Shown here: positions 1 to 64,000 of the stretch, one piece after another
How the letters are laid out: each line of letters starts with the position of its first letter
Numbering within the stretch: the stretch's first letter is position 1
Assembly (NCBI GenBank): GCA_963674785.1
Contig: OY771555.1
Location: forward strand, 1,224,511-1,288,510
Source: Caldisericia bacterium
Lineage (GTDB): Bacteria > Caldisericota > Caldisericia > JAAYUI01
Reading direction: 5' to 3'
Length of the DNA stretch: 64,000 nt
Notes under the pieces: generated by a model
Database searches by the model: none
Seen by the model: the letters and a program-made list of their open reading frames with translations, nothing else
Told to the model about the DNA's origin: nothing
Program-made: the position numbers and the translations under genes

Positions 1-1688
1 CGATTGATATTGGTGAAGACGGAGTTGTTTTTGATTGGGACTTCATAATTGATGAAATTGTTGAGGAAGAGAGCGAAGAGTTTGGTCCGGAAATGGTGAA
101 AATTCTTTCGGTTGACTTTGACCAGAAAATAATCAGATGCAACAAGCCTGATGATTTTTATAAGGATTGGAGACGAGCGGAAGAGATTCAGTATCGATTC
201 AGAGATGAGTTGTTGGTTTCAGAGGTTGAAGACCATAGGTGTTACAATATCTGGTACACAAGAAACCAGCTCAACAAAGAATTTCTCACAAAAATTGAAC
301 GAATTCCATGTCCACCACAATTTATAATCGACTATGTGAATGTTCCTGAAGCTGCAACAAGTGGAATGGGGAATAAGATAAAAATAAAAATCACAAATCA
401 TAATGAATTCCCCAGGATATATGAGCCAATATTTAGATCAGACGAATTTAATGGGTATTTTCAACCAGATAATGAGGAGATTGAAGTATACCCTGGTGAG
501 TCGGGTTACTTCTCGATGAATTTTGTTTCTAGTTTCGACTTTGAAGGTGTAATGATATTTGAGGTTGGAGCGGTTTGTGATGGTGTAGAACAGATTGAAG
601 AGTTTGAGATTCTATTTGAAAAACCACAAATTGAAATTGAAAAAATACCATATGTTGTGAAAATAAGAAAAGGAAAATCTGACTATTTTGAGTTCAAAAT
701 CTTCAACAATGGAACTGAGAAGATAAAAGTTGAGACTTATGTTGAAGGGTATGATTTTCCTGGAAGAGTTTATATCAGTTCTGATACTTGTTGGGTGAAA
801 CCGGGTATTCCAAAAGAATGTAAAGTTAGGGTAGAATGGGACATGGATACTCCTATTGGAACCCAATATCCGATCGAATACGGAGCATCGATCGGTGATT
901 ATACAGAGAAAACAAATGTGATGGTACAGTGTATTAGTGATTTGGCTCCTGAGATTGAAGGAAAGTTTTATTATTTGGGCTCAAATGAGGTGAGATTTGA
1001 AGGTGAAATCGATTGGAAAGGTTTAGAACCTTTGAGTCTTGCTTTCGAATGGGATGATTATGTTGACTGGGATGAGGACAGATTAATAGTATGGGATGAC
1101 TCATATGATGATTTCCCTGTAACTCATAAATTCAACTTGGTTGGCCATCACATTGTTTTAGCAAAAGCTGAGGCTAAAACCGGCGAAGTGGGTTTTGCTT
1201 GGGCATGGGTTGAGTTAGATGGTAAATACCCAGTGTCCTATATCACTGATGTAATATGGAGAGAGAGTGAACCGAGGAAATTCTGGCTCGATGGGTTTAT
1301 AAACTGGAATAAGCTTGAAAAGGGCAATATGGCAATCTATTGGGATGATGACGTCGTAACGTATGGATTACCATGTGAATATATATCAAAGATGATTTCG
1401 TTTATTCATATCGGTTCCTCAATAACAAAAGCGACATCTGGCGAACAATCATACAAGAATTTTGGATTAATAGGTTTTACTCCCTCAGTTAAATCCAATC
1501 CTCGCTTTGCTATCAATAACGATTTAAATAAAAACCAATCGATGCAAATTTTGAAAAATGTTGCATATGGAAGGATTATGAAACGTGAAAAAGTCTGTTA
1601 TCCTGGTATTAGTTTTTTGTCTTGTGTTGATGACATTTCAAGCTCAATTCCTATCGGCAGGAGAACTGGGGGTTACCACACCGAGTGA
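1..1688 (+). CDS. Secreted/surface protein, 5'-partial (frame open to window start); D-W-[DG]-[DE] PKD-like motifs
   Basis: Frame of the 93..1688 ORF has no stop back to position 3. Repeated 'IDWKG/VDWDED/FDWDF' beta-sandwich-like motifs. The 3' end overlaps the next gene by ~100 nt. Confidence 0.5.
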   Translation, partial: IDIGEDGVVFDWDFIIDEIVEEESEEFGPEMVKILSVDFDQKIIRCNKPDDFYKDWRRAEEIQYRFRDELLVSEVEDHRCYNIWYTRNQLNKEFLTKIERIPCPPQFIIDYVNVPEAATSGMGNKIKIKITNHNEFPRIYEPIFRSDEFNGYFQPDNEEIEVYPGESGYFSMNFVSSFDFEGVMIFEVGAVCDGVEQIEEFEILFEKPQIEIEKIPYVVKIRKGKSDYFEFKIFNNGTEKIKVETYVEGYDFPGRVYISSDTCWVKPGIPKECKVRVEWDMDTPIGTQYPIEYGASIGDYTEKTNVMVQCISDLAPEIEGKFYYLGSNEVRFEGEIDWKGLEPLSLAFEWDDYVDWDEDRLIVWDDSYDDFPVTHKFNLVGHHIVLAKAEAKTGEVGFAWAWVELDGKYPVSYITDVIWRESEPRKFWLDGFINWNKLEKGNMAIYWDDDVVTYGLPCEYISKMISFIHIGSSITKATSGEQSYKNFGLIGFTPSVKSNPRFAINNDLNKNQSMQILKNVAYGRIMKREKVCYPGISFLSCVDDISSSIPIGRRTGGYHTE

Positions 1689-4281
1689 TCAAAGTGAAGT
1701 AAGAAGCTTTGCTCTTTCAGTGCTTCCGGGCTGTGGGGATATCGTCCTCTCCTGGCAGGATGTTTATGGTGTTTCAACATTCAAAGTTATGAGAGATGGC
1801 AAACAGGTTGCCATGCTCTATAATAATGAGACTGTTTGGGTTGACTTAGTACCTGAGGATGGAATAAATGAGTATCAGATTATAGGGCTCGACGATGAAA
1901 GAAATACAATATGTGAGTCATGGAAGATCGAAGCCAAAACGAGTTGTTTTGATACAGAGCTTTGCAAGACTGTCCTCAAATACAAACTTGACTCAACAGA
2001 TTATTGGGTGGATGGCACAAAAAAAGGACCAATGGATACCCCACCAGAGATAAACCTCGGTAGAATGTTTTTAGTTATCAGGTATGTAACTCAAGAATTG
2101 GGAGCAGAACTCTCTTGGGAAGGCACAGAAAAAAAGATAACAATCACAACAAAAACCGGAAAGATTATTGATCTGTGGGTTGGGAGACCTCTTGCGATGG
2201 TTGATGGGGCATCTGTTATGATTGATTCAGATAATATGGCTGTTGTTCCCTATATAAAAGAAGGAAGAACACTTTTACCGATGAGGTTTGTAGCTGAACA
2301 GCTTGGCGCAACGGGTGATGAAGATGTTATTTGGGATGGTGCTACAAAAACTGTTACTCTTAAGGTTAGAGACGAGGATTGCCCTGAACCAGATATAATG
2401 TACTTTACTGTTTCAGAGATTGATTCTGCTAAGTGGTTAGTTAAATGCAGAGATTCAATGAGGAATGATGTTTATGTAAATCTGAATCAGGAGTATGCAA
2501 TATTTAGCGCAACTTTAGAACCAGGACAAAAAATAAGAACTGCTGGAAAAGTTAGTATTGAGGACAGAAAACGGATTTCGATTGAAGCAAGATGGATAAA
2601 ACTTGTTGATGAATCAAGTGTCGATGAGGTGATCTGTAAGCCTGTTAGTTGTGATGAAAAGAAATTGATCTACATGGGAAAAGTTGCGTCTGATGAAGAA
2701 GATGGCGTGACCAAAGAAGAGATTGAGTTAAATTATACCAGATCATTTGAAGAGCTTGAAAGCTCTGAGAATCGTTATTGTGTCAGACTTCTTGTGGATG
2801 AAAAAAAGAATATTATCTGGTGGGAGCCAGCAGTATTTATTTCAAGCAATGAACAAATAATAACGCACTCAATTGATTTGTTGGATGTTGATAAAGAACA
2901 GAAACGTATCAAAGTAGAATATGATGATGGTGAACTTGAATACACCGATTGGATTTATTTCCCAATTGATTTTGAGTTTGACAAGTATGATGATGGCGGA
3001 TGTTATAAGGTTGATTATCAGATAAACGATGCTGGCAATAGAATATCAAAATCAAATCTTGAAGAGTATGACTGCACAGCTGCCTTTACAATCACAAGTC
3101 AATCAGATGGAATTGAAGTTTATCCTGGGGCTGAATTTGTTGGCAAGTTTGTTCTCAGAAATATTGACACTGAAGATTCAACATTCAAAACGGTTGCAGT
3201 TATTTCAATTGATGGGGAGGAAACTCAACTTGGTAGAGACACTCACGATATAAAATCCAGGTATAACAAAAAAATATCAGAAAGATTTACTGCTCCAAAT
3301 GCTGAAGGAAGTTTCAAGTTCGGTATAAGGGTTATTTCTGGTTCAACAAGTCGAACGTGCTGGGCAGAGGGCATATGTGTTCCGTTGGAGTTTGAGTTAA
3401 GCATTCCAAAAAAGGAGTATGAATTCCATCTCAATGAACCGGTCTATATTTCGGCATCTGTTTCTCATGAACATGATTCTCCGCTTCATATAGTACCTTT
3501 TGTTGAAATTCCATCAGAAGCTCTTCAGAGAGCAGAAAATAGTGTTCTTGGAGGATTAGACGTCAGATCGGGAGTGGAAAAACCAGTAAATCTTGTGCTT
3601 GACTGGATTTATACGAATGCTGTGGCTGGAGAATCTTACGAGGTTACAATTGGTGTAAGGTGCAAAGGTGTTTCTAAAACAGAGACTGTCGTTATAAAGG
3701 CTCTTGACTATATTCCACCAGAGGTTTTTGTTTCGAGTATTGAAAATGATGACTATAAAAAAACAACTATTTATGGAAGTATAAACTGGAATAATCTTAC
3801 ACCTGATAGGATTGAGGTTGATTGGGGTGATGGAATAATCACTGATGGTGATATTTCCTTCCCATTATCACACGTGTATGAGGATTGGGGAGTGTACAAA
3901 ATAAAAGTGAAAGTCATTTCTGTTGAGGGTGCATTTGCAGAAACTTCTGAAGAATATGTTTGTGAGGATCCTCCTCCACCTCCTCCTTTAATTTCAAGTG
4001 TTGATTTTGGAGATAAGTTGCTAGACGATTACACGATTGGTTTGGATATTGAAGTTAATTGGCGTGATTATGTAAAAGGAAAGATTCATATTGATTGGGG
4101 GGATGGTGAGAAAAGTGAATCATCAAGGACAGTTTATAAGCACAAATATCCAGAAGAGGACTTTTCTTCGTATATCTTAACAATTAAAGCGGTTTCAAGA
4201 GAAGGATATGAATCACCAACAAGAAAATTTGAGATATACGTCCTTTTCGGATGGTATATGCTTATAGGTGAAATTAGATAA
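1585..4281 (+). CDS. Large surface protein: signal peptide, FnIII-like, tandem CAO-N-like module near the N-terminus, two C-terminal PKD-like (WGDG) domains
   Basis: GTG start followed by a hydrophobic signal peptide 'MKKSVILVLVFCLVLMTFQAQ'. 'EGRTLLPMRFVAEQLGA' CAO-N signature. 'IEVDWGDGIITDGD...HVYEDWGVYKIKV' and 'IHIDWGDGEKSE' PKD signatures. Architecture parallels that of 12153-15638. Confidence 0.75.
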   Translation: MKKSVILVLVFCLVLMTFQAQFLSAGELGVTTPSDQSEVRSFALSVLPGCGDIVLSWQDVYGVSTFKVMRDGKQVAMLYNNETVWVDLVPEDGINEYQIIGLDDERNTICESWKIEAKTSCFDTELCKTVLKYKLDSTDYWVDGTKKGPMDTPPEINLGRMFLVIRYVTQELGAELSWEGTEKKITITTKTGKIIDLWVGRPLAMVDGASVMIDSDNMAVVPYIKEGRTLLPMRFVAEQLGATGDEDVIWDGATKTVTLKVRDEDCPEPDIMYFTVSEIDSAKWLVKCRDSMRNDVYVNLNQEYAIFSATLEPGQKIRTAGKVSIEDRKRISIEARWIKLVDESSVDEVICKPVSCDEKKLIYMGKVASDEEDGVTKEEIELNYTRSFEELESSENRYCVRLLVDEKKNIIWWEPAVFISSNEQIITHSIDLLDVDKEQKRIKVEYDDGELEYTDWIYFPIDFEFDKYDDGGCYKVDYQINDAGNRISKSNLEEYDCTAAFTITSQSDGIEVYPGAEFVGKFVLRNIDTEDSTFKTVAVISIDGEETQLGRDTHDIKSRYNKKISERFTAPNAEGSFKFGIRVISGSTSRTCWAEGICVPLEFELSIPKKEYEFHLNEPVYISASVSHEHDSPLHIVPFVEIPSEALQRAENSVLGGLDVRSGVEKPVNLVLDWIYTNAVAGESYEVTIGVRCKGVSKTETVVIKALDYIPPEVFVSSIENDDYKKTTIYGSINWNNLTPDRIEVDWGDGIITDGDISFPLSHVYEDWGVYKIKVKVISVEGAFAETSEEYVCEDPPPPPPLISSVDFGDKLLDDYTIGLDIEVNWRDYVKGKIHIDWGDGEKSESSRTVYKHKYPEEDFSSYILTIKAVSREGYESPTRKFEIYVLFGWYMLIGEIR

Positions 4282-4334
4282 TTATTCAGAAAATGGTGGT
4301 GCAGGGATTTTTGAATTCCTGCACCACTTCGATT

Positions 4335-4766
4335 CTATATTTTGCCGCTTTTCCTTTTTGAGTAGTATGAGATTTCGGTGTGTTTCTTGTATCCAAGATT
4401 TTCAAATAGACTCATTGATTTTGTGTTATATCCTTCAATTAATGAAGCAACAATATAGATGTCCATTTCACCCAGTCTTATTTCAATCTCGGAGATAAGT
4501 TGTTTTGCAATACCTTTGCCTCTGTGCTCAGGGTGAACTGCTAGTCTGTTTATCCATCCTTTTCTTCCATCATGTGTTCCGAGAGCAACACCTATCATTT
4601 TGCCCTCGTCATCAGTGGCTTTTAAAAAGATTGATTGTTCACCATTTAACTCTTTATAGAGATGTGCTATCGAATCTCTTCCATCTGGTTTTATAGGTAA
4701 ACCAGAGTCTTTCCAAAGCTTATGAAGATTCTCTATGTCTTTCTTCGTCAGGGGTTTTATTTTCAC
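4335..4766 (-). CDS. GNAT family N-acetyltransferase
   Basis: Acetyl-CoA binding motif 'VHPEHRGKGIAKQLI' (R-x-x-G-x-G/A). 143 aa. Confidence 0.8.
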   Translation of the reverse strand: MKIKPLTKKDIENLHKLWKDSGLPIKPDGRDSIAHLYKELNGEQSIFLKATDDEGKMIGVALGTHDGRKGWINRLAVHPEHRGKGIAKQLISEIEIRLGEMDIYIVASLIEGYNTKSMSLFENLGYKKHTEISYYSKRKSGKI

Positions 4767-6387
4767 TCTTTTTTATTCCCAATAATGAATAAGTGATATT
4801 TGTACAGTGGTCACCAACTCGCTCAAGATTAGAAGCAATATCAAGATAATAAACTCCGGATTCGGGTTTGCATTGTTCAAGTTTTATTCGCTCAAAATGT
4901 TTTTCTCGTATCTCTTCTGTTCTGTCGTCAATTTCTTGTTCAAGTTTATTCATGCCCGATATCAAGCTGGTATCATAGTTTTCAAGAGCATCATTTGCAA
5001 TTTTGCAGGCTTTATCAGTAAGAGCGAAAAGCTCCATGAGTTCAGCCTCGCCATCTTTTGTAAACTCTACTCTGTGGTCTATGTATCCTTCAGCAAGTTC
5101 AGCAATATTTGTTGCGTGGTCTCCAATTCTTTCGATGTCGTGAACGACATGCAGGAGTGAAATCGACCTTTCTGCCTGATCTAACGAGAGTGATTTTTGA
5201 GTTAGTTTTGCGAGGAAAACAGTGATTTTGTTTTGCAACGTATTAACTGTTCTTTCGGATTGCATGACATCATGCATAATTTTGGCTTTTTTTGATGAGA
5301 TCATCATCCTGGTTGTATCAACCATATTTCTTGCTATGTCAAGCATCCTTGTTAATTCTTGGGTAACTTGGGCAAGTGCAAATGATGGTGTTGCAAGAAG
5401 GTTATCGGTAATAAACCTGATTCCGTCCTCATGATCTTTTTCGCTTTCCGGCATTATCTTGTTTATCAATTTAATGAAAAGACCGGTGAACGGAAGAATC
5501 AATACCGTCATCGAGATGTTAAAGAATGTGTGGTAGTTTGCTACCTGTCGCTTGAGTTCGGTGGATGTCATTGCGATAAGGTTTGATGTTGGGGTAAGTA
5601 GCAGAAGGAAGATAACTGCTCCCAAAACATTGAACAGTACATGAGCTAGTGCAACTTTTTTAGCTCCTCGATTAGATGTGTTTAGGGATGCGATGTAGGC
5701 CGTAACGCAGGTACCAATATTTGCACCAATAATCAATGCGATTGCACCGGTGAAGTTGAATCCTGGTACACCCATTGCTGAAAGTGCTATTACGACACCT
5801 GTTGTTGCAGAAGATGATTGTATGATGGCGGTAAATACGGCACCAGCAAGCACACCAAGAATTGGAACCGCTGAAAGGTCTGCAAGGAACATCTGAATTC
5901 CTACATCTTTTTTTATAAAAATAAATGCGTCTTTCATGATGTCCATTCCGAGGAAAAGGATACCAAAACCTAGAAGAACCTCTCCGATAAAACGAATCTG
6001 CTTCCTGGAGCCAAACATCCTGAGTGCGACACCGATGGCGATTGATAACCAAATAGCCCAATCCATGAAATCAAGTGTGACAAGTTGAGCTGTTATTGTT
6101 GTACCAATATTTGCACCAAAAATGACTCCTACTGCATGTGAGAAAGTCATTATTCCAGCATTCACAAAACCAACGACCATAACAGTGGTGGCGGATGAGG
6201 ATTGGATTATTGCCGTAATGAATGCTCCGACACCAACTCCGTATATCGGTTTACTAGTCAGTCTTCTGAGAATGTCTCTGAGTTTTTCACCAGCGACCTT
6301 TTGAAGACCGTCACCCATTATCTGCATTCCAAGGACGAACAGAGCAAGACCTGCGAGAGCTTTTACAATATCAAACAAATAATCCAT
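4720..6387 (-). CDS. Na+/phosphate cotransporter (NptA/PF02690) fused to C-terminal PhoU-like repeats
   Basis: Duplicated 'IIQSSSATT' signature in polytopic membrane halves. C-terminal paired helical PhoU-type repeats 'ERIGDHATNIAE' and 'ERVGDHCTNITY'. Confidence 0.85.
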   Translation of the reverse strand: MDYLFDIVKALAGLALFVLGMQIMGDGLQKVAGEKLRDILRRLTSKPIYGVGVGAFITAIIQSSSATTVMVVGFVNAGIMTFSHAVGVIFGANIGTTITAQLVTLDFMDWAIWLSIAIGVALRMFGSRKQIRFIGEVLLGFGILFLGMDIMKDAFIFIKKDVGIQMFLADLSAVPILGVLAGAVFTAIIQSSSATTGVVIALSAMGVPGFNFTGAIALIIGANIGTCVTAYIASLNTSNRGAKKVALAHVLFNVLGAVIFLLLLTPTSNLIAMTSTELKRQVANYHTFFNISMTVLILPFTGLFIKLINKIMPESEKDHEDGIRFITDNLLATPSFALAQVTQELTRMLDIARNMVDTTRMMISSKKAKIMHDVMQSERTVNTLQNKITVFLAKLTQKSLSLDQAERSISLLHVVHDIERIGDHATNIAELAEGYIDHRVEFTKDGEAELMELFALTDKACKIANDALENYDTSLISGMNKLEQEIDDRTEEIREKHFERIKLEQCKPESGVYYLDIASNLERVGDHCTNITYSLLGIKKSENKTPDEERHRESS

Positions 6388-6488
6388 AGATGTTTATCTC
6401 CGATAACGTAGTCAACCTGATTCTAATAATTTCCGAATCCATAGCAAGTAGAATTAGAAGGTACATATGGATAAAAAAATATCCCTGC

Positions 6489-9326
6489 CTAAGGGCTATA
6501 TTTTAGAATGATCTTTCTCTCTTCACCAATCCATTCGATTTCAGCCGAAACCACCTCAGAAAAAAACCTTATTGGAACCATTGTCCTTCCATCAATTATT
6601 GTCGGTGGAGGGTCAGTTGTATAAGTTTTAACCTCACCACCATCTTTTACTTTGACGGATTTTTCTCCAGTTTTAAGAGTTATCTCGAGAGTATCTTTTT
6701 TGAGAGTGATTTCTTTTGTGTCACCATTCCAGATCACTTCAAAACCAAATGTTTCAGTGATAAACCTTAGCGGGACCACAGTTCTTCCATTTATGATTGT
6801 GGGAGCTTTTTCTAATTCTACATGGTTTTCGTCAACAAGTGCAGCATCAGAATCGATTACAAGTTCGATTCTCATCTGATTTGAATCATAAACTGTTGCT
6901 CCATCAATTTTGACAATTACACGTGCATCTGCAAGTATATGAAGGAAATCCAGGGGCGCATATATTTTATCATCAATTCCTCTAGTAATAGAGTTTGATA
7001 AAGCTTTTGGGTGTCCATCGCAATTTATTATTCTTGAGCCAACCGTCATTGTATAGCTAAATTGAGTTGATTGAATCGAATAAACACTACCTGTTTGTTC
7101 GAGTTCTACATCATCGTAAAATAGTTTACACGCAGTAGGTACTTCAATAAATGGAGTTCCTACAACAAAGAGCTTGATACTTTCATCGATAAATAGTGTC
7201 CCCCCATTTATTTTGGTTTCCTTCGAATCAGATCTAAACTCAATCGTATATTCTCCGGGTTTTGGTTTGATGCTTGAATCACCAGAGATTTTAATGTCAA
7301 TATTCATATTATACATTCGATATACGAATTCAAAAGGTAGGTAGATATCTCCACGTATGATCTCTACCGGGTGAGGCATTATCTGAGGGCTTTCTAGTCC
7401 AGTTTTATACTTGATAAGTGCAACCTGATTTCCTATCCTAAAAACCGATTCCATTTCCAAATTTTTGTTGTAGAGTGTAATTTCTTTATCTTCTATTTTG
7501 ATCTCAACTACAAGACCAAGAATCTTAGGAATTGAATTTATTTCAATCATTAAGGTTCCCAAATTGGTTGTCCACGGAATCTCATTCATCTCAACAATCT
7601 CTCCGCCTACAACCGCAAGTTTTGAACCATACATCAATTCAACGTTGATTGTTTTTTTTGGGATAGTTACTGTCACTTCAACAGTTTTTTCTCCACCATT
7701 GGATTCAAAGATTATTTGCCCAACGTTTTCGCCGACATCAAGATCATCTGCTTGAATACCCACAGAGATTTCAGAGTTTCCATCAAACTCATCTTTATCA
7801 ATCTTAATCCAATCCTTTGTTGTCTTGATTGTGCCAAAAAGCTCGGCTTGTCCATCGTTTTCAAGTATTATAGTCTGTTTTTCATCCAGGTTTTCTTCTG
7901 AAAAAACAAGAGCTTCTGGTGTAACTTTTAAAACCGCTGCAATCATCGGAATAGACAGTTTGAGTCCGATTTTTGCATCACCACCGTCGCTATTGATGAT
8001 TATTGTGCAAGTATGTTCTGTCCCGGCATCAAGTCTCGAAAGATCAACAAATCCATGAGCAACAAATTCATTATCTGTAACTTCTGAAAATGTTGACGCA
8101 TCAAAGCTGATCCAGTCGCAATCGGTGTTGATGTTACCTGAAAGAGGTTCACCTCCTTTATTTGTTATTATGAACTCAAACTCTGGATATGAGTTTTTGC
8201 TAACCTCTCCAAGGTCAATTCCGAGAGTTGAAACAGAGAGTTCGGCTGGAGTCGTTGGTGGAGGTTCAGGTGTAGGGTCTTTTCCGATTTGAAAATACAT
8301 GAATGCAGGTGATTGGAGGAATGTAGAGGATGTGCCAAGGCTTTCGGTGCCAGAATGAATATAAACGCAGTATTTACTTCCATAAGGAAGAGGGGATGCT
8401 GGTTTAATGGTAAGAGTCTGGTCAACCATTTTCCCGGTTGTTGGATAAACAAGTCCATTTTGATCAATCAAATCCCATTTTGGAATGTTTGTGTATTTGT
8501 AATCAGAAAACGTGATTTTAAGTTCTTCTGGGGATTCTTCAAAAAAACTGCCAAGTGGGGTATCAAAATTTTCAACCTGGAACTGGTTTCTTCGCCAAAT
8601 ACCAGCCTGGTATATCTCATAGTTGTCAAAGGATTCAATTAGGAATATCCCGTAAACTTTTTTGTAGTCAACATTTGATGGGATATTCCAGTTCAATTCA
8701 AACTTCATCGCAGAGTGCTCATCAATTTGAAATGATTGTCCCGTTGGTTCTGGTTTTACATCTCTGCAAACCCAACTGTATCTTCTGCCTGAGGCTTTAG
8801 CGTCATCCTCGCAGATTATGAATGTGAAATTTGTTTCAGCAGGAATTGCATTCCAACCCAAAACATACGAAGTAAGTTTTAAATGGTCTTCTTGAATATC
8901 TCCTGTCAAATGTACCAGGAATGGACTTTTTTTGTTGATGTGGTAATCAATCATCTGGTCGTATTTTTCCTGAGTTTGTGTATCTCCACCTTGTACGAAT
9001 GTGTTCCCGTTAAAAATTGATGTTGGTGTTGCGACAACTCCGTAAGCTTTGATTCTTGCCGTGCTATTTACTTGTGACAATGAATCGTTGTAATGATGAG
9101 AGATTATCCCCAACCTGTCTTCTGGATACTCATAAGAAAGGTTTGAAAGTGCCTTTTCGGCAATTGGGCAGTAACCGCACCACGATGCTGTCTCGAGTTC
9201 TACAATGCATGTTCGCGGAAATCCATGTACAGTTTTACTAATTGCCCCAAATGTGGCAATATCTGGGAGAATCCCAAAAACAAGTGCAAAAACCAAAAGA
9301 AAAACAAAATAATTCCTAGCTTTCAT
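6489..9326 (-). CDS. Large surface protein with an N-terminal thioredoxin-like CxxC domain and a C-terminal tandem CAO-N-like module
   Basis: Signal peptide 'MKARNYFVFLLVFALVFG' (start likely the ATG at 9326; the ORF track starts at 9341). 'ASWCGYCP' followed by cis-Pro-type 'ATPTSIFNG'. C-terminal 'INGRTVVPLRFITETFGFEVIW' and 'IDGRTMVPIRFFSEVVSAEIEW'. Confidence 0.75.
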   Translation of the reverse strand: MKARNYFVFLLVFALVFGILPDIATFGAISKTVHGFPRTCIVELETASWCGYCPIAEKALSNLSYEYPEDRLGIISHHYNDSLSQVNSTARIKAYGVVATPTSIFNGNTFVQGGDTQTQEKYDQMIDYHINKKSPFLVHLTGDIQEDHLKLTSYVLGWNAIPAETNFTFIICEDDAKASGRRYSWVCRDVKPEPTGQSFQIDEHSAMKFELNWNIPSNVDYKKVYGIFLIESFDNYEIYQAGIWRRNQFQVENFDTPLGSFFEESPEELKITFSDYKYTNIPKWDLIDQNGLVYPTTGKMVDQTLTIKPASPLPYGSKYCVYIHSGTESLGTSSTFLQSPAFMYFQIGKDPTPEPPPTTPAELSVSTLGIDLGEVSKNSYPEFEFIITNKGGEPLSGNINTDCDWISFDASTFSEVTDNEFVAHGFVDLSRLDAGTEHTCTIIINSDGGDAKIGLKLSIPMIAAVLKVTPEALVFSEENLDEKQTIILENDGQAELFGTIKTTKDWIKIDKDEFDGNSEISVGIQADDLDVGENVGQIIFESNGGEKTVEVTVTIPKKTINVELMYGSKLAVVGGEIVEMNEIPWTTNLGTLMIEINSIPKILGLVVEIKIEDKEITLYNKNLEMESVFRIGNQVALIKYKTGLESPQIMPHPVEIIRGDIYLPFEFVYRMYNMNIDIKISGDSSIKPKPGEYTIEFRSDSKETKINGGTLFIDESIKLFVVGTPFIEVPTACKLFYDDVELEQTGSVYSIQSTQFSYTMTVGSRIINCDGHPKALSNSITRGIDDKIYAPLDFLHILADARVIVKIDGATVYDSNQMRIELVIDSDAALVDENHVELEKAPTIINGRTVVPLRFITETFGFEVIWNGDTKEITLKKDTLEITLKTGEKSVKVKDGGEVKTYTTDPPPTIIDGRTMVPIRFFSEVVSAEIEWIGEERKIILKYSP

Positions 9327-9443
9327 GCACTCAATATACAATAAATTCTCAATTTGTTCAATCGATAACAGAACAATTGCATGAAGAGGTTGTATGAAAG
9401 CTGTTGACCCAAAATTCTTGAAGGGATTGAAAACTCTTATAAA

Positions 9444-12083
9444 ATGCGAGATATGAAGAAATTTGTAATTGCTTTTGTTTCACTGTTGCTTGTTGTTTCG
9501 ATGGTTGTTTCGTGCGGGGAGGAGAAAACTCCTGAAGAAATGGTCGAATATCTTGAGCAATGGCAGGTGGGAGGGATAGTAATCCCAACGGACGATTACC
9601 AGCTTTTTACAAAACTATCCATTTTGTCACAGAAGACTGAGGAAGTTTTTAAAGCTGAAATCACAAAAAAGCCTGATGGAATAGAAGTTGCCAAAAAGGA
9701 AAACATCACTTTTAACAAACACTACTACGATTTCTATGTTAAAGCAAAAGAGGATCAGGTGGGTATCTATCCATTTGAAATTACTCTTTCGTCCGATAAT
9801 AATACTCATGTGATAAAAGGAGAGATCGAGATTCTTGCCCAAACCGAGAAGTTAGATAATCTATTTGGTGGGGCAAACAGGTCAAACGTGCTAACTGGGT
9901 TTGATTTTGACGGCAAGGATGTTGTGAAAAACCACTCAATTACTGATGATCTTATAACCGGACCAGTATCAGATGGAAATAGTATTTTTATAGGAACAAA
10001 AGATGGAGATTTGATAAAACTTGACTCTGATTTAAATGAGTTTTCTAATATAAATATAATCGATGCTTCAATCGATAAAATTCAAATCTGTGGTGATTAT
10101 ATTTTTATTGCTGATGTTAATGGTGTTGCTTATATTTTTGAGAAATCTGATACCGATAATTCATCAATGAAACCTATCTCAAAGCTTGATCTGGGAAGTA
10201 GACTATCTGTCACTCCTTCTGTCGTTTCTGAAAAAAATCTTATTGTTGGGACAAAGGGCGGAGCAATAATTTCATTGGCATATCCAAAGCTTAAAAAGAA
10301 TTGGGACTATAAGACTGGTGGAGAAGTGATTTCGCTTGCGGCATCATCAGGAGTTTCAAAAAAAGGTGACCGAAAAGGGACAATTGTTGCTGCATGTGAT
10401 GATAGGAATGTATATTTTGTTGGTCTTGATGGAAAACTTGTAACTATGGAGTCAAATGTAAATGATTTTGTGAAACATGTTTCAATAAAAGACGGAAAGG
10501 TCGTTTTAATTTCCGAGACCAATAAAATCTTTTTGAGAAATCTCAGTGACCTATTAATCTACGACATGTTTACTGAAAAAAACATAGATAGTGGGGCAGC
10601 TTTTAATGGTGATTATGTAGTGACTGTCAGTAGAAATAACTTGAATGTTCATGGTATCGATGATGGTTACTTACAGTTGGAGATGCAACTTGATGCAGAG
10701 GTGGTTTACGATCCAATTATTTTGGATGATAAAGTTCTCTTGTTTTTAGAAGATGGTACTTTTAGAGTGATGGATTTCATGGATGGCACTGAACACTGTA
10801 GACACAATTTCTCAGGAAAACCTTTAGGATGGCCAATAATAATCGACGAAAAACTCGTTTTAATGAATGAAGATGGTTACATTTCAACATGGGGAGAAAG
10901 AGAAAGGGTTGAATTGAGCGGAGCCGTTGATATTTCAAGTGTGAAGTATTTTGGTGGAAGAGGAGACCTCAGGCATTCGGGGTCTTTTGATTTTTCTGTT
11001 CCAGAGAATCCTTCTGTCATTCTTGAAATTCCGGGTAATTTTGCTCCACCGATTATTTCTAATAAATACATTTTTTTGTATGATATGGATCGTGAAGAGT
11101 TCAGTTTGAGGTCACAAGAAGATGGTGGAATAGTTTGGTATATCCCTGAAAAAGCAGCACACGGGTTGTTCACTGGTGCGGGACTAAATGCTGGTCCTCA
11201 CGAATCTCCGATGTTTATTACGCAAGATGGATTATTTATTGCAACCGAATCAGGTCTTTGGCTTGTAGATGAGAATACTGGAGAAATAATACAAAAAACT
11301 AACTACATCGGTATCCCTCAGATTGATGAGCAGGTGATTGTTTTGACATCTGAAGCTGGTGTTGTGTGCCTTGACAGGAATATGAATCATTTATGGACAA
11401 AGAGTTTAATTGGAGTCACATCTGGTCAACTGTGTATTGATGACGACGAGATATATGTTTTTGATAGGAACGGTGATGATTCAAAAATATACGTTTTTGA
11501 AAAGTTGAGTGGAAATACCCTTTTTGAAGAAACCGATTCGATATTACAATATGGGACAAAATTAGTTCTCTCAAGCAAGATGGCCGCAACAGGAACAATA
11601 GCAGGGATGTGGCTTATGGGTAGAGAACCATATATGGTTTTTGGAGCGGTAAATGGTACAAATAGGGCTTTGAACCCATTTGTTATTGATGGTGTTATTG
11701 GCTCAATGCAAGAGGGAATCGGATTGATAAAAAAGATTGATTCTGTAAGAGATTTTGCGGAGATAAATTACTTTGATATTAGAGGGATTAAAGATGAAGA
11801 TTCAGTCTTCTACAACTTTTTTACAGGCAACGATTTTTTGACGTTTGATAGATTGGTATCACTTACTGCAAAAGAGGAGCTAAAGGCAAATACTGATGAA
11901 TCTATAAAACCTCCACCTGAGGTGTATGTAACAATTAGAAAAAAAATAAACGGAGAGATTCTTTCAGAAATTTTTGTTAATAGCACAGGAGTTGCGGATT
12001 ATGCGATGACAGCAACTGATAATTTAATTGCTGTCTGTCAGCAGGGACCATCACCAAAACTCCTTCTGATTGGCGAGAAGTAG
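9444..12083 (+). CDS. Lipoprotein with PQQ/BamB-like beta-propeller repeats
   Basis: Lipobox 'LLVVSMVVSC' after an N-terminal basic region. Recurrent ~40-aa repeats with G-x-[IV]-x-x-[LI]-D/ '...DG..' periodicity. 879 aa. Confidence 0.65.
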   Translation: MRDMKKFVIAFVSLLLVVSMVVSCGEEKTPEEMVEYLEQWQVGGIVIPTDDYQLFTKLSILSQKTEEVFKAEITKKPDGIEVAKKENITFNKHYYDFYVKAKEDQVGIYPFEITLSSDNNTHVIKGEIEILAQTEKLDNLFGGANRSNVLTGFDFDGKDVVKNHSITDDLITGPVSDGNSIFIGTKDGDLIKLDSDLNEFSNINIIDASIDKIQICGDYIFIADVNGVAYIFEKSDTDNSSMKPISKLDLGSRLSVTPSVVSEKNLIVGTKGGAIISLAYPKLKKNWDYKTGGEVISLAASSGVSKKGDRKGTIVAACDDRNVYFVGLDGKLVTMESNVNDFVKHVSIKDGKVVLISETNKIFLRNLSDLLIYDMFTEKNIDSGAAFNGDYVVTVSRNNLNVHGIDDGYLQLEMQLDAEVVYDPIILDDKVLLFLEDGTFRVMDFMDGTEHCRHNFSGKPLGWPIIIDEKLVLMNEDGYISTWGERERVELSGAVDISSVKYFGGRGDLRHSGSFDFSVPENPSVILEIPGNFAPPIISNKYIFLYDMDREEFSLRSQEDGGIVWYIPEKAAHGLFTGAGLNAGPHESPMFITQDGLFIATESGLWLVDENTGEIIQKTNYIGIPQIDEQVIVLTSEAGVVCLDRNMNHLWTKSLIGVTSGQLCIDDDEIYVFDRNGDDSKIYVFEKLSGNTLFEETDSILQYGTKLVLSSKMAATGTIAGMWLMGREPYMVFGAVNGTNRALNPFVIDGVIGSMQEGIGLIKKIDSVRDFAEINYFDIRGIKDEDSVFYNFFTGNDFLTFDRLVSLTAKEELKANTDESIKPPPEVYVTIRKKINGEILSEIFVNSTGVADYAMTATDNLIAVCQQGPSPKLLLIGEK

Positions 12084-12105
12084 AAATCTTATTTAGTACC
12101 CACGG

Positions 12106-12140
12106 AAAAAAGGCAGGCTTGAAAGCCTGCCTTTTTTATT
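12106..12140. terminator. Bidirectional rho-independent terminator between convergent genes
   Basis: 'aaaaaaGGCAGGCTTgaAAGCCTGCCttttttatt': a 9-bp GC-rich stem flanked by an A-run and a T-run, lying between the stops of 9444-12083(+) and 12153-15638(-). Confidence 0.8.
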
Positions 12141-12152
12141 TGTAACTGGTTG

Positions 12153-15100
12153 TTATGGGCAACAGTCTCCCCAACCCTTATAAACCCAGCTGATGATGTA
12201 TATCCCTGATGATTCTTTTGTGTATGTCACCTGGATACAGCTTCCAGGAGGAAGTGTTTTGAATGAGTACAATCCAGATTCATCGCGAAGTCCTGGTTGT
12301 ACCATAAGGCTCATACCCTTCATCTCATATTCATCACATGCTCTGTAATCAAGTGTCAGAATTGCGCCTTCACCGTCAATATTTGCATCATTTGTAAACC
12401 CATTAAATTCAATATTTGCCCAGTCATAATTATCAACACAACACTCGGTATATTTCATTGATTGCCACGCAACAACTCGATTTCTGTTTGTGAAGAATCT
12501 TACGCAATGCTTGTATTTTGCAGTGTATTCTTCAAATGTGAACTGCCCATGAATATCTTTCATTTTGGGGTCAATAAAGAATTGAGTATTATAATCATCG
12601 CATAGCTTGATTGTTACAAAAACATCTCCGTTTTTGTCTTTTTCGCTAACATTTTCTATCAGTCCGTCATATATTACTGAGCAACAGTCTTTGTCCTGGT
12701 CAAGTGCTGTCCATGAGATAATTTCTGTTCCTTTAACTTTCAGAATGACACATTTTCCTTCCCCATACTTTTGGAAGGTGTATTTTCTTGTTGTGTCCAT
12801 AAGTGTTTTTTTTGCATTGTAACCAAGTCTTACATTTTCGTTAAGGTCCGGGCACTCACTAACCCAAACTGTTAGACTATCTCCATCATCATCAATTCCT
12901 CCAATTTTTCCAACAACGATTTTAGGTGGAGTGATTTTTGTGCAACAATCACCATCTGTAGAAACAAGTGTCCATGAGTCAACACTCAATACATTGCTTC
13001 CACCGCTAATACTAACACAGAAGGTTCCGCATACACCTTTTTTTATATCCTTGATGTGCATCTTTCCAGTTGTATCCATTAAGTCTGGATCAGCGGCCAA
13101 CATTACACCCATCCCAGATGCTGGATTCAAACATTCTTTTATAAAAATCATATCTGAGTAACCTTCGCCACCAGGATTTCTGTTTGTTACTGTCCCAAAA
13201 ATCTTTTTGCCTTCACAGACCTTGCTTTCTGGTGTTGGGTCAGGCTGCTCTTGGTTACCGCAGCAATCTTTTACAAGAGGAAGTGCAATCCATGAAACAA
13301 TCCTTTTGTTTACAACACAAATCTTCGCACACCCTTTATAGTCAAAGATTTTGTAATTTCCAGATTTATCAATTCTGATATCATCTGATCCCGTATACTC
13401 ATCAAAAACTGAAAACTCTCCACCACAAATCTTGATTGAAACCTTCCAAGGAAGGTCGCTTGTTCCTGTACGTTCTGCAGAGAATATTTCAACTGGATAC
13501 CAAGTGCAATCTTCTGGTGGTGGCTGGTCGCCTTTGCAACAATTTCCGCCATTTCTGATCATGGTTGGATAGATTTCCTTGTAGGGAAGTGCATCTTCAT
13601 AGATGGGGTTTTCTTTCGCTTCACCGCAGACGATCCAGCATTGCCCCTCTCTTATCTCAGCACACTGATCAGCTGAAAGGTAAACCCTCCATGCAGTATT
13701 ATTCTTGTCGTACCCGTCAAAATTAGGTTCATCATCGTCACAATTTACGACTTCAACTGAAACGCAGAAACAATTCGAATCATTACCACAGCAGTCTTCC
13801 AAAAATGCCTCTGTCACTCTCATTGATTTTCCAACAGGTGTTCCAGTTGTTTCGTCTTGAACAACAACAATCCCACAAACCTTCCAGCATTCGCCAATCT
13901 GCATGTCAGATGCTAGATTTCTGTCAACTACAAGACCCCAAGTTGTATCAGCTGTATCACCGGTCATTATGAATAGGTTATCATTGAGTGTAACTTTTGT
14001 TTTTATGGTCACACAAACACATTCTGCTTCTGGTTCTCCGCAGCAGTCTTCTTTTGTAGCCTCTTCGACCTTCATGCCAAAATTTATACCAGGGGTTGGT
14101 GTTCCGATTTCTCCAGTGTCTTCCTGCTCAACGATTTCACCGCAGACTTTCCAACACTCTCCATCATTCATTGAGTATGCAATGTCTCTTGGGATAAGCA
14201 GACCCAAAACTGTGCCATCTTCCTTTGTTCCGGTTGCGACAAAGAAGTCGTCATTAATTCTGGTTTTTCCATCGATGATTACACAAACACACTCAACCAC
14301 AGGTGGGTTATTATCGCAGCAGGTTCCTTCGCTAATCTGTGTGACTTCAAATCCTGGGAATCCGTGTTTTCCTTCAACGAGGTTTCCCTCAACATTGATG
14401 CAACTTCCTTCCATAAACTCAGCTTGAAGTGTTGGTGCTTTGAATAGAACCCATTTGACTCCCCATTCATCAGTTACGTATGCTTCACCTCTTCCAACCT
14501 CTTCAACATGAACACAAAGTCCGCACGAACCACCACCATCATTATTGTCGTCTGGTTCACATGGGCATTCTACGCCTCGAATGCTTGTAACCCTGAAAAC
14601 ACTTACAGTTTGTACATTTGTGCCTGGGAGTGGGGTTGTGATTGGGTCTTCTGTTTCTGAGCTTTGTGGATATCCGCAGATTTCATAACATTTGTTCACT
14701 TCAAGTTTGTAAGCAAGTGATGTCGAATTCCCCTCAAACATCAGATTCCAAGTTTTTCCATTTCCATCAACAGCTGTTGCTGTTGGGATTTCAGAAGTTG
14801 TGTTCAGAGATGCAATTGTCATGCATGTGCATTCGCGGCATTCTGGGTCATCAAAATAAAGAACAACGGTGCTTGTGTCTGAAAACCACTTGATGTCGTT
14901 TGGACCAGTAGCACCAAGATTTTCTGCAACAAATCTCATTGGAAGAAGCGTTCTTCCGTTTACAACATACCCAACAACAGATGGGTTATTGGGGTCAATC
15001 TGAACAGGCTGACCGTTTACAGCAGCAGTTGGTTTTCCAATCCAGATTTCAATGACATTGTGGTCGGTTGTTGTGATGATGATTTTTTTCTCGGCTGCGA

Positions 15101-15638
15101 CATAATCAACAGTTGCACCCATTTCCTCAGCAACATATCTGATGAGAAGGAACATTCTTGACTGATTGATTACTGGTGCTGCCTCCATTGGCCCCTTTTC
15201 GCCATCGTCAACCCAATACATGGTGTTTCCAACCTGATACTTGAGGATTCTTACACAATCATCTTCTTCCTCGTCTGGTGGGCAGGTTGGGGTCGCACAG
15301 TCCTCAATCGACTGAGCAAACTCATTTGCACCACTATCAACAGCGCGAACATAGTAGCAATAGAGCTGATCGTTCTGGATGTTGATTGTGTCTCTGAAAT
15401 ATGTTTCCTCAATTGGGAAATCAGTAAGAGGAGTTGCATACTCCATGCCAACTCCTGGTCCCCTGTAAATCCAGTAGTGGGCAGCATTTGGGACAGCATC
15501 CCAAACCAAGTCGTTATAACCACAACCAGGTGTGACTGTCAGATTAAATCCATCCTGAGCAACAGCTGGTGTGTTGGGTGGAATAATGCTCAAAATCATG
15601 AGCACAGCAATAGCAAACGTTATAAGTCTAGCCTTCAT
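12153..15638 (-). CDS. Large secreted Cys-rich repeat protein; N-terminal FnIII-like plus tandem CAO-N-like module, then repeated 'ECWKVCG...DCCG...C[VF]CV' units
   Basis: Signal peptide 'MKARLITFAIAVLMILSIIPPNTPAVA'. 'VNGRTLLPMRFVAENLGATG' CAO-N signature. At least three 'G[EQ]CW[KI]VCG' units. Many 'DCCG/DCCT/DCCS/ECCV/GDCCP' motifs. Confidence 0.75.
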   Translation of the reverse strand: MKARLITFAIAVLMILSIIPPNTPAVAQDGFNLTVTPGCGYNDLVWDAVPNAAHYWIYRGPGVGMEYATPLTDFPIEETYFRDTINIQNDQLYCYYVRAVDSGANEFAQSIEDCATPTCPPDEEEDDCVRILKYQVGNTMYWVDDGEKGPMEAAPVINQSRMFLLIRYVAEEMGATVDYVAAEKKIIITTTDHNVIEIWIGKPTAAVNGQPVQIDPNNPSVVGYVVNGRTLLPMRFVAENLGATGPNDIKWFSDTSTVVLYFDDPECRECTCMTIASLNTTSEIPTATAVDGNGKTWNLMFEGNSTSLAYKLEVNKCYEICGYPQSSETEDPITTPLPGTNVQTVSVFRVTSIRGVECPCEPDDNNDGGGSCGLCVHVEEVGRGEAYVTDEWGVKWVLFKAPTLQAEFMEGSCINVEGNLVEGKHGFPGFEVTQISEGTCCDNNPPVVECVCVIIDGKTRINDDFFVATGTKEDGTVLGLLIPRDIAYSMNDGECWKVCGEIVEQEDTGEIGTPTPGINFGMKVEEATKEDCCGEPEAECVCVTIKTKVTLNDNLFIMTGDTADTTWGLVVDRNLASDMQIGECWKVCGIVVVQDETTGTPVGKSMRVTEAFLEDCCGNDSNCFCVSVEVVNCDDDEPNFDGYDKNNTAWRVYLSADQCAEIREGQCWIVCGEAKENPIYEDALPYKEIYPTMIRNGGNCCKGDQPPPEDCTWYPVEIFSAERTGTSDLPWKVSIKICGGEFSVFDEYTGSDDIRIDKSGNYKIFDYKGCAKICVVNKRIVSWIALPLVKDCCGNQEQPDPTPESKVCEGKKIFGTVTNRNPGGEGYSDMIFIKECLNPASGMGVMLAADPDLMDTTGKMHIKDIKKGVCGTFCVSISGGSNVLSVDSWTLVSTDGDCCTKITPPKIVVGKIGGIDDDGDSLTVWVSECPDLNENVRLGYNAKKTLMDTTRKYTFQKYGEGKCVILKVKGTEIISWTALDQDKDCCSVIYDGLIENVSEKDKNGDVFVTIKLCDDYNTQFFIDPKMKDIHGQFTFEEYTAKYKHCVRFFTNRNRVVAWQSMKYTECCVDNYDWANIEFNGFTNDANIDGEGAILTLDYRACDEYEMKGMSLMVQPGLRDESGLYSFKTLPPGSCIQVTYTKESSGIYIISWVYKGWGDCCP

Positions 15639-15807
15639 TTTCTAGACCTCCTTATAGAATCTTTGACTCCAATTGTAGCAGAAAAAAGTCGTTTTTTTGC
15701 TGTAGTTCGTACACAATTTAGCAATATTTATTAAACTGGTTGTTATTGTTTGTAATCCAGAGTACTAGCGTTGCAATTGCTGTTGACACAATATATCATC
15801 TTAACAA

Positions 15808-16299
15808 ATGGAAGAGATAATTTTCAAACCTGTTGGATATGCAGAAACCCCTTGGAAGACTCGTGAAGGAACTCCAATCAGTCCACGTGCAGCAAAGGGA
15901 ACTCGCGGAATCATCAAGCTAAAACCTGAATTTGAAGAGTGCCTTCATGATGTTGATGGATTCTCACACGTGCGTGTGATTTTCAACTTTCATCTTTCAG
16001 ATAGCTACAAATGCAAGGTTGTGCCTTTCATGGACACAGTTGAACGTGGTGTTTTTGCAACCCACGCACCAAGACGTCCAAATCAGATTGGTGCATCTGT
16101 TTTGAAGGTGGTATCTGTCGAGGGTTGCAATCTCACAGTTGAGGATGTCGACCTGCTAGATGGAACCCCTATTCTGGACATCAAACCCTACTTTGCCTCA
16201 TTTGAACAAGGCGAGGAAAAGGTGGAGTTTCGATATGGTTGGCTTGAGAGGTTGGAGAAAAAGTCAGAGAGTAAGAAAGCGGATGAGAGGTTTAGTTAG
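15808..16299 (+). CDS. TsaA/YaeB-like (TrmO family) SAM-dependent tRNA methyltransferase
   Basis: UPF0066 hallmark 'RPNQIG...V.L.......V.GVDLLDGTPILDIKPY'. Size of 163 aa is typical for the family. Confidence 0.75.
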   Translation: MEEIIFKPVGYAETPWKTREGTPISPRAAKGTRGIIKLKPEFEECLHDVDGFSHVRVIFNFHLSDSYKCKVVPFMDTVERGVFATHAPRRPNQIGASVLKVVSVEGCNLTVEDVDLLDGTPILDIKPYFASFEQGEEKVEFRYGWLERLEKKSESKKADERFS

Positions 16300-16304
16300 T
16301 CAGA

Positions 16305-17414
16305 TTACTCATATTCAATAGTTTCCGCTATTTCATCAATGAACTCAGGTTTTATATATTTCATTATGTCTTTGATTTTCTCGATACCATTGAGTAATGA
16401 TTCATATGATATATAACTGCATATATCTGGTAGTGGTGGATCAAGATGGGAAAAGGTAGGTCTAATAATCTGATTAAAAACCTTTTCTCTTTTTTCAATT
16501 GGGGCAACAATGTAAAGATTTATGTTGATATTTGGTTGAAGACTTATTAGGTCAGACATTCTTAGTAAGCCAGAATATATAGATGTTGTGTGTTCGATTT
16601 CAAATGCAGAAATAATCGATTTTCCCTTTAGCCACAATACATCTATTAGCTCAATAGTTTTTTTCGTACTTTCGTGAAAGTTTATCGGTAATTCGTCAAG
16701 AAGTCCTGGAAGATTTGAAATAATACCATTTTTACTTTCCCTATTTCTATCGTTTTTGGGTACCCAAGTTTTTAATCCCAGATCATATCCTAATTTAGAT
16801 AAAGCAAATTGAATATCAGTATGTGATAACAAGTCGTTAGTGAGTTTAATGTCATTGATGTCTTCATCAACTGGAATTGAAATTATCTTACCACTTGCAG
16901 TCTCATCAAGTTTTGGTGTATTCTTATTCGTGAGCCACTTTTTATCGATTTCCTTTTTTATTGGATTTTCCTTGGCATTTTTAATAGCTGATAGCACTAA
17001 TTCCCCATCTGCTGTTTTCCACTTCATTGGAGATGATCTAACAAAAGATGTCCAGTAATGTTTTGGTTTATCTTCTTTGTTGAAAAATGATAGCTCCTTA
17101 ATTTCTTTGATAGGGACTCCATATTCAAAATCAATTTCGTCGATTATCTTTACCTTCATTCTTGATGGGAAAGGATCTGCAGAAAAAATCTTTTGCTTGT
17201 CATCTTCGAATGGTTCTGAGACAACCTCCAGAACTCCAACAAATCTAGATATCCCGATTATATAACAGAGCAAATAATCTCCTGGTTTGATTTTTTGAAC
17301 AATATTCCACCTAGATTTTCTGAATCCGGATACTTCTCCCCCAGCTTCTTTAAACTCAGTCCAACTTTTGATCGAGAAAAGGTCTAACCAGTATGTTCTT
17401 TTTTTGTTTCCCAT
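16305..17414 (-). CDS. EVE (PUA-like) domain protein with an uncharacterised ~230-aa C-terminal domain
   Basis: N-terminus 'RTYWLDLFSIKSWTEFKEAGGEVSGFRKSRWNIVQKIKPGDYLLCYIIGISRFVGVLEVVSEPFED' matches the EVE-domain pattern (YW...W...G...GF...RW...PGD.ll.Y......GV.EV). C-terminus contains 'IDVLWL...AFEIEHT'. Confidence 0.6.
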   Translation of the reverse strand: MGNKKRTYWLDLFSIKSWTEFKEAGGEVSGFRKSRWNIVQKIKPGDYLLCYIIGISRFVGVLEVVSEPFEDDKQKIFSADPFPSRMKVKIIDEIDFEYGVPIKEIKELSFFNKEDKPKHYWTSFVRSSPMKWKTADGELVLSAIKNAKENPIKKEIDKKWLTNKNTPKLDETASGKIISIPVDEDINDIKLTNDLLSHTDIQFALSKLGYDLGLKTWVPKNDRNRESKNGIISNLPGLLDELPINFHESTKKTIELIDVLWLKGKSIISAFEIEHTTSIYSGLLRMSDLISLQPNININLYIVAPIEKREKVFNQIIRPTFSHLDPPLPDICSYISYESLLNGIEKIKDIMKYIKPEFIDEIAETIEYE

Positions 17415-17450
17415 ATTACAAATGGTATTTTCAATATATGTAATGTCAAA

Positions 17451-19118
17451 TTATTCATTTTGAGTATCTGAAACTTCTTTTCTCATCACCTCAACCACCC
17501 AATATGTTGCCTTACCCATCTGGTCTCTTGCGCCAATCTGGATGATTGTTTTGTATTCATCAGCAAACTTGACCTCAACGCTTCCAGTTGGGTGAACTGA
17601 ACTTGCGGGGTTATATTTCCAGGAGCATGTCTCAATTCCAGTTTTGATGTCATAAACATGAATCTCTTCACCACCTGCGACCATGACGGCGTTTACACCC
17701 ACTCGCTCCATGTACATTCCGCCAGGTCTTGACCATGCCATCTCGCCATCTGCCCCAAAAGCCAAAACTCCTTCGTTGATACCCTCTCTACCTGGGAAGT
17801 TTAGGTCGTGGTTATCAATCATCTCAAGTGGGTTATCAAGCACAAACTCATCAAGAACCATGGATGATAATCCCTGCCTTATATCAACATACATTGTGCA
17901 AGCCTTGCCGTCTGTGAAGAAAACTATGTCATCTTTGACATGAATCATCTCGGTTGCTGGTCTGTCGACCTGCAGCGCCCACATGAAATCCTCACTGTTT
18001 ACTGATAATTCATATCCGGTGAGGAACTCACCATCATACATCAGACCGATTCCGTCATGAAAGAAATCGTATTTGTTTCTAATAATCCCTGAGTCCTGGG
18101 TTCTGAAATTGAAAATATTACCGCTATCAGAGATCAGTAAATCTCCAGTGATTATTGTGAAATCTATTCCCTCTGTTGTGTTCAAAACTTCAACCTTACC
18201 TTCGGCTGTGATGAAGACATATTTTCCACTCTCGGTTTTGTATATGATTTCTCCAAGCTCTGTCACGTGGTTGAACCCGAGTCTGTCCGGTGTCAGGTTT
18301 TCATCAAGAGCTATGACATGAGAATTTACTCCGTTGAATGTTGTGAATTGCTTGGTTTTTTCATTGTATGTCACCAACGAATTATTGGTTTTTCCGAAAA
18401 ACATTCCTTCAAATTTTTGGATGTCAATGCCCGTGAATCTGCCACTTGGAGCGATTGAGTTTGTTCCTGGTCTGACATCTTGAGCTCCCCAGTATCCTTG
18501 AATCAAACCCTTCCCGCTTAAAACCCTTGTCTGGATGTCTTCAATGACAAGTGTTGCTTGCTCTTCAAGATTGATTGCAAGTGGGATTCTTCCCTCAGAA
18601 AGTTCCTTTTCGCCGTCAAAAACCCTGACCCTTATACCATCGGTTCCTCTGATGAGGGTGTTTGAATCAAAGCTGACGAGATTTACAGATCCTGCTTTTA
18701 CGTATATTGGTTTTTTGCTTTGCCCAACTCCACCAACCCTGTACGTTCTGCTGCTGTTTACTGGGGCGATGAAAACAACCGGAACCCTACCGATAACAGA
18801 ATTGTTTGATGAAAGCTCAAGCCCTGACTCATCTGCAACCACCACTGTAAACAATTCATCACTTAAAGGCAGAATCCATTTTCTATCCTTGGAAAGTGCA
18901 AGATGGAGATTGCAATCATAATCCATTCCAAGGTGTTTGATTTTGACAAGTAAATCAGCCCCTCGGTTGTCGGTAGAGATTACCTCGACTGATTGTTTAC
19001 CAGGGATATTAAGATTTGGGATTGAAGGCATTTTGTCAGATGATATATACCAGATCACCCCAATAATCAGTATCACACAAATTGCACTAACTGTAACAAG
19101 AACCGTGTTTTTTCGCAT
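17451..19118 (-). CDS. N-terminally membrane-anchored extracytoplasmic protein, beta-rich, function unknown
   Basis: Single N-terminal TM 'VLVTVSAICVILIIGVIWYI'. 555 aa with no recognisable catalytic motif. Confidence 0.5.
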   Translation of the reverse strand: MRKNTVLVTVSAICVILIIGVIWYISSDKMPSIPNLNIPGKQSVEVISTDNRGADLLVKIKHLGMDYDCNLHLALSKDRKWILPLSDELFTVVVADESGLELSSNNSVIGRVPVVFIAPVNSSRTYRVGGVGQSKKPIYVKAGSVNLVSFDSNTLIRGTDGIRVRVFDGEKELSEGRIPLAINLEEQATLVIEDIQTRVLSGKGLIQGYWGAQDVRPGTNSIAPSGRFTGIDIQKFEGMFFGKTNNSLVTYNEKTKQFTTFNGVNSHVIALDENLTPDRLGFNHVTELGEIIYKTESGKYVFITAEGKVEVLNTTEGIDFTIITGDLLISDSGNIFNFRTQDSGIIRNKYDFFHDGIGLMYDGEFLTGYELSVNSEDFMWALQVDRPATEMIHVKDDIVFFTDGKACTMYVDIRQGLSSMVLDEFVLDNPLEMIDNHDLNFPGREGINEGVLAFGADGEMAWSRPGGMYMERVGVNAVMVAGGEEIHVYDIKTGIETCSWKYNPASSVHPTGSVEVKFADEYKTIIQIGARDQMGKATYWVVEVMRKEVSDTQNE

Positions 19119-19159
19119 GACATAGATTATAACAAAAAAGCTTTAAATGGAAATTACGA

Positions 19160-20476
19160 TTATTTATTACAGTTGTTCCAGTTGAATCTTCCAAGGGCTG
19201 TTCGAAGCTCTGCAACAAGATAAAGCGAACCACAAACAAGAACACAACCATCTTCTGGTGTTTTTTCGATTGCTCTTACGAGTGCAAGTGCTGGGTCAGG
19301 TTGCACCTCTGTTTCGAAAAATCTTCTCTCAAATTTCTTTGCGAGTTTTGACGGGTCAAATGCTCTCTGGTTATCGACTTTTGTTGTTACAACAGAGCTG
19401 CTGATTGTTGATAATGCCCTGATGAATCTTCTGGTGTCTTTGTCTTTCATCATTCCAACAACAAGAGTTACTTTCTTGCCGTTAAAATGCCGTTTGATTG
19501 TTCTTGAAAGTGCGTCAGCTGATCTTCCGTTATGAGCGCCATCGAGAATGATGAGTCTTCCATCTTTTATCTTTTCTGCTCTTCCTGGCCAGCAAACCTT
19601 CGAGAGTCCATTTTTTATTGTGTCTGGTGTGATTTTTTTGAACCCAGAATCATTTAGAATTAATGATGCTTTTATTGCAAGAGAGGCGTTCTGGAATTGA
19701 TGGAGTCCGAGTAGAGGAGTAAAAATATCCTCTATTTTATGGTCTTTATCAAAAAAATCCATGACCTGTCCCCCATCAACGATACCTTTATCTTGGTAAT
19801 CAAAATCGAATGATTGTCGGTGGATTTTTACATCGAGCTTATTTGCAACTTCTTCGATTGAGACAAATGCATTGTGTCTCTGTTTTGATGTAACAAGGGG
19901 TACTCCATGCTTTAAAATCCCGGCTTTTTCCCTGGCAATTTTTCCGAGAGTATTTCCAAGAATTTTTATGTGGTCATGCGAAATTGAAGTGATAACTGTG
20001 CAAGCAGGTTTTTCAATGACATTAGTTGCATCGAGTCTTCCACCAAGTCCAACCTCAAAAACTGCAACATCAACATTTTGTTCCATGAAATGGAGGAATG
20101 AAATGATAGCAATAACTTCAAAAAAGGTTGCCTTGCCAAATTCATGTTCGTGTTTTTTGTTAACTTCTGAAACTCTTTTGATGAGGTCAGCGAATTCACC
20201 GGTTGATACGATTTGTCCATTAACCTGAATCCGTTCACGGATTCCCTGCAGATGTGGGCTTGTAAATAAACCAACTTTGTAGCCACTTGCCTGAAGAATC
20301 TCAGCTGTCATTCGAGATGTTGAACCTTTACCCTTGGTGCCGGCGATGTGGACAATTGGGTAGGCAGTATGAGGTGAACCCAAATCTTTAAGGATTGGGT
20401 AGAGTCTATCAAGACCTAGTTTTGAGCCTAAGTAGCGGATGCTTCCGAGGTAGTCGAGTGCTTCACAGTAGTTCAT
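19160..20476 (-). CDS. folC: Folylpolyglutamate synthase / dihydrofolate synthase
   Basis: Mur-ligase P-loop 'HIAGTKGKGST'. 'SPHL' and 'DGAHN' motifs characteristic of FolC. 438 aa. Confidence 0.85.
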   Translation of the reverse strand: MNYCEALDYLGSIRYLGSKLGLDRLYPILKDLGSPHTAYPIVHIAGTKGKGSTSRMTAEILQASGYKVGLFTSPHLQGIRERIQVNGQIVSTGEFADLIKRVSEVNKKHEHEFGKATFFEVIAIISFLHFMEQNVDVAVFEVGLGGRLDATNVIEKPACTVITSISHDHIKILGNTLGKIAREKAGILKHGVPLVTSKQRHNAFVSIEEVANKLDVKIHRQSFDFDYQDKGIVDGGQVMDFFDKDHKIEDIFTPLLGLHQFQNASLAIKASLILNDSGFKKITPDTIKNGLSKVCWPGRAEKIKDGRLIILDGAHNGRSADALSRTIKRHFNGKKVTLVVGMMKDKDTRRFIRALSTISSSVVTTKVDNQRAFDPSKLAKKFERRFFETEVQPDPALALVRAIEKTPEDGCVLVCGSLYLVAELRTALGRFNWNNCNK

Positions 20477-20533
20477 TTTGAATTCATGTTATCCATTTAA
20501 ACTGTTTTGTTAATCAAATGTATATAGAAAAAA

Positions 20534-20557
20534 GGCAGGAGTTTTTCCTGCCTTTTT
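20534..20557 (-). terminator. Rho-independent terminator downstream of pckA
   Basis: 'aaaaaaGGCAGGAgttttTCCTGCCttttta' hairpin with flanking A/T runs, located between the pckA stop (20580) and the folC start (20476). Confidence 0.7.
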
Positions 20558-20579
20558 AACGTTTCGGTTCGATGTGAAT

Positions 20580-22064
20580 TTAGATTGCGTCCCGGATTTC
20601 TTTGTCGAGCATTGGGAACTGTGCAATCCAGGCTTTTCGTTCTTCTCTGAGTTTTTCGTTTTTCTCGAGCCATTCTTGCTCTGTGAAGTATTTTCTTGGG
20701 TCGAGTTTTTCTGCATCAATTTCATCACATTTGTCAATTATGTCGTAACCCCAGAAATCATCCTTTTTCCAACTGATTTTTCCAGCAGCAATTGCTTTTA
20801 ATATGCCTACTGAATGTCTGATGGAGATTTTTTCAGAGTTTCCAATTTTTCCCGTATTTAAAAGGATACATTCCATGTGTGGATTCTTCTTAAGAAGATC
20901 CATGATGTAGTTTCCTTCATCATCTTTTGGGCCAACAATAAATGGGTTCGTTCCAACGCATCGTTTTGCCTGACCAGCTTTTGTTGGGTCTCCAGCTGAT
21001 GTCTCAATCGATTCACCAAGCATGAAAAATGCTGCTGCCTGTGCTGGAGAAAGCTTGGCAACTGGTGGGATAATGTCATCACGTCTTGTGATGAGAACCA
21101 TTATATCAGTGTGTGGAAGATCAACTGTGTTATCGGTGTATTTGACATCTTTTCTCTGCACGATACATCTTCCGTTGGTTGTATATCGGTAATTGAGGAA
21201 ATCAACTTTTCCAGAACCAGTTACGTAAACATTTTCAAAAATCGCTGATTCGCTTGTTGCTGCTTTGTAAAGAACTGGCTGATGAACCCCTTCTAGCCCC
21301 TCGGTTTTGATGAAATATCCATGTTCGGTTCCAATACACCTTGTGTCAGGTGTGATGACCAACATATCATCCTGTCTAATTGCGACTCCCTCTTCACCCT
21401 CGAGGAAGTGATGATGACATGTGAGAGTTGTTTTGCCAGTTCCAGAAAGACCAAAAAGAATGATTCCTTTTTCAACGAGTTTGCCATCTTTATTCTTGAC
21501 TCTGATGAGTTTTGAACCTGCATGGAGACCAAGGTTACCCTCAGTTTTTGCTCTGTAGATTGCCATCCTGAGGAAGGATTTTTTGACTTCACCAAAGTAA
21601 TCTGTTCCAAGCGTAACCGTTACACCATCAACTGCATCAACCAGAACTTTTCTTTCTGGCCATTCAGGGATTGCTATCGTTTTGATCGGCGTTTTTTTAT
21701 TCTCCGGATTTTTTGGGAAGAAAAGGTTTGACCACATGAATGCGAGTCTTGCAAATGGTTTGGTTGTGTAAAATTCACATGGAATCTGGAACTCTGGATT
21801 TTCCATGACGGACATTTCAGTTTTGATGACTTCTTTGTCTTTGAGATATTCTCTGACTTTTAAAAGAAGTTCTGTCTGTTCTTTGGTTGGTTCTATACCC
21901 ACAACCTCCGTGAAAGCAGCTGATCTGTTTCTGATCCTTGAAACATATGACGGTGAGTTGAATTCGCTGGTAATTTCATCGTTCTCAGCCATCTTTCGAA
22001 GTTCATCGGGTGACGAACACTCGATAAGTTTTCCAACTTCAAGTGGTTTGGTGAAAATGTCCAT
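20580..22064 (-). CDS. pckA: Phosphoenolpyruvate carboxykinase (ATP)
   Basis: Kinase-1a P-loop 'FGLSGTGKTTL' and overall PEPCK-ATP length (494 aa). C-terminal 'GTNPF' region. Confidence 0.8.
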   Translation of the reverse strand: MDIFTKPLEVGKLIECSSPDELRKMAENDEITSEFNSPSYVSRIRNRSAAFTEVVGIEPTKEQTELLLKVREYLKDKEVIKTEMSVMENPEFQIPCEFYTTKPFARLAFMWSNLFFPKNPENKKTPIKTIAIPEWPERKVLVDAVDGVTVTLGTDYFGEVKKSFLRMAIYRAKTEGNLGLHAGSKLIRVKNKDGKLVEKGIILFGLSGTGKTTLTCHHHFLEGEEGVAIRQDDMLVITPDTRCIGTEHGYFIKTEGLEGVHQPVLYKAATSESAIFENVYVTGSGKVDFLNYRYTTNGRCIVQRKDVKYTDNTVDLPHTDIMVLITRRDDIIPPVAKLSPAQAAAFFMLGESIETSAGDPTKAGQAKRCVGTNPFIVGPKDDEGNYIMDLLKKNPHMECILLNTGKIGNSEKISIRHSVGILKAIAAGKISWKKDDFWGYDIIDKCDEIDAEKLDPRKYFTEQEWLEKNEKLREERKAWIAQFPMLDKEIRDAI

Positions 22065-22075
22065 TTTGCACTCTC

Positions 22076-22471
22076 CTATGAATTGATATCAACTTTTACG
22101 TTATCTTTGATGAATTCAATTATTTCTTTGGTTGGTGTCCCTGGTCCAAAAACAGCTTTTGCGCCGATTTGTTTCAGTTTTTCTGCATCAGCAGGTGGTA
22201 TGATTCCACCAACGAAAACCGCTCTTTCTGAAAGTCCAGCTTCCTTCAGCTTGCTGATAATCTTTGGAACGAGTGTCAGGTGGGCTCCACTGAGAATTGA
22301 AAGACCTATTACGTCGACATCTTCTTGTAGTGCTGCGTTTACAATCATGTCTGCTGTTTGATGTAATCCTGTGTATATAACTTCCATTCCTGCATCGCGC
22401 AGCGCCTGTGAAACCACCTTTGCGCCTCTATCATGTCCGTCAAGTCCTGGTTTTGCCATGAGAACTTTAAT
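22076..22471 (-). CDS. Methylmalonyl-CoA mutase-type B12-binding small subunit/domain
   Basis: 'KVLMAKPGLDGHDRGAKVVSQALRDAGMEVIYTG' carries the DxHxxG cobalamin-binding motif. 'VDVIGLSILSGAH' also present. Start probably the ATG at 22471 (the ORF track's 22519 start would overlap meaB by 49 nt). Confidence 0.85.
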   Translation of the reverse strand: MKVLMAKPGLDGHDRGAKVVSQALRDAGMEVIYTGLHQTADMIVNAALQEDVDVIGLSILSGAHLTLVPKIISKLKEAGLSERAVFVGGIIPPADAEKLKQIGAKAVFGPGTPTKEIIEFIKDNVKVDINS

Positions 22472-23412
22472 CATTTTTCCTCCAATTTGGTTTGCCATAT
22501 TTCCTCGGCAAGTTGCCATGGGGCGATCCCCTCAATAATGGCTCTATTAATTCTGCTTTCTTTAAGTGTCTTATAATCACCGTTAAACAGTTTTGTCTGA
22601 AGCCAGTAGCTGACCTCAGAATCAAATCTCTCAAACTTTTTCTTGTCGCCGTAACCGTTTGATCTGACATACTCTCTGTGTCTTAATACTTCATCAAACA
22701 ATTCCGAGATTCCATTGTTCCTAATTGCTGTTGTTGGAAGTATCGGAGGTTTCCATTCAAACTCTGAAAGTGAAAGCCCAAATTCAAGATCAGCGATTAG
22801 ATTGTCTCCACCAGGTCTATCATATTTGTTCACACAGAAAATGTTTGCTCCCTCAAGAAGCCCAGCCTTCATCATTTGAATTGAGTCCCCTGATTCGGGA
22901 GTTAAAACAACAACAACAGTATCTGCTTTCAGTGCCACATCTACCTCGGTTTGTCCAACCCCAACGGTTTCGATCAATATGAATGGGTATGAGCAAAGGT
23001 CAAGGAAATCTGCAACGATGGATGTTGTAGGTGCGAGTCCTCCAAGGTGTCCCCTTGATGCCATTGATCTGATGAATACTCCTGGATCAGTGAAATGATC
23101 AGTCATTCTTGTTCTGTCGCCAAGCAATGCCCCTTGAGTGTAGGGGGAACTTGGATCGCATGCCACAACAGCACACTGATGACCCTCCTGTCTTATTTTA
23201 CCAATGAGCTTTGAGACTAGAGTGCTTTTGCCTGCACCAGGAGGACCAGTGATTCCTATTCTCCACGAAGAGCCAATTTTTGGATATTTGTCCCCGAAAA
23301 TTACACTGGGATTGTTACCTTTTTCAAGATATGAGATAATTTTTGCTTGAGCCTGCTGACTTCCCTTATAGGCTTTTTGTACTGTTTCAGTGTTCAATGC
23401 CTTTTCTTGCAT
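22471..23412 (-). CDS. meaB: MeaB/ArgK-like G-protein chaperone of B12-dependent mutases
   Basis: P-loop 'IGITGPPGAGKSTLV'. 'ETVGVGQTE' switch and 'NKYD' G4 motif. Confidence 0.85.
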   Translation of the reverse strand: MQEKALNTETVQKAYKGSQQAQAKIISYLEKGNNPSVIFGDKYPKIGSSWRIGITGPPGAGKSTLVSKLIGKIRQEGHQCAVVACDPSSPYTQGALLGDRTRMTDHFTDPGVFIRSMASRGHLGGLAPTTSIVADFLDLCSYPFILIETVGVGQTEVDVALKADTVVVVLTPESGDSIQMMKAGLLEGANIFCVNKYDRPGGDNLIADLEFGLSLSEFEWKPPILPTTAIRNNGISELFDEVLRHREYVRSNGYGDKKKFERFDSEVSYWLQTKLFNGDYKTLKESRINRAIIEGIAPWQLAEEIWQTKLEEK

Positions 23413-23908
23413 TCAGCCCTTCACTTTTATAGTAGTGTTTTACTTCTCTCATCTCAGTAACAAGGTCTGCACATTCGAGGATGTCTTCCTTAGCCATTCT
23501 TCCTGTAAGCACAAGCTCTGTTTCTGGATGCTTCGAGTGAATCATATTTAATACTTTTTCTAATTCTATTAAACCAAAACCAAGTGCAACATTGATTTCA
23601 TCGGCGATAATGATATCCCATTTTCCAGATGATGCTGAATTAGAAACATCTTCTAGGGCTTTTTCTGCCTCTTCTATATCGATCCTGAGTGGATTTTTTA
23701 TATCAACAAAGTCGGGTCTACCATATTGGGTGACATGCACGCCAAGTTTTTTTAGAGACTTGAGTTCACCGTAGGAAACAGAACCTTTCATGAACTGAAT
23801 TATCTTGACCTTCATGTTATGCCCGGCTGCCCTTAAAGCCAGACCCAACGAAGCGGTTGTTTTACCTTTGCCGTTTCCTGTGTAAACCTGAACTTTTCCT
23901 AAATTCAT
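23387..23908 (-). CDS. cobO: Cob(I)alamin/cob(I)yrinic acid a,c-diamide adenosyltransferase (CobA/CobO/BtuR type)
   Basis: 'VYTGNGKGKTTASLGLALRAAGHNMKV..IQFMKG' P-loop family signature. 'IIADEIN' and 'LVLTGR' motifs. Confidence 0.85.
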   Translation of the reverse strand: MNLGKVQVYTGNGKGKTTASLGLALRAAGHNMKVKIIQFMKGSVSYGELKSLKKLGVHVTQYGRPDFVDIKNPLRIDIEEAEKALEDVSNSASSGKWDIIIADEINVALGFGLIELEKVLNMIHSKHPETELVLTGRMAKEDILECADLVTEMREVKHYYKSEGLNARKGIEH

Positions 23909-23975
23909 TGCGGATTATATTAGGTGATGTAGTACGTATGTCAACTGACTTGATTAACATTTATAATTTATTACA

Positions 23976-24401
23976 TTGAATTTCGTGGAGAAACGCAAAA
24001 GAAAAAACAGAAAGCGATTAGTCGCTCGTGTGTTGCTCTTTCTTTTGTTTATGGTCATTTTTTATTTTTTAGTTAGACCATTTGCAAAGATCGATTTTCA
24101 GCTTGCCAATTTGAAACTTGAATCGGTACAACTTGACAATCAGATCGCAAAACTCCAAGAAGATTTGAGTTATGAAAAATCAAAGCTCTCTGAGTTTTAC
24201 TCGGGACATGGGATTTCAAGTATTGCGAGGGAAAGATTCAGAATGGTTTATCCTGGGGAAACTCTGTATATGTGTGTTAATACTGAAGGTAGAGGGACAT
24301 ACCAAATACACGAACCCGAATACAGGAAGCTTTCAAAAGATTTTAAGAAGAAAAGTCCTATTGCTACCGCGTGGGATATGTTCCTGTCTCTTTTCAGATA
24401 A
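23976..24401 (+). CDS. FtsB/DivIC-like septum formation initiator (membrane anchor plus coiled coil)
   Basis: N-terminal basic region then TM 'VLLFLLFMVIFYFLV', heptad coiled coil, and C-terminal 'IARERFRMVYPGE' resembling the FtsB family 'AReeLGmvkPGE' motif. Confidence 0.55.
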   Translation: MNFVEKRKRKNRKRLVARVLLFLLFMVIFYFLVRPFAKIDFQLANLKLESVQLDNQIAKLQEDLSYEKSKLSEFYSGHGISSIARERFRMVYPGETLYMCVNTEGRGTYQIHEPEYRKLSKDFKKKSPIATAWDMFLSLFR

Positions 24402-24450
24402 TATCCCTTGACCATCGTTATTTTTTTATGTAGAGTCATAGTTCTTTCAT

Positions 24451-24526
24451 GGCGGGGTAGCTCAGTGGTTAGAGCACACGGCTCATACCCGTGGCGTCGT
24501 GGGTTCGAATCCCACCCCCGCCACCA
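24451..24526 (+). tRNA. tRNA-Met (CAT), CCA encoded
   Basis: Cloverleaf read by eye: acceptor GGCGGGG/CCCCGCC, D-arm GCTCAGTGGTTAGAGC, anticodon stem CACGG/CCGTG with loop CTCATAC, T-arm GTGGG-TTCGAAT-CCCAC, discriminator A, then CCA. G1:C72 suggests an elongator. Confidence 0.85.
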
Positions 24527-24682
24527 ATTATTTCCCATAGGTTAAATGAAAATTTTTTCTGTAGGTTTTTTCGGTATCTTTAGCGTTTTTTATTTGTAAA
24601 AATTGTTACCAGATGGTGGGTTGCGTTTCTGGACTTTTTTTATATAATATTACTAAAATTTAGCAAAGGAGATGATGTAAAA

Positions 24683-25060
24683 ATGGGCGAAACTTTAGGC
24701 GAATTTCTCAATTCCAAAAGACTTAGCAAAAAGATCACATTTGCTCAGCTTGCGCAGAAATGTAAGATGGCAACTCCTACGATCTGGAAGGTGATCAAAG
24801 ATAAAGCTAGGCCAAAAGATTTGACACTTCAAGCACTATCTGAATCCCTTGATATTCCACTTTCTGAACTATTTTCAAAAAGAGACAACACTCACTATCC
24901 TTCCAGCAAAAGAAGACCAGGCAGACCAAAAAAGATTAGTGATGAAGTTCCTGAGGTTGAAGAGATTACAAAAGAAAAATTAATCTCTTTTATTGAAGAC
25001 ACAAAACTATCTGATCAATCAATCGAAGCGTTATATTACATGGCTCAGGTGATCAGATAA
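24683..25060 (+). CDS. Small DNA-binding protein: N-terminal XRE-type HTH plus AT-hook ('RRPGRPKK')
   Basis: AGGAG Shine-Dalgarno 10 nt upstream. 'ITFAQLAQKCKMATPTIWKVIKD' HTH. 'KRRPGRPKK' AT-hook core GRP. Confidence 0.6.
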   Translation: MGETLGEFLNSKRLSKKITFAQLAQKCKMATPTIWKVIKDKARPKDLTLQALSESLDIPLSELFSKRDNTHYPSSKRRPGRPKKISDEVPEVEEITKEKLISFIEDTKLSDQSIEALYYMAQVIR

Positions 25061-25161
25061 TTCTAGACTAGTACTACCTTGATTATTTGAATATTGTATA
25101 ATCCGACCTTGGAAAAAGAGCGTGGTTTGAATTCCTCTGAAAACTGAGATATGTGGGAAAG

Positions 25162-25237
25162 TGGTGCCAAGAGACGGACTTGAACCGCCGACACGAGGAT
25201 TTTCAGTCCACTGCTCTACCAACTGAGCTATCTTGGC
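25162..25237 (-). tRNA. tRNA-Phe (GAA), CCA encoded
   Basis: Reverse complement gives GCCAAGA-TA-GCTCAGTTGGTAGAGC-A-GTGGA-CTGAAAA-TCCTC-GTGTC-GGCGG-TTCAAGT-CCGTC-TCTTGGC-A-CCA. One U-U mismatch in the anticodon stem (28:42). Confidence 0.75.
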
Positions 25238-25324
25238 ACGTAAGGGATAGGTTATCTAATCGTATGTTATCTGTCAAGTAAAGAAAACTTCCCATGCTTT
25301 TTTTGTAAAAAGTTAACAGATTAC

Positions 25325-27262
25325 CTATTCTCCTATCCATCCTTCGGGTCGATATAGATTGGGATAAAATATATCGATGCTTCTTTTTTCTCCGTTCCAT
25401 TTAACTTCTGAATCGAAGGCTTCAGATACAAATCTCAAAGGAACAAGAGTCCTTCCGTCTTTTATTGTTGCAGGTGGTTCGATTTCAACTTCGTTATCAT
25501 CTATGGACGCAGTACTTTTTCCTATTGGTATTCTGATTGTCTTCCTACCTTTTTTAAAAATAGCTGTTTTTGTCTCGGCTTCATAGCTTACATCAGCATT
25601 AAGTGCCTCCCCTAAAAATCTAAACGGCACAACAGTTCTTCCGGATATTATAGTCGGTTCGACATCCAGACTCGTTGATTCACCGTTTACGGTGGCTGAC
25701 TTTGAACCAATTGTCATGGAAATCCAGATCGGTGATGGAAGTGGATTTATACTGACTTTTCTAGGAACACCTTCTCCAGATTTGTATATTGGAACGACTG
25801 AATAGCTGAATTCTGATTCAGAAAAAATACCCTCATCTTTAAAGTCTGTTTCAGTTGATGATAACTCAATATATTCAAAATCATCGTAAATTTTGCCACC
25901 GTATTGCTCAGTTTTCCTGATAACGTATTTCAACAGTTTCTCATGGTTATATGTTGGGGGATTCCATTTGAGATAGATTCCATTGATTTCAGGTGTAGCG
26001 ATAAGGCTTCTAACGAATTTCGTCTGGGTGCTTGATTTAGGAACAATAACATTTACTGGGACTTTGCCGATAAAGATTCCACCAATGTCTGTCAGCATAA
26101 CGTTTGTTTGATAGGTTCCTGCAATTAGGTTGTCAGCAATTTTAACCTCAATTTCGATCAACCCACCTACTCCAATTGAGATATCATTTTCAGACAAGTC
26201 GATCCAATCAGCATCACAACTTAACAATCCTTCAAAAACGATGTTTCCGTCATTTTTTATCTTCAGTTTTTTTGTCTCACCAAATGGGTATAGTCTTGAA
26301 CCAAAGTCTAAGGTCTTGGGGTCAAAGTGAATAATTGCCTTATCTAGTTTTTCTTTTGGTTTTCCGGTAACGATATTTGAAATTTCACCTTCAGAACCAT
26401 TTTCGCAGATAACTGTTATATAATATTTGTAGGTATTATTATTCATCGCATCAGGGTCAATGAATTCTACTTCAGTTGGAATCAAAGGTTCAGGATTTAT
26501 CTTTATAAATTCTTCATCATTTTCTGTTCTATAAACGTTTATCCCCAGTATCTTCTCTTCAATTGGTTTCCAGGAAAGCTTTACCATGTTGTCCAAGTCG
26601 TATGACACCAGGTGAGGTGGAGCGATATTGCATCTTTCAAGGATTTCTTCCCCCGTCAATGAATACACAAGACCAAACTCTGTTCTGTCTTCGGTTTCTG
26701 GAACCTCGGGGCACATTGTGTGTACAAAAAATCTTATTCCCTCAGGGTTGTTTAAGTCTTCGAGTTTCACAGAAAGCTCTAGAATGTCACCATCAGAAAA
26801 AAGCTCAATATCTGCAATTTTTTCATCTTCTTCGTCTTCTTTTAATTCAATCAGCTCTCCGAATGATTCTGCCTTGGAAGTAAGAATACTTATAAGATGA
26901 TCTTCTCCACCGTAGTTGTCTGCAGTTTTTTTTATCCCGGTTTTTGCATCAAGATCCGAATCAATTACAATGTGTATCAGTCCGAAATCTTCTGGGTTTA
27001 GTAAATTGTGAATAACAAGGGTTTTAAAATAGAGTTTTTCATCATCGTGAGCACAAAAAACCTTTATGATGTCTAGACAAGCTTCGTCCATTCCATCATC
27101 CACAATCTCTACGTATTCTATGTTTTCTTTCGCTTGAGCAATGTTATTTGCAGAGATTCTGCTGCCAACTGATGCAAGAAGAATCATACCTGCCAAAAAA
27201 ATCGAAAGTATTTTGTTTAGTCTGTTCATTTTTTCCTCCAGAACTAAGTATATTACAGACAC
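25325..27262 (-). CDS. Secreted surface protein: FnIII-like domains plus C-terminal tandem CAO-N-like module
   Basis: Signal peptide 'ILSIFLAGMILLASVGS'. 'LSWKPIEEKILGINVYRTEND' FnIII-like. C-terminal 'ISGRTVVPFRFLGEAL' and 'KDGRTLVPLRFVSEAF'. Confidence 0.75.
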   Translation of the reverse strand: MSVIYLVLEEKMNRLNKILSIFLAGMILLASVGSRISANNIAQAKENIEYVEIVDDGMDEACLDIIKVFCAHDDEKLYFKTLVIHNLLNPEDFGLIHIVIDSDLDAKTGIKKTADNYGGEDHLISILTSKAESFGELIELKEDEEDEKIADIELFSDGDILELSVKLEDLNNPEGIRFFVHTMCPEVPETEDRTEFGLVYSLTGEEILERCNIAPPHLVSYDLDNMVKLSWKPIEEKILGINVYRTENDEEFIKINPEPLIPTEVEFIDPDAMNNNTYKYYITVICENGSEGEISNIVTGKPKEKLDKAIIHFDPKTLDFGSRLYPFGETKKLKIKNDGNIVFEGLLSCDADWIDLSENDISIGVGGLIEIEVKIADNLIAGTYQTNVMLTDIGGIFIGKVPVNVIVPKSSTQTKFVRSLIATPEINGIYLKWNPPTYNHEKLLKYVIRKTEQYGGKIYDDFEYIELSSTETDFKDEGIFSESEFSYSVVPIYKSGEGVPRKVSINPLPSPIWISMTIGSKSATVNGESTSLDVEPTIISGRTVVPFRFLGEALNADVSYEAETKTAIFKKGRKTIRIPIGKSTASIDDNEVEIEPPATIKDGRTLVPLRFVSEAFDSEVKWNGEKRSIDIFYPNLYRPEGWIGE

Positions 27263-27347
27263 AGTTTGTCAATCGTTCACAGGCTTATTTTTGAAACAAA
27301 CCGCTGACTTTTTTTGATTTCTCATCGTAGTATTATCAAAAGAAAGG

Positions 27348-30057
27348 TTGGCAGATACAATGAAAAAGATGGTTGCTTTGATAATAGTGGTGTGTCTTAT
27401 GTTTCCGATTACTCAAATCTCAGCAGAGGTAAAAGCAGAGATTAAAAATCCAAGTTTTGAAAATGGGAAGAATTACTGGGATATTTTTGCCATCGGAAGA
27501 GAACCTTCAGAATTGGAAGTGAGTGAAATAGAATCTGTTGAGGGTGATAAATCAGCAAAGATCAACCCAGGAGAAAAGGGAGTAACTGGTATCTCTCAAA
27601 CACTGTCTGTTTCTGAAATGGGTAATGTCAATATCTCTGTGTGGACAAAAACATTGGGTGAGTCTTGGCTTGAGGTTGTTCAGTTAAAAAACGACAAACC
27701 GGTTGGTGAGTATTTGTTTTTGCAATCACCACACGCGAGAAAAAATGGTGACTGGGAAAAAAATTAGTCTTGCTCTTGATGTTTTAGAGGTGACTGAGGA
27801 ATTAGAAATTCATCTACTTTGCAAACAAGGTGTAACATATTTTGATAATGTAAGGTTATCACCTAATCTTGAAGAAAGCTCATCAATTTTTTCTGAAGTG
27901 ATTGATCCCATCTCTTGCAAACTCGGGTACAAAACTTCATCTCTCGTTCGTGTGTCATGTTGAACCAAATAGGCAGTATAATCATGAGAATTACACAAAT
28001 GACAGACTCAAAGGGCTTGATGATTTTATATCGATGCTAGAGTCTTTTGGAGCGAAACTAACTCTTCAGGTTCAGCAACCATTTACAACAACACTCAAGA
28101 AAATGGATCTGAATCCATTTACTGACCTTGAGTTTTCAGGTCATGAGGTTTGCACACATTACCATGAAGATACATATGCTCCGAATAACGCCCCGTATGA
28201 TGTAAGAAAAAAAGCTCTGCAGGAATTGAAGGATGATGTCGATAGTTTTGGTATATCAAATCTTACTCTCTGCGGTGGATGGCAGCAGGCGGATATTGTC
28301 AAGATTGCTGGTGAAGTTGGATATAAGTATTTGGATAATTATAAATATGCTCCAACTCAGCAGGGTTCTGAGGCTGGATTATCAGTAAATCCATATCGAC
28401 CGGCAGAGAACAATATTGAAGAAGTTGATGAAAAATGGTAAATGCCTTTATCTGCCTGAAGGACCATGGGATATGGTCACAAAACCTGCCTCAATTAAGC
28501 ATAACGCAACACCTGAAATGTTTGATGCTTTGACTGAGATGATAAATTCAGCACTACCAATGCTTGAGCTTGGAAGGGTCAACTGTGCAAATGTCGTGAT
28601 GCATTTGAATGATTTTGGACCGGGTAATGAAAAAAACCCTTGAGCTTTACAGAAAATATTTTGAAGAGATTTTATCTCCCTCTGCTGAAACTGGGTTGAT
28701 TGAGTTTGCAACAATTTCTGAGGTTGGCAGACTTTATGAAGAAACTGAAGAAAAGGGAATCTCGATGCTTCCTCAAATAATCACAGTTGTGAATGGGAAT
28801 TATTTTGATGATGATACTGAGGCTGAGAAGGCTGTTTCAAATCTCAGGAAACAGATAGAAATTTGCGAAAAATGTTCAGTTGATACTGAACATTATTTCA
28901 CACCCTTTTCCTGGACTCAGACAAATGAGTTGGACGGAGGATACTATAGTTGGGTTTCATCGAAGGATGGAGTTGATATCCACTGTCATGGTGAGAACAG
29001 AAATCCCCCCGATCCTTCTCTAATTGGCAGAATGAACAATAATGATTGGGAACGAGACTATAACCTTGCTTTTGACTTTCAAACACATGTTGTTGAGATT
29101 GAAACAGGCAAAATAACTGATGACGAAGGTGGAGCAAAAACTGTTTTGGAAAGTTCGGGTATCGATGTAGTTTCATGTGGTAGAGCTGTAAAAGGTGCTA
29201 TTTTGAAAGCAAACAAAGATATTGGTTTTAATGTCGGTGTTGGTTTTGGTGATAGCATGGGAGTACCTTCAAATAGATGTTTTATGATGGATGTTCTTGG
29301 GAGACCTGATGATATTTTCATTCATCCTAATGATGAATTTCTGCCTTGGGTAAAGGGAAGATATGATCTGAAAAGTGAGGTTTTGGAAGAAATCAGAAAG
29401 CTTGATTATTTTGAGCCCAGGTATCTGATGTTCGTGATTCATGATTGGGACATGTTCAGATATGTTGATGAAACCAAAGCTTGGGAGCATTACGAAGAGG
29501 TTCTCAGGTGGTTAACAGAAGATATTGGTTGTGAGGGTTCATCGATTGAAGAGATGTATGAACACGCCAATCATAGAGGAGTAGTCGAACAAGAGTGGAT
29601 TGATTACGCTGCAAATGAATTGATTGAAGACATAAAAAATGATGGAGAATTGAATAACTATTATGGCTCAGATGGTAAGGAAGTTACACTTTCTGAACTT
29701 TTTCAGGGATGTTTGCTGGATAGAGAATTTAAACCAAAAGATATTATTGGACCTACAGAGATTTTTGGTGATGAAAAAGAAATGGTTCTATCAAAAAAGG
29801 AATTTGAGTCCTTGATTGAGAAGATGCAATCTGAAATAACTGACTGGCAGTCTATTCCCGAGTCATTTGCCATCAATAATAAAACAATTTCAGCAGGACA
29901 GATGCTTTATGTTTTATGCCAAAAAAAGACAGATGACGTTGATGGCATAATTGAGATTCCGCCAATATCCAATAATCCTGAGCAGGCATATTCACTGAGA
30001 TTTGATTTTGACAAACTCCAGCTTTGGACGCATAGACCTGCATATTATAGTTATTGA
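27348..30057 (+). pseudogene. Frameshifted secreted carbohydrate-active-like gene (signal peptide plus CBM4/9-like N-terminus), broken into 5 ORFs in frames 0>1>2>0>1
   Basis: Five consecutive ORFs (27348-27767, 27703-27963, 27902-28441, 28416-28643, 28609-30057), each shifted +1 from the last. The protein sense continues across the junctions (CBM 'NPSFENG...YFDNVRLSP'). Three shifts are at A5-A7 runs (27741-27765, 28425-28440, 28630-28640). Confidence 0.55.
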
Positions 30058-30103
30058 AAAATGAGTTATTCTTTGTAGACTCTCATTTGTTAGGGGGTAA
30101 GAC

Positions 30104-30361
30104 ATGGCAAAAATTAATCTATCAAGATTCATAAAAGGAGAAAAAGGTTTTTGGTTTGATCCAGATAAAGCATTTGCAGTTCGAACTATGAAGGGTTATA
30201 GAGCGATGTTTCTATATTCGACGATGTACATAAGCATAAATTTTAAAAAAAGTGATTTAAGAGTAGATGAATTTGTTGAGTATGTAACATCTGGAAACGT
30301 AGATATTAGTAGTTTTGAGGATTCTATCCAGAGTGTGAAAGCTGGGCATACAATTTATTAG
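30104..30361 (+). CDS. Small hypothetical protein (85 aa)
   Basis: ORF preceded by 'tagggggtaagacATG' (GGGGG Shine-Dalgarno-like). No recognisable domain. Confidence 0.3.
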   Translation: MAKINLSRFIKGEKGFWFDPDKAFAVRTMKGYRAMFLYSTMYISINFKKSDLRVDEFVEYVTSGNVDISSFEDSIQSVKAGHTIY

Positions 30362-30382
30362 GTGAGAAATCTCTCATCCAGA

Positions 30383-31261
30383 TTATGATTTGGATTTAGG
30401 CATCCTGTTTTCATTTCTTCCTGAATACCTCTCAAATTTGTTTTTCTCGATTGCTCCCAGTTTTATCCGCTTGAAAGCTGAGAGTGTGATTAGAACAAAT
30501 GAGAATATAAGAATGTAGCTCCCAAGGCTCTCAGCAAAAATGTTCATTCCCGATTTTCTGATAATTGCTGGTTTTATAAATATAAAACAAACTTGGATTA
30601 GCACAATGTATGTTGCAGATGTTGCCATCCATAGTTCGATTCTTGATTTGAGATAGGATTTTATGAATTTGATGTGTAGCATGACTGTGTTTGTTAGAGG
30701 GAATAACAGGAATATCCCAAGGAAAACAAGTGCAAATATGGCGACTATAAAGTTATAGACCGGATTTGATGTAGTTTGATTTAAAGGTGGAGAGAATTTG
30801 AGGAAGTAAACCAGATACGCAATCGCAAAACTGATTACTGATAAAGCAATTATTGATCGAGTTTTTTTAGGAATTGATGTCTCGATATGACTCTGAAAAA
30901 ACAAAGCACAAAACCCTATTCCAACTGCGTAGATTATCATTGAGTAATCGTTGATATTGGGAGTTTTTGTGAGAATCATAATCATTGTGTTGATGAAAGA
31001 GAGAACGAAAATTGTCAGCAATGTGATCCAAAGACTCAGCCAGAAAATCTTGTCTTCATCAGAGCTTCCGCATCTCTTCCAAGCTACAAAAGTCATGATA
31101 ATAGTCAAGAATAAAAGGCTCTCTCGAAGAATTAGTTTGGCATTGATGTTGCCTACAAAATGGAACAAAACCACAACAAACACAGATGCGATAATTGAAA
31201 CAAGTAGATATGTTGTTTTTGACATATTCCCCCCAATAAAAGAAAAAAGGGGTAGATTCAA
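30383..31261 (-). CDS. Polytopic integral membrane protein (7-8 TM), unknown function
   Basis: Alternating hydrophobic segments throughout. Basic C-terminal tail 'RYSGRNENRMPKSKS'. Confidence 0.5.
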   Translation of the reverse strand: MNLPLFSFIGGNMSKTTYLLVSIIASVFVVVLFHFVGNINAKLILRESLLFLTIIMTFVAWKRCGSSDEDKIFWLSLWITLLTIFVLSFINTMIMILTKTPNINDYSMIIYAVGIGFCALFFQSHIETSIPKKTRSIIALSVISFAIAYLVYFLKFSPPLNQTTSNPVYNFIVAIFALVFLGIFLLFPLTNTVMLHIKFIKSYLKSRIELWMATSATYIVLIQVCFIFIKPAIIRKSGMNIFAESLGSYILIFSFVLITLSAFKRIKLGAIEKNKFERYSGRNENRMPKSKS

Positions 31262-31285
31262 TATCTACCCCTTTAGAGACCAGGC

Positions 31286-32716
31286 TTACTTGGTTTCAGC
31301 CTTCTTTTCGTCAATCGTTTTTGGTTCTTCAAGATTCTTTTTTGCAACATAACCTTTCAAGAACTCTTCAAGGTCGATTCCTGTTGCTGCTTTCATCTGT
31401 TCCATAAACTTTACAAGTGCACCGGGTGCTGCATTCATGAGCCTGCTTACAGAACCACCATCTTTTCCACCTGCTCCATCGATTGCAACGACCTTATCAA
31501 ATTTGATCTGACCAAGAGCATCTGCTCCACGTGCTGCAACGTTTTTGTATGTATCAAGAATAAGGTTGAGTTTTGCAGCCTCACCATATTCGTTCCAAGC
31601 CTTGGCTTTAGCTTCAAGTCCAGCAGCCTCAGCAAGGGCAATCTTTTTGATACCTTCAGCCTCAGCTTCTTTAACACGGAGAATTCTTGCTGCTTCACCC
31701 TCAGCTCTCAAGATATGAGACTGTTTCTCAGCGTCTGCCGGGATGATGACTTCGGCTCTATATCTCTGTTCCTCAGCTTTTGCTTTTGCAGTTTCAACTG
31801 CTTCCCTTGCCTTTTGTTCTTGGGCAAGCACGTCCTGCTCAGCAACAACAACTTCTTTTCTTGCATTTGCCTCAGCAAGCGGACCTCTCTGGTCTGCAAA
31901 TTTTTCGGCCGCAAGTGTTTCACCACGGAAGTTCTGTTTTGCAACATCACGCTCTTTCTGAGCTTCAGCAATGAGTTTCTCCTGATTCGCTTTGACAGAT
32001 TCACCTTCCTGTCTCGCCGTTTCGGATTCGATCATCGCATCTCTTTGTGCGTGAGCCGTACCAATTGCTGCGTCTCTTTTTACCTGTGCAGTTCTTTTTT
32101 CACCAAGTGCTTCAAGATAACCCTTTTCATCACGAATGTCCTGAATGTTGATGATATCTATTATGACACCGATCTTTGAAAGCTCTTCACCTGTTTGGTC
32201 AAGTGTTTTTTGGACAAACATATCACGTTCCTGGTAGAGCTGCTCAACTGTAAGAACACCAATGATATCTCTGAGCTGTCCTTCAAGGGTCTCCTTGATA
32301 ACCTGCTTTATATGGTTTTTGTTCGACCCAAGGAATCTCTCAACCGCACGTGCAAGCATGTTTTCTTCAGAACTGATTTTTACATTTGCAACTGCATCAA
32401 TCGTGATTGGGACACCTTCTTTTGAGTAAGCATTAACAACTCTGACATCAGAGAGGTTCATAAGCTCAAGTGTAATTCTATCAATCTTTTCGATAATCGG
32501 AATCTTAAGGGTAGCTCCGCCAACTACAGCTCTCCATCCTCTCCTCACAACTCTTTGACCATGCTCATCCTTAACAATGGATTTATGTCTTCTACCGGTT
32601 AAAATAACCGCTTCGTTAGGTCCTGCTTTTATGTAGTTTGCTACAAACAGTGCGATTATTATGATAAACCCAATAATTGATGAGACTACAACTATTCCAA
32701 TCGTCATTCCTTCCAT
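31286..32716 (-). CDS. Flotillin-like SPFH/band-7 protein (YqiK/FloA-type)
   Basis: N-terminal TM, then SPFH core. Long Ala/Glu/Lys-rich coiled coil 'EAVETAKAKAEEQRYRAEVIIPADAEKQSHILRAEGEAARILRVKEAEAEG' typical of flotillins. Confidence 0.85.
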   Translation of the reverse strand: MEGMTIGIVVVSSIIGFIIIIALFVANYIKAGPNEAVILTGRRHKSIVKDEHGQRVVRRGWRAVVGGATLKIPIIEKIDRITLELMNLSDVRVVNAYSKEGVPITIDAVANVKISSEENMLARAVERFLGSNKNHIKQVIKETLEGQLRDIIGVLTVEQLYQERDMFVQKTLDQTGEELSKIGVIIDIINIQDIRDEKGYLEALGEKRTAQVKRDAAIGTAHAQRDAMIESETARQEGESVKANQEKLIAEAQKERDVAKQNFRGETLAAEKFADQRGPLAEANARKEVVVAEQDVLAQEQKAREAVETAKAKAEEQRYRAEVIIPADAEKQSHILRAEGEAARILRVKEAEAEGIKKIALAEAAGLEAKAKAWNEYGEAAKLNLILDTYKNVAARGADALGQIKFDKVVAIDGAGGKDGGSVSRLMNAAPGALVKFMEQMKAATGIDLEEFLKGYVAKKNLEEPKTIDEKKAETK

Positions 32717-32731
32717 CTTCTTTCCCCTTTC

Positions 32732-33316
32732 TTAATGCAAATCAATTTCTGCAGAAATTACCCTGGCAATATCTCCTGTAATTGATTTGACAATAACCAC
32801 TTCGTTCTTTTCGAACTCCTCACCTTCAAGGTATGATCTTGCGATCATATATGAGGTGAGTCCTGTTCCAATATCTGTTACCTTTATTTCTCCAACTTTT
32901 CCTGATTTAATGGCAATTGATACAGATGCTTTTCTGCCCTCAAGGGAGAGGTGATTGATCTGTGTGGATGCTTGCTGTTTGTATAGCAGTCTGAGAAGTA
33001 GATAGACAAGATAGTAAATTGCAAGACCACCGATGATTCCACAAATCCAGTGTGGGATAATCCAACCGTATGCGAGGGATAGAAATCCACCAAGCCCAAA
33101 GCCGATGATAAATGCCATTATCAATCTCAGGCTTATTATTCCTGGGCCATCAGCGAAGTCGCCTATTTCCAAACCACCGTCAATATCGACATCGAAGTCC
33201 GCACCAATATCTGCATCAATGTCTGCCCCTGAATCAAGTCCGAGAAACAACATGAAAGCAAGCAAGACTGTTGGAACAACAACCATCAGCAAGTAAATAA
33301 TCTGTAATGTTTCCAT
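32732..33316 (-). CDS. NfeD-like (YqiJ-type) membrane protein, flotillin partner
   Basis: Two or three N-terminal TM segments plus a C-terminal OB-fold-like soluble domain. Lies immediately upstream of the flotillin gene, the conserved nfeD-SPFH operon arrangement. Confidence 0.7.
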   Translation of the reverse strand: METLQIIYLLMVVVPTVLLAFMLFLGLDSGADIDADIGADFDVDIDGGLEIGDFADGPGIISLRLIMAFIIGFGLGGFLSLAYGWIIPHWICGIIGGLAIYYLVYLLLRLLYKQQASTQINHLSLEGRKASVSIAIKSGKVGEIKVTDIGTGLTSYMIARSYLEGEEFEKNEVVIVKSITGDIARVISAEIDLH

Positions 33317-33377
33317 CTTCCTCTCTCCTTTCTGGGGTAATTATAGTGTGCTGTGTGCTCTAGAGATACACATTAAC

Positions 33378-34235
33378 TTAGACACGTTTTGTTTGTTTTT
33401 GTTTCTTTTGTTTGCAGCCTAAAGAAAACTTTTGTGTAGTTATGTAAAAACCTCTTTTCTTTTTCTTAATTCGATCAGTAACCTCATTATATCCCGAGAC
33501 AAGCATTGCAGCTGGCAAAGCTATTATACCGATTGATAGGATGGAAATCAAAGCGGTCAGAATTCTACCGAGAGTTGTTATTGGAACCAAATCACCATAA
33601 CCAATAGTTGTTAGAGTACATACTGCCCACCACATGGTCTCTGGAATGCTTTTGAAGACCTCAGGCTGAGCTGTATGTTCAACATAAAAGAGCATTGATG
33701 CAGAAAGGATTATCAACACGACAACAATTGAAATAGCAATTGCTAGATCCGATAGTTTCTCCTTGAAGACCATCCCAAGTACCTTAAGTGAACTGGAATA
33801 CCTGCCAAGTTTGAGTATTCTTACCAGTCTGAATAATCTGAAAATCCGTATGAACCTGAGGTCAAGGAAACCGCCTACCACAATCTCGATATAAAATGGA
33901 GCAATTGCTAAAAGATCAACTAGTGCTCCAACTGTTCCTGCGTATCTGAAAACACCAAAGGAGAAATTTCTGTACTTTGGGTTACATGTTGCTGTCCATA
34001 GTCTCAAGATGTATTCTGTCGAGAAAACAACAATTGAGAATATCTCAAATATCTGAAAAACCATTTGAATCTGGGGATGGATGTTTTGCATCGTTTCGAC
34101 TATGACAGTTACAATGCTTAATGTGATAAGGATTATTATGAACCAATCAAAGGCGATACTTACTCTGTCGCCGGGTTTCCCCTGTTCAATGATTTCAAAA
34201 ACACGGTATCTGATTTTTTGGATCTTTGAATCCAT
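33378..34235 (-). CDS. Voltage-gated K+ channel (6TM, KvAP-like)
   Basis: S4 voltage sensor with Arg every third residue 'LRFIRIFRLFRLVRILKLGR'. Pore helix plus selectivity filter 'TLTTIGYGD'. Confidence 0.9.
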   Translation of the reverse strand: MDSKIQKIRYRVFEIIEQGKPGDRVSIAFDWFIIILITLSIVTVIVETMQNIHPQIQMVFQIFEIFSIVVFSTEYILRLWTATCNPKYRNFSFGVFRYAGTVGALVDLLAIAPFYIEIVVGGFLDLRFIRIFRLFRLVRILKLGRYSSSLKVLGMVFKEKLSDLAIAISIVVVLIILSASMLFYVEHTAQPEVFKSIPETMWWAVCTLTTIGYGDLVPITTLGRILTALISILSIGIIALPAAMLVSGYNEVTDRIKKKKRGFYITTQKFSLGCKQKKQKQTKRV

Positions 34236-34387
34236 GATAAAAATCCTACAAGAAAAGTAATTTTTTTCAACCGATTCATACTTATTTTGTTTTTGAAAGT
34301 TAACATAAAATAATTAACTTTTTAATAACACAGCTTGAATATCTTTAGATGGTGTGTGATAATCTTATCAGGGATGGAGGATGGATT

Positions 34388-37186
34388 ATGCAAAACAAGA
34401 GAATGATTCAGAAGTTCAGCTTTTTTGTTGTTATTGCCATGGTTTTTGTTATTGCCAGCACAGGTATAACTGCGACAAACCAAGATAGCCCGGTGTTTGT
34501 CGGGTGGGAGAGCATCTCGGGAGAACCCTATCCTAAAAATGAAAATGATAACATAAGCAGGACAAATGAAGAATCCATCTCCCCTGACTTTGTGGTTGAT
34601 TCAAAGGGTAATATTCATGTCGTTTGGTCAGAAGAGATTGATGGTGAGAATTATGATATTTTCTATGTTTGGAATGATGGGGAAAACTGGTTAACTGTTG
34701 ATGGAGCACCATATGATTCAAAGAATGGAAATATCACAAATAATCCTGGATTATCAATAAATCCTCAAATCTTGCTGGATTCTAAAGATATACCACACAT
34801 TGCTTGGATGGATGATTCTTACTCTTACTATGGGGATATCTTTTGCGTGAAAGCTTCAGAAAAAAGGCTTTTGAATGTTGAGGATGTTGTTTGGGATGCA
34901 GAAAAAGGTAACGCAAAAATTGCTAGGATTAAAAATGATTTGAATTACTACAGGTTTTCGATTGATTTAACTGATAATCTTCACTTTTTTTGGACTGAAG
35001 TGGTTGATCAAGTTCGATCAGAGATATTTTATTCAAAATGGGATGGATTGAGTTGGAAAAGTATAGATGGACAAGAACTAGATAGATACAACAAAAACAA
35101 AGCAATCTTTGGGGTAGACTTCCGTAACTTGTTTTTTGACTTTGACATGTTTGAAGGGAATCCTTATCTTGTTTGGCTTGGAACTGGAAAGGATGATGCA
35201 AGTATAATCTGTTTGATCAGATGGACTGGATTATTTTGGGGAAACATTGAAAGAGAAAAATCTGATTCAGATTTCAGTAATTGTGTTCTAATCAAATTAA
35301 ACTATTTTCCAGAGTGGATTCCTCAAATCAGGATTGATAGTTCAGGTTGTGCCCATATTGTATGGCATCAATTCGAATGGGGTAGCGTTAATCCACCTAT
35401 TGTTAGCTACATAAAATGGGATGGAGATGGGTGGATAACAGCAGATGGATCAAGATTTAATCCAGATGAGGCAAATTCTTGGATCGATATCGATGGAATT
35501 AAGGGAAAGGTTTTGTATCAATTTTTGCTTCAAGATGATGAACCTGTTTTGATTTGGAGTAATGCTCTAAGGGAGCCCTTCGATTTATTTTTCACAAAGC
35601 TTGAAGAAGGTGATTGGGTCAATATGTTTGGTTCTGAATTTGACCCATTCGATAGTAGGATTCATTTTGGTGCAAGTGGTTCTCAAACCACTTATCCGGA
35701 AGTAAAGATTTTTGAAAATGGCGAAATCTTCTTTATTAGATCAGATTACAGTTATGAGAACCCAGAGGTTATTCTTACAAAAGTTAGTGATGGGCAAGAA
35801 TACTTGTTGAGCGGTGAGGTTTATGATTCTGAGGCAGGGAACATAAATATTACTCGGTGTGATGATTTTTTTTATGAAGATTTTTCTTTTGAAATGTGTG
35901 CTGAAGCCGCTTATTTAGTTTGGAATGATTTTAATTGTCCAAATTTTGTTAAATGGGATGGTTTTAATTGGGTCAACTCGGATGGAGAAAAATGGGATAA
36001 CAGAGCTTGGAATGCAAATCTTACCAGTTATGATGAAAGTTATTCTTGGAATCCTACAGTTGCTACTGGCAATGATGGTAACCCTCATATCATGTGGTTT
36101 GAGAAAAGTATCGGTGATGATTACAGTGAAACATTTTTGCTTCACTATATCCGGTGGCATGATGATTTCTGGGTGAATGTTTATGGAGAAAAGTGGGGAA
36201 ATAGGAATTCGGCACTCCCTGATTTTTGGGAGTATTCTTGGAATTTCAGTTTCGATATAGACGCGAATAATCTTCCACATATTTTGTGGCTTGATGATGG
36301 TTTCATTAATTATATTAGGTTTGATGGTGATAAATGGCTGATAACAAATGGAGATGAATATGGATTGAAGTATGGTGATGAAGCTATAATGGATGATGTA
36401 TCATCAAGAGCAAACAATCTAGATTTAACTATTGATAAAAATAATTGTATCCATGCTTCTTGGGACGATTTAAACAATAATACTCGGTCGAAAAAATATT
36501 ATCTTCAAAGAAAAGCTGATGATCATTTTTGGAATACACTTACTGGAGAAGTATTTGATATTGATGCGGATAATTCATGTGTAATTGAAGGAATAAAGTC
36601 TGATCTATCAATAGAAGTGGATTATGATAATTTTGGAAACCCACACTTTTGTTGGACAGATTTCGATGAAGGTGTTGTTTATTTGAAGTATTGTTATTGG
36701 GATGGAGAGGTATTTAAGGATGTATCAGGAGAAAAGGTTGATTTGAAGTCAAATGATTATGTTTTTATTTCTTCTCTGATTATCGAGGATGAATATGATG
36801 AGTGGTACATCTCTCCATCACTCGTGCTTGATTCAAATGGAATCCCACATGTTGCTTGGAAACAGACAGTAGATGTAAAGAATTGGAGAGGAGTCAACAC
36901 TTTTATTAATACCGACACATTTTATTCCAGATGGGATGGTACGGCTTGGGTAAATCTGTTTGGGGAACAACTAGAATATGAAGCAAAAAATGCAAAGATA
37001 ACAAATAGCCCAACTGGGGCTGACATAAAAAAATGGGAAATTGGGCTTTCTGGGTGGGATGATCAAGTCCAAATTGGTTTATCAAGCGAGGATATCCCTT
37101 ATATTTTGTGGTCAGATTCTTGTTATTCTTTTGGAAGTTCAGATATTCTAGGTCTAAAAGGTGTATTGAAAAAAATAGACAAATAG
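34388..37186 (+). CDS. Secreted tandem-repeat protein (~11 repeats of a ~75-aa W-[DN]-G-x-x-W module)
   Basis: GGAGG Shine-Dalgarno 7 nt upstream of the ATG at 34388 (the ORF track starts at 34349). Signal peptide 'FSFFVVIAMVFVIASTGITA'. Repeats e.g. 'YSKWDGLSWKSIDGQELD', 'IKWDGDGWITADGSRFN', 'VKWDGFNWVNSDGEKWD', 'YSRWDGTAWVNLFGEQLE'. Confidence 0.65.
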   Translation: MQNKRMIQKFSFFVVIAMVFVIASTGITATNQDSPVFVGWESISGEPYPKNENDNISRTNEESISPDFVVDSKGNIHVVWSEEIDGENYDIFYVWNDGENWLTVDGAPYDSKNGNITNNPGLSINPQILLDSKDIPHIAWMDDSYSYYGDIFCVKASEKRLLNVEDVVWDAEKGNAKIARIKNDLNYYRFSIDLTDNLHFFWTEVVDQVRSEIFYSKWDGLSWKSIDGQELDRYNKNKAIFGVDFRNLFFDFDMFEGNPYLVWLGTGKDDASIICLIRWTGLFWGNIEREKSDSDFSNCVLIKLNYFPEWIPQIRIDSSGCAHIVWHQFEWGSVNPPIVSYIKWDGDGWITADGSRFNPDEANSWIDIDGIKGKVLYQFLLQDDEPVLIWSNALREPFDLFFTKLEEGDWVNMFGSEFDPFDSRIHFGASGSQTTYPEVKIFENGEIFFIRSDYSYENPEVILTKVSDGQEYLLSGEVYDSEAGNINITRCDDFFYEDFSFEMCAEAAYLVWNDFNCPNFVKWDGFNWVNSDGEKWDNRAWNANLTSYDESYSWNPTVATGNDGNPHIMWFEKSIGDDYSETFLLHYIRWHDDFWVNVYGEKWGNRNSALPDFWEYSWNFSFDIDANNLPHILWLDDGFINYIRFDGDKWLITNGDEYGLKYGDEAIMDDVSSRANNLDLTIDKNNCIHASWDDLNNNTRSKKYYLQRKADDHFWNTLTGEVFDIDADNSCVIEGIKSDLSIEVDYDNFGNPHFCWTDFDEGVVYLKYCYWDGEVFKDVSGEKVDLKSNDYVFISSLIIEDEYDEWYISPSLVLDSNGIPHVAWKQTVDVKNWRGVNTFINTDTFYSRWDGTAWVNLFGEQLEYEAKNAKITNSPTGADIKKWEIGLSGWDDQVQIGLSSEDIPYILWSDSCYSFGSSDILGLKGVLKKIDK

Positions 37187-37246
37187 ACAAAATCAAATCA
37201 TTTCTCGTAGTAGATATTAAAGAAATATCGAAGGAGAAAATGTTTG

Positions 37247-38569
37247 ATGAAATTGGTTCTGTCAATTCTTATATCTGTTGCTTTGCTTTCCTCTCCAGCT
37301 TCCGGAGCTTCTAGTAATACTGAATTCTATGAAGGATACACATTGTTTTCTCCAAATTCTTCAAGAATAACGTATTTAATCGATATGGATGGGGATGTGG
37401 TTCACACATGGGAGAGCGAATCAACACCTGGGAACAGTGTTTATCTTCTGGAAGATGGAAATCTGCTTCGAACCGAAAGCTTTCAAACAAAGGAAAGCAG
37501 AGATTTTCCAAAAGGCGGTGCAGGTGGTAGGGTCAAGATTATAGATTGGGATAGCAACACCCTTTGGCAATATGAGCTTTCCGACAAAAATGAGAGGCTT
37601 CATCATGATGTTGAGTACATGCCAAATGGAAATGTTTTGATGATTGTCTGGGAAAGATTTTCTGGTGATGATGTTGTTAAAATGGGAAGAGATCCGAAAA
37701 AAGCTCCTGAAAATATGTTTATCGATAAAATAATTGAAGTAAAACCAGACTTTGAAACCGGAGGAGCAGAGATTGTTTGGCAGTGGAGGTTTGCCGATCA
37801 TCTTATTCAGGATTTTGATAAATCAAAAGATAACTTCGGCACTGTTTCCGAAAACCCGGGAAGAATTGATATCAACCTTATGAATAATAATCCAAAAACT
37901 AATTCTCTCGATTGGACACACATAAACGCCGTTGATTACAATGAAAAACTTGACCAGATTATAATCAGTTCCCCGACAATGAGTGAAATCTATATCATAA
38001 ACCACAATATAACAACAGAAGAAGCAGTAGGGGAAAAGGGTGATTTTATGTTTCGGTGGGGTAACCCTGTCAATTACGATAAGGGCACAATAAAGGACAG
38101 AAAGCTATTTTTTCAACATGATGCACAGTGGATTACAGATGACTGCCCTGGAACTGGAAACATATTGGTGTTTAATAATGGAATCAGGAACATCCGTGAG
38201 TATTCAACAGTTGACGAAATAAAATTAGAGATAACCGATGATGGTTCATATGAAACAACAAACGGTAGATTTCTTCCTGAGAATTCCGTTTGGTCATATT
38301 CTGCTGATGATAAATCTGAGTTTTATTCTGACCATATTTCTGGTGCTCAGAGGTTGCCAAATGGAAATACCCTTATTTGTTCAGGTGCTCAAGGGTGGTT
38401 TTTTGAGGTAACAGAAGAAGGAAAGATTGTTTGGGAGTATGTTAACACCTTTGGAAAATCCCCGCCATCTCAAAAACCTCGACCAAATGATATTGATTTA
38501 AACGCCATCGATTCACCAAAGGAAGTATTTAGATGCACAAGGTATCCGGTCGACTATCCAGGATTATGA
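37247..38569 (+). CDS. Secreted beta-propeller-like protein (possibly arylsulfotransferase-fold), function unknown
   Basis: Signal peptide 'MKLVLSILISVALLSSPASGASS'. ~440 aa, beta-rich. The arylsulfotransferase (ASST) assignment is by size and composition only and is weak. Confidence 0.45.
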   Translation: MKLVLSILISVALLSSPASGASSNTEFYEGYTLFSPNSSRITYLIDMDGDVVHTWESESTPGNSVYLLEDGNLLRTESFQTKESRDFPKGGAGGRVKIIDWDSNTLWQYELSDKNERLHHDVEYMPNGNVLMIVWERFSGDDVVKMGRDPKKAPENMFIDKIIEVKPDFETGGAEIVWQWRFADHLIQDFDKSKDNFGTVSENPGRIDINLMNNNPKTNSLDWTHINAVDYNEKLDQIIISSPTMSEIYIINHNITTEEAVGEKGDFMFRWGNPVNYDKGTIKDRKLFFQHDAQWITDDCPGTGNILVFNNGIRNIREYSTVDEIKLEITDDGSYETTNGRFLPENSVWSYSADDKSEFYSDHISGAQRLPNGNTLICSGAQGWFFEVTEEGKIVWEYVNTFGKSPPSQKPRPNDIDLNAIDSPKEVFRCTRYPVDYPGL

Positions 38570-38570
38570 C

Positions 38571-39740
38571 TTAACTAGCTCTTTTCGAAATTTCTGAAAT
38601 CGCTTCAATGATTTTCTCGATCTCTTCAATCTTTGTGTGATTTCCTGGAGACAATCTCACAGTTCCTTCTGGATATGTTCCAAATGTTTTATGTGCAAGT
38701 TGCGCTTGATGTAGTCCTGCACGGCAGCAGATTCCGTAATCTTTATCAAGTATTTCAGCAACTTTTATTGGGTTCATTCCCTCAATTGTAAATGATACAA
38801 TTGCTGTTGATTTTTCAGGCTCTGAGTGACCATAAACCTTTACTTTATCAATTGTTGATAATCCGACTCTGAGCCTTGACTTTAGTTTGTTTTGGTGGTT
38901 TTGGATTGAAGATAATCCTTGCTCTTTGATTTCGTCTATCGCGGTACTAAGCCCGATAATCCCTGGTGAATTAAATGTTCCTGCGTGAAATTTTTTTATA
39001 TCATCTTCGACATCCATATCTTCGCCAATCGCACCAAGGATCAGAGGTTGAAGTCTTCTGATATCAAAACTCTCATTAACTATTAACCCTCCTATTCCAG
39101 GTGGTCCGTGAAGACTTTTGTGACCGGTGAACGCTAAAAGGTCGATACCCATTTTGAAGGCATCAATCTCGATTTGCCCTGCAGTTTGGGCTGCATCAAT
39201 AAGTATATGAGATCCTGCATCATGGACAATTTTTGAAATCTCTTCTATGTTTTGAATTGTTCCATTCACATTGTTTGCATGGGTTACAATAACAAGTTTT
39301 GTCTTCTTCTGAAGTTTTCTCACCAAATCATCAATATCCAGAATACCGTTTCCACCACATTTAGCATATTCAATTTGTATTGAATCCCCAATTGATAAAA
39401 CAGGTCTTAACACGGAATTGTGTTCAACCCCGCTTATGATGACCCTGTCTCCCTTGTTCAGGAAACCTCTGATAACTGTGTTTAAGGCTGTTGTTGCGTT
39501 TTGCATGAAGATCAACTGCTTTGGAGCCGAGAGACCAAAAAATGAGGCGATGTTTTCTCTTGCAGAAATTACTTTTTGGTAAGCCTGAACAGATAACCTG
39601 TGTCCAATTTTTGAAGGATTTCCCCCATCGTACTTCAGAAAATCTGTCATTGCCTGAAGCACTTTTTCTGATTTTGGCCATGAGGTGGCACCGTAATCAA
39701 GATATATCATCTGTTTCACAAACCTCTTTCTTTGATACAC
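38571..39740 (-). CDS. Class V aminotransferase / cysteine desulfurase family, PLP-dependent
   Basis: 'IVTHANNVNGTIQNIEEI...GSHILIDAAQTAG' and PLP-lysine region 'FTGHKSLHGPPGIGGL'. 389 aa. Confidence 0.75.
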   Translation of the reverse strand: MYQRKRFVKQMIYLDYGATSWPKSEKVLQAMTDFLKYDGGNPSKIGHRLSVQAYQKVISARENIASFFGLSAPKQLIFMQNATTALNTVIRGFLNKGDRVIISGVEHNSVLRPVLSIGDSIQIEYAKCGGNGILDIDDLVRKLQKKTKLVIVTHANNVNGTIQNIEEISKIVHDAGSHILIDAAQTAGQIEIDAFKMGIDLLAFTGHKSLHGPPGIGGLIVNESFDIRRLQPLILGAIGEDMDVEDDIKKFHAGTFNSPGIIGLSTAIDEIKEQGLSSIQNHQNKLKSRLRVGLSTIDKVKVYGHSEPEKSTAIVSFTIEGMNPIKVAEILDKDYGICCRAGLHQAQLAHKTFGTYPEGTVRLSPGNHTKIEEIEKIIEAISEISKRAS

Positions 39741-39923
39741 GTGATTATACGTCGTATTTCCATTTTCTCAATCACATCAAGAAAAATATGAAATAGGTTA
39801 AAATAGTATATCTTATTGGGAACAGTTCTTGATAATGTTCGGTCATTTTTTTGTTCAATTATCCAAAAAAAGTGTTATTTTAAAGCAATAATTCTGAATT
39901 GACAAATCATTTATGTCAAGGTC

Positions 39924-39951
39924 TTGACAAAAAAGATTTTTGTTCTATTAT
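39924..39951 (+). promoter_or_regulatory. Sigma-70-like promoter of the hsp20 gene (-35 TTGACA, 16-nt spacer, -10 TATTAT)
   Basis: TTGACA at 39924-39929 and TATTAT at 39946-39951, ~30 nt upstream of a GGAGG Shine-Dalgarno and the ATG at 39983. Two further TTGACA copies at 39899 and 39956, and a TTGACA-N9-TGTCAA inverted repeat at 39899-39919. Confidence 0.5.
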
Positions 39952-39982
39952 GGTATTGACAAAAAAGTAATAGGAGGTGTCT

Positions 39983-40408
39983 ATGGCAATAGAAAGATAT
40001 GATAGATTTGCGGATCCAAGAGAGTTTGCATCTGAAATTAGAAAAAGTATTTTCAATGGTTTATTCCACTCGGGAGACGATTACTGGAGACCATTTTTTG
40101 ATGTTACAGAAACTGAAGATGAATACCGAATGAAGATTTCAATTCCAGGTGTAAACAAGGACGATGTTGAGATTGAGATCAGAGATGATGTTGTTACGAT
40201 CTCTGGGGAAAGAAAAGAGACAAAAAAGGAAGATAAAGAAGAGTATCACATCAGGGAGATTGTCTCAGGAAGATTCTCAAGGTCTTTGAAGCTTCCAGCA
40301 CCAATCGATCCAGATGGTGTAGTTGCAAAATTCAAAGATGGTTTGCTCTGCGTAACTCTTCCAAAGAGTGAAAGAACAAAACCGAGAAAAATTGAGATTG
40401 AGGAATAA
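39983..40408 (+). CDS. Small heat-shock protein, Hsp20/alpha-crystallin family
   Basis: Alpha-crystallin domain 'FDVTETEDEYRMKISIPGVNKDDVEIEIRDDVVTISGERKE' and C-terminal 'GLLCVTLPK'. GGAGG Shine-Dalgarno 5 nt upstream of the ATG at 39983. Confidence 0.85.
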   Translation: MAIERYDRFADPREFASEIRKSIFNGLFHSGDDYWRPFFDVTETEDEYRMKISIPGVNKDDVEIEIRDDVVTISGERKETKKEDKEEYHIREIVSGRFSRSLKLPAPIDPDGVVAKFKDGLLCVTLPKSERTKPRKIEIEE

Positions 40409-40464
40409 TCTGTTGTTTGAACTGACCCCATAATTATGGGGTCAGTTCTAGAAAAGAGGATATT

Positions 40465-41232
40465 TTGGCCAAATTTATAATTCTTAAACCATTACATCTC
40501 TATCCGATTGAGATTCTTGACCTCTCACATCGAGTGAATACCAGACTTAAAGAAAAAGGTGTAGCGACACTTTCCGATCTTGCGAAGTACGATGATGATG
40601 AACTTCTTGGTATTTATCATTTTGGTCAAAAATCACTTGCTCAAATAAAAAAACGTTTGCAGATGTTGAATGAATGTGCATCAGCTCATGGAAAACCATC
40701 CCAAGAAATAATTGAATGTATGAGGCTCAGGCTTGATAAAGATGACAAACTAATTGAGGAGATCGTTAATTCTGTTATTGGTTCAGCACGTGAGCAAACG
40801 ATAAGCTACTATATTTCTCAGATTCCGCTTAGACCCGCTTATGTCTTGATTGAAAGATTTGGAATGAAGCATGAGAAAAGAAGGACTCTTCAAGAGATTG
40901 CAAACATCATGGATTTGACTCGAGAGAGAGTAAGACAGCTTCAAGTCAGAGGAATTAAGTGGATGTTGAAATATACTGACTCTGATAACACTCTTGAAAA
41001 CTGGGAGGAAACTCTTACAGCATGTGCAAATGAGCCACCTATCAATGAGGCGTTATTTTTACAGCGTGTCGAAGACTCAGGTATAAGCGGTGAATCGAGT
41101 CCTGTTGGATTTGTTATTCTTGCAACAAATATGATTTTGAGAACTCCAATTCCCACGTTGCTTAAAGCATCAAGAATGCTAAAATTACATAGGTTTTGGA
41201 AAAAAAATAAAGTAAAAAAGCAGATTGCATAA
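40465..41232 (+). CDS. Chimeric putative transcription factor: RNAP alpha-CTD-like HhH domain plus sigma-70 region-4 HTH plus ~90-aa C-terminal extension
   Basis: 'LDLSHRVNTRLKEKGVATLSDLAKYDDDELLGIYHFGQKSLAQIKKRL' resembles the alpha-CTD pattern (LS.R..N.L...I.T..DL......EL..I.NFG.KSL.EI...L). 'TLQEIANIMDLTRERVRQLQVRGIKWML' resembles sigma-70 region 4.2. Confidence 0.55.
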   Translation: MAKFIILKPLHLYPIEILDLSHRVNTRLKEKGVATLSDLAKYDDDELLGIYHFGQKSLAQIKKRLQMLNECASAHGKPSQEIIECMRLRLDKDDKLIEEIVNSVIGSAREQTISYYISQIPLRPAYVLIERFGMKHEKRRTLQEIANIMDLTRERVRQLQVRGIKWMLKYTDSDNTLENWEETLTACANEPPINEALFLQRVEDSGISGESSPVGFVILATNMILRTPIPTLLKASRMLKLHRFWKKNKVKKQIA

Positions 41233-41253
41233 AATCAAAATAGGAGATGCCAT

Positions 41254-41739
41254 ATGTCAAAAGACAACAAAGAGAACGTCGAAAAGTGTAATAAGTATTT
41301 TGGTCCAAACCTTTTTAATGCAACATGGGATTTGATTGATAAAGGTGATAAGAGAACCGAAGAAGATGAGTTAATGATGATTCATACTGCCCATGCCTCA
41401 GCTTATCACTGGAGACAGGTTGGAAAACCCATCAATTTCGCAAGGAGTGAATGGCAGCTTTCAAGAGTATACTCTATTCTAAAAAGAGCCCAGCAAGCAA
41501 TGTATCATGCCCAAAACTGTCTCAATATCTGTAAAGAGTGCAAGAAAAATAACGATGAGATTGCTGATTGGGATATTCCATTTGCATTTGAAGCCTTGGC
41601 AAGGGCAAGCCTTGTATCCGGAGCAAATGAAACTGCTGAAAAATTCCTCAAACTAGCAAAAACAGAGGGCGAAAAAATCTCTGGAGATGGCGATAAGAAA
41701 TACTTTTTTTCAGAGATTGAGACAATAAAAATAGATTAG
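41254..41739 (+). CDS. Hypothetical protein (161 aa)
   Basis: ORF with 'ggagatgccatATG' Shine-Dalgarno. No recognisable motif. Confidence 0.4.
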   Translation: MSKDNKENVEKCNKYFGPNLFNATWDLIDKGDKRTEEDELMMIHTAHASAYHWRQVGKPINFARSEWQLSRVYSILKRAQQAMYHAQNCLNICKECKKNNDEIADWDIPFAFEALARASLVSGANETAEKFLKLAKTEGEKISGDGDKKYFFSEIETIKID

Positions 41740-42323
41740 TTAATCACATAATCTTTCGCGATTTTGTAAGAGTCATCGAACACGTCTGACACATGCGGCT
41801 TGAGTTCGATGACTTTATTTTTTAGTTTTTCAAATTCGATTGAATTGGTTTCGGAAGTGTATTTAAAACCATCTATTTCATTTGCCAAATAAACTATAGT
41901 TGAAATACATTCTAGTTCTTTTCCGGATGCTCTTGCTAATTCATTTGCATTTTTATCAAGTACAGTGTTTTCAAGACCAAAAAGTTCTTCTGAGCTAGGA
42001 AAATCCCTTTCAGTCTCTAAATCTATATTCACAGTGTATTTCCAAGGAGAGTATTCTCCTATTGGTTCCTCTTCAGATAAGTAGGAGGTCTCATCAGACA
42101 AATAGGTAACATTTTTTGCAAGGGTTTTTGAAAAAACCCCATAGTTATAAAAATCAAAATCAAAATTGAATCCAGGTTTTGATTCTGGATTGTGTTTAAT
42201 AGATAGTTGTTTTATTAAGTATACCATTTTTTGAAGGTGGATTCTTCCATATATTGTACCACTGTTTATTGTGTGAAGCATTTTAAGAATCCTTACCAGA
42301 TCATTTATTGGCATTATCGCCAT
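41736..42323 (-). CDS. Small helical protein with a possible Panacea/DUF4065 (SocA-like antitoxin) signature, coupled to the HD dNTPase gene
   Basis: 'GRIHLQKMVYLIKQL...FDFYNYGVFSKTL' loosely matches the Panacea signature 'kLqKLlYl...(F/W)xyGPv'. Start overlaps the stop of the upstream gene by 23 nt. Confidence 0.4.
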   Translation of the reverse strand: MAIMPINDLVRILKMLHTINSGTIYGRIHLQKMVYLIKQLSIKHNPESKPGFNFDFDFYNYGVFSKTLAKNVTYLSDETSYLSEEEPIGEYSPWKYTVNIDLETERDFPSSEELFGLENTVLDKNANELARASGKELECISTIVYLANEIDGFKYTSETNSIEFEKLKNKVIELKPHVSDVFDDSYKIAKDYVIN

Positions 42324-43785
42324 TACTGTCCTCCGTTGAAGTCATTTCTTCTATTTTATCTCTATCTTCTTTTGAGACATAGTACTTTGTCTCAGGTTTT
42401 ACTCCAGTAAGTTTTCTTGCTATCTCCGAAAACTCTGAAATATCTTGAATTTCATCTGATTTATCAAAATTGGGGTCAAACACCAAGATCAGCTCTTTTA
42501 CTTTTTTCATCAATTCAAATTTTTTTTCGTCTTCTTTTAGAGCGCACCCGTACTTAATCAATGTCTTTACTTCATTGTATGATTCCTTATTGAATTTATA
42601 AAGATCTTTCTCTTCGGGGGTGTCTGTAAGAGGTTTGAAACGCGAGAATACTTTTTTAATTTGATTCTCATTGAGATTTTCAAAGGATATCTGTTTTAGT
42701 AGATCTCGGCTCAAGAATTGATCTGCTTCATCAATCAAGTCTGCAGAACCTTCAATTTTAGAAATAACACTCGAATCGCTTTGATTTAGAAACCAATTTA
42801 GGTCAAAATCCTCATCCTCTTTTTTGATTAACTCAGAATATTTATTCGAATTGTTAGTAGGTTTAAATTCAGGAATTTTCTTTATTATTGATTCATAAAG
42901 AACTTCTACGCTCCTTGTTGTTTTGTGGTATGCTATGTTTTTGTAGTGAAAAACTCTTGATAAAAGGAACTGTTCAATTGTCGGTATGCACTTCTTTTCA
43001 TATACTATTCTAAGCCGTTCTTCTGGTTTGAGCCCGAATATGCTTAACATAGGTACTGATTTAACCAGCATAGACCTAAACATAAAGTCAATATCCACAT
43101 ATACAGGTGTTCCACAAAAGTATGTATCTCTGAGGAGATAATCTAGTCTATCGCAATCTAGTTGAGATTTTATTAATGATGATATTATGTATAATTTTGA
43201 TACTTTGCCATTTTTCTTTGGTTCCTTTGATAGAATCTTGCTATCAAATGGAGTTACTCCTGTGATTAACTCGGAAATGTCATCTTTGATTGTGATGGGG
43301 TATTCTTTGGATTTAACTCCATCGTCTAAGATTTTTGAAATAGCAGTTTTTTCATTGATCACCTTTGTGGAAGTGTCTTCATGATCAAATCCAGGGCAGA
43401 TTTTGCTAAATGTATGGGAAAAGGGTCCATGACCAATATCATGAAGAAGGCCTGCACATGACATGATATCAATGATTTGTTCCTCATCTTTGTACTGTTT
43501 GTTTTTATCTTGCTCTTTGCTAATAAAGTCGCTTAATTTAATTTGACCTTTCTCGAACAGCTTTCTGACAGCTTTTGAGACTAACCATGCTACCCCTATG
43601 CTGTGAGAAAATCTAGTATGTGTTGCCCCTGGATATGTAAAATCCGAAAATCCTAATTGTTTAATTCTTCTTAATCTCTGGAATTCCTTTGTATCAATTA
43701 GCTTCTTTACAAGACTATCTTTGGGGAAAGTGATCATTCCATGAATTGGGTCTCTAATAGTTAAATCTGAATTATTCTTGCTCAC
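42301..43785 (-). CDS. SAMHD1-like HD-domain dNTP triphosphohydrolase
   Basis: 'IRDPIHGMITFPKDSLVKKLIDTKEFQRLRRIKQLGFSDFTYPGATHTRFSHSIGVAWLV' and 'GLLHDIGHGPFSHTF' closely parallel the SAMHD1/dGTPase HD signature (H..HD..H.....D metal/nucleotide site). Confidence 0.85.
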   Translation of the reverse strand: MSKNNSDLTIRDPIHGMITFPKDSLVKKLIDTKEFQRLRRIKQLGFSDFTYPGATHTRFSHSIGVAWLVSKAVRKLFEKGQIKLSDFISKEQDKNKQYKDEEQIIDIMSCAGLLHDIGHGPFSHTFSKICPGFDHEDTSTKVINEKTAISKILDDGVKSKEYPITIKDDISELITGVTPFDSKILSKEPKKNGKVSKLYIISSLIKSQLDCDRLDYLLRDTYFCGTPVYVDIDFMFRSMLVKSVPMLSIFGLKPEERLRIVYEKKCIPTIEQFLLSRVFHYKNIAYHKTTRSVEVLYESIIKKIPEFKPTNNSNKYSELIKKEDEDFDLNWFLNQSDSSVISKIEGSADLIDEADQFLSRDLLKQISFENLNENQIKKVFSRFKPLTDTPEEKDLYKFNKESYNEVKTLIKYGCALKEDEKKFELMKKVKELILVFDPNFDKSDEIQDISEFSEIARKLTGVKPETKYYVSKEDRDKIEEMTSTEDSNGDNANK

Positions 43786-43867
43786 GATATTATTATAAAT
43801 TCTACAAAAAATTAGTCAATCATTAGAAACTTGAAATCCTACACCAAGTGTAGTAGTCTCTTTTTCT

Positions 43868-45529
43868 GTGAAGACCGGAATTAATTTAAAAAAAGACGAA
43901 GTTTCGTATTTAGTAGACATCGTCCTCGCTATAATCTTTGGTCTTGCAGCAGCTATCGCTGTCCGTATATTTGATTGGGTTGTTGATTTTTCAGAACTAT
44001 TTAACCCCGAAAAGTTGAACTGGTTTTTTGTGATACTGATTCCAACCGCTGGTGGATTTGTTGTTGGACTTGTTGCTTTTATTTCAAAAATGAGGGCAAG
44101 CGGGGGAGTTGTCGATGTTATTGCTCATATATTCACAAGAAAACATATCATTTCAAAACCAAAAGCATTACTTAAACCTGTTTTGTCTGCAGTCTCAATA
44201 ATATCTGGAAATCCTGTTGGCTCTGAGGCTCCGGTTGTTATGTTGGGTGCTCAGATAGCATCTTTTTCAAGTAACGTCTTTAAGCTTCCAAGAGCGAGGA
44301 AACGAATGCTTATCGCCTGTGGATCAGCAGCAGGTATCGCATCAGCATTCCTCTCCCCTCTTGCGGCAATTGCTTTTGCTCTTGAGATAATCCTTATGGA
44401 ATTTACGATGTATGAGTTTGGAATGTTGGCATTGTCAACTGGCTCTGCATACATCGGTGCAAACTTACTCAAATCTCACCCGATAATAGATGTTCCACCT
44501 ATGGAAGTTTTGCAGTGGACAAACCTGTGGCTCTTTATTCTTCTTGGAATAATATGCGCCATTGTTGCCGTTTTCTGGACAAAAATCCTTCACTTTTTAG
44601 AACATTTCGCAGACAAATATCCAAAGTCAATTTTCTGGGGACCAATAATTGCTGGTTTTTCAGCAGGATTGATCGCGATATTCGTTCCACAAATCTGGGG
44701 ACCTGGTTATCACCAGATGTCTGCTATGTTTGTAACAAAAATGCCATTTTATGCTGCTCTTGGAATTGTATTTGCAAAACTCATTGGAACGTCGATGGTT
44801 CTTGGTCTTGGTGGTGCCGGAGGTGACCTTGCACCCGGAATGTTTATTGGTGCTGGTATCGGAGTTGCAGTTGGTGCTCTTTACCCACCAGCTTTACCGA
44901 TGCTTGTGCTTGCTGGAATATGTGCTCAGCTTGCATCAACAATGCATGCACCACTTTCTGGAATTCTTTTATCCATCGAGTTATCAAGGCAGGTAACCGA
45001 GGTTCTACCAGTGATGGTTGCAGTATCTATTGCATCTCTTCTTGCGCTTCGAATAATGCCTAGGTCAATCTATGCACAGAAGGCTCACAAGAGCGGAATT
45101 ATTCAGGATAAAACTCAGTTCCAGGATCCGATGAACACATCTGTTGGTGAGATTATGACGACACACTTGATCACAATTCCATCTATGGAGCGTGTTGCAA
45201 AAGCGATTAAAACCATGCACAAGCACAATCTTTCCGCTTTACCTGTTATGGAGGGAAATCTTCTTCGTGGAATCCTTACACTTCAAGACCTAAGAAGAAG
45301 GGTCGCCCCGGGAGAGCTTGATAAACGTGTTGACCTTGTAACAACTAAGAATCCTATTGTCTGCACCCCAGATATAACAATTAAGGCCGCGTGGTGTCTT
45401 CTTAAAGAAAACCAGATTGGAAGATTGCTTGTTGTCTCCCAAAACGACTCAAAAAAACTTCTTGGTATTGTCACAAAAAAAGACCTTCTTGAGGCTGCGA
45501 CAAGAAGGTACTCAAAGCTGAATATTTGA
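43868..45529 (+). CDS. ClC-type chloride channel / H+-Cl- antiporter with a C-terminal CBS pair
   Basis: ClC selectivity-region motifs 'GSEAPVVMLGA' and 'GLGGAGGDLAPGMFIGAGIG' (GxFxP). C-terminal tandem CBS domains. GTG start, start site uncertain. Confidence 0.8.
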   Translation: MKTGINLKKDEVSYLVDIVLAIIFGLAAAIAVRIFDWVVDFSELFNPEKLNWFFVILIPTAGGFVVGLVAFISKMRASGGVVDVIAHIFTRKHIISKPKALLKPVLSAVSIISGNPVGSEAPVVMLGAQIASFSSNVFKLPRARKRMLIACGSAAGIASAFLSPLAAIAFALEIILMEFTMYEFGMLALSTGSAYIGANLLKSHPIIDVPPMEVLQWTNLWLFILLGIICAIVAVFWTKILHFLEHFADKYPKSIFWGPIIAGFSAGLIAIFVPQIWGPGYHQMSAMFVTKMPFYAALGIVFAKLIGTSMVLGLGGAGGDLAPGMFIGAGIGVAVGALYPPALPMLVLAGICAQLASTMHAPLSGILLSIELSRQVTEVLPVMVAVSIASLLALRIMPRSIYAQKAHKSGIIQDKTQFQDPMNTSVGEIMTTHLITIPSMERVAKAIKTMHKHNLSALPVMEGNLLRGILTLQDLRRRVAPGELDKRVDLVTTKNPIVCTPDITIKAAWCLLKENQIGRLLVVSQNDSKKLLGIVTKKDLLEAATRRYSKLNI

Positions 45530-45532
45530 TCG

Positions 45533-46129
45533 CTATTCTTTCAAGTAGTTGGAAAGATCAAAAGACTCAAAAACCTCAATTGCTTCATTGTATCTCTCTG
45601 CATACCTATCAGGATCAATCATATATATGTCTGTGAAAACAGATGTAATATACTCAAAGAAGTTTGGTATTGGTCTTATAGTTTCATCGGAGAACATTCT
45701 TTTGATAATTTCTCCGGGAGGTGTTTCCATGGCTTTGACAATATCTTTATATAAAAATGTTATTAGTAAATATTCATTTTCATCAGAATTTGGAGAAATT
45801 CGTTTGGCATTTTCTTGTTTAATGGCAAGATTTTCTTCAATATCCATCAAATGTTCATAGATAATGTTAAAGAGAATGTCTCTTTGTCCCACAGAAATAG
45901 ATTCGATAGTGCTTTCAGCGATTCTACACTCCTTTTCATTCAAGTCGTAGAATTTCTTATAGCTATCAAAATAATCAGTTCTGAATTCTTTTTTCGATGA
46001 GGAAGAATGATTATATCTGATGCCAACATGATAATTGTGGATATTTACAATTCCATTACCAATAAAACTCAAAGCAACAAAAACAATCACAAGAGTTATT
46101 AGTCCATTGAAGTTTTTATTCCACTTCAT
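45533..46129 (-). CDS. Membrane-anchored hypothetical protein (paralog of the next gene)
   Basis: Start taken at 'MKWNKNFNGLITLVIVFVALSF' (14-nt overlap with the upstream stop, rather than the 46198 start of the ORF track). Same N-terminal TM plus helical architecture as 46116-46730. Confidence 0.45.
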   Translation of the reverse strand: MKWNKNFNGLITLVIVFVALSFIGNGIVNIHNYHVGIRYNHSSSSKKEFRTDYFDSYKKFYDLNEKECRIAESTIESISVGQRDILFNIIYEHLMDIEENLAIKQENAKRISPNSDENEYLLITFLYKDIVKAMETPPGEIIKRMFSDETIRPIPNFFEYITSVFTDIYMIDPDRYAERYNEAIEVFESFDLSNYLKE

Positions 46130-46730
46130 CAGAAATCCTCCACTGTTCTTCCATAAACTCATCACCAAAGAAGATTTCTGGTTTTTGGAGTCTTTCAAGA
46201 GTGTTTCTTGACATGTTGACTAATTCATCATCGAGTGTGGATTGTTCAATCTGTTCCCGGATAAGCTCTGATACAAGATCAAACCCTTGAAATATATCCT
46301 TTGTTTTTGAGTAATCTTCCATGAACTTATGATATTCAGCTGGAATTACTGGGAAGGGATATTTGACAATATTCCATATGAATCTTTGGTAATATAAGTA
46401 GCTTCTAGTCTTTGAATTGTAACTGATTTCACTATTAAGCAATGCTTCAATTGCAACAAGATTATTAGTTATTATCCTTTTCTTTTCGCTATTGGTGAAT
46501 TTCACAAATGGTTTTGATGGTTGTTCTTGAAGGTAAACCATTATTGAATCTGCACATTCTCTTTGTGATGCTTTAAAATCAATTTTTTTCAGGGTATTTG
46601 AGTATGATTCCACACTTGATTGATGAATGGATACGTATGCAAACGATAACCCATAAAAAACGATTGAAACCAGTAGTACTATGCTACTGGTTTTTATAAA
46701 ATTGTTTTTGAAAAATTCTCGAAGTTTCAT
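46116..46730 (-). CDS. Membrane-anchored hypothetical protein
   Basis: N-terminal TM 'SSIVLLVSIVFYGLSFAYV', then a soluble helical domain. 204 aa. Confidence 0.45.
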   Translation of the reverse strand: MKLREFFKNNFIKTSSIVLLVSIVFYGLSFAYVSIHQSSVESYSNTLKKIDFKASQRECADSIMVYLQEQPSKPFVKFTNSEKKRIITNNLVAIEALLNSEISYNSKTRSYLYYQRFIWNIVKYPFPVIPAEYHKFMEDYSKTKDIFQGFDLVSELIREQIEQSTLDDELVNMSRNTLERLQKPEIFFGDEFMEEQWRISDEVE

Positions 46731-46779
46731 ATGGACATAGTATTCATTATATCGAGGTTTGCAATGTTTTGAGTCATAC

Positions 46780-48354
46780 CTATTTTGAATATCTCAATAC
46801 AATCTCCTTAGTGTCTGGTACCCATTCAACCTCACAACCAAGACTTTCAGCTAGAAATCTCATTGGAACCATTGTTCTACCGTCGATTATGGTTGGAATA
46901 ACTTCTGGATTGTCAGGGTCAATTTGAGTTTCAACCCCATCAATTCTAGCAGTTGGTTTTCCAATCCAAAGCTCAATGGTTTTATCACCAAGCGTGCAGA
47001 TAACCTTTCTTTCCGTTCCATCCCAGGAAACGCTTCCGCCTAGTGGCTCTGTTACATATCTTGCAGACAAAAGGGTGCGGTCGTTTACTATTGCGGGGGC
47101 AATATCTGAGTCATGTTCGATATTATCAACAGAGTAGCTTTTTTTATCAATCTTGTACTTGACCACTATTGTCCCAGCTTTTCCAAAACAAGTCAGTATT
47201 CCATTAGCATTATCGTAATGAAAAAGTTTCCTGTTCGCTATTTCAATATCAATAAAAAAGGAGTATGGTTTTTTCTCATCGAAGGAATTCAAAACTGAAC
47301 CTGTATTGGCATCAAGAATATAAAAAACCTTTCCATTCGAAAAAAAGAGGTTTTCATTATCTGATACAACGCCATTTAAGAAACCATCATTTTTATGTTT
47401 CCATTTAAGTTTTCCGTTTTTTGGATTATAACAATATAGGGTTTGTGAGGCAGTGATATAAAGATTATTTTCGTCAACTGTTATTTCTGGATAACCCAAA
47501 CTATCATACCAAATTGAATCTTCCCAGACGACTTTCCCATCATTTATTGAGATACACACTAATTTTGCATCACCAGATGCAGGATGTTTGTAGTACGCTC
47601 CAAAACAAAATTGCTCATTTGAAGACAAGACACTATAGCCCCTGTCTTCAAAATCTATTTCCCACTGTTTGGAGAATTTGGTGATATCAGAGCAGACAAG
47701 TTTAGTGTTGAGCTGAAAAATCAATTTATTATTTGATATAATTGGAAAACCGACAAATTCTCCCTCTATATAAGTCGTTTTATCATCTGATTTCAAATCT
47801 ACTTTTTCCATCTTTTTCCAATCAATTGATTGATAAAAACTATTGTTTTTAAATGTACACAAAGAAATTCCATCTTTTGTTCGAGGATCTTTTCTTGACC
47901 ATATCTTTTCTAGAGAATTAACATCAAAACTAGAAGTGATTCTGTAGTTTTCTGAAAGACCGTACACGATTAACTGATCGTTATGGATGCCATATAAACA
48001 GGTATTTTTGAGTTTTTTTCCTTCTTCAAAAACTTCAAAATCCATCAATATTTCACCATTATTAGAATCAATTAACAAAATTGAATCATTTGAGTTAGCT
48101 ACATAAACTATATCGTCATGACAAAAAAAGGCTAAACCTTCATCTCCTTCACTCAGGTGACTCCCTGGAGCTTCCGTTTCCCAAATCCTTTTAAGATATC
48201 TTCCCGGAGAACATTCTCGAGGTACCGAATTAGAAAATGTTGAATCATAATCTTCATGGCACCAGTTGCAATTATTATTTTCGGCAATGATGTTATGCGG
48301 AACAATGCAGAGTATTACAAGCGATACTGAAAGTATAAGTGATATATATTTCAT
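46780..48354 (-). CDS. Secreted PQQ/beta-propeller repeat protein with C-terminal tandem CAO-N-like module; CxxCH directly after the signal peptide
   Basis: Signal peptide 'MKYISLILSVSLVILCIVPHNIIA'. 'NCNWCHED'. C-terminal 'IVNDRTLLSARYVTEPLGG' and 'IDGRTMVPMRFLAESLGCEVEW'. Confidence 0.75.
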   Translation of the reverse strand: MKYISLILSVSLVILCIVPHNIIAENNNCNWCHEDYDSTFSNSVPRECSPGRYLKRIWETEAPGSHLSEGDEGLAFFCHDDIVYVANSNDSILLIDSNNGEILMDFEVFEEGKKLKNTCLYGIHNDQLIVYGLSENYRITSSFDVNSLEKIWSRKDPRTKDGISLCTFKNNSFYQSIDWKKMEKVDLKSDDKTTYIEGEFVGFPIISNNKLIFQLNTKLVCSDITKFSKQWEIDFEDRGYSVLSSNEQFCFGAYYKHPASGDAKLVCISINDGKVVWEDSIWYDSLGYPEITVDENNLYITASQTLYCYNPKNGKLKWKHKNDGFLNGVVSDNENLFFSNGKVFYILDANTGSVLNSFDEKKPYSFFIDIEIANRKLFHYDNANGILTCFGKAGTIVVKYKIDKKSYSVDNIEHDSDIAPAIVNDRTLLSARYVTEPLGGSVSWDGTERKVICTLGDKTIELWIGKPTARIDGVETQIDPDNPEVIPTIIDGRTMVPMRFLAESLGCEVEWVPDTKEIVLRYSK

Positions 48355-48379
48355 AATCTATTTCCTTTGGGTTCCATGA

Positions 48380-48679
48380 TTATGGCGTCCCTCCATAATA
48401 AATGCACTCCCATCTCCAATAATTAGGCGAATCTTTTGGGTTGTCTGGATCTCCATAATAAAACCATATTTTATAACCATCCGTTCCTAGACCTATAGCT
48501 TCCAAACAGTTATAAGATCCCTGATTTGCTCTCTCAAAAACTGTAACTGCGTAACCCGGTTTATAGTTTCCATCCATCTTCCAGGAGAATGTGGTATCAT
48601 CTGCGCCCAAGAATATCTTAGTAACTGGGGTTACTGAGCCGTTTGTTACCTTAATGACGTTACGAGTAGTAGGTACCAT
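48380..48679 (-). CDS. Small hypothetical protein (99 aa) between two paralogous surface-protein genes
   Basis: Open frame only. Trp/Tyr-rich, no signal peptide, no motif. Confidence 0.25.
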   Translation of the reverse strand: MVPTTRNVIKVTNGSVTPVTKIFLGADDTTFSWKMDGNYKPGYAVTVFERANQGSYNCLEAIGLGTDGYKIWFYYGDPDNPKDSPNYWRWECIYYGGTP

Positions 48680-48798
48680 CTAATGTTTCTTCTTCATCAT
48701 AGTTCATACCTTACCCTTACCCATTCAAAGGGTAATTGTCCAGGAATGAGGGATAAAACAATGCCCTCCTTGAATACTTCTTTCACAAGTATTTTATA

Positions 48799-51700
48799 TT
48801 ATGGTGAATGTGTAAGAATGATCTCTTTCGTCTCCGCAATCCACTCAACTTCACAACCAAGACTTTCAGCTAGAAATCTCATTGGTACCATTGTTCGACC
48901 GTCGATTATGGTTGGAACAACTTCTGGATTGTTAGGGTCAATTTGAGTTTCAACCCCATCAATTCTAGCAGTTGGTTTTCCAATCCAAAGCTCAATGGTT
49001 TTATCACCTAGTGTACAGATAACCTTTCTTTCTGTTCCATCCCAGGAAACGTTTCCGCCTAGTGGCTCCGTTACATATCTTGCAGGAAGCAGAGTTCTTC
49101 CACCAATTACCTGCGGGACAACGTCCATTTTTTGTGCACTTTCATCAATATAGTATGTATCTGATCCAAGCTGATATTTGACGCTTATTGTGGTTGGTTC
49201 TTCCGTTATAATATCATCTTCGTTCTTGCCACCATTTGAAGGTGGTGGGGCTGGTTTGTCTCTGTAGGTTTTGTAACAGAAAAGATCTTTTCCAACTGTT
49301 GTGTATATTGCTCCATCTGCAATGGCAATTTTATTTGCAGCGAGATTTGTTTCGATTATCTCTGGTTTTTCTCCGTGTATATCAATTATCTGAAGCATGC
49401 TTCCTTTGGAGAGGAATACATAACCTCCATGAACTGCAAACCCATTTCCGAGGTCGTATTCATCTCTGACTCTCCATTTCAGTTCACTAGTGTTTGCATC
49501 TACTGCAAATATCTGATTGCTTGAAAGGATTATGAGGTCACCTTTATAATAGTGCAGGAAATCGTCTGGGACAGTTGTGTTTTTTTCCATCCTGTAGTGC
49601 CATTTGAGTTCACCGGAAACAGCTTTATAGCAGTACATCCTTCGCCCCTTGGCTCTTGCAAAAACCTTTTCATCATAAACTATGGGTTGGCCGAACGAGA
49701 TATTCTCCGGAGTGATCCACATTAACTCTCCAGTATAGAGCGACAAGCAAAGTATTCTGTTGTCTTTATCAAGTGTGTAAATCATTCCATTTTGAGAAAC
49801 CGGTTGGATTTCGGGATTAACATCATCTCTTCTCCAAAGTACGTCACCAGTAATTGGGTCTATGCAATGGAGTCTGTTGATTGCAAGCATTGTAGATACA
49901 TATTTTGAAACAAATAGAACCCTATTTTTTGCAACAAATGGTGATGTTATGAATTTTGGATGATAGTGGTAACCAAATTTCCAGGTTTCTGAGCCGTCTT
50001 TTCTTGAAATTGAGTGGAACATCCCGTCATTGCCGCCTGTATAGACAGCATTATTTGAAAGAGCAAGTTCGCTCAGTTCTGTACCTTCTATTTCGCTGCT
50101 ATATTTGACTTCTCCATTTTCACTGTCGATTGCAAGCAACATACTTTTGTCTAATCGTGTTATTTTTGATGTGATATATGCAGTGCCATTTGCAACAACT
50201 GGTTGGGTGGGGACAAATGAGTTTTCAAGTTTCCAGTAGAGTTCTAGATTTGAAATATCAATTTCGCAATCTGATTCCTCTCGAAGATAATCTTCTTTTA
50301 TGAATCCCCTGGCCATATACCAACCACAAGGATCATTGTCCTCAAATATCTCTTCCTCCGGTAGTTCTGATGGCGGGTTTGGATCGGTTGGTGGAAGTGG
50401 CTCTGGGTCAGGGTCAGGAACAGGATCAAATATCCAATCATCTTCTGATCTTGGTGAAAGAGCATAGCAGTAAAGACAGTTTTCTCCCTGGATATAAAAA
50501 ACCTTACCGTCAATTACACTGTAATACTTGTCGTCATCAATTAACATCCTCGTTGCTGGTTCATGAACAAGGAACATCCAAAGCGTTTTTCCAGTTTCCG
50601 GTTCAACTGCGATGACATAACTTTTCTCACCTTTTGTGCCTGTAAAATAGTAAGTGTCACCAGATAGTTGTTTGAATCTATAACCTTTACGGATGTTAAA
50701 TTTACCCTTCTCGATCCTCCATCTTTCTTCCTTTGTTTCCAAATCAATCCCAACAATATCAACAAATTCTGAGTTCTCTTGAAACTCCTCAAAGATAAGT
50801 GTGTTGTTGTATCTTGCCAGAGAATCCACGTACCCCTTTGAATCAAAACTCCATAATAGATCTCCAGTGTATCTATTTACACAATTGATAATATCAATTT
50901 TATGTCCCTTGGATGCTACAAGAAGTTTGTTGTCCCAAATTGTTGGATTTCCTGAAACATTATGTGAAAGAGAATCAAATCTCCATATTGGTTTTCCGGT
51001 AAGCTTATCAGTGCAATTGAGCTCAGTACTTACCCAGTACAGGTAGTCTCCTCCATATGCTCCTAGAAAGTTGGGGTAATCAAATGGATAATCAAGTTTT
51101 GTACTCCATCTGACGTTGCCATCAGTCGAGTTTAGGCAAAAAAGTTCACCATTACAGTTACCGAGGTAGACTCCACCATCATATTCTTGAATGTGAACAG
51201 GACAGTTGGGTGTTCTGTATCCATGGACCTGGTCTTTGCTCATCCAATCTCTTGTTTGAGTTCTTACATCATACTTCCAAATTGTTTGATAGGAATTGTG
51301 ATCACCAAGAGCAGCACAGTAAAGCTTTCCTCTATTTGAATAGTATTGATATCCATATGTGTCTTCAAGATCAAGCCCTATGTAGACTACTTTTTCCCAG
51401 AGTTCTTTCCCAGTTTTTTTATCTAAGTAGTTAAGAAAAACGTTTGCATGCCTATTCTGTGGGTCTGGAACTTGTTTATATTCAACAAAGACATTGCCGT
51501 AATATGTTGCTACTGCCTTATAGTTGCATCTCCTCCAGACAAGGTTGATATTGCTTCCGTGCATTGTTATTTCATCACCCTCCATTGGGGGATCAGGTTC
51601 TGGCACAGGCTCTTTCCCTGGTTTTGCCTTGGCTGAAAGACAATAAATTTCTCCATCGAAACTATTAACAAAGATTTTTCCGTATCCGATAGATGGTGTG

Positions 51701-52776
51701 GATCGGAATGTTTTCTCGAGATTCTTCTCGAGCAAAATATTTCCTTTGTTTGCTAGATCTAGTACGAATAGCTTGCCCTTATCATTAATAACTATTATTT
51801 TTGTTCCGACTATCACAGGAGAATTGCTTACTCCATCTACTTCCAGATTTTTCTCCCAAATCCTTATGCCATCTTTTTTTCTTATGCAATGGATACTCCC
51901 GTCAGTTGCTGCTGCGATAACAAGAGCATCTGTAACTGCAGCTGAGGTATCAAAGCTGTCATCAAATCGTTTAAACCAGTTGACATATTCCCCATTGCTG
52001 CTACTGATGCAGGCTATAGACCCATCATCAAAAGTGAAATATAGATATTTATCTGAATAGCTTGGTGCTGTTGCAATCTGGTTGCTGAAACGCCTGCTCC
52101 AAATAACAGTACCATTGTCCTTATCAAGACAGTATACTTGTTTATTGCTATCAGAAAAAACTATCCCTGTATCTGTTTCACAAGGAGATGTAACAATCAT
52201 TTCTTCAGCAACTCTTGACCATATCATGGAACCATCAGAAAGATCAAGACAAGCAATGACAGCCAACTCAGTGGCTATATAGATTTTCTCATCGATTATA
52301 ATTGGTGAGGAGGAGACTGGTCCTTTCATTTTCTTAGTCCAGATGATTCCTCCAGTTTCGTTATCGAGACAAAAAACTTTTCCATCCTCAGAATACGTTG
52401 GAACAATAATCTTGCTTTCATTTGTGCATGGTGTTGCGACGATTTCTGCTTCAAGATTTTTTCTCCATACCATTGTGCTGGATGAAATATCAAATCTGTT
52501 GACCATGCCTGAATTACTCGTCGTATAGATTGAGTCAAATGTTACAAGTGGTGAAGTTGAAAAGCCTGACTCAATTTTCCTATTCCAGAAGATGCCAAAA
52601 TCTGTGAAATCAATATCACATGAGTCTTTGATAAATTGAGTTCTTGCGTTGTTCCCGCCCCAGCAAAACCAGTTACAATCACTGGATGCATCAGCATTTT
52701 CAGTGTGTATCCCTGGTAAGATCATTGTAGATATCAATAAGATTGCCAAAAGGATTCTTTTCATTTTTGCCTCCAT
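48799..52776 (-). CDS. Giant (1325 aa) secreted multi-propeller PQQ-repeat protein with C-terminal tandem CAO-N-like module
   Basis: Signal peptide 'MKRILLAILLISTMILPGIHT'. Multiple 'xxG.ViW' beta-propeller blades. Pro-rich linkers ('PEPDPPMEGD', 'DPVPDPDPEPLPPTDPNPP'). C-terminal ~95 aa nearly identical to 46780-48354. Confidence 0.8.
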   Translation of the reverse strand: MEAKMKRILLAILLISTMILPGIHTENADASSDCNWFCWGGNNARTQFIKDSCDIDFTDFGIFWNRKIESGFSTSPLVTFDSIYTTSNSGMVNRFDISSSTMVWRKNLEAEIVATPCTNESKIIVPTYSEDGKVFCLDNETGGIIWTKKMKGPVSSSPIIIDEKIYIATELAVIACLDLSDGSMIWSRVAEEMIVTSPCETDTGIVFSDSNKQVYCLDKDNGTVIWSRRFSNQIATAPSYSDKYLYFTFDDGSIACISSSNGEYVNWFKRFDDSFDTSAAVTDALVIAAATDGSIHCIRKKDGIRIWEKNLEVDGVSNSPVIVGTKIIVINDKGKLFVLDLANKGNILLEKNLEKTFRSTPSIGYGKIFVNSFDGEIYCLSAKAKPGKEPVPEPDPPMEGDEITMHGSNINLVWRRCNYKAVATYYGNVFVEYKQVPDPQNRHANVFLNYLDKKTGKELWEKVVYIGLDLEDTYGYQYYSNRGKLYCAALGDHNSYQTIWKYDVRTQTRDWMSKDQVHGYRTPNCPVHIQEYDGGVYLGNCNGELFCLNSTDGNVRWSTKLDYPFDYPNFLGAYGGDYLYWVSTELNCTDKLTGKPIWRFDSLSHNVSGNPTIWDNKLLVASKGHKIDIINCVNRYTGDLLWSFDSKGYVDSLARYNNTLIFEEFQENSEFVDIVGIDLETKEERWRIEKGKFNIRKGYRFKQLSGDTYYFTGTKGEKSYVIAVEPETGKTLWMFLVHEPATRMLIDDDKYYSVIDGKVFYIQGENCLYCYALSPRSEDDWIFDPVPDPDPEPLPPTDPNPPSELPEEEIFEDNDPCGWYMARGFIKEDYLREESDCEIDISNLELYWKLENSFVPTQPVVANGTAYITSKITRLDKSMLLAIDSENGEVKYSSEIEGTELSELALSNNAVYTGGNDGMFHSISRKDGSETWKFGYHYHPKFITSPFVAKNRVLFVSKYVSTMLAINRLHCIDPITGDVLWRRDDVNPEIQPVSQNGMIYTLDKDNRILCLSLYTGELMWITPENISFGQPIVYDEKVFARAKGRRMYCYKAVSGELKWHYRMEKNTTVPDDFLHYYKGDLIILSSNQIFAVDANTSELKWRVRDEYDLGNGFAVHGGYVFLSKGSMLQIIDIHGEKPEIIETNLAANKIAIADGAIYTTVGKDLFCYKTYRDKPAPPPSNGGKNEDDIITEEPTTISVKYQLGSDTYYIDESAQKMDVVPQVIGGRTLLPARYVTEPLGGNVSWDGTERKVICTLGDKTIELWIGKPTARIDGVETQIDPNNPEVVPTIIDGRTMVPMRFLAESLGCEVEWIAETKEIILTHSP

Positions 52777-52852
52777 AGAGCCATTCTATCCACAAGAAAC
52801 CGCTCATTCTACTAACAATCAAGAGAAGAAGAGTTAAAAATCAAGTTTTATT

Positions 52853-55369
52853 CTAATATGACACTGACGGATAAACAATCTCAATTGCCTGTTCATCAGC
52901 AATCCAGTTAACTTCTGCACCAACTGATTCACATGCGAATCTGAGTGGAAGCATTGTTCTTCCCTTAACAATCGTTGGATAGAGAACTGTAGTACCATCG
53001 GCACCAATAATCTTTTTCTCGACACCATTTATTTTTGCAACAGGGTTATCAATCCAAAGCTGAACTTTGATGTCACCAAGTGTTGCATCAACTCTTCTTT
53101 CGTCTCCATCCCAACCAATTGTTGCCCCAAGTGCTTCATAAACAGCTCTTACTGGCATATAGGTATTGTTATGAAGATCGTGAGGGAGTGGGGGAGAAGT
53201 GTTGACTGGTTTTGGGTCAAGTTCAGGCATCTCTTCACCATTTTTTTTAAATCTTGGGGTATTTACCCAGAGTTTGAGTCTTGTCCGGGTATCAGACTCT
53301 TGCAACATATATTCTTTTATTTCTGAATTCCCAGCCCTATCAACAACCTTAATATCGATAACCATCTCAATCCCTGTCATCTCAATATCCCTATAAAACC
53401 AAGCTAATTCTGTGGATGTGTCGACAAGCTCATCAGCTTCTTCTCCATTGATAAAAACTCTTGCATCAGGCTCGGTTTCAATTTTCACCCTAAAAGCTTC
53501 AAATTCCCTAATAATAGTGTTTTCATTTGGTTCAAGAACCACAAACTCTGGCGGAGTAATATCATAGGTAATTTTAAATACTGGAGTAAAACTTAAGTTA
53601 CAAGCTTGATCCGTATATTTAAGATCAAAAACACTTGTTCCGTCTATCAATTCAACTTTGTATTCCCATTCTTTTGCCATCTTATCTTCATAAAAAGATG
53701 TCATTTCTCCCTTTGAAATAACACTTATTCTTGATGAGCCATTCTGAGCGATTGTCACGGAATCAAAGTATTGATTCTTGATTTCTCCGTTTTCTTCTAT
53801 GTTTTCTGCAAAGATTTCACCTCTGAATGTAAATACTTTTTTGTTTGTATACACTCGATTCTCTGTTGGATAGGTAATAGATGCTTCGGGTTTTGAGGTA
53901 TCAATCATAATTCTTTTATGGTTTGGGCTTTCTTTTGTTCCATCGGTTTCTGAGTAGTAGTAAAAATCAATGATGCTACACTCATCATCAATAAAAATTG
54001 GTTTTAAATATTCGTGGGGGTCATTTTCACCGCCCTCAAAGTAGTAATAGACTTTCACATCTGGATTATTACAAGCTAGCTCTATCTCTATTGGCTCGTT
54101 GTACCACCCATCGCAACCAAGTTTTTCTTCTTCATCAATAATTTTGAGAGTTGTTTCAATCTCCCTTTCTTTTACCTCAAGGGCTTCTGATTCGATGAAT
54201 TCTGGTTCAGAAGTTGTTGATACAAAAACAGAAAATGGCTCTTCACACTTGTTTTCAAAAAGCTTCCCATCGATTTCTATCTCTACATGACCATTGTTAT
54301 TGACATCAACGGGGCTAACAAATGAAATGATATTGTTCTTTTTGTCCAATTCAAAGTTCGAATCCTCACGAATCCCCTGGACTCCGTTTACTGTGAAGTA
54401 TTTTGATAACGTATATTTTTTTGCAACCTCAAAACAATTTGGGAAATCGATGATTATTTTTGATGAATCTTTATCAAGAGCACCACCCTCACCGACATTG
54501 AATTCAACATTATATTTTGTAATCTCGCCTTCATCATTCAAATAATAAAAGAAATTGGGTTTAGATATCTCTGAACATGGGAGCACAAAAGAATCAGATT
54601 CAACTGGAGTTGGTTCGGCTTTTGTTGCAACTCTTAATCTATATCTTCCAGGTGTTGCGGGAGAGATGATTCCTGTTTTAGCGGAAACACCTAAGGCAAT
54701 TGGATTGTATCCTTGCCTCCAAGTTTCAATCCCATAGCTTGTCAAAAATTTTATTGATCTCTCGGTGCAGGTTTGAGTGATTTCTGGATAATACCACCAC
54801 CTGCATGGGTCATATCCAACCATTAATAAATCATCGAATTTTGACAAGAATTGTTCTCTATCTTCATCATCTTCTGGAATAGATGGAAAAACTGTTCCGA
54901 GAAGATACTCTTTGTCATCAAAATTAATAACACTTTTTAGCTCTCGATTCGAAGAAGTTTCACAATCACCTATGTCAATATACTTTACTTCCGGTATTTC
55001 ATCCATACCTGAAGTTTTATAAATCTTATTTTTTGTAATAAGTCTACAATTTTTTGATTCCAGATATGCAAGATTGTATTCCTGGTCAATTTCACCACAA
55101 ATTTCTTTAGGATCTGAATCTGCTTCTGTTACTGGAAACCATATTTTAAACCAGTCATGTGGATCCAAATCGATATTCAACAACACATGTATAGTAAAGT
55201 TATTCAACGAGTTTGCTCTTGCTCGTCCTGGCTCTTTATCACCCCAACTGGTATTTAACTCCACACGAACTGGCCCTAAAACAGCACCTGTGGTATCAAT
55301 CCATAAGAATGAAAAAACTAATAACACTACAACTATTGTTATAAAAAGCTTTTTTGAGTTTCTGTTCAT
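52853..55369 (-). CDS. Surface protein (signal anchor) with C-terminal tandem CAO-N-like module
   Basis: GAGGGGG Shine-Dalgarno 8 nt upstream of the ATG at 55369 ('MNRNSKKLFITIVVVLLVF'); the ORF track GTG start at 55387 is less likely. C-terminal 'NTYMPVRAVYEALGATIGW' and 'KGRTMLPLRFACESVGAEVNW'. Confidence 0.75.
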   Translation of the reverse strand: MNRNSKKLFITIVVVLLVFSFLWIDTTGAVLGPVRVELNTSWGDKEPGRARANSLNNFTIHVLLNIDLDPHDWFKIWFPVTEADSDPKEICGEIDQEYNLAYLESKNCRLITKNKIYKTSGMDEIPEVKYIDIGDCETSSNRELKSVINFDDKEYLLGTVFPSIPEDDEDREQFLSKFDDLLMVGYDPCRWWYYPEITQTCTERSIKFLTSYGIETWRQGYNPIALGVSAKTGIISPATPGRYRLRVATKAEPTPVESDSFVLPCSEISKPNFFYYLNDEGEITKYNVEFNVGEGGALDKDSSKIIIDFPNCFEVAKKYTLSKYFTVNGVQGIREDSNFELDKKNNIISFVSPVDVNNNGHVEIEIDGKLFENKCEEPFSVFVSTTSEPEFIESEALEVKEREIETTLKIIDEEEKLGCDGWYNEPIEIELACNNPDVKVYYYFEGGENDPHEYLKPIFIDDECSIIDFYYYSETDGTKESPNHKRIMIDTSKPEASITYPTENRVYTNKKVFTFRGEIFAENIEENGEIKNQYFDSVTIAQNGSSRISVISKGEMTSFYEDKMAKEWEYKVELIDGTSVFDLKYTDQACNLSFTPVFKITYDITPPEFVVLEPNENTIIREFEAFRVKIETEPDARVFINGEEADELVDTSTELAWFYRDIEMTGIEMVIDIKVVDRAGNSEIKEYMLQESDTRTRLKLWVNTPRFKKNGEEMPELDPKPVNTSPPLPHDLHNNTYMPVRAVYEALGATIGWDGDERRVDATLGDIKVQLWIDNPVAKINGVEKKIIGADGTTVLYPTIVKGRTMLPLRFACESVGAEVNWIADEQAIEIVYPSVSY

Positions 55370-55462
55370 AAAACTACCCCCTCTCACATAAAACCATTAT
55401 CTTCAGAACAAGACCCCTAAGCAATAGATAGAAGGGGATATAAAAGTAAAATCACACAAAAA

Positions 55463-55490
55463 GAAAAACCCCCTGGAATTTCCAGGGGGT
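55463..55490 (-). terminator. Rho-independent terminator downstream of the 1877-aa surface-protein gene
   Basis: 'CCCCCTGGAatTTCCAGGGGG' hairpin at 55469-55489; on the minus strand it is followed by TTTTTCTTTTT. Confidence 0.8.
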
Positions 55491-55519
55491 TCGCTATATC
55501 AAAAATTCTTACTTAAAAA

Positions 55520-58500
55520 CTACTTTTCTGACGGATAAACAATCTCGATTGCTTGTTCGTCGGCAATCCAGTTGACATCTGCTTTGAGTGCTTCGCAGGC
55601 AAACCTGAGTGGGAGCATTGTTCTTCCACCAACGATTGTTGGATAAAGAACTGTTGTCCCGTCAGCACCAAGAATCTTTACCTCGCTACCACTGATCTTT
55701 GCGGTTGAGTTGTCAATCCAGAGCTGAAGGACAGTGCTTCCAAGAGTTGCATCAACTCTTCTTTCGTCCCCATCCCAACCAACTGTTGCTCCAAGTGCTT
55801 CAAAGATTGCACGAACTGGCATATATGTGTTTCCTGCAAGTGCTGCTGGAAGTGGTGGTGACTGTGTTGTTGGCATTGGGTCAAGGTCGTCAACCTGTTT
55901 GTCGTTGATAACAAATTTTGCTGTATTTACCCAAAGCTTGAGTCTTGTTCTTGTGACGGCACCCTGAGTGTATGTGATTTTGTAGTTGCTTGTTCTGCAA
56001 TTATTGTAGCTGTCGCAGGTCTTGACTTCGATTTCGTTCAAGCCGCTATTAAGGGCAATAGTTTTTGTGAAGAACCATGTTTCATCAACATTTTCTGCAA
56101 ACGGGTCTTCTTGAATTTTTACTGTTTCACCATTGATTGTGAGTTTTGCATTCTCTTCAGTGAAGCCCATAAATTCGATTGCACTTTCACCTGTTATCAT
56201 GGAATTATCCAATGAAAGAAGGTTTTCGCTTGGTTTTGTAACAGTCAAAAATGGTGGTTCATTATCAAGATAAACAACTAGAGTAATTGCGTCACTTTCG
56301 CCTGTGAAGTTTCTTGCGATAATAACGATGTTGTTGAATCCAGCTTTAAGGTCATATGGGTATTTGAATGAGCCATCGTTGTTGATTTTGATAACATTTC
56401 CATCGATGAAGAGAGTAACTTGTGAAAGACCTTCATCTGATTTTATTTTTCCTGAGAGCTCGATGTTTGATTCATTTGTTTTGATGTCTGAATAATTGTA
56501 GTCTTGCTCTTCTCTTCTTCTCTGTGCTTCTTCAATTGTTGGCCAAGGAGATGTGTGTTTGATTGGTGCTGAGAGTTCAACTACAGGTGGTTCTGCATTC
56601 TGTCTGATTGCAAGAGTGGTATCGTGTGCAATTGCAATGATATTATTTCCGCTTGCATCCATGAGACTTACATTCTCGATACCGATTCTGATTCCATCCT
56701 TTTGAATCTTGTCACCTTTTGCTTTAAGGGTAAATGTCACAACGATGTTTTCATCGCGGTCTGCATAAACACCAGACTGCTCTCTGCTAATGCTTACTGA
56801 GATTCTTCCTGGAGTGTGATCGTAATCCCATGATGGCTGCTCTCCGCCTCTTGTGAGGAATCCTCCAAGTGAGATATGTGTTACATCGAGGTACTGGTCA
56901 TCATAAACAAAATCAAGCATTGCACCCATAACCTCGAGACCGCCCTTAAGATTAACCTTTACTTCAGTCTGTTTACATATGTCGTTGATTGCACAAGATG
57001 TAATGATGTGTCTTTCGGGGATAAGTTCGACATCAAGCTTTTTTGCTTTTGCCTTTATTTCAAGAACCTTATCAAATGGTTCGCCACGTGAATTTGAGCC
57101 TGTTCCTTTGATGGATACTTTGTATCCATCTTCAATATAAGCCATGTCCTGATTTGCTTTGAGTGAAACAATGCTTTCAAATGGTGGAACTCCAAATGCT
57201 GGGTTGAATGTTGCTGTGAAAAACTCTGATGACTCTTCACCAAGTACGAGGTTTACTGGGTTATCGTATTCGTTGATTGAATCAACCGAAAGCTTGAAGT
57301 CAGTTACCTGCCCAGGGGCAACATCAATGATCGCTTTGCCTATTGGCTCCATTTCAAATGATGGTGGCTTGGCTGGTTCGATAAGCATACTAAGGTCAAA
57401 CTTCTCAACAGTTCCTGAAGCAGTTTCTGAGACCTTAAGTAGATAGTTACTTTCCGTTCCTTCTGGGCTTTCAACAGGGACATCCATTGACACACCAATA
57501 ACGACTGATTCCATTGGGTGGAGGCTTAATTCTGCACCACTTGCCGTTGGCACGGAGTCGATCATTATCATTGTTTCCCATGCTTCGCCTGAGACGTGAT
57601 TCATGTCTACAGTGAAATCTAATGGGATGTTGCCAAGATTTGTAAGCACGTATGACTGTTCAGGTCTTGAGCCAGCCTGGACGCTGAAATCTGATTCTGA
57701 CTGTGTGAGGCTGTATTTTCTAAAGAGTGGCTGCTTGAGATCGCACATTGTTGACTGAAGGATTTCTTTTGTGGTGTTATCCTGAATCCAAGCAACGATG
57801 AAACAGTTTTTGTAGAGAGTTGTCCAATCGTATTCGGTACCAGTTGTTGGAAGTTTGAATTTCATGTCGTAGTATGTTGTTCCGACAGGAAGTGAGATTG
57901 GATCACCAAGGTGACCCTTGTCTTCAGCTGGTTCTTCTCCGTAGTGATGGAGCATCTTCATGACTGTGAGTGAGTGTTCTTCCTCACCATTATCGGCTGA
58001 GAATTCAACATTGTTTTCAACGAGAGTGAAGTACACATTGAGATCTCTATAGCTGCTTACATCCTGATATGTTTTGATTTCAAGGTTTGCAAAACCAACT
58101 GATTTTCCAATTGTTCCCTGGAGGAACAGTTTGATTGGAGAGCGCTGCTCTTTGTAATCAACAACTCTCTGGTAGAATCTCCAGTAACTATAGGAGCTAC
58201 CAGACATTTTTCTGTCGGGGAGAATATCAGGAGCTTTGTCCTGTCTTTCGTGAGGTCCGTCACCTTCTGAGAAGTTCTGAAGCCCATTATACATCGTGGT
58301 TGGAAGACCTTCTTTTGTGTACCATCTGTATCTGTAATGGTGTTCTTCCTGCGTCATACCTGAGTTATCTTTTGGGGCGTCAGCATAGTAAGCAATAGGG
58401 ATAATTTCTGCATACCCGTATTCTTCCGCCATTCTGTATTGTGATTCTCTGTGATATGGACAATACTGACACCAAACGGCTGTGAAAGTCTCAGTTAGAA

Positions 58501-61153
58501 GTGTTCTTGGAACATATCCAGTGCTTTCCGTTGGTGGATTGACAAGGAGGGCAACTGTGAATGCGACCTCTTTGTTCTGGGCAGTCGATGACTTCATTAC
58601 AATTTCGATTTCGTAGATACCCGGAATGAGTTCGCCTCTGGATTTGAAAGTTACGGTTGTTTTTGTTGCGCCATCTTTAACTCTGATTGTGCTTGGATCA
58701 AAGCTTATATTTAGTGCGGTAAGAGCAAATCCTGAGCAGTCGACATTTTTAACATCAAGGTGAGGATGTTTGTTTTCCGATCCATTTGGAACAACACAGA
58801 GTTTTGCAGGTTTTTTGTATGTCAAGCTAACATTTCCATCAAAACCATTCTGAGGAAGAACCTCAAGTTCAAGTGTTCCGGGTGTGTCGCTATCAAGTTC
58901 TACAAAAAGAACTGTGTCTGGGCTTAAAGTAAATCCATAGCTATCTGAAACAAGAACTTTTACGGGAACCTTTATGGTGCCTTTGTTTGTTTTGATATTG
59001 AGAACTGCTTCAATTGTTTCACCTGCAGCCATACCTGTTGTGTCAACTTTGACATTGACCATGATGGTGTCACCGACGAAATTCTTTGGTTCAACTGAAA
59101 CAAAATTAAGATCCTGCTCGATATCGATACTTCCTGAAAGCATTCCACCAGACCAGTTTCTGATCTCTATTCTTTTCTGAAGTGTCTGACCAACACCCAT
59201 TACACCGAAGTCAAGAATATTTGGTGCAACAGTAAAATATACATTGTAATCTGGTTGTGAAACAAATGTTGCAGTATCGATTCTTGGAAGATTAAAGACG
59301 GTGCTGTATGGGATAACCTGAAGTCTGTGGTTTCTTGTATCAGCAACAACTATTCCTTGGTCATTGCATGCGATTGCCTCAGGATACATGAAAAAGCCTT
59401 TTGCCTCTTTATATTCATCGCCTTCCTGCATTGCGTTTTCCCAGCCAGCTTTTGAGAAGAATATTGCTCTTCCTGGACCACCAGTTTTACCATAATCCCA
59501 GGATCTTGTTGAGTTGTTGTCAAAAACAACAAGTCTGTCGTTGAATGTATCTGCGGCAAAAATCATACCTGATTCATCATATGAACAATCGGATGGGAAG
59601 AAGAGCATTCCTTCACCTCTACCTTTGTGCCCATACTGTCTGATTGGGTTGCCGTCCATGTCAAACTCTTGAAGTCTGCAGTTTGCTGCGTCGGCTACAA
59701 GGAGTTTTCTGCCATCTGTTGTAATGCTTTTTGGAAGATTAAACTGTCCAGGTGATGAGCCAAATCCGCCAAACTGACCAAGGAATTCGCCACCAATTGA
59801 GAAAGTCTGAACAAGGTTGTTTCCGGTGTCTGCAACAAATATCTTTCCAAGTGATGAGGAAACTGCAATATCTGATGGTGAGTTAAGTTTGCCATTTCCG
59901 TAACCAAATGAGCCTATTGTGTTCTGGTATTTGCCGTTTCCTGAGAAAACTTTAACACAATGGTTTCCGCTGTCTGCGACATATATGTTTCCATCTTTGT
60001 CAAAATCAAGCCCTTCAGGTGTGAGAAGTTCGTTTGTGCCTGTACCTTTTTTCCCGAATTCAGATGAAAATCCATTTTCGTTGAAAAGAAGGATTTTTGA
60101 ACGAGCTGAGTCTGCAACGGCATATGTGCCGTTTGAGATTGAAAGACCAACAGGGAGTCCAAATGAACCAGAACATGCATTATCATCCTCAGGAAGAGAA
60201 GAAACATATTTGCCATCTGGGTTGAAAATGTCTACTCTGTTGTTTTTGTAAGAGGAGACGTAGATTTTTCCGTCTAGAACTGTGATTCCCATTGGACCAT
60301 TGATCTGTCCTCTGCCATTTCCAGGGGATCCGAACGAATTTATTGTTGTACCATCAAGAGAATAAACGAGGATTGAGTTTTCTGAATAGTCTGTGACATA
60401 AACTCTGTTGTCAAAAATAGTTATTCCGTATGGAGCTTTTGCTTCGCCAAAAGCATTAATGAAGCTTCCGTCGATTCCAAATATAAATATTTTTCCAGCT
60501 GATGGGTCAGTGACAAAGATTTTTCCTTCAGTGACAGCAATTCCTGTTGGTTTTTCGAGTGTATAGTTTTCGCCGTCTGTTGTTGGAATTGTGAGTGCAA
60601 GATTGTCTTTAAGGTCAACTGCGATGATGTTTTTTGCACCAGTATTTGCGATATATAAGAGACCGTTGAATGCAAAAATATCACTTGGATGAACCATGTA
60701 TGATTCACCTGTTTGTGGATTTATAGCGTGAAGCTCTTTTTCTATTTCGTCGTCTGATCTGTTTCCGCGAACGAGGATTTTTCCATAAAATCTATCCAAC
60801 CAGTAAATCTTGTTTTGGAAACATGTGATTCCACCTGGATCTGAGTTAAGGAATTCATGGCTACCTAGAAGTCCGTATGCGTACTGAGGTGTCCCATCTT
60901 TCAAGATGGCTTGAACTCTGGTGTTGATACTGTCAACAATGTAGACTCTGTTACCTTCATTAGCGAGCCATGTGGGGCCAACAAAAGAGCCAATAGCACA
61001 TTCATTTCCGACGAGTTTTACCCCGAAATCAGATAAACGATTTTTATGCTCTTCGTTTGCTAAAACACTTCCAATGACTGGTAGATAAGATAGTACCAAT
61101 AACAATCCTAGTGCCAATGAGATGGCTTTCTTTTGTAAACTTGCGAAACTCAT
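55520..61153 (-). CDS. Giant (1877 aa) surface protein: signal peptide, NHL-repeat beta-propeller, thioredoxin-like CxxC domain, Ig-like/cadherin-like domains, C-terminal tandem CAO-N-like module
   Basis: Signal peptide 'ISLALGLLLVLSYLPVIGSVLA'. NHL-type repeats 'YVADSGNHCVKVF', 'FVADTGNNLVQTF', 'VADTRNHRLQVI'. 'TAVWCQYCPYH' followed by 'EGLPTTMYNG'. C-terminal 'NTYMPVRAIFEALGATVGW' and 'GGRTMLPLRFACEALKADVNW'. Confidence 0.8.
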   Translation of the reverse strand: MSFASLQKKAISLALGLLLVLSYLPVIGSVLANEEHKNRLSDFGVKLVGNECAIGSFVGPTWLANEGNRVYIVDSINTRVQAILKDGTPQYAYGLLGSHEFLNSDPGGITCFQNKIYWLDRFYGKILVRGNRSDDEIEKELHAINPQTGESYMVHPSDIFAFNGLLYIANTGAKNIIAVDLKDNLALTIPTTDGENYTLEKPTGIAVTEGKIFVTDPSAGKIFIFGIDGSFINAFGEAKAPYGITIFDNRVYVTDYSENSILVYSLDGTTINSFGSPGNGRGQINGPMGITVLDGKIYVSSYKNNRVDIFNPDGKYVSSLPEDDNACSGSFGLPVGLSISNGTYAVADSARSKILLFNENGFSSEFGKKGTGTNELLTPEGLDFDKDGNIYVADSGNHCVKVFSGNGKYQNTIGSFGYGNGKLNSPSDIAVSSSLGKIFVADTGNNLVQTFSIGGEFLGQFGGFGSSPGQFNLPKSITTDGRKLLVADAANCRLQEFDMDGNPIRQYGHKGRGEGMLFFPSDCSYDESGMIFAADTFNDRLVVFDNNSTRSWDYGKTGGPGRAIFFSKAGWENAMQEGDEYKEAKGFFMYPEAIACNDQGIVVADTRNHRLQVIPYSTVFNLPRIDTATFVSQPDYNVYFTVAPNILDFGVMGVGQTLQKRIEIRNWSGGMLSGSIDIEQDLNFVSVEPKNFVGDTIMVNVKVDTTGMAAGETIEAVLNIKTNKGTIKVPVKVLVSDSYGFTLSPDTVLFVELDSDTPGTLELEVLPQNGFDGNVSLTYKKPAKLCVVPNGSENKHPHLDVKNVDCSGFALTALNISFDPSTIRVKDGATKTTVTFKSRGELIPGIYEIEIVMKSSTAQNKEVAFTVALLVNPPTESTGYVPRTLLTETFTAVWCQYCPYHRESQYRMAEEYGYAEIIPIAYYADAPKDNSGMTQEEHHYRYRWYTKEGLPTTMYNGLQNFSEGDGPHERQDKAPDILPDRKMSGSSYSYWRFYQRVVDYKEQRSPIKLFLQGTIGKSVGFANLEIKTYQDVSSYRDLNVYFTLVENNVEFSADNGEEEHSLTVMKMLHHYGEEPAEDKGHLGDPISLPVGTTYYDMKFKLPTTGTEYDWTTLYKNCFIVAWIQDNTTKEILQSTMCDLKQPLFRKYSLTQSESDFSVQAGSRPEQSYVLTNLGNIPLDFTVDMNHVSGEAWETMIMIDSVPTASGAELSLHPMESVVIGVSMDVPVESPEGTESNYLLKVSETASGTVEKFDLSMLIEPAKPPSFEMEPIGKAIIDVAPGQVTDFKLSVDSINEYDNPVNLVLGEESSEFFTATFNPAFGVPPFESIVSLKANQDMAYIEDGYKVSIKGTGSNSRGEPFDKVLEIKAKAKKLDVELIPERHIITSCAINDICKQTEVKVNLKGGLEVMGAMLDFVYDDQYLDVTHISLGGFLTRGGEQPSWDYDHTPGRISVSISREQSGVYADRDENIVVTFTLKAKGDKIQKDGIRIGIENVSLMDASGNNIIAIAHDTTLAIRQNAEPPVVELSAPIKHTSPWPTIEEAQRRREEQDYNYSDIKTNESNIELSGKIKSDEGLSQVTLFIDGNVIKINNDGSFKYPYDLKAGFNNIVIIARNFTGESDAITLVVYLDNEPPFLTVTKPSENLLSLDNSMITGESAIEFMGFTEENAKLTINGETVKIQEDPFAENVDETWFFTKTIALNSGLNEIEVKTCDSYNNCRTSNYKITYTQGAVTRTRLKLWVNTAKFVINDKQVDDLDPMPTTQSPPLPAALAGNTYMPVRAIFEALGATVGWDGDERRVDATLGSTVLQLWIDNSTAKISGSEVKILGADGTTVLYPTIVGGRTMLPLRFACEALKADVNWIADEQAIEIVYPSEK

Positions 61154-61340
61154 GCAAGCCCCCTTCCTAAGCTTTAAGTCGATAGCATTATAGGGAGGCT
61201 TGGATTAAACTCAACACAAAACAGACAATATTTGATTTAAATATTGGTGTAGTCAAAATTTTGCAATAAGAATACTTATACTGAATTCCTTTTGTAAGTT
61301 TAGAATTAATTGGTATATTTTGGTCAAATGTTAAAAACAT

Positions 61341-61739
61341 TTATTTATGGTAAATACAAGGAAATTCGCTGCATGAAGCGCAGTTTTTTATCTGTTTTTT
61401 TGCAACACACATTCTGATTCTACATTCTTGACAATATGTAAACAGAACCTCTGAATCTGATTGACACCCATCACAACTAATGCCATCAATGTCAGACGAG
61501 CACTTTATTTCCAATCCCCATTTCTTGGAAACCCTTATTTTGTCAGAATATGTTTTCGCGTTAAAGACATCACATTTAGAACAGTCAAATCCGCAACAAG
61601 CGGTATGAGGATTACGGCTTTGATTTTCTGAATTTTTCAAGGTTTTCTTTTGCTTCAGGGGGAAGGTATTTGAAGAAGTTGTTGATTCTCTCACAGAGAT
61701 ATTCATCACAATTCGCACAAGAAACTGTTTTCTTCTCAA
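61341..61739 (-). CDS. DUF3795-like Cys-rich small protein (start uncertain; overlaps the upstream paralog)
   Basis: 'CCGFDCSKCDVF...CDGCQSD...YCQECRIRMC...CASCSEFPC', a Cys spacing pattern shared with the upstream ORF. Confidence 0.5.
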   Translation of the reverse strand: MRRKQFLVRIVMNISVRESTTSSNTFPLKQKKTLKNSENQSRNPHTACCGFDCSKCDVFNAKTYSDKIRVSKKWGLEIKCSSDIDGISCDGCQSDSEVLFTYCQECRIRMCVAKKQIKNCASCSEFPCIYHK

Positions 61740-61962
61740 TTCCGCATGCTCTTACTTCACACTGAGAACAATGACCAATTTTCGGTTCGCCTTCTTCCAT
61801 GCATCCAATGCAGTTGATGCTTTCTGGTTTAATATCTGCTGAGTACCATTCTGACCATAGTTTGGCAGTTTTTATTCTCAACTCTCCATCATCAGTCTTG
61901 TGGGCGATAAACGCTGGACACTCTGAACATTTCAGGCCACACACTCCAAAAATCTCTTCCAT
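61612..61962 (-). CDS. DUF3795-like Cys-rich small protein
   Basis: 'CGLKCSECPAF...CIGCMEEG...CSQCEVRAC...CANCDEYLC', the same spacing as its paralog. Confidence 0.55.
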   Translation of the reverse strand: MEEIFGVCGLKCSECPAFIAHKTDDGELRIKTAKLWSEWYSADIKPESINCIGCMEEGEPKIGHCSQCEVRACGIEKKTVSCANCDEYLCERINNFFKYLPPEAKENLEKFRKSKP

Positions 61963-62045
61963 GGGTTCACCTTCCTTTTGTTTAACTACATTGTATGATT
62001 TTTTGCATCTTTGACAAATTCGATTTCAGATATATAACTAGGATT

Positions 62046-62792
62046 ATGGATTTAAAAGAAATAGCTGGTATTAGCGCTGTTTTGGATATTGATGGTTCGC
62101 TGTCGTTTCCTGATGTTCCCGAAGGTGTAAAAGCTACTGAAAGACTTTTTTCAGCAGCCAAGGATTATTACTATGATGAAACGAGCAATAATAACAAGGT
62201 TCTATATAGGGTTTATAGAGATGTATGTTTACCTGAACATAAAGAACTGATTTCATCAAACAATCTTCGGTATGACATGGTTTCAATCTCACCTGGAAAA
62301 ATTGGTAGGGAGTTTATAAAAACAATTGGTCACTACCATCCAAAGGCTGATGGGAATGAAGCTTATCCTGAGATATATGAGGTACTTCATGGTTCTGCTA
62401 TTCTTTTACTTCAAGATGAGAATATTGCAGATGCGATTGTGGTACATGCAGAGGTAGGAGCAAAAGTACTTATCCCTCCTGGATATGGTCACATAACAAT
62501 CAACCCTGGAAATGAATACCTGGTTTTTTCAAACATCATTTCGAATACATTCACATCTGTTTATGGTCTTGTTGAGAAAAATCATGGCGGAGTTTATTAC
62601 TATATTGAAGAAAATGGCGTGAAGAGATGGATGAAAAATCCATTCTATATCAAACATCCGGAACTCAAAACACTTGAACCTGGGCAGATGCCAATGATTG
62701 TTGGGCTTTCTGGTCCGCTTTATCAAAATCTGATTGAGGATCCCTTCAGATTTGTGTGTATGAACAATCCTCAGCTTTGTCCAAGCTTTTAG
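62046..62792 (+). CDS. Cupin-type glucose-6-phosphate isomerase (cPGI)-like protein
   Basis: 'TIGHYHPKADGNEAYPEIYEVLHG' and 'IPPGYGHITINPGNE' match the cPGI signatures TxGHxHx(6-11)ExY and PPxxxHxxxN. Putative TTGACA-16-TATAAC promoter at 62009-62036. Alternative ATG at 61995. Confidence 0.55.
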   Translation: MDLKEIAGISAVLDIDGSLSFPDVPEGVKATERLFSAAKDYYYDETSNNNKVLYRVYRDVCLPEHKELISSNNLRYDMVSISPGKIGREFIKTIGHYHPKADGNEAYPEIYEVLHGSAILLLQDENIADAIVVHAEVGAKVLIPPGYGHITINPGNEYLVFSNIISNTFTSVYGLVEKNHGGVYYYIEENGVKRWMKNPFYIKHPELKTLEPGQMPMIVGLSGPLYQNLIEDPFRFVCMNNPQLCPSF

Positions 62793-63811
62793 AAATCTGA
62801 TGTTTTTGGTATCTGGAATGAGAAACTACATCTTTCAGCTCCACTGATGATCGTTTCGTCTACGTTCACGTGAATGCTTTTCTGAAAGATTCCTTCCCAT
62901 AATTGCCTGACCCATCCCGCACTACAATTGCAGAATGAGTGAGGAATCTCCTCTGGGTTGTGTTTGACAATTGGACAGAAACAATATGCCATGATCTTTT
63001 CTTCTTTGGTTTTTGCAGCAGTATACAATTTCGGGTTGGCTGGGTTTTTCCAGGTTATAATTTTATCCCCTTCTCTTTTGATATTTCCGTACCAGCCAGA
63101 TTGCTTTTTCATGAAAGAGATAAGATCATCAATATCAGGATTCGATTCAAACTGTTTTCGTGCCTTTTTTGTAAGGTCAACAGGAAATACGTGGGCGCAT
63201 TTTGAGACAACTTCATAACGGCATTTTTCATCAGTTATTTTTTCAAGTTTTGATGTAGCCTCTTTTATCCATTTAAATCGATCTATTATAGACGAAAACA
63301 CATCGACTGATTTCAAGTTTGAGATAATTTTTTCTGTTTTGGATTTGTCAACATTGCTTTCGAGGTTTGTCAAAAACAAATGATGCCAGTTGTGAAGAGG
63401 AATCTGGATTTCGATATCACCATTCTCGTGCCATACTTCAATATAATATTCATCAACAATGAATTTATTCTCCGATGTATATTTATATGTTTCTCGAATA
63501 GAGGTGATTAATGATTCAAGTCCATTTATGTGGATGTGCGAGATGACATTGATTTCTGGAATTATCCTTGTTTGCAACGTTTCTGATTCAAACCCTTTTG
63601 GTGCTGGAAACCCTATTTCAACATCAAGCCCCTCATTCATTGTTCCATATCTGTAGATACAAATAACATCTTCAGTTGTTTCAGAACCAAACAAATCTTT
63701 TACTTCATTGATTTTCTTTTTGATCTCTGATTTTTCTGAAAGATGAAATCTCTTGCTTACAAATTGTACGGGTTTAATAGTTTTATGACCATATCTAGTG
63801 CCTTTTTCCAT
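62789..63811 (-). CDS. Hypothetical protein (340 aa) with C-terminal Cys motifs 'CFCPIV...CNCSAGW'
   Basis: Long ORF with a 4-nt overlap with the cPGI stop. No confident family assignment. Confidence 0.4.
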   Translation of the reverse strand: MEKGTRYGHKTIKPVQFVSKRFHLSEKSEIKKKINEVKDLFGSETTEDVICIYRYGTMNEGLDVEIGFPAPKGFESETLQTRIIPEINVISHIHINGLESLITSIRETYKYTSENKFIVDEYYIEVWHENGDIEIQIPLHNWHHLFLTNLESNVDKSKTEKIISNLKSVDVFSSIIDRFKWIKEATSKLEKITDEKCRYEVVSKCAHVFPVDLTKKARKQFESNPDIDDLISFMKKQSGWYGNIKREGDKIITWKNPANPKLYTAAKTKEEKIMAYCFCPIVKHNPEEIPHSFCNCSAGWVRQLWEGIFQKSIHVNVDETIISGAERCSFSFQIPKTSDF

Positions 63812-64000
63812 GCGGGTATAATAGTTGAAAAGCTTTGGGTGGTCAATTCTGTGGGGGATCTATCTCAGAAGCCACTTTTTGTTTTTTGCTTTTACGAGTA
63901 TCCCTGTTATTACTATCATAACTGCAACAGTTATCCCGTAAGTGAAAGGAGAAATAAAAGTTTTTTCGTTTGAGAGTGCTGCAACAGGGTATAGACCAAT

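What the first reader, a model, noticed from the sequence alone, without database searches (positions are those of the whole stretch)
8940..9250. Thioredoxin-like CxxC domains embedded in two giant surface proteins (second one near 58300-58560 in the 1877-aa protein)
6489-9326 carries 'ASWCGYCPIAEKAL...(~55 aa)...VVATPTSIFNG'. 55520-61153 carries 'TAVWCQYCPYHRES...(~55 aa)...EGLPTTMYNG'. W-C-x-Y-C-P plus a downstream cis-Pro-type T-P-T/P-T-T motif at the right spacing is the thioredoxin-fold active-site arrangement. Both copies sit inside secreted, anchor-bearing proteins. Extracellular thiol-disulfide oxidoreductase modules built into adhesin or S-layer-like giants are unusual. They might isomerise the many disulfides of neighbouring Cys-rich surface proteins (e.g. 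12153-15638) or act on host or partner substrates.
Basis: partly seen in the sequence, partly recalled or inferred. Interest (0 to 1): 0.6.

Follow-up and report, generated by a model that had tools for sequence, protein, structure and literature searches.

The report
Omp28/HBP35-type thioredoxin modules in surface proteins
Two large secreted proteins of an uncultured Caldisericota bacterium each carry a real thioredoxin-fold CxxC module, but it belongs to the already known, widespread Omp28/HBP35 family of surface redox domains, so it is a new member of a known kind.

Summary
W-C-G-Y-C-P (nt 9165-9182) and W-C-Q-Y-C-P (nt 58457-58474) lie in two minus-strand genes of 945/950 aa and 1877 aa. 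A conserved Pro follows the first Cys by 51 and 56 residues.

Each motif heads a 212-260 aa two-lobed module: a minimal thioredoxin fold plus a beta-sandwich.

- **Profiles:** profile-profile comparison with proteins carrying Pfam PF11551 (Omp28) gives 98-99% probability.
- **Spread:** an exhaustive search found 1183 clusters. The CxxC is kept in 158-159 of 160 domains and the Pro in 155 of 160. Many hits are large multidomain proteins with stalk, NHL, T9SS or dockerin domains.
- **Existing annotation:** orthologs in Caldisericia MAGs are already labelled "thiol-disulfide isomerase/thioredoxin" or "Omp28-related".

HBP35 is a surface protein with CxxC-dependent insulin-reducing activity, so the likely function is surface thiol-disulfide exchange. 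Direction and substrate are unknown. The link to the neighbouring Cys-rich protein is weak. Interest is low to moderate.

The parts
6489..9326 (-). Gene P1: secreted 945-aa protein from the ATG (950 aa from the TTG at 9341; residue numbers here use the TTG start). Order: signal peptide, Omp28/HBP35-type thioredoxin module, Ig/BACON-like domains, four Cu_amine_oxidN1 'stalk' stretches.
   Evidence: ORF list. Pfam: Cu_amine_oxidN1 E 5e-50 in 4 stretches, BACON_2, DUF5717_N. Orthologs at 31-54% identity over the whole protein in nine Caldisericota MAGs.
9243..9326 (-). P1 predicted signal peptide (MKARNYFVFLLVFALVFGILPDIATFGA).
   Evidence: Read directly from the sequence: a basic n-region, a hydrophobic core and an A-x-A-like end. 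No predictor was run.
8928..9227 (-). P1 thioredoxin lobe (aa 39-138), topology beta-alpha-beta-alpha-beta-beta-alpha.
9168..9179 (-). P1 active-site C55-G-Y-C58, inside W-C-G-Y-C-P. HBP35 has the same hexapeptide.
   Evidence: The two Cys are kept in 158 and 159 of 160 family domains.
9021..9029 (-). P1 T105-P106-T107 loop, the candidate cis-Pro loop.
   Evidence: Pro is kept in 155 of 160 family domains. It aligns with the I-P76-T of E. coli TrxA. It lies just before strand E69-72 of the model. The cis geometry itself could not be checked.
8592..8927 (-). P1 beta-sandwich lobe of the module (aa 139-250).
6507..6836 (-). P1 last Cu_amine_oxidN1 'stalk' domain (aa 836-945), the best of four stretches. 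Presumed surface-attachment or stalk part.
   Evidence: Pfam PF07833. An anchoring role is inferred, not shown.
55520..61153 (-). Gene P2: secreted 1877-aa protein. Order: signal peptide, NHL beta-propeller region, Ig-like domains, Omp28/HBP35-type thioredoxin module, Ig-like, cohesin-like and Glucodextran_B-like domains, C-terminal stalk domain.
   Evidence: A 1890-aa relative, P0001/P0175, is annotated 'stalk domain-containing protein [Caldisericia bacterium]'.
61058..61153 (-). P2 predicted signal peptide (MSFASLQKKAISLALGLLLVLSYLPVIGSVLA).
   Evidence: Read directly from the sequence. No predictor was run.
59498..60325 (-). Core of the P2 NHL-repeat beta-propeller region (aa 277-552). The propeller region probably extends further on both sides.
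   Evidence: Pfam NHL E 2e-38 and DUF5128 E 9e-23. NCBIfam ScyF-like NHL E 2e-64, below its cutoff.
58145..58519 (-). P2 thioredoxin lobe (aa 879-1003). It includes a low-confidence insertion at module residues 87-104.
   Evidence: AF2 model pLDDT 81.8, pTM 0.84, with E7-14 H20-34 E39-46 H60-67 E74-77 E81-84 H107-123. Foldseek top hits are 5y1a (E 1e-13) and 2axo (E 9e-10).
58460..58471 (-). P2 active-site C895-Q-Y-C898, inside W-C-Q-Y-C-P.
58298..58306 (-). P2 L950-P951-T952 loop, the candidate cis-Pro loop.
   Evidence: Alignment column P68/P73. It lies just before strand E74-77.
57740..58144 (-). P2 beta-sandwich lobe of the module (aa 1004-1138).
55541..55849 (-). P2 C-terminal Cu_amine_oxidN1 'stalk' domain (aa 1769-1871).
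   Evidence: Pfam PF07833 E 2.7e-23.

Best explanation
Each segment is the N-terminal lobe of a 212-260 aa two-lobed module of the Omp28/HBP35/DUF1223 superfamily. The first lobe is a minimal thioredoxin fold. It carries W-C-x-Y-C-P at the start of helix 1 and a conserved x-Pro-Thr loop before strand 3. The second lobe is a beta-sandwich packed against it.

The modules sit in two secreted multidomain proteins of a Caldisericota bacterium. Both end in Cu_amine_oxidN1 'stalk' domains, so the modules are most likely displayed outside the cytoplasmic membrane.

Shown here: the fold, family membership at superfamily level, near-invariance of the CxxC, the Pro and four further residues, and export signals read from the sequence.

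Inferred: the module is an active thiol-disulfide oxidoreductase. The exposed first Cys (C55 or C895) would attack a substrate disulfide or thiol to form a mixed disulfide, and the second Cys (C58 or C898) would resolve it. This follows HBP35, whose identical WCGYCP site reduces insulin with DTT, and is reported to complement an E. coli dsbA mutant.

The direction (oxidase, reductase or isomerase), the electron partner and the substrates are not known. The other domains of each protein (NHL propeller, Ig/BACON-like) would supply binding or positioning.
For: Structure:
- AF2 models have pLDDT 94.4 and 81.8 with thioredoxin topology.
- Foldseek puts 5y1a first for both modules.

Sequence and profiles:
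- The family profile hits 5y1a, 2axo, 2r2c and thioredoxins in the PDB.
- hhalign against proteins carrying PF11551 gives 98.3% (E 1.5e-14) and 99.2% (E 1.7e-19).
- All 25 relatives in alignment A2 hit NCBIfam lipoprot_Omp28, 24 of 25 hit Omp28_seleno and 17 of 25 hit Pfam Omp28.

Conservation over 160 domains from 150 clusters: E10 159, C17 158, C20 159, R58 153, Y62 154, P68 155, G74 157.

Other support:
- The existence of an NCBIfam model named 'Omp28-related selenoprotein' suggests Sec-containing relatives. By general knowledge of Sec/Cys pairs, this marks a redox-active site. Where the Sec lies in those relatives was not examined here.
- HBP35 reduces insulin, and the C48S/C51S mutant does not. 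HBP35 is reported to complement dsbA and is on the cell surface (PMC2907840).
- P1's CGYC dipeptide is the same as in HBP35. From my own knowledge it is also the dipeptide of E. coli DsbC.
Against: - No activity was measured.
- The window proteins score far below the curated cutoffs of the specific models. NCBIfam gives 27 bits against a cutoff of 200 and 25 bits against 150. Pfam Omp28 does not hit them at all.
- P2 lacks the family's near-invariant Arg155 (it has Met) and P1 lacks Gln198 (it has Glu).
- No redox partner such as CcdA/DsbD or DsbB/VKOR is in the window or in the related loci.
- The physiological role of the HBP35 thioredoxin domain is itself unknown (PMC2907840).
- The organism is presumably an anaerobe in a reducing habitat, where a need for extracellular disulfide chemistry is not obvious.
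Confidence: 0.7

Rival explanations
1. The module is mainly a ligand-binding or adhesion module (heme, metal or partner cells), and the CxxC is accessory. HBP35 was named for binding hemin and also acts as a coaggregation and adhesion factor.
For: HBP35 binds hemin through residues 135-344, independently of the CxxC. It is described as a coaggregation factor (PMC11681262). The beta-sandwich lobe and extra near-invariant residues (R58, Y62, R155, Q198/Q207) suggest a defined binding site beyond a generic thioredoxin. Both window proteins are rich in Ig/BACON/NHL binding-type domains.
Against: The CxxC and the Pro are the most conserved positions across 1183 very divergent clusters, which binding alone would not require. 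HBP35's CxxC is catalytically competent. No heme-binding motif was identified in the window modules. Binding and redox roles do not exclude each other.
Confidence: 0.15
2. The thioredoxin fold is a structural relic, a pseudo-enzyme spacer in a surface stalk. The CxxC would form a permanent structural disulfide or do nothing.
For: The window modules are divergent outliers below the curated family cutoffs. P2 has lost Arg155 and carries a disordered 18-residue insertion. No redox partner gene lies nearby.
Against: In all six members of the P1 subfamily alignment, the CxxC, Glu10, Arg58, Tyr62, Pro68 and Gly74 are invariant, although identity to the window sequence falls to 38%. The P2 subfamily alignment also keeps Glu10, the CxxC, Arg, Tyr, Pro and Gly invariant. 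Pseudo-enzymes usually lose exactly these residues.
Confidence: 0.1
3. The CxxC belongs to a zinc ribbon or another non-thioredoxin metal site.
For: Only that CxxC motifs are common in zinc-binding folds.
Against: There is no second CxxC pair in either module. Confident models have thioredoxin topology, and the best structural matches are HBP35, DUF1223 and thioredoxins.
Confidence: 0.01

Closest known systems
HBP35 (35 kDa hemin-binding protein, PG0616/PGN0659) of Porphyromonas gingivalis, PDB 5y1a
   Different: HBP35 is a 344-aa single-module protein of a diderm Bacteroidota species, exported by the T9SS and anchored through its CTD and A-LPS. The window modules are only 15-18% identical to it. 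They sit in 945- and 1877-aa multidomain proteins of Caldisericota, a phylum reported to lack LPS genes (PMC5007114). They have a signal peptide and Cu_amine_oxidN1 stalk domains instead of a T9SS CTD.
Omp28 family (Pfam PF11551; NCBIfam NF033782 'Omp28 family outer membrane lipoprotein' and NF045500 'Omp28-related selenoprotein'); PDB 2r2c
   Different: The window proteins do not reach the curated cutoffs. They are not lipoproteins of an outer membrane. In P2 the module is embedded in the middle of a giant protein.
DUF1223 (Pfam PF06764), PDB 2axo (Atu2684 of Agrobacterium)
   Different: DUF1223 proteins are small stand-alone proteins of unknown function. Sequence similarity to the window modules is weak (E 0.0067 for P1).
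Classical thioredoxins and Dsb proteins (E. coli TrxA, MJ0307 thioredoxin 1fo5, DsbA/DsbC)
   Same: Thioredoxin fold, W-C-x-x-C, cis-Pro-type loop and the G after strand 4. P1's C-G-Y-C dipeptide equals that of E. coli DsbC (my own knowledge).
   Different: The fold is the minimal four-strand, three-helix version without the N-terminal beta-alpha of TrxA. The model shows no helical insertion like that of DsbA. No DsbC-type dimerisation domain was identified. There is an extra beta-sandwich lobe. Location is extracytoplasmic, in a giant protein.
NHLRC2 and SOQ1 (thioredoxin-like domain plus NHL beta-propeller)
   Same: P2 combines an NHL propeller with a thioredoxin-fold CxxC module, as do 13 of the 63 best family hits. 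In NHLRC2 and SOQ1 these two domain types act together (PMC6107167; bioRxiv 10.1101/2021.03.16.435614).

Membership tests
Thioredoxin-fold superfamily | Central beta-sheet with beta-alpha-beta ... alpha ... beta-beta-alpha topology. | tested here: met
Thioredoxin-fold superfamily | C-x-x-C at the N-terminus of the first helix of the fold. | tested here: met
   C17 and C20 of the module lie at the loop-to-helix junction (helix 20-33 in P1, 20-34 in P2). They align with C32/C35 of E. coli TrxA.
Thioredoxin-fold superfamily | cis-Proline loop facing the active site. | tested here: inconclusive
   The Pro is conserved in 155 of 160 domains, lies just before strand 3 and aligns with TrxA Pro76.
Thioredoxin-fold superfamily | Thiol-disulfide exchange activity. 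| not testable with these tools
   Activity is shown only for the homolog HBP35 (PMC2907840).
Omp28/HBP35 family (PF11551, NF033782, NF045500) | Score above the curated cutoff of the family models. | tested here: not met
   Pfam Omp28 gives no hit at E <= 0.1 for either protein. NCBIfam Omp28_seleno scores 27.2 and 21.2 bits against a cutoff of 200. lipoprot_Omp28 scores 14.9 and 25.3 bits against a cutoff of 150.
Omp28/HBP35 family (PF11551, NF033782, NF045500) | Homology detectable by profile-profile and transitive search. | tested here: met
   hhalign 98.3% and 99.2% against proteins carrying PF11551. Hits to the window profile are themselves Omp28-positive: 36 of 63 and 25 of 25 for NF033782. 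The relative P0004 is annotated 'Omp28-related outer membrane protein'.
Omp28/HBP35 family (PF11551, NF033782, NF045500) | Two-lobed architecture: thioredoxin lobe plus beta-sandwich lobe. | tested here: met
Omp28/HBP35 family (PF11551, NF033782, NF045500) | Family signature residues E10, C17, C20, R58, Y62, P68, G74, R155, Q198, Q207. | tested here: met
   P1 has all except Q198 (Glu). P2 has all except R155 (Met).
Omp28/HBP35 family (PF11551, NF033782, NF045500) | Outer-membrane lipoprotein or T9SS-CTD-anchored small protein. | tested here: not met
   Neither protein has a lipobox or a Por_Secre_tail domain. Both are large and end in Cu_amine_oxidN1 domains. This describes the founding members rather than the domain.
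DsbA/DsbC periplasmic disulfide oxidoreductases | Helical insertion domain (DsbA) or N-terminal dimerisation domain (DsbC). | tested here: not met

The most novel reading that the evidence does not exclude
The Omp28-type module may not be a generic protein-disulfide oxidoreductase. It could be a surface enzyme with a specific small-molecule or redox-relay chemistry, for example handling polysulfide, thiosulfate, selenium or another anionic sulfur species, or forming reversible disulfide cross-links between cells or sheath proteins.

This chemistry would be served by the extra near-invariant Glu, Arg, Tyr, Arg and Gln residues that thioredoxins lack. In P2-type proteins the recurring fusion to an NHL propeller would supply the substrate-binding site. 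If so, Caldisericota would display a family of extracellular redox catalysts on stalk-domain proteins.
Probability: 0.1. Interest if true: 0.6.

Novelty: new member of a known kind. Interest (0 to 1): 0.3.

Why it matters
The result puts a correct name on two unannotated-looking stretches. They are Omp28/HBP35-type thioredoxin modules, and the family reaches well beyond Bacteroidota outer-membrane lipoproteins. It occurs in large, signal-peptide-exported multidomain proteins of Caldisericota and, by architecture, of other lineages.

The family is large, with 1183 clusters at 50% identity, and has a nearly invariant redox motif. Yet only one member, HBP35, has been tested biochemically, and even its physiological role is unknown.

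If the Caldisericota modules are active, they would be a tractable case for asking what extracellular thiol-disulfide chemistry does in strict anaerobes. As it stands, the finding is an annotation refinement, not a discovery.

Tried and rejected
- **Single-sequence word-indexed search.** The P1 module gave no hit at E <= 1e-3, so I went to the exhaustive profile search.
- **Exact look-up of both proteins.** Nothing was on record. The source genome is not in the collections; the nearest genomes are 66%, 62% and 55% identical over the module.
- **The search for related loci with the broad alignment A2.** I repeated it with the P1 subfamily alignment A5, so the genome scan covers mainly P1-like relatives.
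- **afdb50 fold library.** Not available.
- **Literature searches.** 'Omp28 + thioredoxin-like' and 'Caldisericota + copper amine oxidase' found nothing.
- **Conserved operon partner.** The Cys-rich / PQQ-propeller / P1 / NaPi order holds only in L001 and L002. The other Caldisericota loci have different neighbours. Where tested (L005), these are transaldolase, MGMT, MinC, Maf, a radical SAM protein and a pyridine nucleotide-disulphide oxidoreductase (Fer4_20 + Pyr_redox_2 domains). I rejected this as evidence of functional coupling.
- **Further divergent copies in the window.** A family-HMM search found none.
- **Zinc-ribbon reading.** Rejected on the fold evidence.
Full report
**Observation.**
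The two quoted sequences exist, and both genes are on the minus strand.
- P1 runs from 9326 (ATG) or 9341 (TTG) down to 6489, giving 945 or 950 aa. Residue numbers here use the TTG start.
- P1 carries W-C55-G-Y-C58-P at nt 9182-9165 and A-T-P106-T-S-I-F-N-G 51 residues later.
- P2 runs from 61153 to 55520 (1877 aa). It carries W-C895-Q-Y-C898-P at nt 58474-58457 and L-P951-T-T-M-Y-N-G 56 residues later.
- These are the only [FWY]CxxCP matches in long ORFs of the window.
- The two regions are homologous to each other. BLASTP gives E 1e-9 over 135 residues, and MAFFT aligns them over the full 212 and 260 residues.

**What the unit is.**

*Family scans of the window proteins.* Pfam gave only a sub-threshold Thioredoxin_3 hit for P1. 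NCBIfam gave weak hits, far below cutoff, to 'Omp28-related selenoprotein' and 'Omp28 family outer membrane lipoprotein' for both proteins.

*Solved structures by sequence.* The best match for P1 is the 35-kDa hemin-binding protein HBP35 of P. gingivalis (5y1a). It has the identical hexapeptide WCGYCP. The next match is the MJ0307 thioredoxin.

*Exhaustive profile search.* A profile of the two window modules was searched against 1.84 billion cluster representatives.
- It found 1183 proteins at E <= 1e-3 and 136 at E <= 1e-10.
- Of 161 matched domains, 158 keep a CxxC.
- In a 25-sequence alignment, 17 members hit Pfam Omp28 (PF11551), 9 hit DUF1223, all 25 hit NF033782 and 24 hit NF045500.

*Profile-profile comparison.* Against proteins that carry PF11551, the P1 subfamily gives 98.3% (E 1.5e-14). 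The P2 subfamily gives 99.2% (E 1.7e-19). Each spans about 198 columns.

**Structure.**
AlphaFold2 was run with small alignments of window sequences and permitted homologs.
- The P1 module has pLDDT 94.4 and pTM 0.91.
- The P2 module has pLDDT 81.8 and pTM 0.84. Its one disordered insertion covers module residues 87-104.

Both models start with beta-alpha-beta-alpha-beta-beta-alpha. The two cysteines sit at the entry to helix 1 and the conserved Pro sits immediately before strand 3. A beta-sandwich follows.

Structure searches agree:
- Foldseek ranks HBP35 5y1a first for both modules (E 3e-12 and 1e-13). Below it come the Omp28 domain 2r2c, DUF1223 2axo and many thioredoxins.
- BLASTP to E. 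coli TrxA aligns WCGYC with WCGPC and ATPT with GIPT, the cis-Pro76 loop.

The zinc-ribbon alternative is therefore excluded. I could not read the model coordinates, so the cis geometry of the Pro is inferred and not shown.

**Conservation.**
Counts are over 160 domains from 150 clusters at 50% identity, in P1-module numbering.

| Position | Domains keeping it |
|---|---|
| Glu10 | 159 |
| Cys17 | 158 |
| Cys20 | 159 |
| Arg58 | 153 |
| Tyr62 | 154 |
| Pro68 | 155 |
| Gly74 | 157 |
| Arg155 | 146 |
| Gln198 | 147 |

- P2 has Met at position 155 and P1 has Glu at position 198.
- Glu10 probably corresponds to the buried Asp26 of TrxA. This is an inference from the alignment.
- The extra Arg, Tyr, Arg and Gln residues have no thioredoxin counterpart. 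They hint at a family-specific site.

**Organism and context.**
- The window genome is not in the collections.
- The nearest P1 modules are in Caldisericales and Caldisericia MAGs, at 66% to 41% identity over the module. More distant relatives are in Bacteroidales and Cloacimonadota.
- Caldiserica is reported to lack LPS genes. It is also discussed among lineages thought to have lost the outer membrane (PMC5007114; bioRxiv 10.1101/2021.05.31.446380).
- Both proteins have signal-peptide-like N-termini and C-terminal Cu_amine_oxidN1 'stalk' domains. At least eight proteins in the window carry that domain. Surface display is therefore likely, but the anchoring role of the domain is inferred.
- P1 orthologs with the same architecture occur in all nine Caldisericota loci.
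- The order Cys-rich protein, PQQ-propeller, P1, Na/Pi transporter is conserved only in the two nearest relatives. The other Caldisericota loci have different neighbours, housekeeping genes where tested. No redox partner gene was seen.

**How common the arrangement is.**
- Of the 150 best hits, 84 are at least 600 aa and 25 are at least 1000 aa. The module is N-terminal in 83, internal in 36 and C-terminal in 31. Eleven proteins carry more than one copy.
- Among the top 63, 15 also have Cu_amine_oxidN1 and 13 have NHL repeats. Others have T9SS C-terminal domains, dockerin, FlgD_ig, fn3 or PKD.
- Public annotations of close relatives already read 'thiol-disulfide isomerase/thioredoxin' (JGI), 'Omp28-related outer membrane protein' and 'stalk domain-containing protein' (NCBI).

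**Mechanism.**
The best-supported reading is surface thiol-disulfide exchange through the CxxC, by analogy with HBP35.
- Recombinant HBP35 reduces insulin faster than E. coli thioredoxin.
- Its C48S/C51S mutant is inactive.
- The hbp35 gene is reported to complement an E. coli dsbA mutant.
- The protein is on the cell surface. Its hemin binding maps outside the CxxC, and the physiological role of the thioredoxin domain is unknown (PMC2907840).

The CGYC dipeptide of P1 is the same as in HBP35 and, from my own knowledge, in DsbC. The existence of an NCBIfam model named 'Omp28-related selenoprotein' suggests selenocysteine relatives, which would argue for catalysis at this site. I did not check where the Sec lies.

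Direction, partner and substrate remain open. The rivals are a ligand-binding or adhesion role (0.15), a structural relic (0.1) and a zinc ribbon (refuted).

**Comparison and novelty.**
This is a new member of a known kind: a divergent Caldisericota branch of the Omp28/HBP35/DUF1223 superfamily. It fails the curated model cutoffs but meets the structural, profile-profile and signature-residue tests.

The NHL-plus-thioredoxin combination in P2 recalls NHLRC2 and SOQ1 (PMC6107167; bioRxiv 10.1101/2021.03.16.435614). The thioredoxin subtype, the domain order and the spacing all differ, so the combination is probably independent.

Interest is low to moderate at 0.3. The finding is correct and tidy, but already covered by existing families and annotation pipelines. 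The open question of what this large, nearly unstudied family does outside the cell gives it some residual value.

Noticed in passing
window 12153-15638 (-): A secreted 1161-aa protein with 61 Cys (5.3%) and nine 'CC' doublets. It has one Cu_amine_oxidN1 domain near the N-terminus and no other Pfam hit. It seems built from repeated modules of roughly 90 aa ending in D/E-C-C-G. Orthologs with 59 and 26 Cys (both cut by the locus edge) are syntenic in L001 and L002.
   Followed up: partly
window 1585-4281, 6489-9341, 12153-15638, 25325-27262, 46780-48354, 48799-52776, 52853-55387, 55520-61153: Eight predicted secreted proteins in one 64-kb window carry Cu_amine_oxidN1 'stalk' domains, mostly at the C-terminus. 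This looks like the lineage's general surface-attachment or stalk module. Its binding target is unknown.
   Followed up: partly
window 9444-12083 (+), 46780-48354 (-), 48799-52776 (-): Several large PQQ_2/BamB-like beta-propeller proteins. One has a lipoprotein-like N-terminus (…VVSCGEE) and lies next to P1. A similar propeller-plus-stalk protein lies about 2 kb from the P1 ortholog in L004-L006, L008 and L009.
   Followed up: partly
top family hits P0006, P0008, P0011, P0012, P0016, P0019, P0028 and others: 13 of the 63 best family hits combine NHL repeats with the Omp28-type thioredoxin module. A group of roughly 900-aa hits (P0006, P0008, P0011, P0012 and others) has the module near residue 555. 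This looks like a shorter version of P2, though I did not check which individual hits carry the NHL repeats. It parallels eukaryotic NHLRC2 and SOQ1.
   Followed up: partly
L011 2567-3631, 5587-6942, 6972-9221 (Cloacimonadota MAG): Three ORFs within 7 kb, all on the same strand, each with similarity to the P1 thioredoxin module. This suggests local paralog expansion of the family.
   Followed up: no
window 37244-38569 (+): A secreted arylsulfotransferase (ASST)-family protein (Pfam E 3e-27). In the E. coli example I know of, ASST depends on a dedicated DsbL/DsbI pair (my own knowledge), so it could be a disulfide-containing client. This was not examined.
   Followed up: no
window 61341-61962 (-): Two small overlapping-frame ORFs (132 and 116 aa), each rich in CxxC pairs, next to P2. 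They look like cytoplasmic zinc- or iron-sulfur-binding proteins, and I saw nothing linking them to the thioredoxin modules.
   Followed up: no

Follow-up and report, generated by a model that had tools for sequence, protein, structure and literature searches.

The window, by which we mean the whole 64-kb stretch of DNA analyzed here, carries on its minus strand an open reading frame of 1161 aa at 12153..15638, the coordinates and length given in the initial annotation. Its product is a secreted protein in which a signal peptide and an N-terminal module are followed by ten units of two types, A and B, arranged as listed below.

12153..15638, minus strand: complete gene for the 1161-aa secreted protein, with signal peptide, a beta-rich segment at the N terminus, the CAO-N domain and ten predicted OB-fold units
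15558..15638, minus strand: Sec-type signal peptide, residues 1-27 (hydrophobic core, cleavage site between AVA and QD; assigned by eye from the sequence)
15258..15557, minus strand: conserved N-terminal segment, residues 28-127, with Cys39, Cys94, Cys114 and Cys119 invariant in the family
14865..15206, minus strand: CAO-N domain, residues 145-258, Pfam PF07833 (Cu_amine_oxidN1)
14559..14834, minus strand: type A unit 1, residues 269-360, CTC...CYEIC...CPC, 6 Cys
14316..14525, minus strand: type A unit 2, residues 372-441, CGLC...C...CC, 5 Cys
14040..14294, minus strand: type A unit 3, residues 449-533, CVC...CWKVC...CC, 6 Cys; modelled with AlphaFold2
13788..14024, minus strand: type A unit 4, residues 539-617, 6 Cys
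13536..13775, minus strand: type A unit 5, residues 622-701, 8 Cys, with the optional fourth pair Cys633/Cys659
13260..13523, minus strand: type B unit 1, residues 706-793, 6 Cys
12942..13226, minus strand: type B unit 2, residues 805-899, 6 Cys; modelled with AlphaFold2
12681..12941, minus strand: type B unit 3, residues 900-986, 4 Cys, with zero linker to its neighbours
12438..12680, minus strand: type B unit 4, residues 987-1067, 4 Cys
12159..12431, minus strand: type B unit 5, residues 1070-1160, 4 Cys

The protein contains 61 cysteines (5.25%); among the remaining long, genuine open reading frames of the window the share is 0.7-2.7%. Nine CC doublets were found (residues 440, 532, 616, 700, 792, 898, 985, 1066 and 1159), compared with a mean of 3.15 when the 1161-aa protein was shuffled (P(>=9) = 0.003), and they are spaced by 81-106 aa (mean 89.9, sd 7.4), the last being followed by a single residue before the protein ends. 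The Cys motifs quoted initially could all be located: ECWKVCG at 494 and 583, QCWIVCG at 666, EDCCG at 530 and 614, CVCV at 450 and 540, CFCV at 623, and the five DCC or ECC endings. Pfam and NCBIfam revealed no catalytic domain in the protein, and scans for promoters and terminators gave signals at chance level only. Another Cys-rich frame of the window, a 300-aa stop-to-stop frame at 31277-32176 on the plus strand (10.3% Cys, five CC), lies antisense to the Band_7 gene at 31286-32716 on the minus strand and is very likely no gene.

The CAO-N domain is clearly matched by PF07833 (72.7 bits against a cut-off of 24.2, profile positions 3-106 of 108), as had been claimed. Residues ~30-120 had been taken for an FnIII domain, but fn3 (PF00041) was matched neither by the whole protein at E<=1 nor by the isolated segment at E<=10; the sole Pfam match of the isolated segment is an Ig-like domain at E = 0.14, and an Ig/Fn3-like sandwich is possible for residues 28-127. 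On either side of the CAO-N domain stand Cys128, which is invariant, and Cys267, conserved among the sequences inspected; these two residues may form a clamp on the domain. In the one characterised bacterial CAO-N-like homologue the role is dimerisation (PMC10432803), and the beta-rich segment and the CAO-N domain together probably attach or oligomerise the protein at the envelope. The N-terminal module also stands at the head of other surface proteins of the organism: the window encodes eight CAO-N proteins, and the ORF at 1585-4281 has the N-terminal module in common with the 1161-aa protein but a different C-terminal region. Public records name the homologues by the CAO-N domain only; this annotation covers ~10% of the 1161-aa protein, and the Cys-rich OB array is left without annotation.

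Ten units of two sequence types

Residues 269-1160 are tiled by the ten units (890 residues) with linkers of 0-11 residues. The initial annotation had rightly recognized the ECWKVCG-type repeat and counted at least three copies, but there are five type A units, those at 269-360 (ending in CPC) and 372-441 (starting with CxxC) having been missed. The later units had been described as shorter but, at 81-95 aa compared with 70-92 aa in type A, are not; they make up a second sequence type, type B. Comparison of the two types by HHalign gave a probability of 1.2%, and then 2.4% with larger alignments; they have in common the fold and the Cys framework of strand 4 and the C terminus, and we make no claim of sequence homology between them. 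No other ORF of the window contains type A or type B units.

Type A units 3 and 4 are 52% identical to each other, which points to a recent duplication. In an orthologue comparison by position, nine of the ten diagonal identities were 32-62% (B3, 28%) and the off-diagonal ones mostly 20-35%; judged from these identities, the units of the array are individually specialised by position and old, without recent homogenisation.

Predicted fold and distribution of the units

At the sequence level the suspicion that the repeat is not a described family was borne out. The whole protein matches CAO-N alone in Pfam and nothing in NCBIfam, a unit-by-unit Pfam scan (35 type A and 26 type B units) gave no match better than E = 0.01, and profile searches against PDB sequences gave nothing below E = 0.25. 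The best OB match in Pfam was tRNA_anti-codon at E = 0.011 (16 bits against a cut-off of 27), and NigD_N-like matched three of the 35 type A units below threshold (E = 0.039); the units could be placed by sequence in none of the described OB families (tRNA_anti-codon, SSB, NigD_N-like, BOF and others). The AlphaFold2 models (type A, pLDDT 83.5; type B, pLDDT 87.5 and pTM 0.80) both have the predicted strand order b1-b2-b3-helix-b4-b5 in a five-stranded closed beta-barrel, which is the hallmark of the OB fold, and the Foldseek matches of the unit models include the ModE Mop domain. We predict with confidence that type A and type B units are OB folds, and the architecture that had been called novel would be, in both types, an ordinary one. 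The initial annotation had named assignment to a well-characterised domain family as the outcome that would tell against it; such an assignment holds for the fold (OB) and not for the sequence family. The apparently Cys-stapled units A and B are new, unannotated domain families of known fold, and a description of this repeat family was not found in the literature.

The family is very small. A search of 1.84 billion representative proteins yielded 34 matches at E <= 0.001, of which ~30 bear units; at domain E <= 1e-4 not one unit was recognised in the weakest matches (P0024, P0036 and P0038), which look spurious. Members of the family reach 3191 aa, with 22 or more units. When 185,579 species genomes were searched with an alignment of the N-terminal module, not of the units, the conserved module was found at 12 loci, ten of them in named Caldisericota and the other two on contigs of one MAG. 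Types A and B form the bulk of a set of giant, putative surface proteins in Caldisericota, a phylum that branches deeply and has hardly been cultured.

Cysteine pairs and a proposed disulfide scheme

Among 250 type A units, the cysteines covary in pairs (counts are given as both / first only / second only / neither): columns 2-50 (C1-C4) gave 123/0/29/98, columns 4-77 (C2-C6) 136/16/2/96, columns 12-38 (an optional loop pair) 150/3/40/57 and columns 46-75 (C3-C5) 185/50/3/12, while columns 6-69 of type B gave 50/0/12/12. The C1-C4, C2-C6 and loop pairings survive collapse of the 250 units to 136 clusters, whereas the C3-C5 covariation is weak once redundant units are removed (clustering at 40%, P = 0.003; at 30%, P = 0.12), and the Fisher P values of the Cys pairs are not true probabilities, since the units are kin to one another. 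C3-C5 is the weakest assignment, resting mainly on one-way dependence and elimination. The four type A pairs appear to be gained and lost separately, which fits modular disulfides, and such gain and loss across repeats offers a clean case of reading disulfide connectivity.

In the proposed scheme for type A, C1 (start of strand 1) would be bonded to C4 (strand 4), C2 (strand 1) to C6, and C3 (the GxCW Cys, start of strand 4) to C5, where C5 and C6 are the first and second cysteines of the doublet at the C terminus, with the optional loop pair as a fourth bond; type B would retain the equivalent of C1-C4 and four invariant cysteines. Two to four disulfides per barrel would then link the C-terminal tail with strands 1 and 4, and the scheme would place 60 of the 61 cysteines in 30 pairs. 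The sole Cys of the protein without a predicted partner is Cys372, which is conserved and lies in a CxxC. From the covariation we infer that the pairs are disulfides that form in vivo, and the beads would be expected to form a compact string that withstands heat and proteases.

The CC doublets had suggested an unusual disulfide topology. However, the two doublet cysteines differ in their distant partners, C5 covarying with the Cys of GxCW and C6 with the second one in CxC, and CC changes to CPC in unit A1, in most units of P0006-P0013 and in most family members. Because CPC stands in for CC in most family members, the adjacency is not essential, as it would be for a vicinal disulfide. Relatives poor in Cys (P0027, P0028, P0035 and P0037; 2.7-3.0%) keep the same architecture, which marks the cysteines as accessories of the fold. 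Thioether or radical-SAM crosslinks were considered and rejected, no gene for such an enzyme adjoining the target.

Possible roles and relation to known systems

We infer an envelope location and a structural or adhesive role for the 1161-aa protein, and consider it reasonably likely that it is a secreted, envelope-associated protein carrying a disulfide-locked array of OB beads on the cell surface. Counted against disulfides are the strict anaerobiosis of Caldisericota, their MAGs coming from reducing digesters, and the lack of an even-Cys bias in the secreted proteins of anaerobic Gram-positive bacteria (PMC2823432); a disulfide-forming enzyme gene was not seen within the window. The question posed is how, or whether, a strict anaerobe in a sulfidic digester makes and keeps ~30 disulfides per exported protein.

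The same points, with disulfides disfavoured in so reducing a habitat, would favour a metal or Fe-S array, in which the conserved cysteines of each type A unit (C2, C3, C5 and C6) serve as ligands and the protein stores metal outside the cell, nucleates metal sulfide on its surface or conducts electrons. These four cysteines are invariant within the six closest proteins, and binding of metals or anions is known for some OB folds, the Mop domain being among our structural matches. In the wider family, however, the four split into the pairs 4-77 and 46-75, which are lost independently, and partial patterns such as '--CCC-C-' (18 units) and '-C--C-CC' (8 units) occur; the cysteines vary as independent pairs, not as a co-occurring four-ligand set, which speaks against the metal binding originally proposed from the doublets. 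Moreover, CC and CPC interchange, Cys-poor homologues have the same architecture, and the whole protein contains no CxxCH, which led us to reject a multihaem cytochrome, and two CxxC only. We therefore regard metal or Fe-S ligation as distinctly unlikely. Very unlikely, in our judgement, is a set of about 30 redox-active or sulfur-carrying surface sites (dithiol/disulfide, persulfide/polysulfide) in these sulfur-compound-respiring strict anaerobes; the array could then buffer redox state outside the cell, capture sulfur at its surface or relay electrons, with Cys372 near the anchor as a possible entry point, and would represent an undescribed extracytoplasmic thiol-redox system in Caldisericota.

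Two further readings concern what the barrels might bind. An adhesin, in which each positionally conserved OB unit recognises its own ligand, carried by a substrate or a partner cell of the digester community, like AB5 toxin B subunits or NTR/TIMP modules, overlaps with the structural reading and differs solely in giving the units a binding role. It is well established that some OB folds bind sugars or proteins outside the cell, and the positional orthology indicates units that are individually specialised, not homogenised, but the units have no sequence match to carbohydrate-binding or NTR/TIMP families and no conserved non-Cys surface patch was identified; we regard this role as rather unlikely. 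It also counts against it that TIMP-type inhibition requires a free N-terminal Cys, which internal repeats do not have; a TIMP-like protease inhibitor was rejected for that reason. A tandem SSB/RPA-like array that binds DNA or RNA outside the cell, as in the matrix of a biofilm or during DNA uptake, seems extremely unlikely: the SSB/RPA-type matches are to the OB families best represented in the PDB, at 4-20% identity, neither SSB nor tRNA_anti-codon was matched above the Pfam threshold, and all units lie between acidic and nearly neutral (pI 4.1-6.1, net charge 0 to -11; mature protein pI 4.37), a composition by which no basic or aromatic polyanion-binding surface of the SSB/RPA type is recognizable.

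The disulfide-locked surface array, which we prefer, bears on the biology of the envelope. Caldisericum-like cells are without BamA and their outer envelope is unexplained (PMC4104836); a proteinaceous outer layer is plausible, and the type A/B arrays are candidate building blocks for it. Small hyper-stapled OB barrels are also possible stable binding scaffolds.

Compared with known OB domains (SSB, RPA, PriB, the MCM N-terminal domain and the anticodon-binding domains of aaRS), to which they show 4-20% identity and no Pfam OB match, the Caldisericota units are extracellular and acidic, would carry two to four disulfides each, and occur across the family in uninterrupted arrays of 10-22 or more. 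NTR/TIMP-like modules (netrin C-terminal, PCOLCE, complement C345c, meteorin, agrin NtA) are likewise disulfide-bonded extracellular OB barrels, and in TIMP, Cys1 and Cys3 go to different distant partners, as is predicted for the CxC of type A. The Caldisericota units, however, are ~80-90 aa long against ~120-130 aa, bacterial, tandem and without a free N-terminal Cys, and neither PF01759 nor PF00965, the NTR/TIMP families, is among the matches listed at E<=10 when the 61 units were scanned against Pfam. NTR connectivity is C1-C4, C2-C5, C3-C6; our covariation agrees in C1-C4 and differs in C2-C6 and C3-C5, the last being the weakest assignment. With CAO-N proteins the likeness lies in the N-terminal module alone, which matches PF07833. 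Tandem beta-domain surface proteins (Big/Ig-like, Rib and SasG-type stalks; SLH-anchored S-layer) likewise have a signal peptide, an attachment module and a long run of domains, and beta-domains of 80-90 aa with very short linkers are a common feature. In the Caldisericota array, by contrast, the bead would be a Cys-stapled OB barrel rather than an Ig-like sandwich, the units are position-conserved and old, with no recent homogenisation, and the anchor would be a CAO-N module in place of SLH, LPXTG or an autotransporter.

Architecture of the cysteine-rich protein

The ORF at 12153-15638 (-) encodes a secreted protein of 1161 aa (hereafter the target), 61 residues of which (5.25%) are Cys compared with 0.7-2.7% in the window's other long real ORFs, making it the only Cys-rich ORF there. 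A 300-aa stop-to-stop frame at 31277-32176 (+), with 10.3% Cys and five CC doublets, was rejected as a second Cys-rich protein because it is antisense to an SPFH/Band_7 gene (31286-32716 (-)) and almost certainly a non-coding artefact. Every Cys motif quoted in the initial annotation was found in the target. Its nine CC doublets (residues 440, 532, 616, 700, 792, 898, 985, 1066 and 1159) are regularly spaced (89.9 +/- 7.4 aa), while a mean of 3.15 is expected after sequence shuffling, with P = 0.003 for nine or more. The N-terminus reads as a putative Sec signal peptide ending at AVA/QD. [quoted passage not shown]

HMMs seeded from the target's own units and iterated over the six closest homologues showed that two unit types tile residues 269-1160 without gaps.

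Units of the target (residues, iterated HMMs)
A1, type A: 269-360
A2, type A: 372-441
A3, type A: 449-533
A4, type A: 539-617
A5, type A: 622-701
B1, type B: 706-793
B2, type B: 805-899
B3, type B: 900-986
B4, type B: 987-1067
B5, type B: 1070-1160
Type A pattern: CxC ... GxCWxVCG ... CC or CPC
Type B pattern: ... C ... GxC(xxxC) ... SW ... CC

Between units lie linkers of 0-11 residues; after the last CC a single residue remains. Three type A units had been seen initially, but their true number is five, and the later units described as shorter, which are type B, are actually 81-95 aa long. Because HHalign does not join the two types (probability 1-2%), we treat them as two families with a common fold and a common Cys framework.

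The suggestion that the repeat is an undescribed family was borne out: 61 units scanned singly against Pfam gave no family match (best E = 0.01), nor did either type match PDB sequence profiles (best E = 0.25). AlphaFold2 models built from unit alignments were confident for both type A (pLDDT 83.5; strands 2-12, 17-23 and 29-35, helix 36-39, strands 47-54 and 72-81) and type B (pLDDT 87.5, pTM 0.80). Judged from these models, the unit fold is the well-known OB fold, while the sequence families are undescribed.

Predicted cysteine pairing

When 1.84 billion representative proteins were searched exhaustively with a profile, 34 matched at E <= 0.001, about 30 of them containing the units; the largest members (2224-3191 aa) carry 18-22 type A and 4-8 type B units each. 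We compared Cys positions in 250 type A and 74 type B units. The eight type A columns fall into four pairs, each gained or lost jointly (C1-C6 are numbered in order; C3 is the GxCW Cys, and C5 and C6 form the C-terminal doublet).

Type A Cys pairs (HMM columns; units with both, only first, only second, neither)
C1-C4 (2, 50): 123, 0, 29, 98
C2-C6 (4, 77): 136, 16, 2, 96
Extra loop pair (12, 38): 150, 3, 40, 57
C3-C5 (46, 75): 185, 50, 3, 12

The commonest patterns have all four pairs (76 units), three of them (25 and 21 units) or two (18 units). Across 136 clusters at 40% identity, C1-C4, C2-C6 and the loop pair were still strong and C3-C5 was weaker (P = 0.003); C3-C5 was assigned by elimination and because C5 without C3 is almost absent. 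For type B, covariation links the N-terminal Cys to the second Cys of CxxxC (both 50, only first 0, only second 12, neither 12) and the remaining four are essentially invariant.

Pairs gained and lost independently are a classical signature of disulfide partners, and we infer that the type A pairs are such partners. Independent pairwise gain and loss implies that the two Cys of a doublet would bond different partners, and CPC stands for CC in A1 and in the majority of units across the wider family, so that their adjacency is incidental; both points argue against the unusual vicinal-disulfide topology initially proposed. The scheme appears compatible with the modelled OB topology, where strand 1 is antiparallel to strand 4 and residue 2 faces residue 51 (model numbering); the tail beyond strand 5 would run back across the strand 1/strand 4 face.

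Counting Cys128 and Cys267, which flank CAO-N, as a pair, the target has 30 predicted pairs and one unpaired Cys. The latter, Cys372, lies in a CGLC at the start of A2 (residues 372-375, 14514-14525 (-)), and C[GST][LI]C is kept in the orthologous unit of 5/5 close homologues. Cys372 may serve as a free thiol, belong to a redox-active site or link the protein to another molecule. Cys-poor relatives of the same architecture exist, which fits Cys being accessory staples.

Distribution and genomic neighbourhood

With the conserved N-terminal module (a beta-rich segment and CAO-N) as probe, a search of 185,579 species-representative genomes gave 12 loci. The names Caldisericota, Caldisericia or Caldisericales apply to ten of these, and one MAG supplies the contigs of the remaining two; isolate names, where they tell the source, point to anaerobic bioreactors or sludge digesters. 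To date the OB units are known essentially from Caldisericota alone, and public names of homologues mention CAO-N and nothing else. The window is syntenic with locus L001, which belongs to the closest relative and encodes P0002; more distant relatives have only the N-terminal module in common. One genome holds several paralogues: loci L002 and L003 are on one 2.17-Mb contig, the contig of the family members P0004, P0010 and P0017. Eight distant paralogues of 1635-2996 aa (P0015, P0017, P0018, P0019, P0027, P0028, P0035 and P0037) have an N-terminal segment recognisably similar by eye and dozens of OB-like units with Cys reduced or nearly none. Because these are so built, OB-bead arrays appear to be a general way of building giant surface proteins in Caldisericota, dense Cys stapling being found in one branch only.

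Eight proteins of the window, the target included, carry CAO-N, at either terminus.

Other CAO-N proteins
1585-4281 (+)
6489-9341 (-)
25325-27262 (-)
46780-48354 (-)
48799-52776 (-)
52853-55387 (-)
55520-61153 (-)

Since their passengers vary (beta-propeller/PQQ-like, BACON, NHL, cohesin-like, glucodextranase B), CAO-N looks like the organism's general surface-attachment or oligomerisation module, a counterpart of the SLH domains used elsewhere. Dimerisation is what the only bacterial example characterised brings about (PMC10432803). In the 898-aa protein at 1585-4281 (+), the first ~280 residues match the target's whole N-terminal module, with 33-43% identity to the module of all 12 loci; its C-terminal region is Cys-poor and unlike the target's, so that the module serves as a 'head' reused with different passengers.

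Other neighbours
9444-12083 (+), 879-aa beta-propeller (PQQ_2-like) protein with a lipoprotein-type signal (VVSC/GEE)
16305-17414 (-), 369-aa protein with an N-terminal EVE domain
24451-24526 (+), tRNA-Met (CAT)
25162-25237 (-), tRNA-Phe (GAA)

The beta-propeller gene runs convergently to the target gene and lies just 70 bp from the target's stop, a pairing kept at L001 and not in more distant loci. The EVE protein has no Pfam match in its C-terminal two-thirds; its gene is missing from the otherwise syntenic L001 and thus has the look of an insertion particular to this strain, lying between TrmO and the next gene that is conserved. The two tRNAs are the only RNA genes detected.

Possible roles and known systems

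The target has no catalytic domain. It is probably a chain of disulfide-locked OB beads that is associated with the envelope and serves a structural or adhesive purpose; an outer layer made of protein is plausible. In the orthologues P0001 and P0004, units are conserved by position: 9/10 diagonal identities are 32-62% (B3 28%) and off-diagonal ones mostly 20-35%, and within the target A3/A4 alone are close (52%). The units are therefore old and individually maintained rather than a recently expanded variable-length spacer. A ligand-binding adhesin, which overlaps with the bead-string reading, is a good deal less probable. The metal binding suggested initially, as a metal or Fe-S array, is doubtful, because Cys come and go as independent pairs, unlike a four-ligand site. 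An extracellular nucleic-acid binder is very improbable, as the acidic units (pI 4.1-6.1; mature protein 4.37) tell against SSB-like binding.

What tells most against the disulfide reading is that the habitat is reducing and strictly anaerobic. In anaerobic Gram-positive bacteria, secreted proteins are without an even-Cys bias (PMC2823432). No Dsb or VKOR-type gene was seen within the 64-kb window. An arylsulfotransferase (ASST) family protein is encoded at 37244-38569 (+); in E. coli, ASST is a periplasmic enzyme family that requires DsbL/DsbI, a disulfide system dedicated to it, and the window ASST could point the way to a route of oxidative folding in this anaerobe.

What is new is two undescribed OB-fold families with an unusually dense, modular framework of predicted disulfides, arrayed in giant surface proteins; the units are neither a new fold nor a new mechanism. 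They are of use for annotation and bear on how strict anaerobes might fold proteins oxidatively. Compared with OB domains in general, the units share the fold but not membership of a sequence family. Eukaryotic NTR/TIMP modules are, like type A with its predicted disulfides, extracellular disulfide-locked OB barrels starting with CxC, but they show no sequence match, differ in size and have a connectivity partly different from that predicted here. Bacterial tandem beta-domain surface proteins have the same layout as the target, but with a different bead.

Follow-up and report, generated by a model that had tools for sequence, protein, structure and literature searches.

An EVE–NmeDI_C fusion protein from a Caldisericia bacterium, a likely modification-dependent DNA endonuclease

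What is the function of a gene whose product carries no more specific annotation than 'EVE domain-containing protein', 'predicted RNA-binding protein' or 'hypothetical protein'? The question is raised by an open reading frame in the genome of a Caldisericia bacterium, lying in a 64,000-nucleotide stretch of contig OY771555.1 (assembly GCA_963674785.1; hereafter the window). A preliminary description made from the letters alone had proposed an EVE modified-base reader fused to a possible nuclease, and hence a type IV restriction-like protein. The present analysis assigns a concrete, testable function to the gene: we consider it likely that the protein is a modification-dependent DNA endonuclease, acting as a stand-alone single polypeptide of a type IV or IIM-like kind. 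It also ties a large family found in both bacteria and archaea to NmeDI, the sole biochemically characterised relative of its nuclease half.

Architecture of the fusion protein

The features of the gene are collected in Table 1. Both peptides quoted in the preliminary description were found in the translation of the reading frame. The gene has a GC content of 0.330 and a GC3 of 0.278, the minimum of its neighbourhood (neighbours 0.37 to 0.45), and full-length homologs of the encoded protein were 43-67% identical to it.

Table 1. Features of the EVE–NmeDI_C gene and its product (positions within the window)
Feature	Position	Strand	Basis or remark
EVE–NmeDI_C fusion protein	16305..17414	(-)	complete CDS, 369 aa; stop codon 16305..16307; ORF list
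EVE (PUA-like) modified-base reader domain, residues about 7-132	17019..17396	(-)	
Inter-domain helix (residues 134-149) and flexible variable linker (about 150-195) with conserved G-x-VTIP motif	16830..17018	(-)	AF2 secondary structure
NmeDI_C PD-(D/E)XK nuclease domain, residues about 196-365	16320..16829	(-)	
Predicted catalytic core D258-X13-E272-X-E274 (IDVLWL...AFEIE)	16593..16643	(-)	BamHI-like D...ExE variant of the PD-(D/E)XK motif
Promoter-like match TTGACA-16-TACCAT	17422..17449	(-)	10/12 consensus; within the 36-bp spacer 17415..17450 5′ of the start codon; weak evidence

The N-terminal part matched the Pfam EVE family (PF01878) over residues 8-112 (E=3.1e-8; 34.2 bits against a gathering score of 23), and most of the best 120 homologs carried the same domain. 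By sequence, the closest solved proteins were archaeal EVE proteins of the UPF0310 type, namely MJECL36 (profile E=8e-10) and PH1033. A model of the 369-aa protein was built with AlphaFold2 (AF2) from a 31-sequence alignment, with a mean pLDDT of 84 and values mostly of 94-98 in the EVE domain. Here the N-terminal domain formed a PUA-like pseudobarrel closest to solved EVE structures, and Foldseek agreed independently. The earlier assignment of residues ~6-75 to an EVE domain was therefore borne out by the Pfam match, the fold comparison and Foldseek alike. After the EVE structures, the second-best structural matches were YTH readers of m6A in RNA.

Within the 31-homolog alignment, residues W9, W18, E20, F21, F31, R32, F82, R85, W121 and R126 were invariant. 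The EVE domain of VcaM4I flips 5mC or 5hmC, and its base pocket is formed by P24, W82 and Y130 (PMC7897488). The structural match to VcaM4I aligned 120 residues, which is roughly the length of a single EVE domain, and the positions of the invariant W9, W18, F21, F31, F82 and W121 roughly parallel the described pocket elements, a correspondence of positions rather than of superposed coordinates. The conserved aromatic residues would thus fit a preserved base-binding pocket like that of VcaM4I.

Between the EVE and nuclease domains lie a helix and a flexible linker of ~45 aa. The linker is the length-variable part of the 31-sequence alignment, and pLDDT fell below 50 at residues 178-193.

For the C-terminal half, the PADLOC profile PDLC03534 ('REase_II') matched residues 176-363 at profile positions 159-346 of 351 (E=2e-20), and the precomputed Pfam annotation of an identical database protein (P0001) and of homologs was PF27126, NmeDI_C. 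Local Pfam and NCBIfam searches gave no match for this domain, because the Pfam copy used predates PF27126. Pfam gave no match to an HNH nuclease anywhere in the protein, PHROGs profiles gave no match to the protein, and searches of PDB sequences (single sequence and profile) returned only EVE proteins, with no match to the nuclease half. In the model, this half has the restriction-endonuclease-like alpha-beta-beta-beta-alpha-beta core, and its fold resembles BspD6I, NgoMIV, NucS and FokI. The order of secondary structure is canonical: helix 198-211, strand 215-217, strands 259-263 and 266-273, helix 279-292 and strand 299-304.

The preliminary description had pointed to a D...ExE arrangement as a possible PD-(D/E)xK core. 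This arrangement falls on D258, E272 and E274, with D258 immediately preceding strand 259-263 and E272 ending strand 266-273. Residues D258, E272, G282, R285, D288 and F321 were conserved in all 134 of the 134 superfamily representatives, E274 in 132 of them (99%) and R318 in 99%; R285 and D288 lie on the next helix. At the third motif position, E274 places a Glu where D...(D/E)xK has a Lys, a departure that weighs against an endonuclease; the same Glu-for-Lys substitution is found at this position in BamHI. Judged from sequence conservation, D258, E272 and E274, with R285 and D288, are an intact predicted catalytic core. The C-terminal nuclease that had been suspected thus finds support in the PADLOC profile, in the NmeDI_C family assignment and in the resemblance to known nuclease folds.

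As a side observation upstream of the gene, the spacer holding the promoter-like match was overall no richer in consensus matches than shuffled sequence. The TACCAT element stops ~7 nt short of the ATG, and no Shine-Dalgarno-like purine run precedes the ATG within the 36-bp spacer. Transcription may start at a promoter of the gene's own and give an mRNA with little or no leader.

Distribution and genomic context

Database searches with the full-length protein identified 4358 relatives, of which the best 120 were all full-length at about 50% identity. In a scan of one genome per species, the protein was encoded in at least 581 species (~0.3% of species genomes) at 43-51% identity. The bacterial phyla included Acidobacteriota, Chloroflexota, Planctomycetota, Bacteroidota, Actinomycetota, Verrucomicrobiota and Omnitrophota, and the archaeal groups included Methanobacterium, Methanothrix, Nitrososphaera and Aenigmatarchaeota. 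The EVE fusion was not found in phages by tblastn, and no full EVE fusion was present in the phage and plasmid collections searched. The low GC content and the patchy distribution across phyla mark the gene as horizontally acquired.

The nuclease module is more widely shared. Residues 190-369 were compared with 1.8 billion representative proteins and returned 1599 clusters, in which the NmeDI_C domain was always C-terminal, behind N-termini of widely differing length. Among the best 150 representatives of this module, the N-terminal partners were Mrr_N (10), EVE (10), TPR (3) and HARE-HTH (2), and many had no N-terminal Pfam match. These observations suggest that NmeDI_C is a portable cleavage cassette that has been paired with various readers (EVE, Mrr_N, HARE-HTH and unassigned N-termini).

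As the preliminary description had noted, the gene is convergent with its tsaA neighbour: TrmO/TsaA (15808..16299, plus strand) ends 5 bp away. On the other side, 36 bp upstream and on the same strand, lies a gene for a 555-aa protein without a Pfam match, followed by genes for a FolC-like Mur ligase and PEPCK, and beyond TrmO lie surface proteins with Cu_amine_oxidN1 domains and PQQ propellers. A defence-island context in the window was considered and rejected, as PADLOC, applied to the 35 other open reading frames of at least 150 aa in the 64-kb window, matched no restriction enzyme or methyltransferase among them, and the gene sits among housekeeping genes.

The closest relative, P0002 (locus L001), was 67% identical, and the gene order around it agrees with that of the window. 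The divergence of the gene between the two loci lies within the range of its neighbours (44-87% identity), and in L001 its GC content (0.353) is again the lowest. This pattern is consistent with a single old horizontal transfer, after which these two copies descended vertically. A functional link to TrmO, which would place the protein in an RNA-modification context, was also considered and rejected, since the adjacency was seen only in the window and in L001. The synteny with an RNA-modification gene is accordingly a feature of this lineage and is not conserved in the family.

To describe the context of the family as a whole, up to four open reading frames per side were collected from 80 loci. 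These 559 neighbours fell into 499 sequence clusters, the largest of which spanned 5 loci, and the commonest Pfam family accounted for at most 3 of 150 immediate neighbours and at most 4 of 140 second neighbours. DNA-methylase domains were present in about 8 of 290 near neighbours, belonged to mixed families (Eco57I/N6_Mtase, N6_N4 and one C5) and occupied inconsistent positions. Thus, neither a conserved neighbour nor a cognate methyltransferase was found across about 77 loci. Transposases, integrases, PIN, Phd and nucleotidyltransferase parts of toxin-antitoxin systems, HEPN and AbiJ were scattered among the neighbours. The type IV reading put forward in the preliminary description is compatible with a context lacking a conserved neighbour or a cognate methyltransferase; modification-dependent cleavage itself is predicted by analogy.

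Several further observations were made in these regions. A homolog in a Rhodothermales MAG (L002/L006; OZ244956.1, about 1163577-1180707) lies in an ICE-like region with genes for a T4SS coupling protein, a DUF87/TrwB ATPase, a recombinase and a reverse transcriptase. Two genes away lies a C5 DNA methylase in divergent orientation, a rare pairing of the predicted modification-dependent nuclease with a cytosine methylase. In the window, tRNA-Met(CAT) (24451..24526, plus strand) and tRNA-Phe(GAA) (25162..25237, minus strand) lie ~7 kb from the gene, and no integrase or repeat evidence tied either of them to its acquisition. Large secreted proteins with Cu_amine_oxidN1 domains and PQQ-type beta-propellers are encoded at 9444..12083, 12153..15638, 25325..27262 and 48799..52776, and the 1161-aa protein among them has a cysteine-rich, internally repetitive look. 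The secreted proteins were 44-47% identical between the window and L001, whereas the metabolic neighbours were 75-87% identical. One reading frame of at least 150 aa matched the PADLOC profiles SspA (4.7e-66) and DndA (1.1e-64). As no other Dnd or Ssp component was matched in the window, the protein is probably a housekeeping cysteine desulfurase of the IscS/NifS type rather than a component of a phosphorothioation system.

Predicted mechanism and rival explanations

R.NmeDI of Neisseria meningitidis is a 351-aa type II enzyme that cuts 12/7 nt away on both sides of RCCGGY; it is a tetramer that needs two sites, and nmeDIR overlaps the gene for its cognate C5 methylase (Kwiatek & Piekarowicz 2007, PMC2095814). 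Its nuclease domain is homologous to the C-terminal domain studied here, and the division into a recognition domain and a cleavage module acting at a distance is likely common to both. In contrast, the N-terminal half of NmeDI that recognises RCCGGY is unmatched (profile positions 1-158) and has an EVE domain in its place, and where the NmeDI methylase gene overlaps, the EVE–NmeDI_C gene has no linked methylase and is flanked in the window by TrmO and the 555-aa protein. With neither a linked methylase nor the N-terminal half of NmeDI, the protein falls outside the NmeDI type II system. The same two differences lead to the prediction that the trigger is a modified base and not an unmodified sequence.

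Among modification-dependent enzymes, VcaM4I and TspA15I (PMC7897488, PMC6765204) combine EVE with an HNH nuclease, whereas here the nuclease is PD-(D/E)XK (NmeDI_C). The EVE domain of the present protein belongs to the archaeal UPF0310 type (PH1033/MJECL36) and shares only ~12% identity with that of VcaM4I, and the 5mC/5hmC specificity established by experiment for VcaM4I is extended to the present protein by analogy alone. MspJI, FspEI and LpnPI (type IIM) and AbaSI/PvuRts1I likewise join a base-flipping reader of the PUA superfamily to a PD-(D/E)XK nuclease, which cuts at a fixed distance from the modified cytosine (PMC12707154). However, their reader is an SRA domain and their nuclease belongs to an unrelated PD-(D/E)XK subfamily; neither sequence searches nor the top structural matches linked the protein to MspJI/AbaSI-type enzymes. 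The cleavage domains of the type IIS enzymes FokI and BspD6I share only the fold, at 9-13% identity, and have D...(D/E)xK where this protein has D...ExE.

Fusions of EVE to PD-(D/E)XK have been catalogued as predicted type IV enzymes (Bell, Wolf & Koonin 2020, PMC7641849; section 9 and Fig. 7 legend), and the domain architecture and predicted role of that class are exactly those of the EVE–NmeDI_C protein. No member of the class was characterised in the survey, and NmeDI occurs neither in its text (0 occurrences) nor in that of Lutz et al. (2019). The latter study tested EVE-HNH enzymes, and its only fusion of a PUA-superfamily domain to PD-(D/E)XK was YenY4I. A 2025 review lists EVE-HNH and EVE-McrB as the only characterised EVE restriction enzymes, and full-text literature searches returned no experimental work on the EVE–NmeDI_C architecture. 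What is added to Bell et al. 2020 is the assignment of the nuclease half to NmeDI_C, together with evidence from structure, conservation and neighbourhood. A preprint on 'END nucleases' was examined as a possible description of the family and rejected, as END nucleases consist of a PLD nuclease and an inactive EndoIII domain.

The presence of a modification reader and a nuclease in one reading frame is the arrangement expected of a type IV enzyme. As to the nature of the substrate (DNA or RNA), of the modification that is sensed and of the cut position, we reason by analogy to characterised relatives. By this reasoning, the EVE domain would flip a modified base out of duplex DNA into the conserved aromatic pocket. 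The base would most likely be 5mC or 5hmC, as in VcaM4I; 6mA is a less likely candidate, suggested by the YTH domains as the next-closest structures to the EVE domain. Binding by EVE would tether the nuclease module, itself presumably of little sequence specificity, which would probably cut both strands at an approximately constant distance from the base that EVE has sensed, in the manner of NmeDI. Cutting would probably follow assembly of a dimer or tetramer between two bound sites, as for R.NmeDI. Host DNA lacking the modification would be spared, and modified phage or plasmid DNA would be cleaved.

An RNA-directed nuclease must be weighed against this mechanism. The EVE domain would then read a modified RNA base, either m6A in the manner of YTH or a base in tRNA or rRNA, and the PD-(D/E)XK domain would cleave RNA in the course of toxin activity, abortive infection or RNA turnover. 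EVE and YTH domains do also read modified RNA, and the rank of the YTH m6A-RNA readers among the structural matches agrees with such a role. We nevertheless consider it improbable. NmeDI, the only characterised relative of the nuclease domain, is a dsDNA restriction enzyme (PMC2095814), the structural neighbours of the domain are DNA restriction enzymes, and the sister architectures carry the DNA readers Mrr_N and HARE-HTH. In addition, the adjacency to TrmO is absent outside the window and L001, and 'RNA-binding' is an unspecific label that EVE/PUA domains carry over from older annotation. More improbable still is a conventional type II or IIS-like enzyme blocked by modification, with the EVE-like domain as a sequence-specific binder and a protective methyltransferase encoded elsewhere in the genome. 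Methylases of differing families, at inconsistent positions, make up only about 8 of 290 near neighbours, none is encoded in the 64-kb window, and horizontal spread of an unprotected sequence-specific enzyme would be lethal in the absence of its methylase. Such an enzyme would have precedent in NmeDI itself, which is type II with a cognate C5 methylase (PMC2095814), and would agree with the label 'type II restriction endonuclease' given to relatives by PADLOC and PGAP and with the few homologs near DNA methylases, such as the Rhodothermales copy. However, the NmeDI profile was matched at positions 159-346 only, so that the NmeDI recognition domain has been replaced, and the family has retained, without variation, the aromatic residues that characterise a pocket for base flipping.

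The distribution bears on a further alternative, a housekeeping nuclease of DNA repair or genome maintenance that would sense damaged or non-canonical bases through the EVE pocket, as a NucS- or Vsr-like enzyme might. The identity of ~50% between archaeal and bacterial copies is unusually high conservation for a defence gene and counts against a defence role, as do the setting of the window's copy among housekeeping genes and the lack of a full EVE fusion in the phage and plasmid collections searched. On the other side stand the patchy occurrence (~0.3% of species genomes) without conserved synteny, the atypically low GC content and the proximity of some copies to transposases, integrases, toxin-antitoxin genes or an ICE-like region. 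Patchy spread, low GC and mobile-element company are the signature of a mobile defence gene and not of a core repair function, and we regard the repair nuclease as the least probable of these explanations.

The modification-dependent DNA endonuclease thus remains our preferred reading. A bolder form of it can be offered tentatively and is rather doubtful: the EVE–NmeDI_C family (>4000 sequences, at least 581 species) may be a distinct class in which a UPF0310/YTH-like pocket reads a base other than 5mC or 5hmC, for example 6mA or a hypermodified base, and the nuclease cuts on both sides of it, excising a fragment of fixed length. Such a class would supply epigenomic mapping with a new reagent on a par with MspJI or AbaSI. 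If the behaviour predicted for the modification-dependent endonuclease holds, family members could be used to map DNA modifications, and the gene would be another single-gene defence that pushes phages to alter their DNA modifications.

NmeDI_C proteins on plasmids

NmeDI_C proteins of ~420 aa were also observed on heavy-metal-resistance megaplasmids of Cupriavidus metallidurans CH34, Ralstonia, Caballeronia and Paraburkholderia, and on Streptomyces plasmids. Examples are the loci L083 (3239-4498), L084 (3200-4507) and L085 (3248-4513), on plasmids NZ_CP084269.1, NZ_CP074103.1 and NZ_CP104383.1; NC_007971.2 and NC_006466.1 carry such proteins as well. Many are annotated 'type II restriction endonuclease'. 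In all three plasmid loci inspected (L083, L084 and L085), no annotated DNA methyltransferase adjoins the nuclease gene, and in L084 a generic 'methyltransferase domain-containing protein' is encoded three genes downstream. The type II label of the ~420-aa plasmid proteins is probably wrong, as it probably is wherever it has been attached automatically to an NmeDI_C protein without a nearby methylase. The N-termini of these plasmid relatives (~250 aa) matched no Pfam or NCBIfam domain and may be an unrecognised reader domain. The nuclease domain was also matched on 65 Enterococcus and 10 Listeria plasmids.

What the first reader, a model, noticed from the sequence alone, without database searches (positions are those of the whole stretch)
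46780..61153. Tandem array of four same-strand giant surface-protein genes (8 in the window) sharing one C-terminal CAO-N-like anchoring module
Eight proteins (1585, 6489, 12153, 25325, 46780, 48799, 52853, 55520) end (six) or begin (two) with the same double module '...(I/V)(D/N)GRT(L/M/V)(L/V)P(L/M)RF(V/L/I)(A/S)E..G..V.W'. To my knowledge this matches the copper-amine-oxidase N-terminal-like domain used by Firmicutes for cell-wall attachment. The passenger regions are all different (PKD, thioredoxin-like, Cys-rich repeats, FnIII, PQQ propellers, NHL propeller). This looks like a modular surface-display system with one conserved anchor and swappable heads, occupying ~40% of 64 kb. It is a plausible S-layer or adhesin toolkit of an organism that invests heavily in its surface.
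Basis: partly seen in the sequence, partly recalled or inferred. Interest (0 to 1): 0.6.

Follow-up and report, generated by a model that had tools for sequence, protein, structure and literature searches.

The report
Shared-module surface proteins in Caldisericota
A poorly known bacterium (phylum Caldisericota) encodes many large secreted proteins that carry the same 130-residue module on very different heads; the domain call is correct and ordinary, its claimed cell-wall-anchor role is unproven, and the DNA encoding the module appears to be where neighbouring genes recombine.

Summary

- The organism belongs to Caldisericota, not Firmicutes.
- Wall binding by PF07833 has not been shown in the literature I could search. 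There it is a homodimerisation domain (PaSOD), a surface-protein or peptidoglycan-hydrolase appendage, and a probe that failed to label cells.
- The module is acidic and resembles no known wall-binding fold.

New here: the module-coding 3' ends of adjacent genes are kept alike. For E/F this is 92.8% nt identity over 265 bp, with dS 0.25 against saturated flanks. The two differences from a close relative (gene E absent, head of G replaced) have breakpoints inside module-coding DNA. Similar arrays with alike 3' ends recur in other Caldisericia and metagenome contigs.

Verdict: a new member of a known kind, of moderate interest.

The parts
46780..48354 (-). Gene E, 524 aa: signal peptide, one PQQ_2-type beta-propeller, C-terminal PF07833 module (module-coding 46783-47172)
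   Evidence: PF07833 E 5.5e-29; PQQ_2 E 3.9e-17. Absent from the close relative L020.
48799..52776 (-). Gene F, 1325 aa: signal peptide, three PQQ_2-type propeller regions, C-terminal PF07833 module (module-coding 48802-49191)
   Evidence: PQQ_2 E 5.5e-73 in 6 stretches; PF07833 E 1.3e-30. Orthologues in L020 (90% aa) and L100 (57% aa).
52853..55387 (-). Gene G, 844 aa: signal peptide, string of Ig-like beta-sandwich domains from a Caldisericia-specific multi-paralogue family, C-terminal PF07833 module (module-coding 52856-53290)
   Evidence: The gene at this position in L020 is only 27-41% identical in aa, while the neighbours are 90-96%.
55520..61153 (-). Gene H, 1877 aa: signal peptide, NHL propeller, Ig/BACON-like domains, Omp28/thioredoxin-like region with WCQYCP, cohesin-like domain (sub-threshold), Glucodextran_B/Big domains, C-terminal PF07833 module (module-coding 55523-55957)
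   Evidence: L020 orthologue is 95.6% identical in aa.
46802..47066 (-). Homogenised tract in the 3' end of E, paired with 48821-49085 in F (92.8% nt identity over 265 bp)
   Evidence: dS is 0.25 here against saturated flanks, including the first 35 codons of the module itself. The F-to-E crossover in the L020 junction lies within this tract.
48821..49085 (-). Homogenised tract in the 3' end of F, partner of 46802-47066
52864..53284 (-). Shared tract in the 3' end of G, paired with 55528-55948 in H (75.4% nt over 423 bp). Homology with L020 resumes at about 53180, inside this tract.
   Evidence: dS 0.83 against saturated upstream
55528..55948 (-). Shared tract in the 3' end of H, partner of 52864-53284
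55466..55492 (-). Strong terminator-like hairpin (12-bp stem, 7 G-C pairs, T-run) just after the stop codon of H. It suggests H is transcribed separately from G.
48380..48679 (-). 99-aa ORF without a signal peptide or family match, in the 444-bp gap between F and E. It is missing from L020 together with E.
1585..4281 (+). Gene A, 898 aa: signal peptide, fn3-like domain, PF07833 module near the N-terminus (1957-2370), then PKD-like repeats (sub-threshold)
6489..9341 (-). Gene B, 950 aa: signal peptide, Omp28/thioredoxin-like region with WCGYCP, BACON_2 domain, two degenerate module copies (6870-7664) and one good C-terminal module (6492-6869)
12153..15638 (-). Gene C, 1161 aa: signal peptide, fn3-like domain, PF07833 module near the N-terminus (14853-15257), then eight ~84-106-aa Cys-rich repeats delimited by CC pairs (60 Cys in the passenger)
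   Evidence: Syntenic orthologue in L001 at 45-56% aa.
25325..27262 (-). Gene D, 645 aa: signal peptide, fn3-like and Ig-like domains, C-terminal PF07833 module (25328-25735)
   Evidence: A module-bearing gene lies at the syntenic position in all six Caldisericota loci L001-L006.

Best explanation
The window comes from a Caldisericota (class Caldisericia) chromosome. That phylum lacks LPS genes and BamA, and its envelope type is unresolved. The window encodes part of a large repertoire of Sec-exported, strongly acidic, multi-domain proteins whose heads are binding-type folds: PQQ-like and NHL beta-propellers, Ig-like rods, Cys-rich repeats, and BACON/cohesin-like domains. The source genome has at least 13 such proteins. 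All carry one portable ~130-residue PF07833 module, an internal duplication of a five-strand/helix/two-strand unit with the fold of E. coli amine oxidase domain D1. Most likely (inferred, not shown) the module is a common retention or assembly handle. It would hold these proteins at the cell envelope non-covalently, either by binding a shared envelope component or by pairing with other copies of the module. Shown at the DNA level: the module-coding 3' ends of neighbouring genes are kept similar by recombination or gene conversion. These tracts are also where gene content changes between close relatives. Gene E has been lost or gained between the two direct repeats, and the head of G has been replaced between the modules of H and G. 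The array therefore behaves as a set of head cassettes flanked by module-coding repeats.

For: Export: all eight window proteins, and 100 of 118 5'-complete module ORFs in related loci, have a signal-peptide-like N-terminus.

Taxon: PEPCK is 62-83% identical to Caldisericia MAGs. Named module homologues are nearly all from Caldisericia. All 6 Caldisericota loci around PEPCK carry a module gene, against 0 of 13 Chloroflexota loci.

Repertoire: four further G paralogues plus P0092 lie on the same 2.23-Mb contig. L100 and L101 each hold six module genes in about 23 kb.

Recombination: the E and F tails are 92.8% identical in nt over 265 bp, while the rest of the two proteins is about 30-37% identical in aa. 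dS is 0.25 inside the tract and saturated outside it. The L020 junction is F-like 5' of the tract and E-like 3' of it. The tract that has diverged from L020 runs from about 55500 to about 53180, bounded by the end of H and the module of G. The same pattern of alike 3' ends recurs in L100 (87.8% over 295 bp), L101 (98.5% over 395 bp), L024 and L023. Modules cluster by locus rather than by orthology.

Support for envelope association from the literature: PF07833 proteins were found in a surfaceome and on peptidoglycan hydrolases (PMC4137172), and on the cell-surface proteins OlpC/ScaG (PMC3413522).
Against: There is no direct evidence that PF07833 binds any wall or envelope component. The one probe experiment I found was negative (bioRxiv 10.64898/2026.09.23.753664), and the only biochemistry shows homodimerisation (PMC10432803). 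The modules are acidic (pI 4.6-5.7), unlike many modules that bind anionic wall polymers. There is no structural or sequence link to SLH, CWB2, LysM, SPOR or SH3b modules. The cassette-exchange inference rests on one close relative, L020. That is a MAG contig with 1-bp frameshifts, so an assembly error at the repeat cannot be fully excluded. Alike tails could also partly reflect local tandem duplication.
Confidence: 0.6

Rival explanations
1. The module is only a dimerisation or oligomerisation domain, as in Paenibacillus PaSOD, and not an envelope anchor. It would pair the products of neighbouring genes (E with F, G with H) or make homodimers. The proteins would then be released, or held by some other means.
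For: The PaSOD N-terminal PF07833 domain mediates homodimerisation (PMC10432803), and it is the only PDB sequence hit of the module profile (8imd, E 5e-3). PF07833 is described as a dimerisation domain in flavinylated proteins (PMC11334425). Adjacent genes keep near-identical modules, which would suit pairing of their products. A module-containing probe did not label cells (bioRxiv 10.64898/2026.09.23.753664).
Against: PaSOD has a single half-unit and its fold differs from amine oxidase D1 according to its authors. The modules here are complete double units that fold as a confident monomer, so they may already be intramolecular pseudo-dimers. Dimerisation does not explain why so many unrelated secreted heads, including peptidoglycan hydrolases in Firmicutes, carry the module. 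The two roles are not mutually exclusive.
Confidence: 0.25
2. The proteins are structural components of an S-layer or of the outer sheath-like layer seen in Caldisericum exile. The module would be the lattice-forming or layer-tethering element.
For: C. exile shows an outer membrane-like envelope by electron microscopy but has no BamA and no LPS genes (PMC4104836, PMC5007114). The proteins are large, very acidic (pI 4.3-4.9) and built of Ig-like or propeller domains. The generic fold hits for G include an archaeal S-layer protein. The family is abundant in Caldisericia.
Against: S-layers are usually built from one or two very abundant proteins, not dozens of different heads. The fold hits have TM-scores of 0.1-0.2 and are generic Ig arrays. 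No expression or lattice data exist. Caldiserica are reported to retain some SLH/CsaB genes, which could serve that role (bioRxiv 10.1101/2021.05.31.446380).
Confidence: 0.1
3. The alike 3' ends are only the residue of tandem duplication plus strong purifying selection on a structural spacer ('stalk') with no binding role. The differences from L020 would be assembly artefacts.
For: L100 contains a recent 2.2-kb tandem duplication (89% nt) of two module genes. L020 carries 1-bp frameshifts, so it is not an error-free assembly.
Against: Synonymous divergence drops sharply inside the module (dS 0.25 against saturated flanks), and part of the module itself lies outside the tract; purifying selection on the protein does not produce that pattern. 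The heads of E and F (about 30% aa identity) and of G and H have different domain content, so the genes are not recent whole-gene duplicates. The same pattern occurs in several independent assemblies. The L020 errors are single-base deletions typical of long reads, which would span a 265-bp repeat 2 kb apart.
Confidence: 0.05

Closest known systems
Clostridium thermocellum OlpC / Acetivibrio cellulolyticus ScaG (cell-surface cohesin proteins with a PF07833 domain)
   Same: These are secreted surface proteins without SLH domains in which a PF07833 domain is joined to a binding domain. Gene H also has a cohesin-like region (22.4 bits, just under the 24.1 cut-off).
   Different: The module is N-terminal and single in OlpC/ScaG. 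They are Firmicutes cellulosome components. No dockerin partners were seen here. The cohesin call in H is below threshold. How OlpC attaches to the cell is not stated in the papers I could read.
Clostridioides difficile Cwp family (CWB2 anchor) and SLH-domain surface proteins of Firmicutes
   Same: Same design: many paralogues share one conserved non-covalent anchoring module and carry diverse functional heads, often in gene clusters. Recombinational switching of the C. difficile S-layer cassette is a comparable way of varying the heads (from my own knowledge, not checked here).
Paenibacillus lautus PaSOD N-terminal domain (PDB 8imd)
   Same: It is a PF07833 family member on an extracytoplasmic protein, and the only solved structure hit by the module profile.
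   Different: It has one half-unit, with a fold its authors report as different from amine oxidase D1, and a demonstrated homodimerisation role. The modules here are full double units matching D1 (rmsd 1.6-1.8 A).
E. coli copper amine oxidase domain D1 ('stalk')
   Different: D1 is part of a periplasmic enzyme and has no assigned function. No amine oxidase catalytic domains are present here.

Membership tests
Pfam PF07833 (Cu_amine_oxidN1 / 'stalk' domain) | Match to the family HMM above the gathering score (24.2 bits) | tested here: met
   72.7-168.4 bits in all eight proteins. Also met in the paralogues P0125, P0126, P0132, P0133 and P0092.
Pfam PF07833 (Cu_amine_oxidN1 / 'stalk' domain) | Fold of E. 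coli amine oxidase domain D1 | tested here: met
Established non-covalent cell-wall-binding modules (SLH, CWB2, LysM, SH3b, PG_binding_1, SPOR, AMIN) | Sequence or structural similarity to one of these modules | tested here: not met
Established non-covalent cell-wall-binding modules (SLH, CWB2, LysM, SH3b, PG_binding_1, SPOR, AMIN) | Demonstrated binding to peptidoglycan or a secondary wall polymer | not testable with these tools
   Only indirect literature is available. It includes one negative labelling result for a probe carrying this domain (bioRxiv 10.64898/2026.09.23.753664).
Secreted / extracytoplasmic proteins | N-terminal signal peptide | tested here: met
   A positively charged n-region followed by a hydrophobic stretch is present in all eight proteins. 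A crude hydrophobicity test gives 100 of 118 in related loci, and the exceptions are mostly fragments. No dedicated predictor such as SignalP was available.
OlpC/ScaG-type cohesin scaffoldins | Cohesin domain above threshold, together with PF07833 | tested here: inconclusive
   H aa 1397-1507 scores 22.4 bits for PF00963 against a 24.1-bit cut-off. Dockerin-bearing partners were not searched for genome-wide.
BamB / PQQ-dependent dehydrogenases (for E and F) | Score above the NCBIfam equivalog/subfamily cut-off | tested here: not met
   F scores 209 bits against a 285-bit cut-off for TIGR03300, and 95 against 480 for PQQ alcohol dehydrogenase. E scores about 20-24 bits. Only the generic propeller repeat (PQQ_2) is shared.
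S-layer proteins | Self-assembly into a two-dimensional lattice; very high expression | not testable with these tools
   Only generic Ig-array fold hits were found, including one archaeal S-layer chain at TM 0.14.
Recombinational cassette variation of surface proteins | Divergent or missing segments between close relatives, bounded by conserved repeats, with reduced synonymous divergence in those repeats | tested here: met
   based on one close relative (L020). Supporting patterns occur in L100, L101, L024 and L023. Population-level confirmation was not possible.

The most novel reading that the evidence does not exclude
In Caldisericota, the PF07833 double module is the phylum's main system for holding proteins on the unusual BamA-less, LPS-less outer envelope layer, or for building that layer. 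Its coding sequence also serves as a built-in recombination handle that lets neighbouring genes exchange, lose or replace their heads, giving rapid surface variation, for example against phages.
Probability: 0.25. Interest if true: 0.6.

Novelty: new member of a known kind. Interest (0 to 1): 0.35.

Why it matters
PF07833 is a large, widely annotated domain family with no established function, and the envelope of Caldisericota is an unresolved case in the debate over one-membrane versus two-membrane bacteria. Dense, recombining arrays of PF07833 proteins in this phylum supply concrete candidates for testing what the domain binds and what the outer layer of these cells is made of. Candidates include the module of E/F, the module of G/H, and the Caldisericia-specific G head. 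The finding also cautions that the 'cell-wall anchor' label commonly attached to this domain is not backed by direct evidence. It does not reveal a new kind of system: families of surface proteins sharing one module on varied heads are common.

Tried and rejected
1. Exact-sequence look-ups of window proteins (E, MeaB, P0121, P0092) found nothing on record, so the source record could not be named. The cluster look-up showed only an unnamed 2,233,174-bp NCBI/ENA contig.
2. A metagenome scan using the conserved flanking gene 45533-46198 found no relatives.
3. A single-sequence phmmer search of the module against the PDB gave nothing. The profile search gave only PaSOD, weakly.
4. Charge test for a wall-polymer binder: the modules are acidic, so electrostatics give no support.
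5. Structure of G: moderate confidence (pLDDT 77, pTM 0.40) and only generic Ig-array matches, so no functional lead.
6. E and F as BamB or PQQ enzymes: rejected, since scores are far below the family cut-offs.
7. The sigma-70 promoter scan found fewer sites than in shuffled sequence, so it is uninformative. Only the terminator after H is convincing.
8. Purifying selection as the sole cause of alike tails: rejected on the basis of dS.

Full report

Yes. Pfam assigns PF07833 (Cu_amine_oxidN1) to every one of them, at 72-168 bits against a gathering score of 24.2. All 12 occurrences lie inside these eight ORFs.

Six proteins end with the module. In A (1585) and C (12153) it sits at aa ~125-262, after the signal peptide and a shared fn3-like domain. 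Protein B has one good module preceded by two degenerate copies. All eight have a signal-peptide-like N-terminus.

The four genes at 46780-61153 are all on the minus strand. A strong terminator-like hairpin follows H (55492-55466), so the array is probably not a single operon.

**2. What is the module?**

An alignment of the eight modules (A1) has ten invariant residues. AlphaFold2 folds the E module with pLDDT 96.4 into two copies of a five-strand/helix/two-strand unit.

- Foldseek against the PDB returns only E. coli copper amine oxidase (rmsd 1.8 A over 77 columns, prob 1.0).
- By sequence, the only solved relative is the Paenibacillus PaSOD N-terminal domain (8imd, E 5e-3).

The family assignment is therefore secure. 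However, there is no structural or sequence link to any module whose wall-binding has been demonstrated (SLH, CWB2, LysM, SH3b, PG_binding, SPOR). The modules are mildly acidic (pI 4.6-5.7) and the passengers strongly so (pI 4.3-4.9).

**3. Whose genome is this?**

Not a Firmicute. The window's PEPCK is 83, 75, 69, 69, 69 and 62% identical to Caldisericia/Caldisericota MAGs, and under 52% identical to anything else found. The nearest homologues of the module and of G that carry a name are nearly all from Caldisericia. The surrounding genes are ordinary chromosomal ones: Na/Pi cotransporter, TrmO, PEPCK, MeaB, CobO, a CLC channel and a cupin-type GPI. The source appears to be a 2,233,174-bp contig in NCBI/ENA.

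According to the literature, Caldiserica lack LPS genes (PMC5007114). C. exile has no BamA, yet shows an outer membrane-like layer by electron microscopy (PMC4104836). The phylum is treated as having lost the outer membrane (bioRxiv 10.1101/2021.05.31.446380). Its envelope type is therefore unresolved.

**4. What is known about PF07833 function?**

Full-text searches found only the following:
- It occurs on peptidoglycan hydrolases and other proteins of the Desulfotomaculum reducens surfaceome (PMC4137172).
- It is the non-SLH domain of the cell-surface cohesin proteins OlpC and ScaG (PMC3413522).
- It mediates homodimerisation of PaSOD (PMC10432803), and is called a dimerisation domain in flavinylated proteins (PMC11334425).
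- In a panel of putative wall-binding domains from Paenibacillus hydrolases, the non-SLH probes, one of which carried this domain, did not label cells even after envelope disruption (bioRxiv 10.64898/2026.09.23.753664).
- No paper links Caldisericota with this domain.

**5. How widespread is the arrangement?**

- All six Caldisericota loci around PEPCK carry a module-bearing gene at the position of D. L001 also has an orthologue of C. None of the 13 Chloroflexota loci has one.
- The source genome holds at least five more PF07833 proteins: P0125, P0126, P0132, P0133 and P0092. That makes at least 13 in total.
- A metagenome scan with the F module returned 78 loci. Among loci of at least 15 kb, tandem same-strand arrays recur: L032 has four genes, L055/L056 have four plus one, and L024 has three plus one.
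- L100 and L101 each have six module genes in about 23 kb, one of them fused to a penicillin-amidase domain.
- Of 118 5'-complete module ORFs, 100 have a signal-peptide-like N-terminus. The exceptions are mostly fragments.

**6. The new observation: the module-coding ends recombine**

*Within the window.* The 3' ends of E and F are 92.8% identical in nt over 265 bp (46802-47066 and 48821-49085). The rest of the two proteins is about 30-37% identical in aa. Nei-Gojobori dS is 0.25 inside the tract and saturated on both sides, including the first 35 codons of the module itself. Protein-level constraint cannot explain that pattern. G and H show an older version of the same thing: 75% nt over 423 bp, with dS 0.83 against saturated upstream sequence.

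*Compared with a close relative.* L020 (GCA_041391325.1) is collinear with window 38999-58983 at 83-92% nt identity. It differs in the array in two ways.
- Gene E and the F-E spacer are missing. The single remaining tail is F-like 5' of the shared tract and E-like 3' of it and downstream. That is the product expected from recombination between the two direct repeats. A more distant genome (L100) has an F orthologue followed by another propeller-plus-module gene, so loss in L020 is the likelier direction.
- The gene in the G position is only 27-41% identical in aa, while its neighbours are 90-96% identical. The diverged stretch runs from the end of H (about 55500) to about 53180, inside G's module. 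G belongs to a family with several paralogues in the same genome, one of them 82% identical, so donors for such a replacement exist.

*In other assemblies.* The same alike-3'-end pattern appears in L100 (87.8% over 295 bp), L101 (98.5% over 395 bp), L024 (87% over 194-244 bp) and L023 (about 85% over 180-190 bp). Modules tend to be most similar to their locus neighbours.

*Caveats.* Only one close relative was available. It is a MAG contig with single-base frameshifts. Those look like long-read errors, which argues against repeat collapse but does not exclude a mis-join.

**7. What the heads are**

- E and F carry PQQ_2-type propellers, far below the BamB and dehydrogenase cut-offs.
- H combines an NHL propeller, Ig/BACON-like domains, an Omp28/thioredoxin-like region with WCQYCP, a sub-threshold cohesin, and Glucodextran_B/Big domains.
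- G is a string of beta-sandwich domains (AF2 pLDDT 77, pTM 0.40) with only generic Ig-array neighbours. Its N-terminal ~400 aa are a conserved, Caldisericia-specific domain.
- C has eight Cys-rich repeats.

None of the window's heads is a recognisable enzyme. They look like binding or structural domains.

**8. Most likely mechanism, and rivals**

I favour the following (confidence 0.6). The module is a common handle that keeps exported proteins at the envelope, by binding a shared envelope component or by pairing with other modules. Its coding sequence acts as flanking homology for gain, loss and replacement of heads. The export, domain identity, repertoire size and recombination signatures are shown. 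The retention function is inferred.

- Main rival (0.25): the module only dimerises, as in PaSOD. That would fit neighbours keeping matching modules.
- An S-layer or sheath role (0.1) is a special case that cannot be tested here.
- Mere duplication plus purifying selection plus assembly error (0.05) is contradicted by the dS discontinuity and by recurrence in independent assemblies.

**9. Comparison with known systems, and novelty**

The design matches that of C. difficile Cwp (CWB2) and SLH-protein families: one module, many heads. The closest architecture is OlpC/ScaG. [quoted passage not shown]

This is a new member of a known kind. What is added here is the phylum context, the density of the arrays, and the evidence that module-coding DNA is the recombination site. 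Interest is moderate (0.35): a specialist would not be very surprised. It does, however, offer a concrete route to the unknown function of PF07833 and to the nature of the Caldisericota envelope.

Noticed in passing
window 41739-43823: This two-gene segment is present in the window but absent from the otherwise collinear relative L020. It encodes a 195-aa protein with a weak DarG-like hit (41736-42323, minus strand) and a 494-aa HD-domain protein with a weak dGTPase-like hit (42301-43785, minus strand). It may be a small defence-type or mobile insertion.
   Followed up: partly
window 16305-17414 (-): A 369-aa protein with an N-terminal EVE domain (PF01878) and a C-terminal region matching a type II restriction enzyme model in PADLOC (E 2e-20). 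This is an unusual fusion, sitting between TrmO and a Mur-ligase-like gene.
   Followed up: no
window 6489-9341 (aa 42-149) and 55520-61153 (aa 882-1015): B and H share an Omp28/thioredoxin-like region with a CxxC motif (WCGYCP and WCQYCP). It gives sub-threshold hits to an 'Omp28-related selenoprotein' model, which suggests an extracytoplasmic redox-type domain on two of the surface proteins.
   Followed up: partly
window 12153-15638 (-), aa 440-1161: Protein C contains eight ~84-106-aa repeats, each delimited by a CC pair (60 cysteines in the passenger), with no Pfam or NCBIfam match. A syntenic orthologue in L001 is only 45-56% identical.
   Followed up: partly
window 48380-48679 (-): A 99-aa ORF with no signal peptide and no family match lies in the 444-bp spacer between F and E. 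It is lost together with E in L020.
   Followed up: partly
window 24451-24526 (+) and 25162-25237 (-): tRNA-Met and tRNA-Phe genes lie just downstream of gene D, next to a small helix-turn-helix-like ORF (24683-25060). This could be an integration hotspot, but it was not examined.
   Followed up: no
window 9444-12083 (+), 34349-37186 (+), 37244-38569 (+): Three further large exported proteins lack the PF07833 module: an 879-aa propeller protein with a lipobox-like N-terminus (…VVSC), a 945-aa repeat protein with no family match, and an arylsulfotransferase-like propeller. The region is rich in exported beta-propellers generally.
   Followed up: no
L100 15103-17308 and 18741-20946: Two adjacent ~1210-aa genes with N-terminal PF07833 modules share a 2.2-kb tandem duplication at 89% nt identity, and their modules are 100% identical. 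The next gene fuses PF07833 to a penicillin-amidase domain, so enzymes also carry the module in this lineage.
   Followed up: partly
L020 6696, 9151-9215, 9850, 12551: The relative's F orthologue and CLC channel gene are broken by single-base deletions. These are either long-read assembly errors or real pseudogenisation, and that affects how far L020 can be trusted.
   Followed up: partly
window 61995-62792 (+): A cupin-type glucose-6-phosphate isomerase (PF06560), a type that (from my own knowledge, not checked here) is best known from Thermococcales, is encoded next to the array.
   Followed up: no
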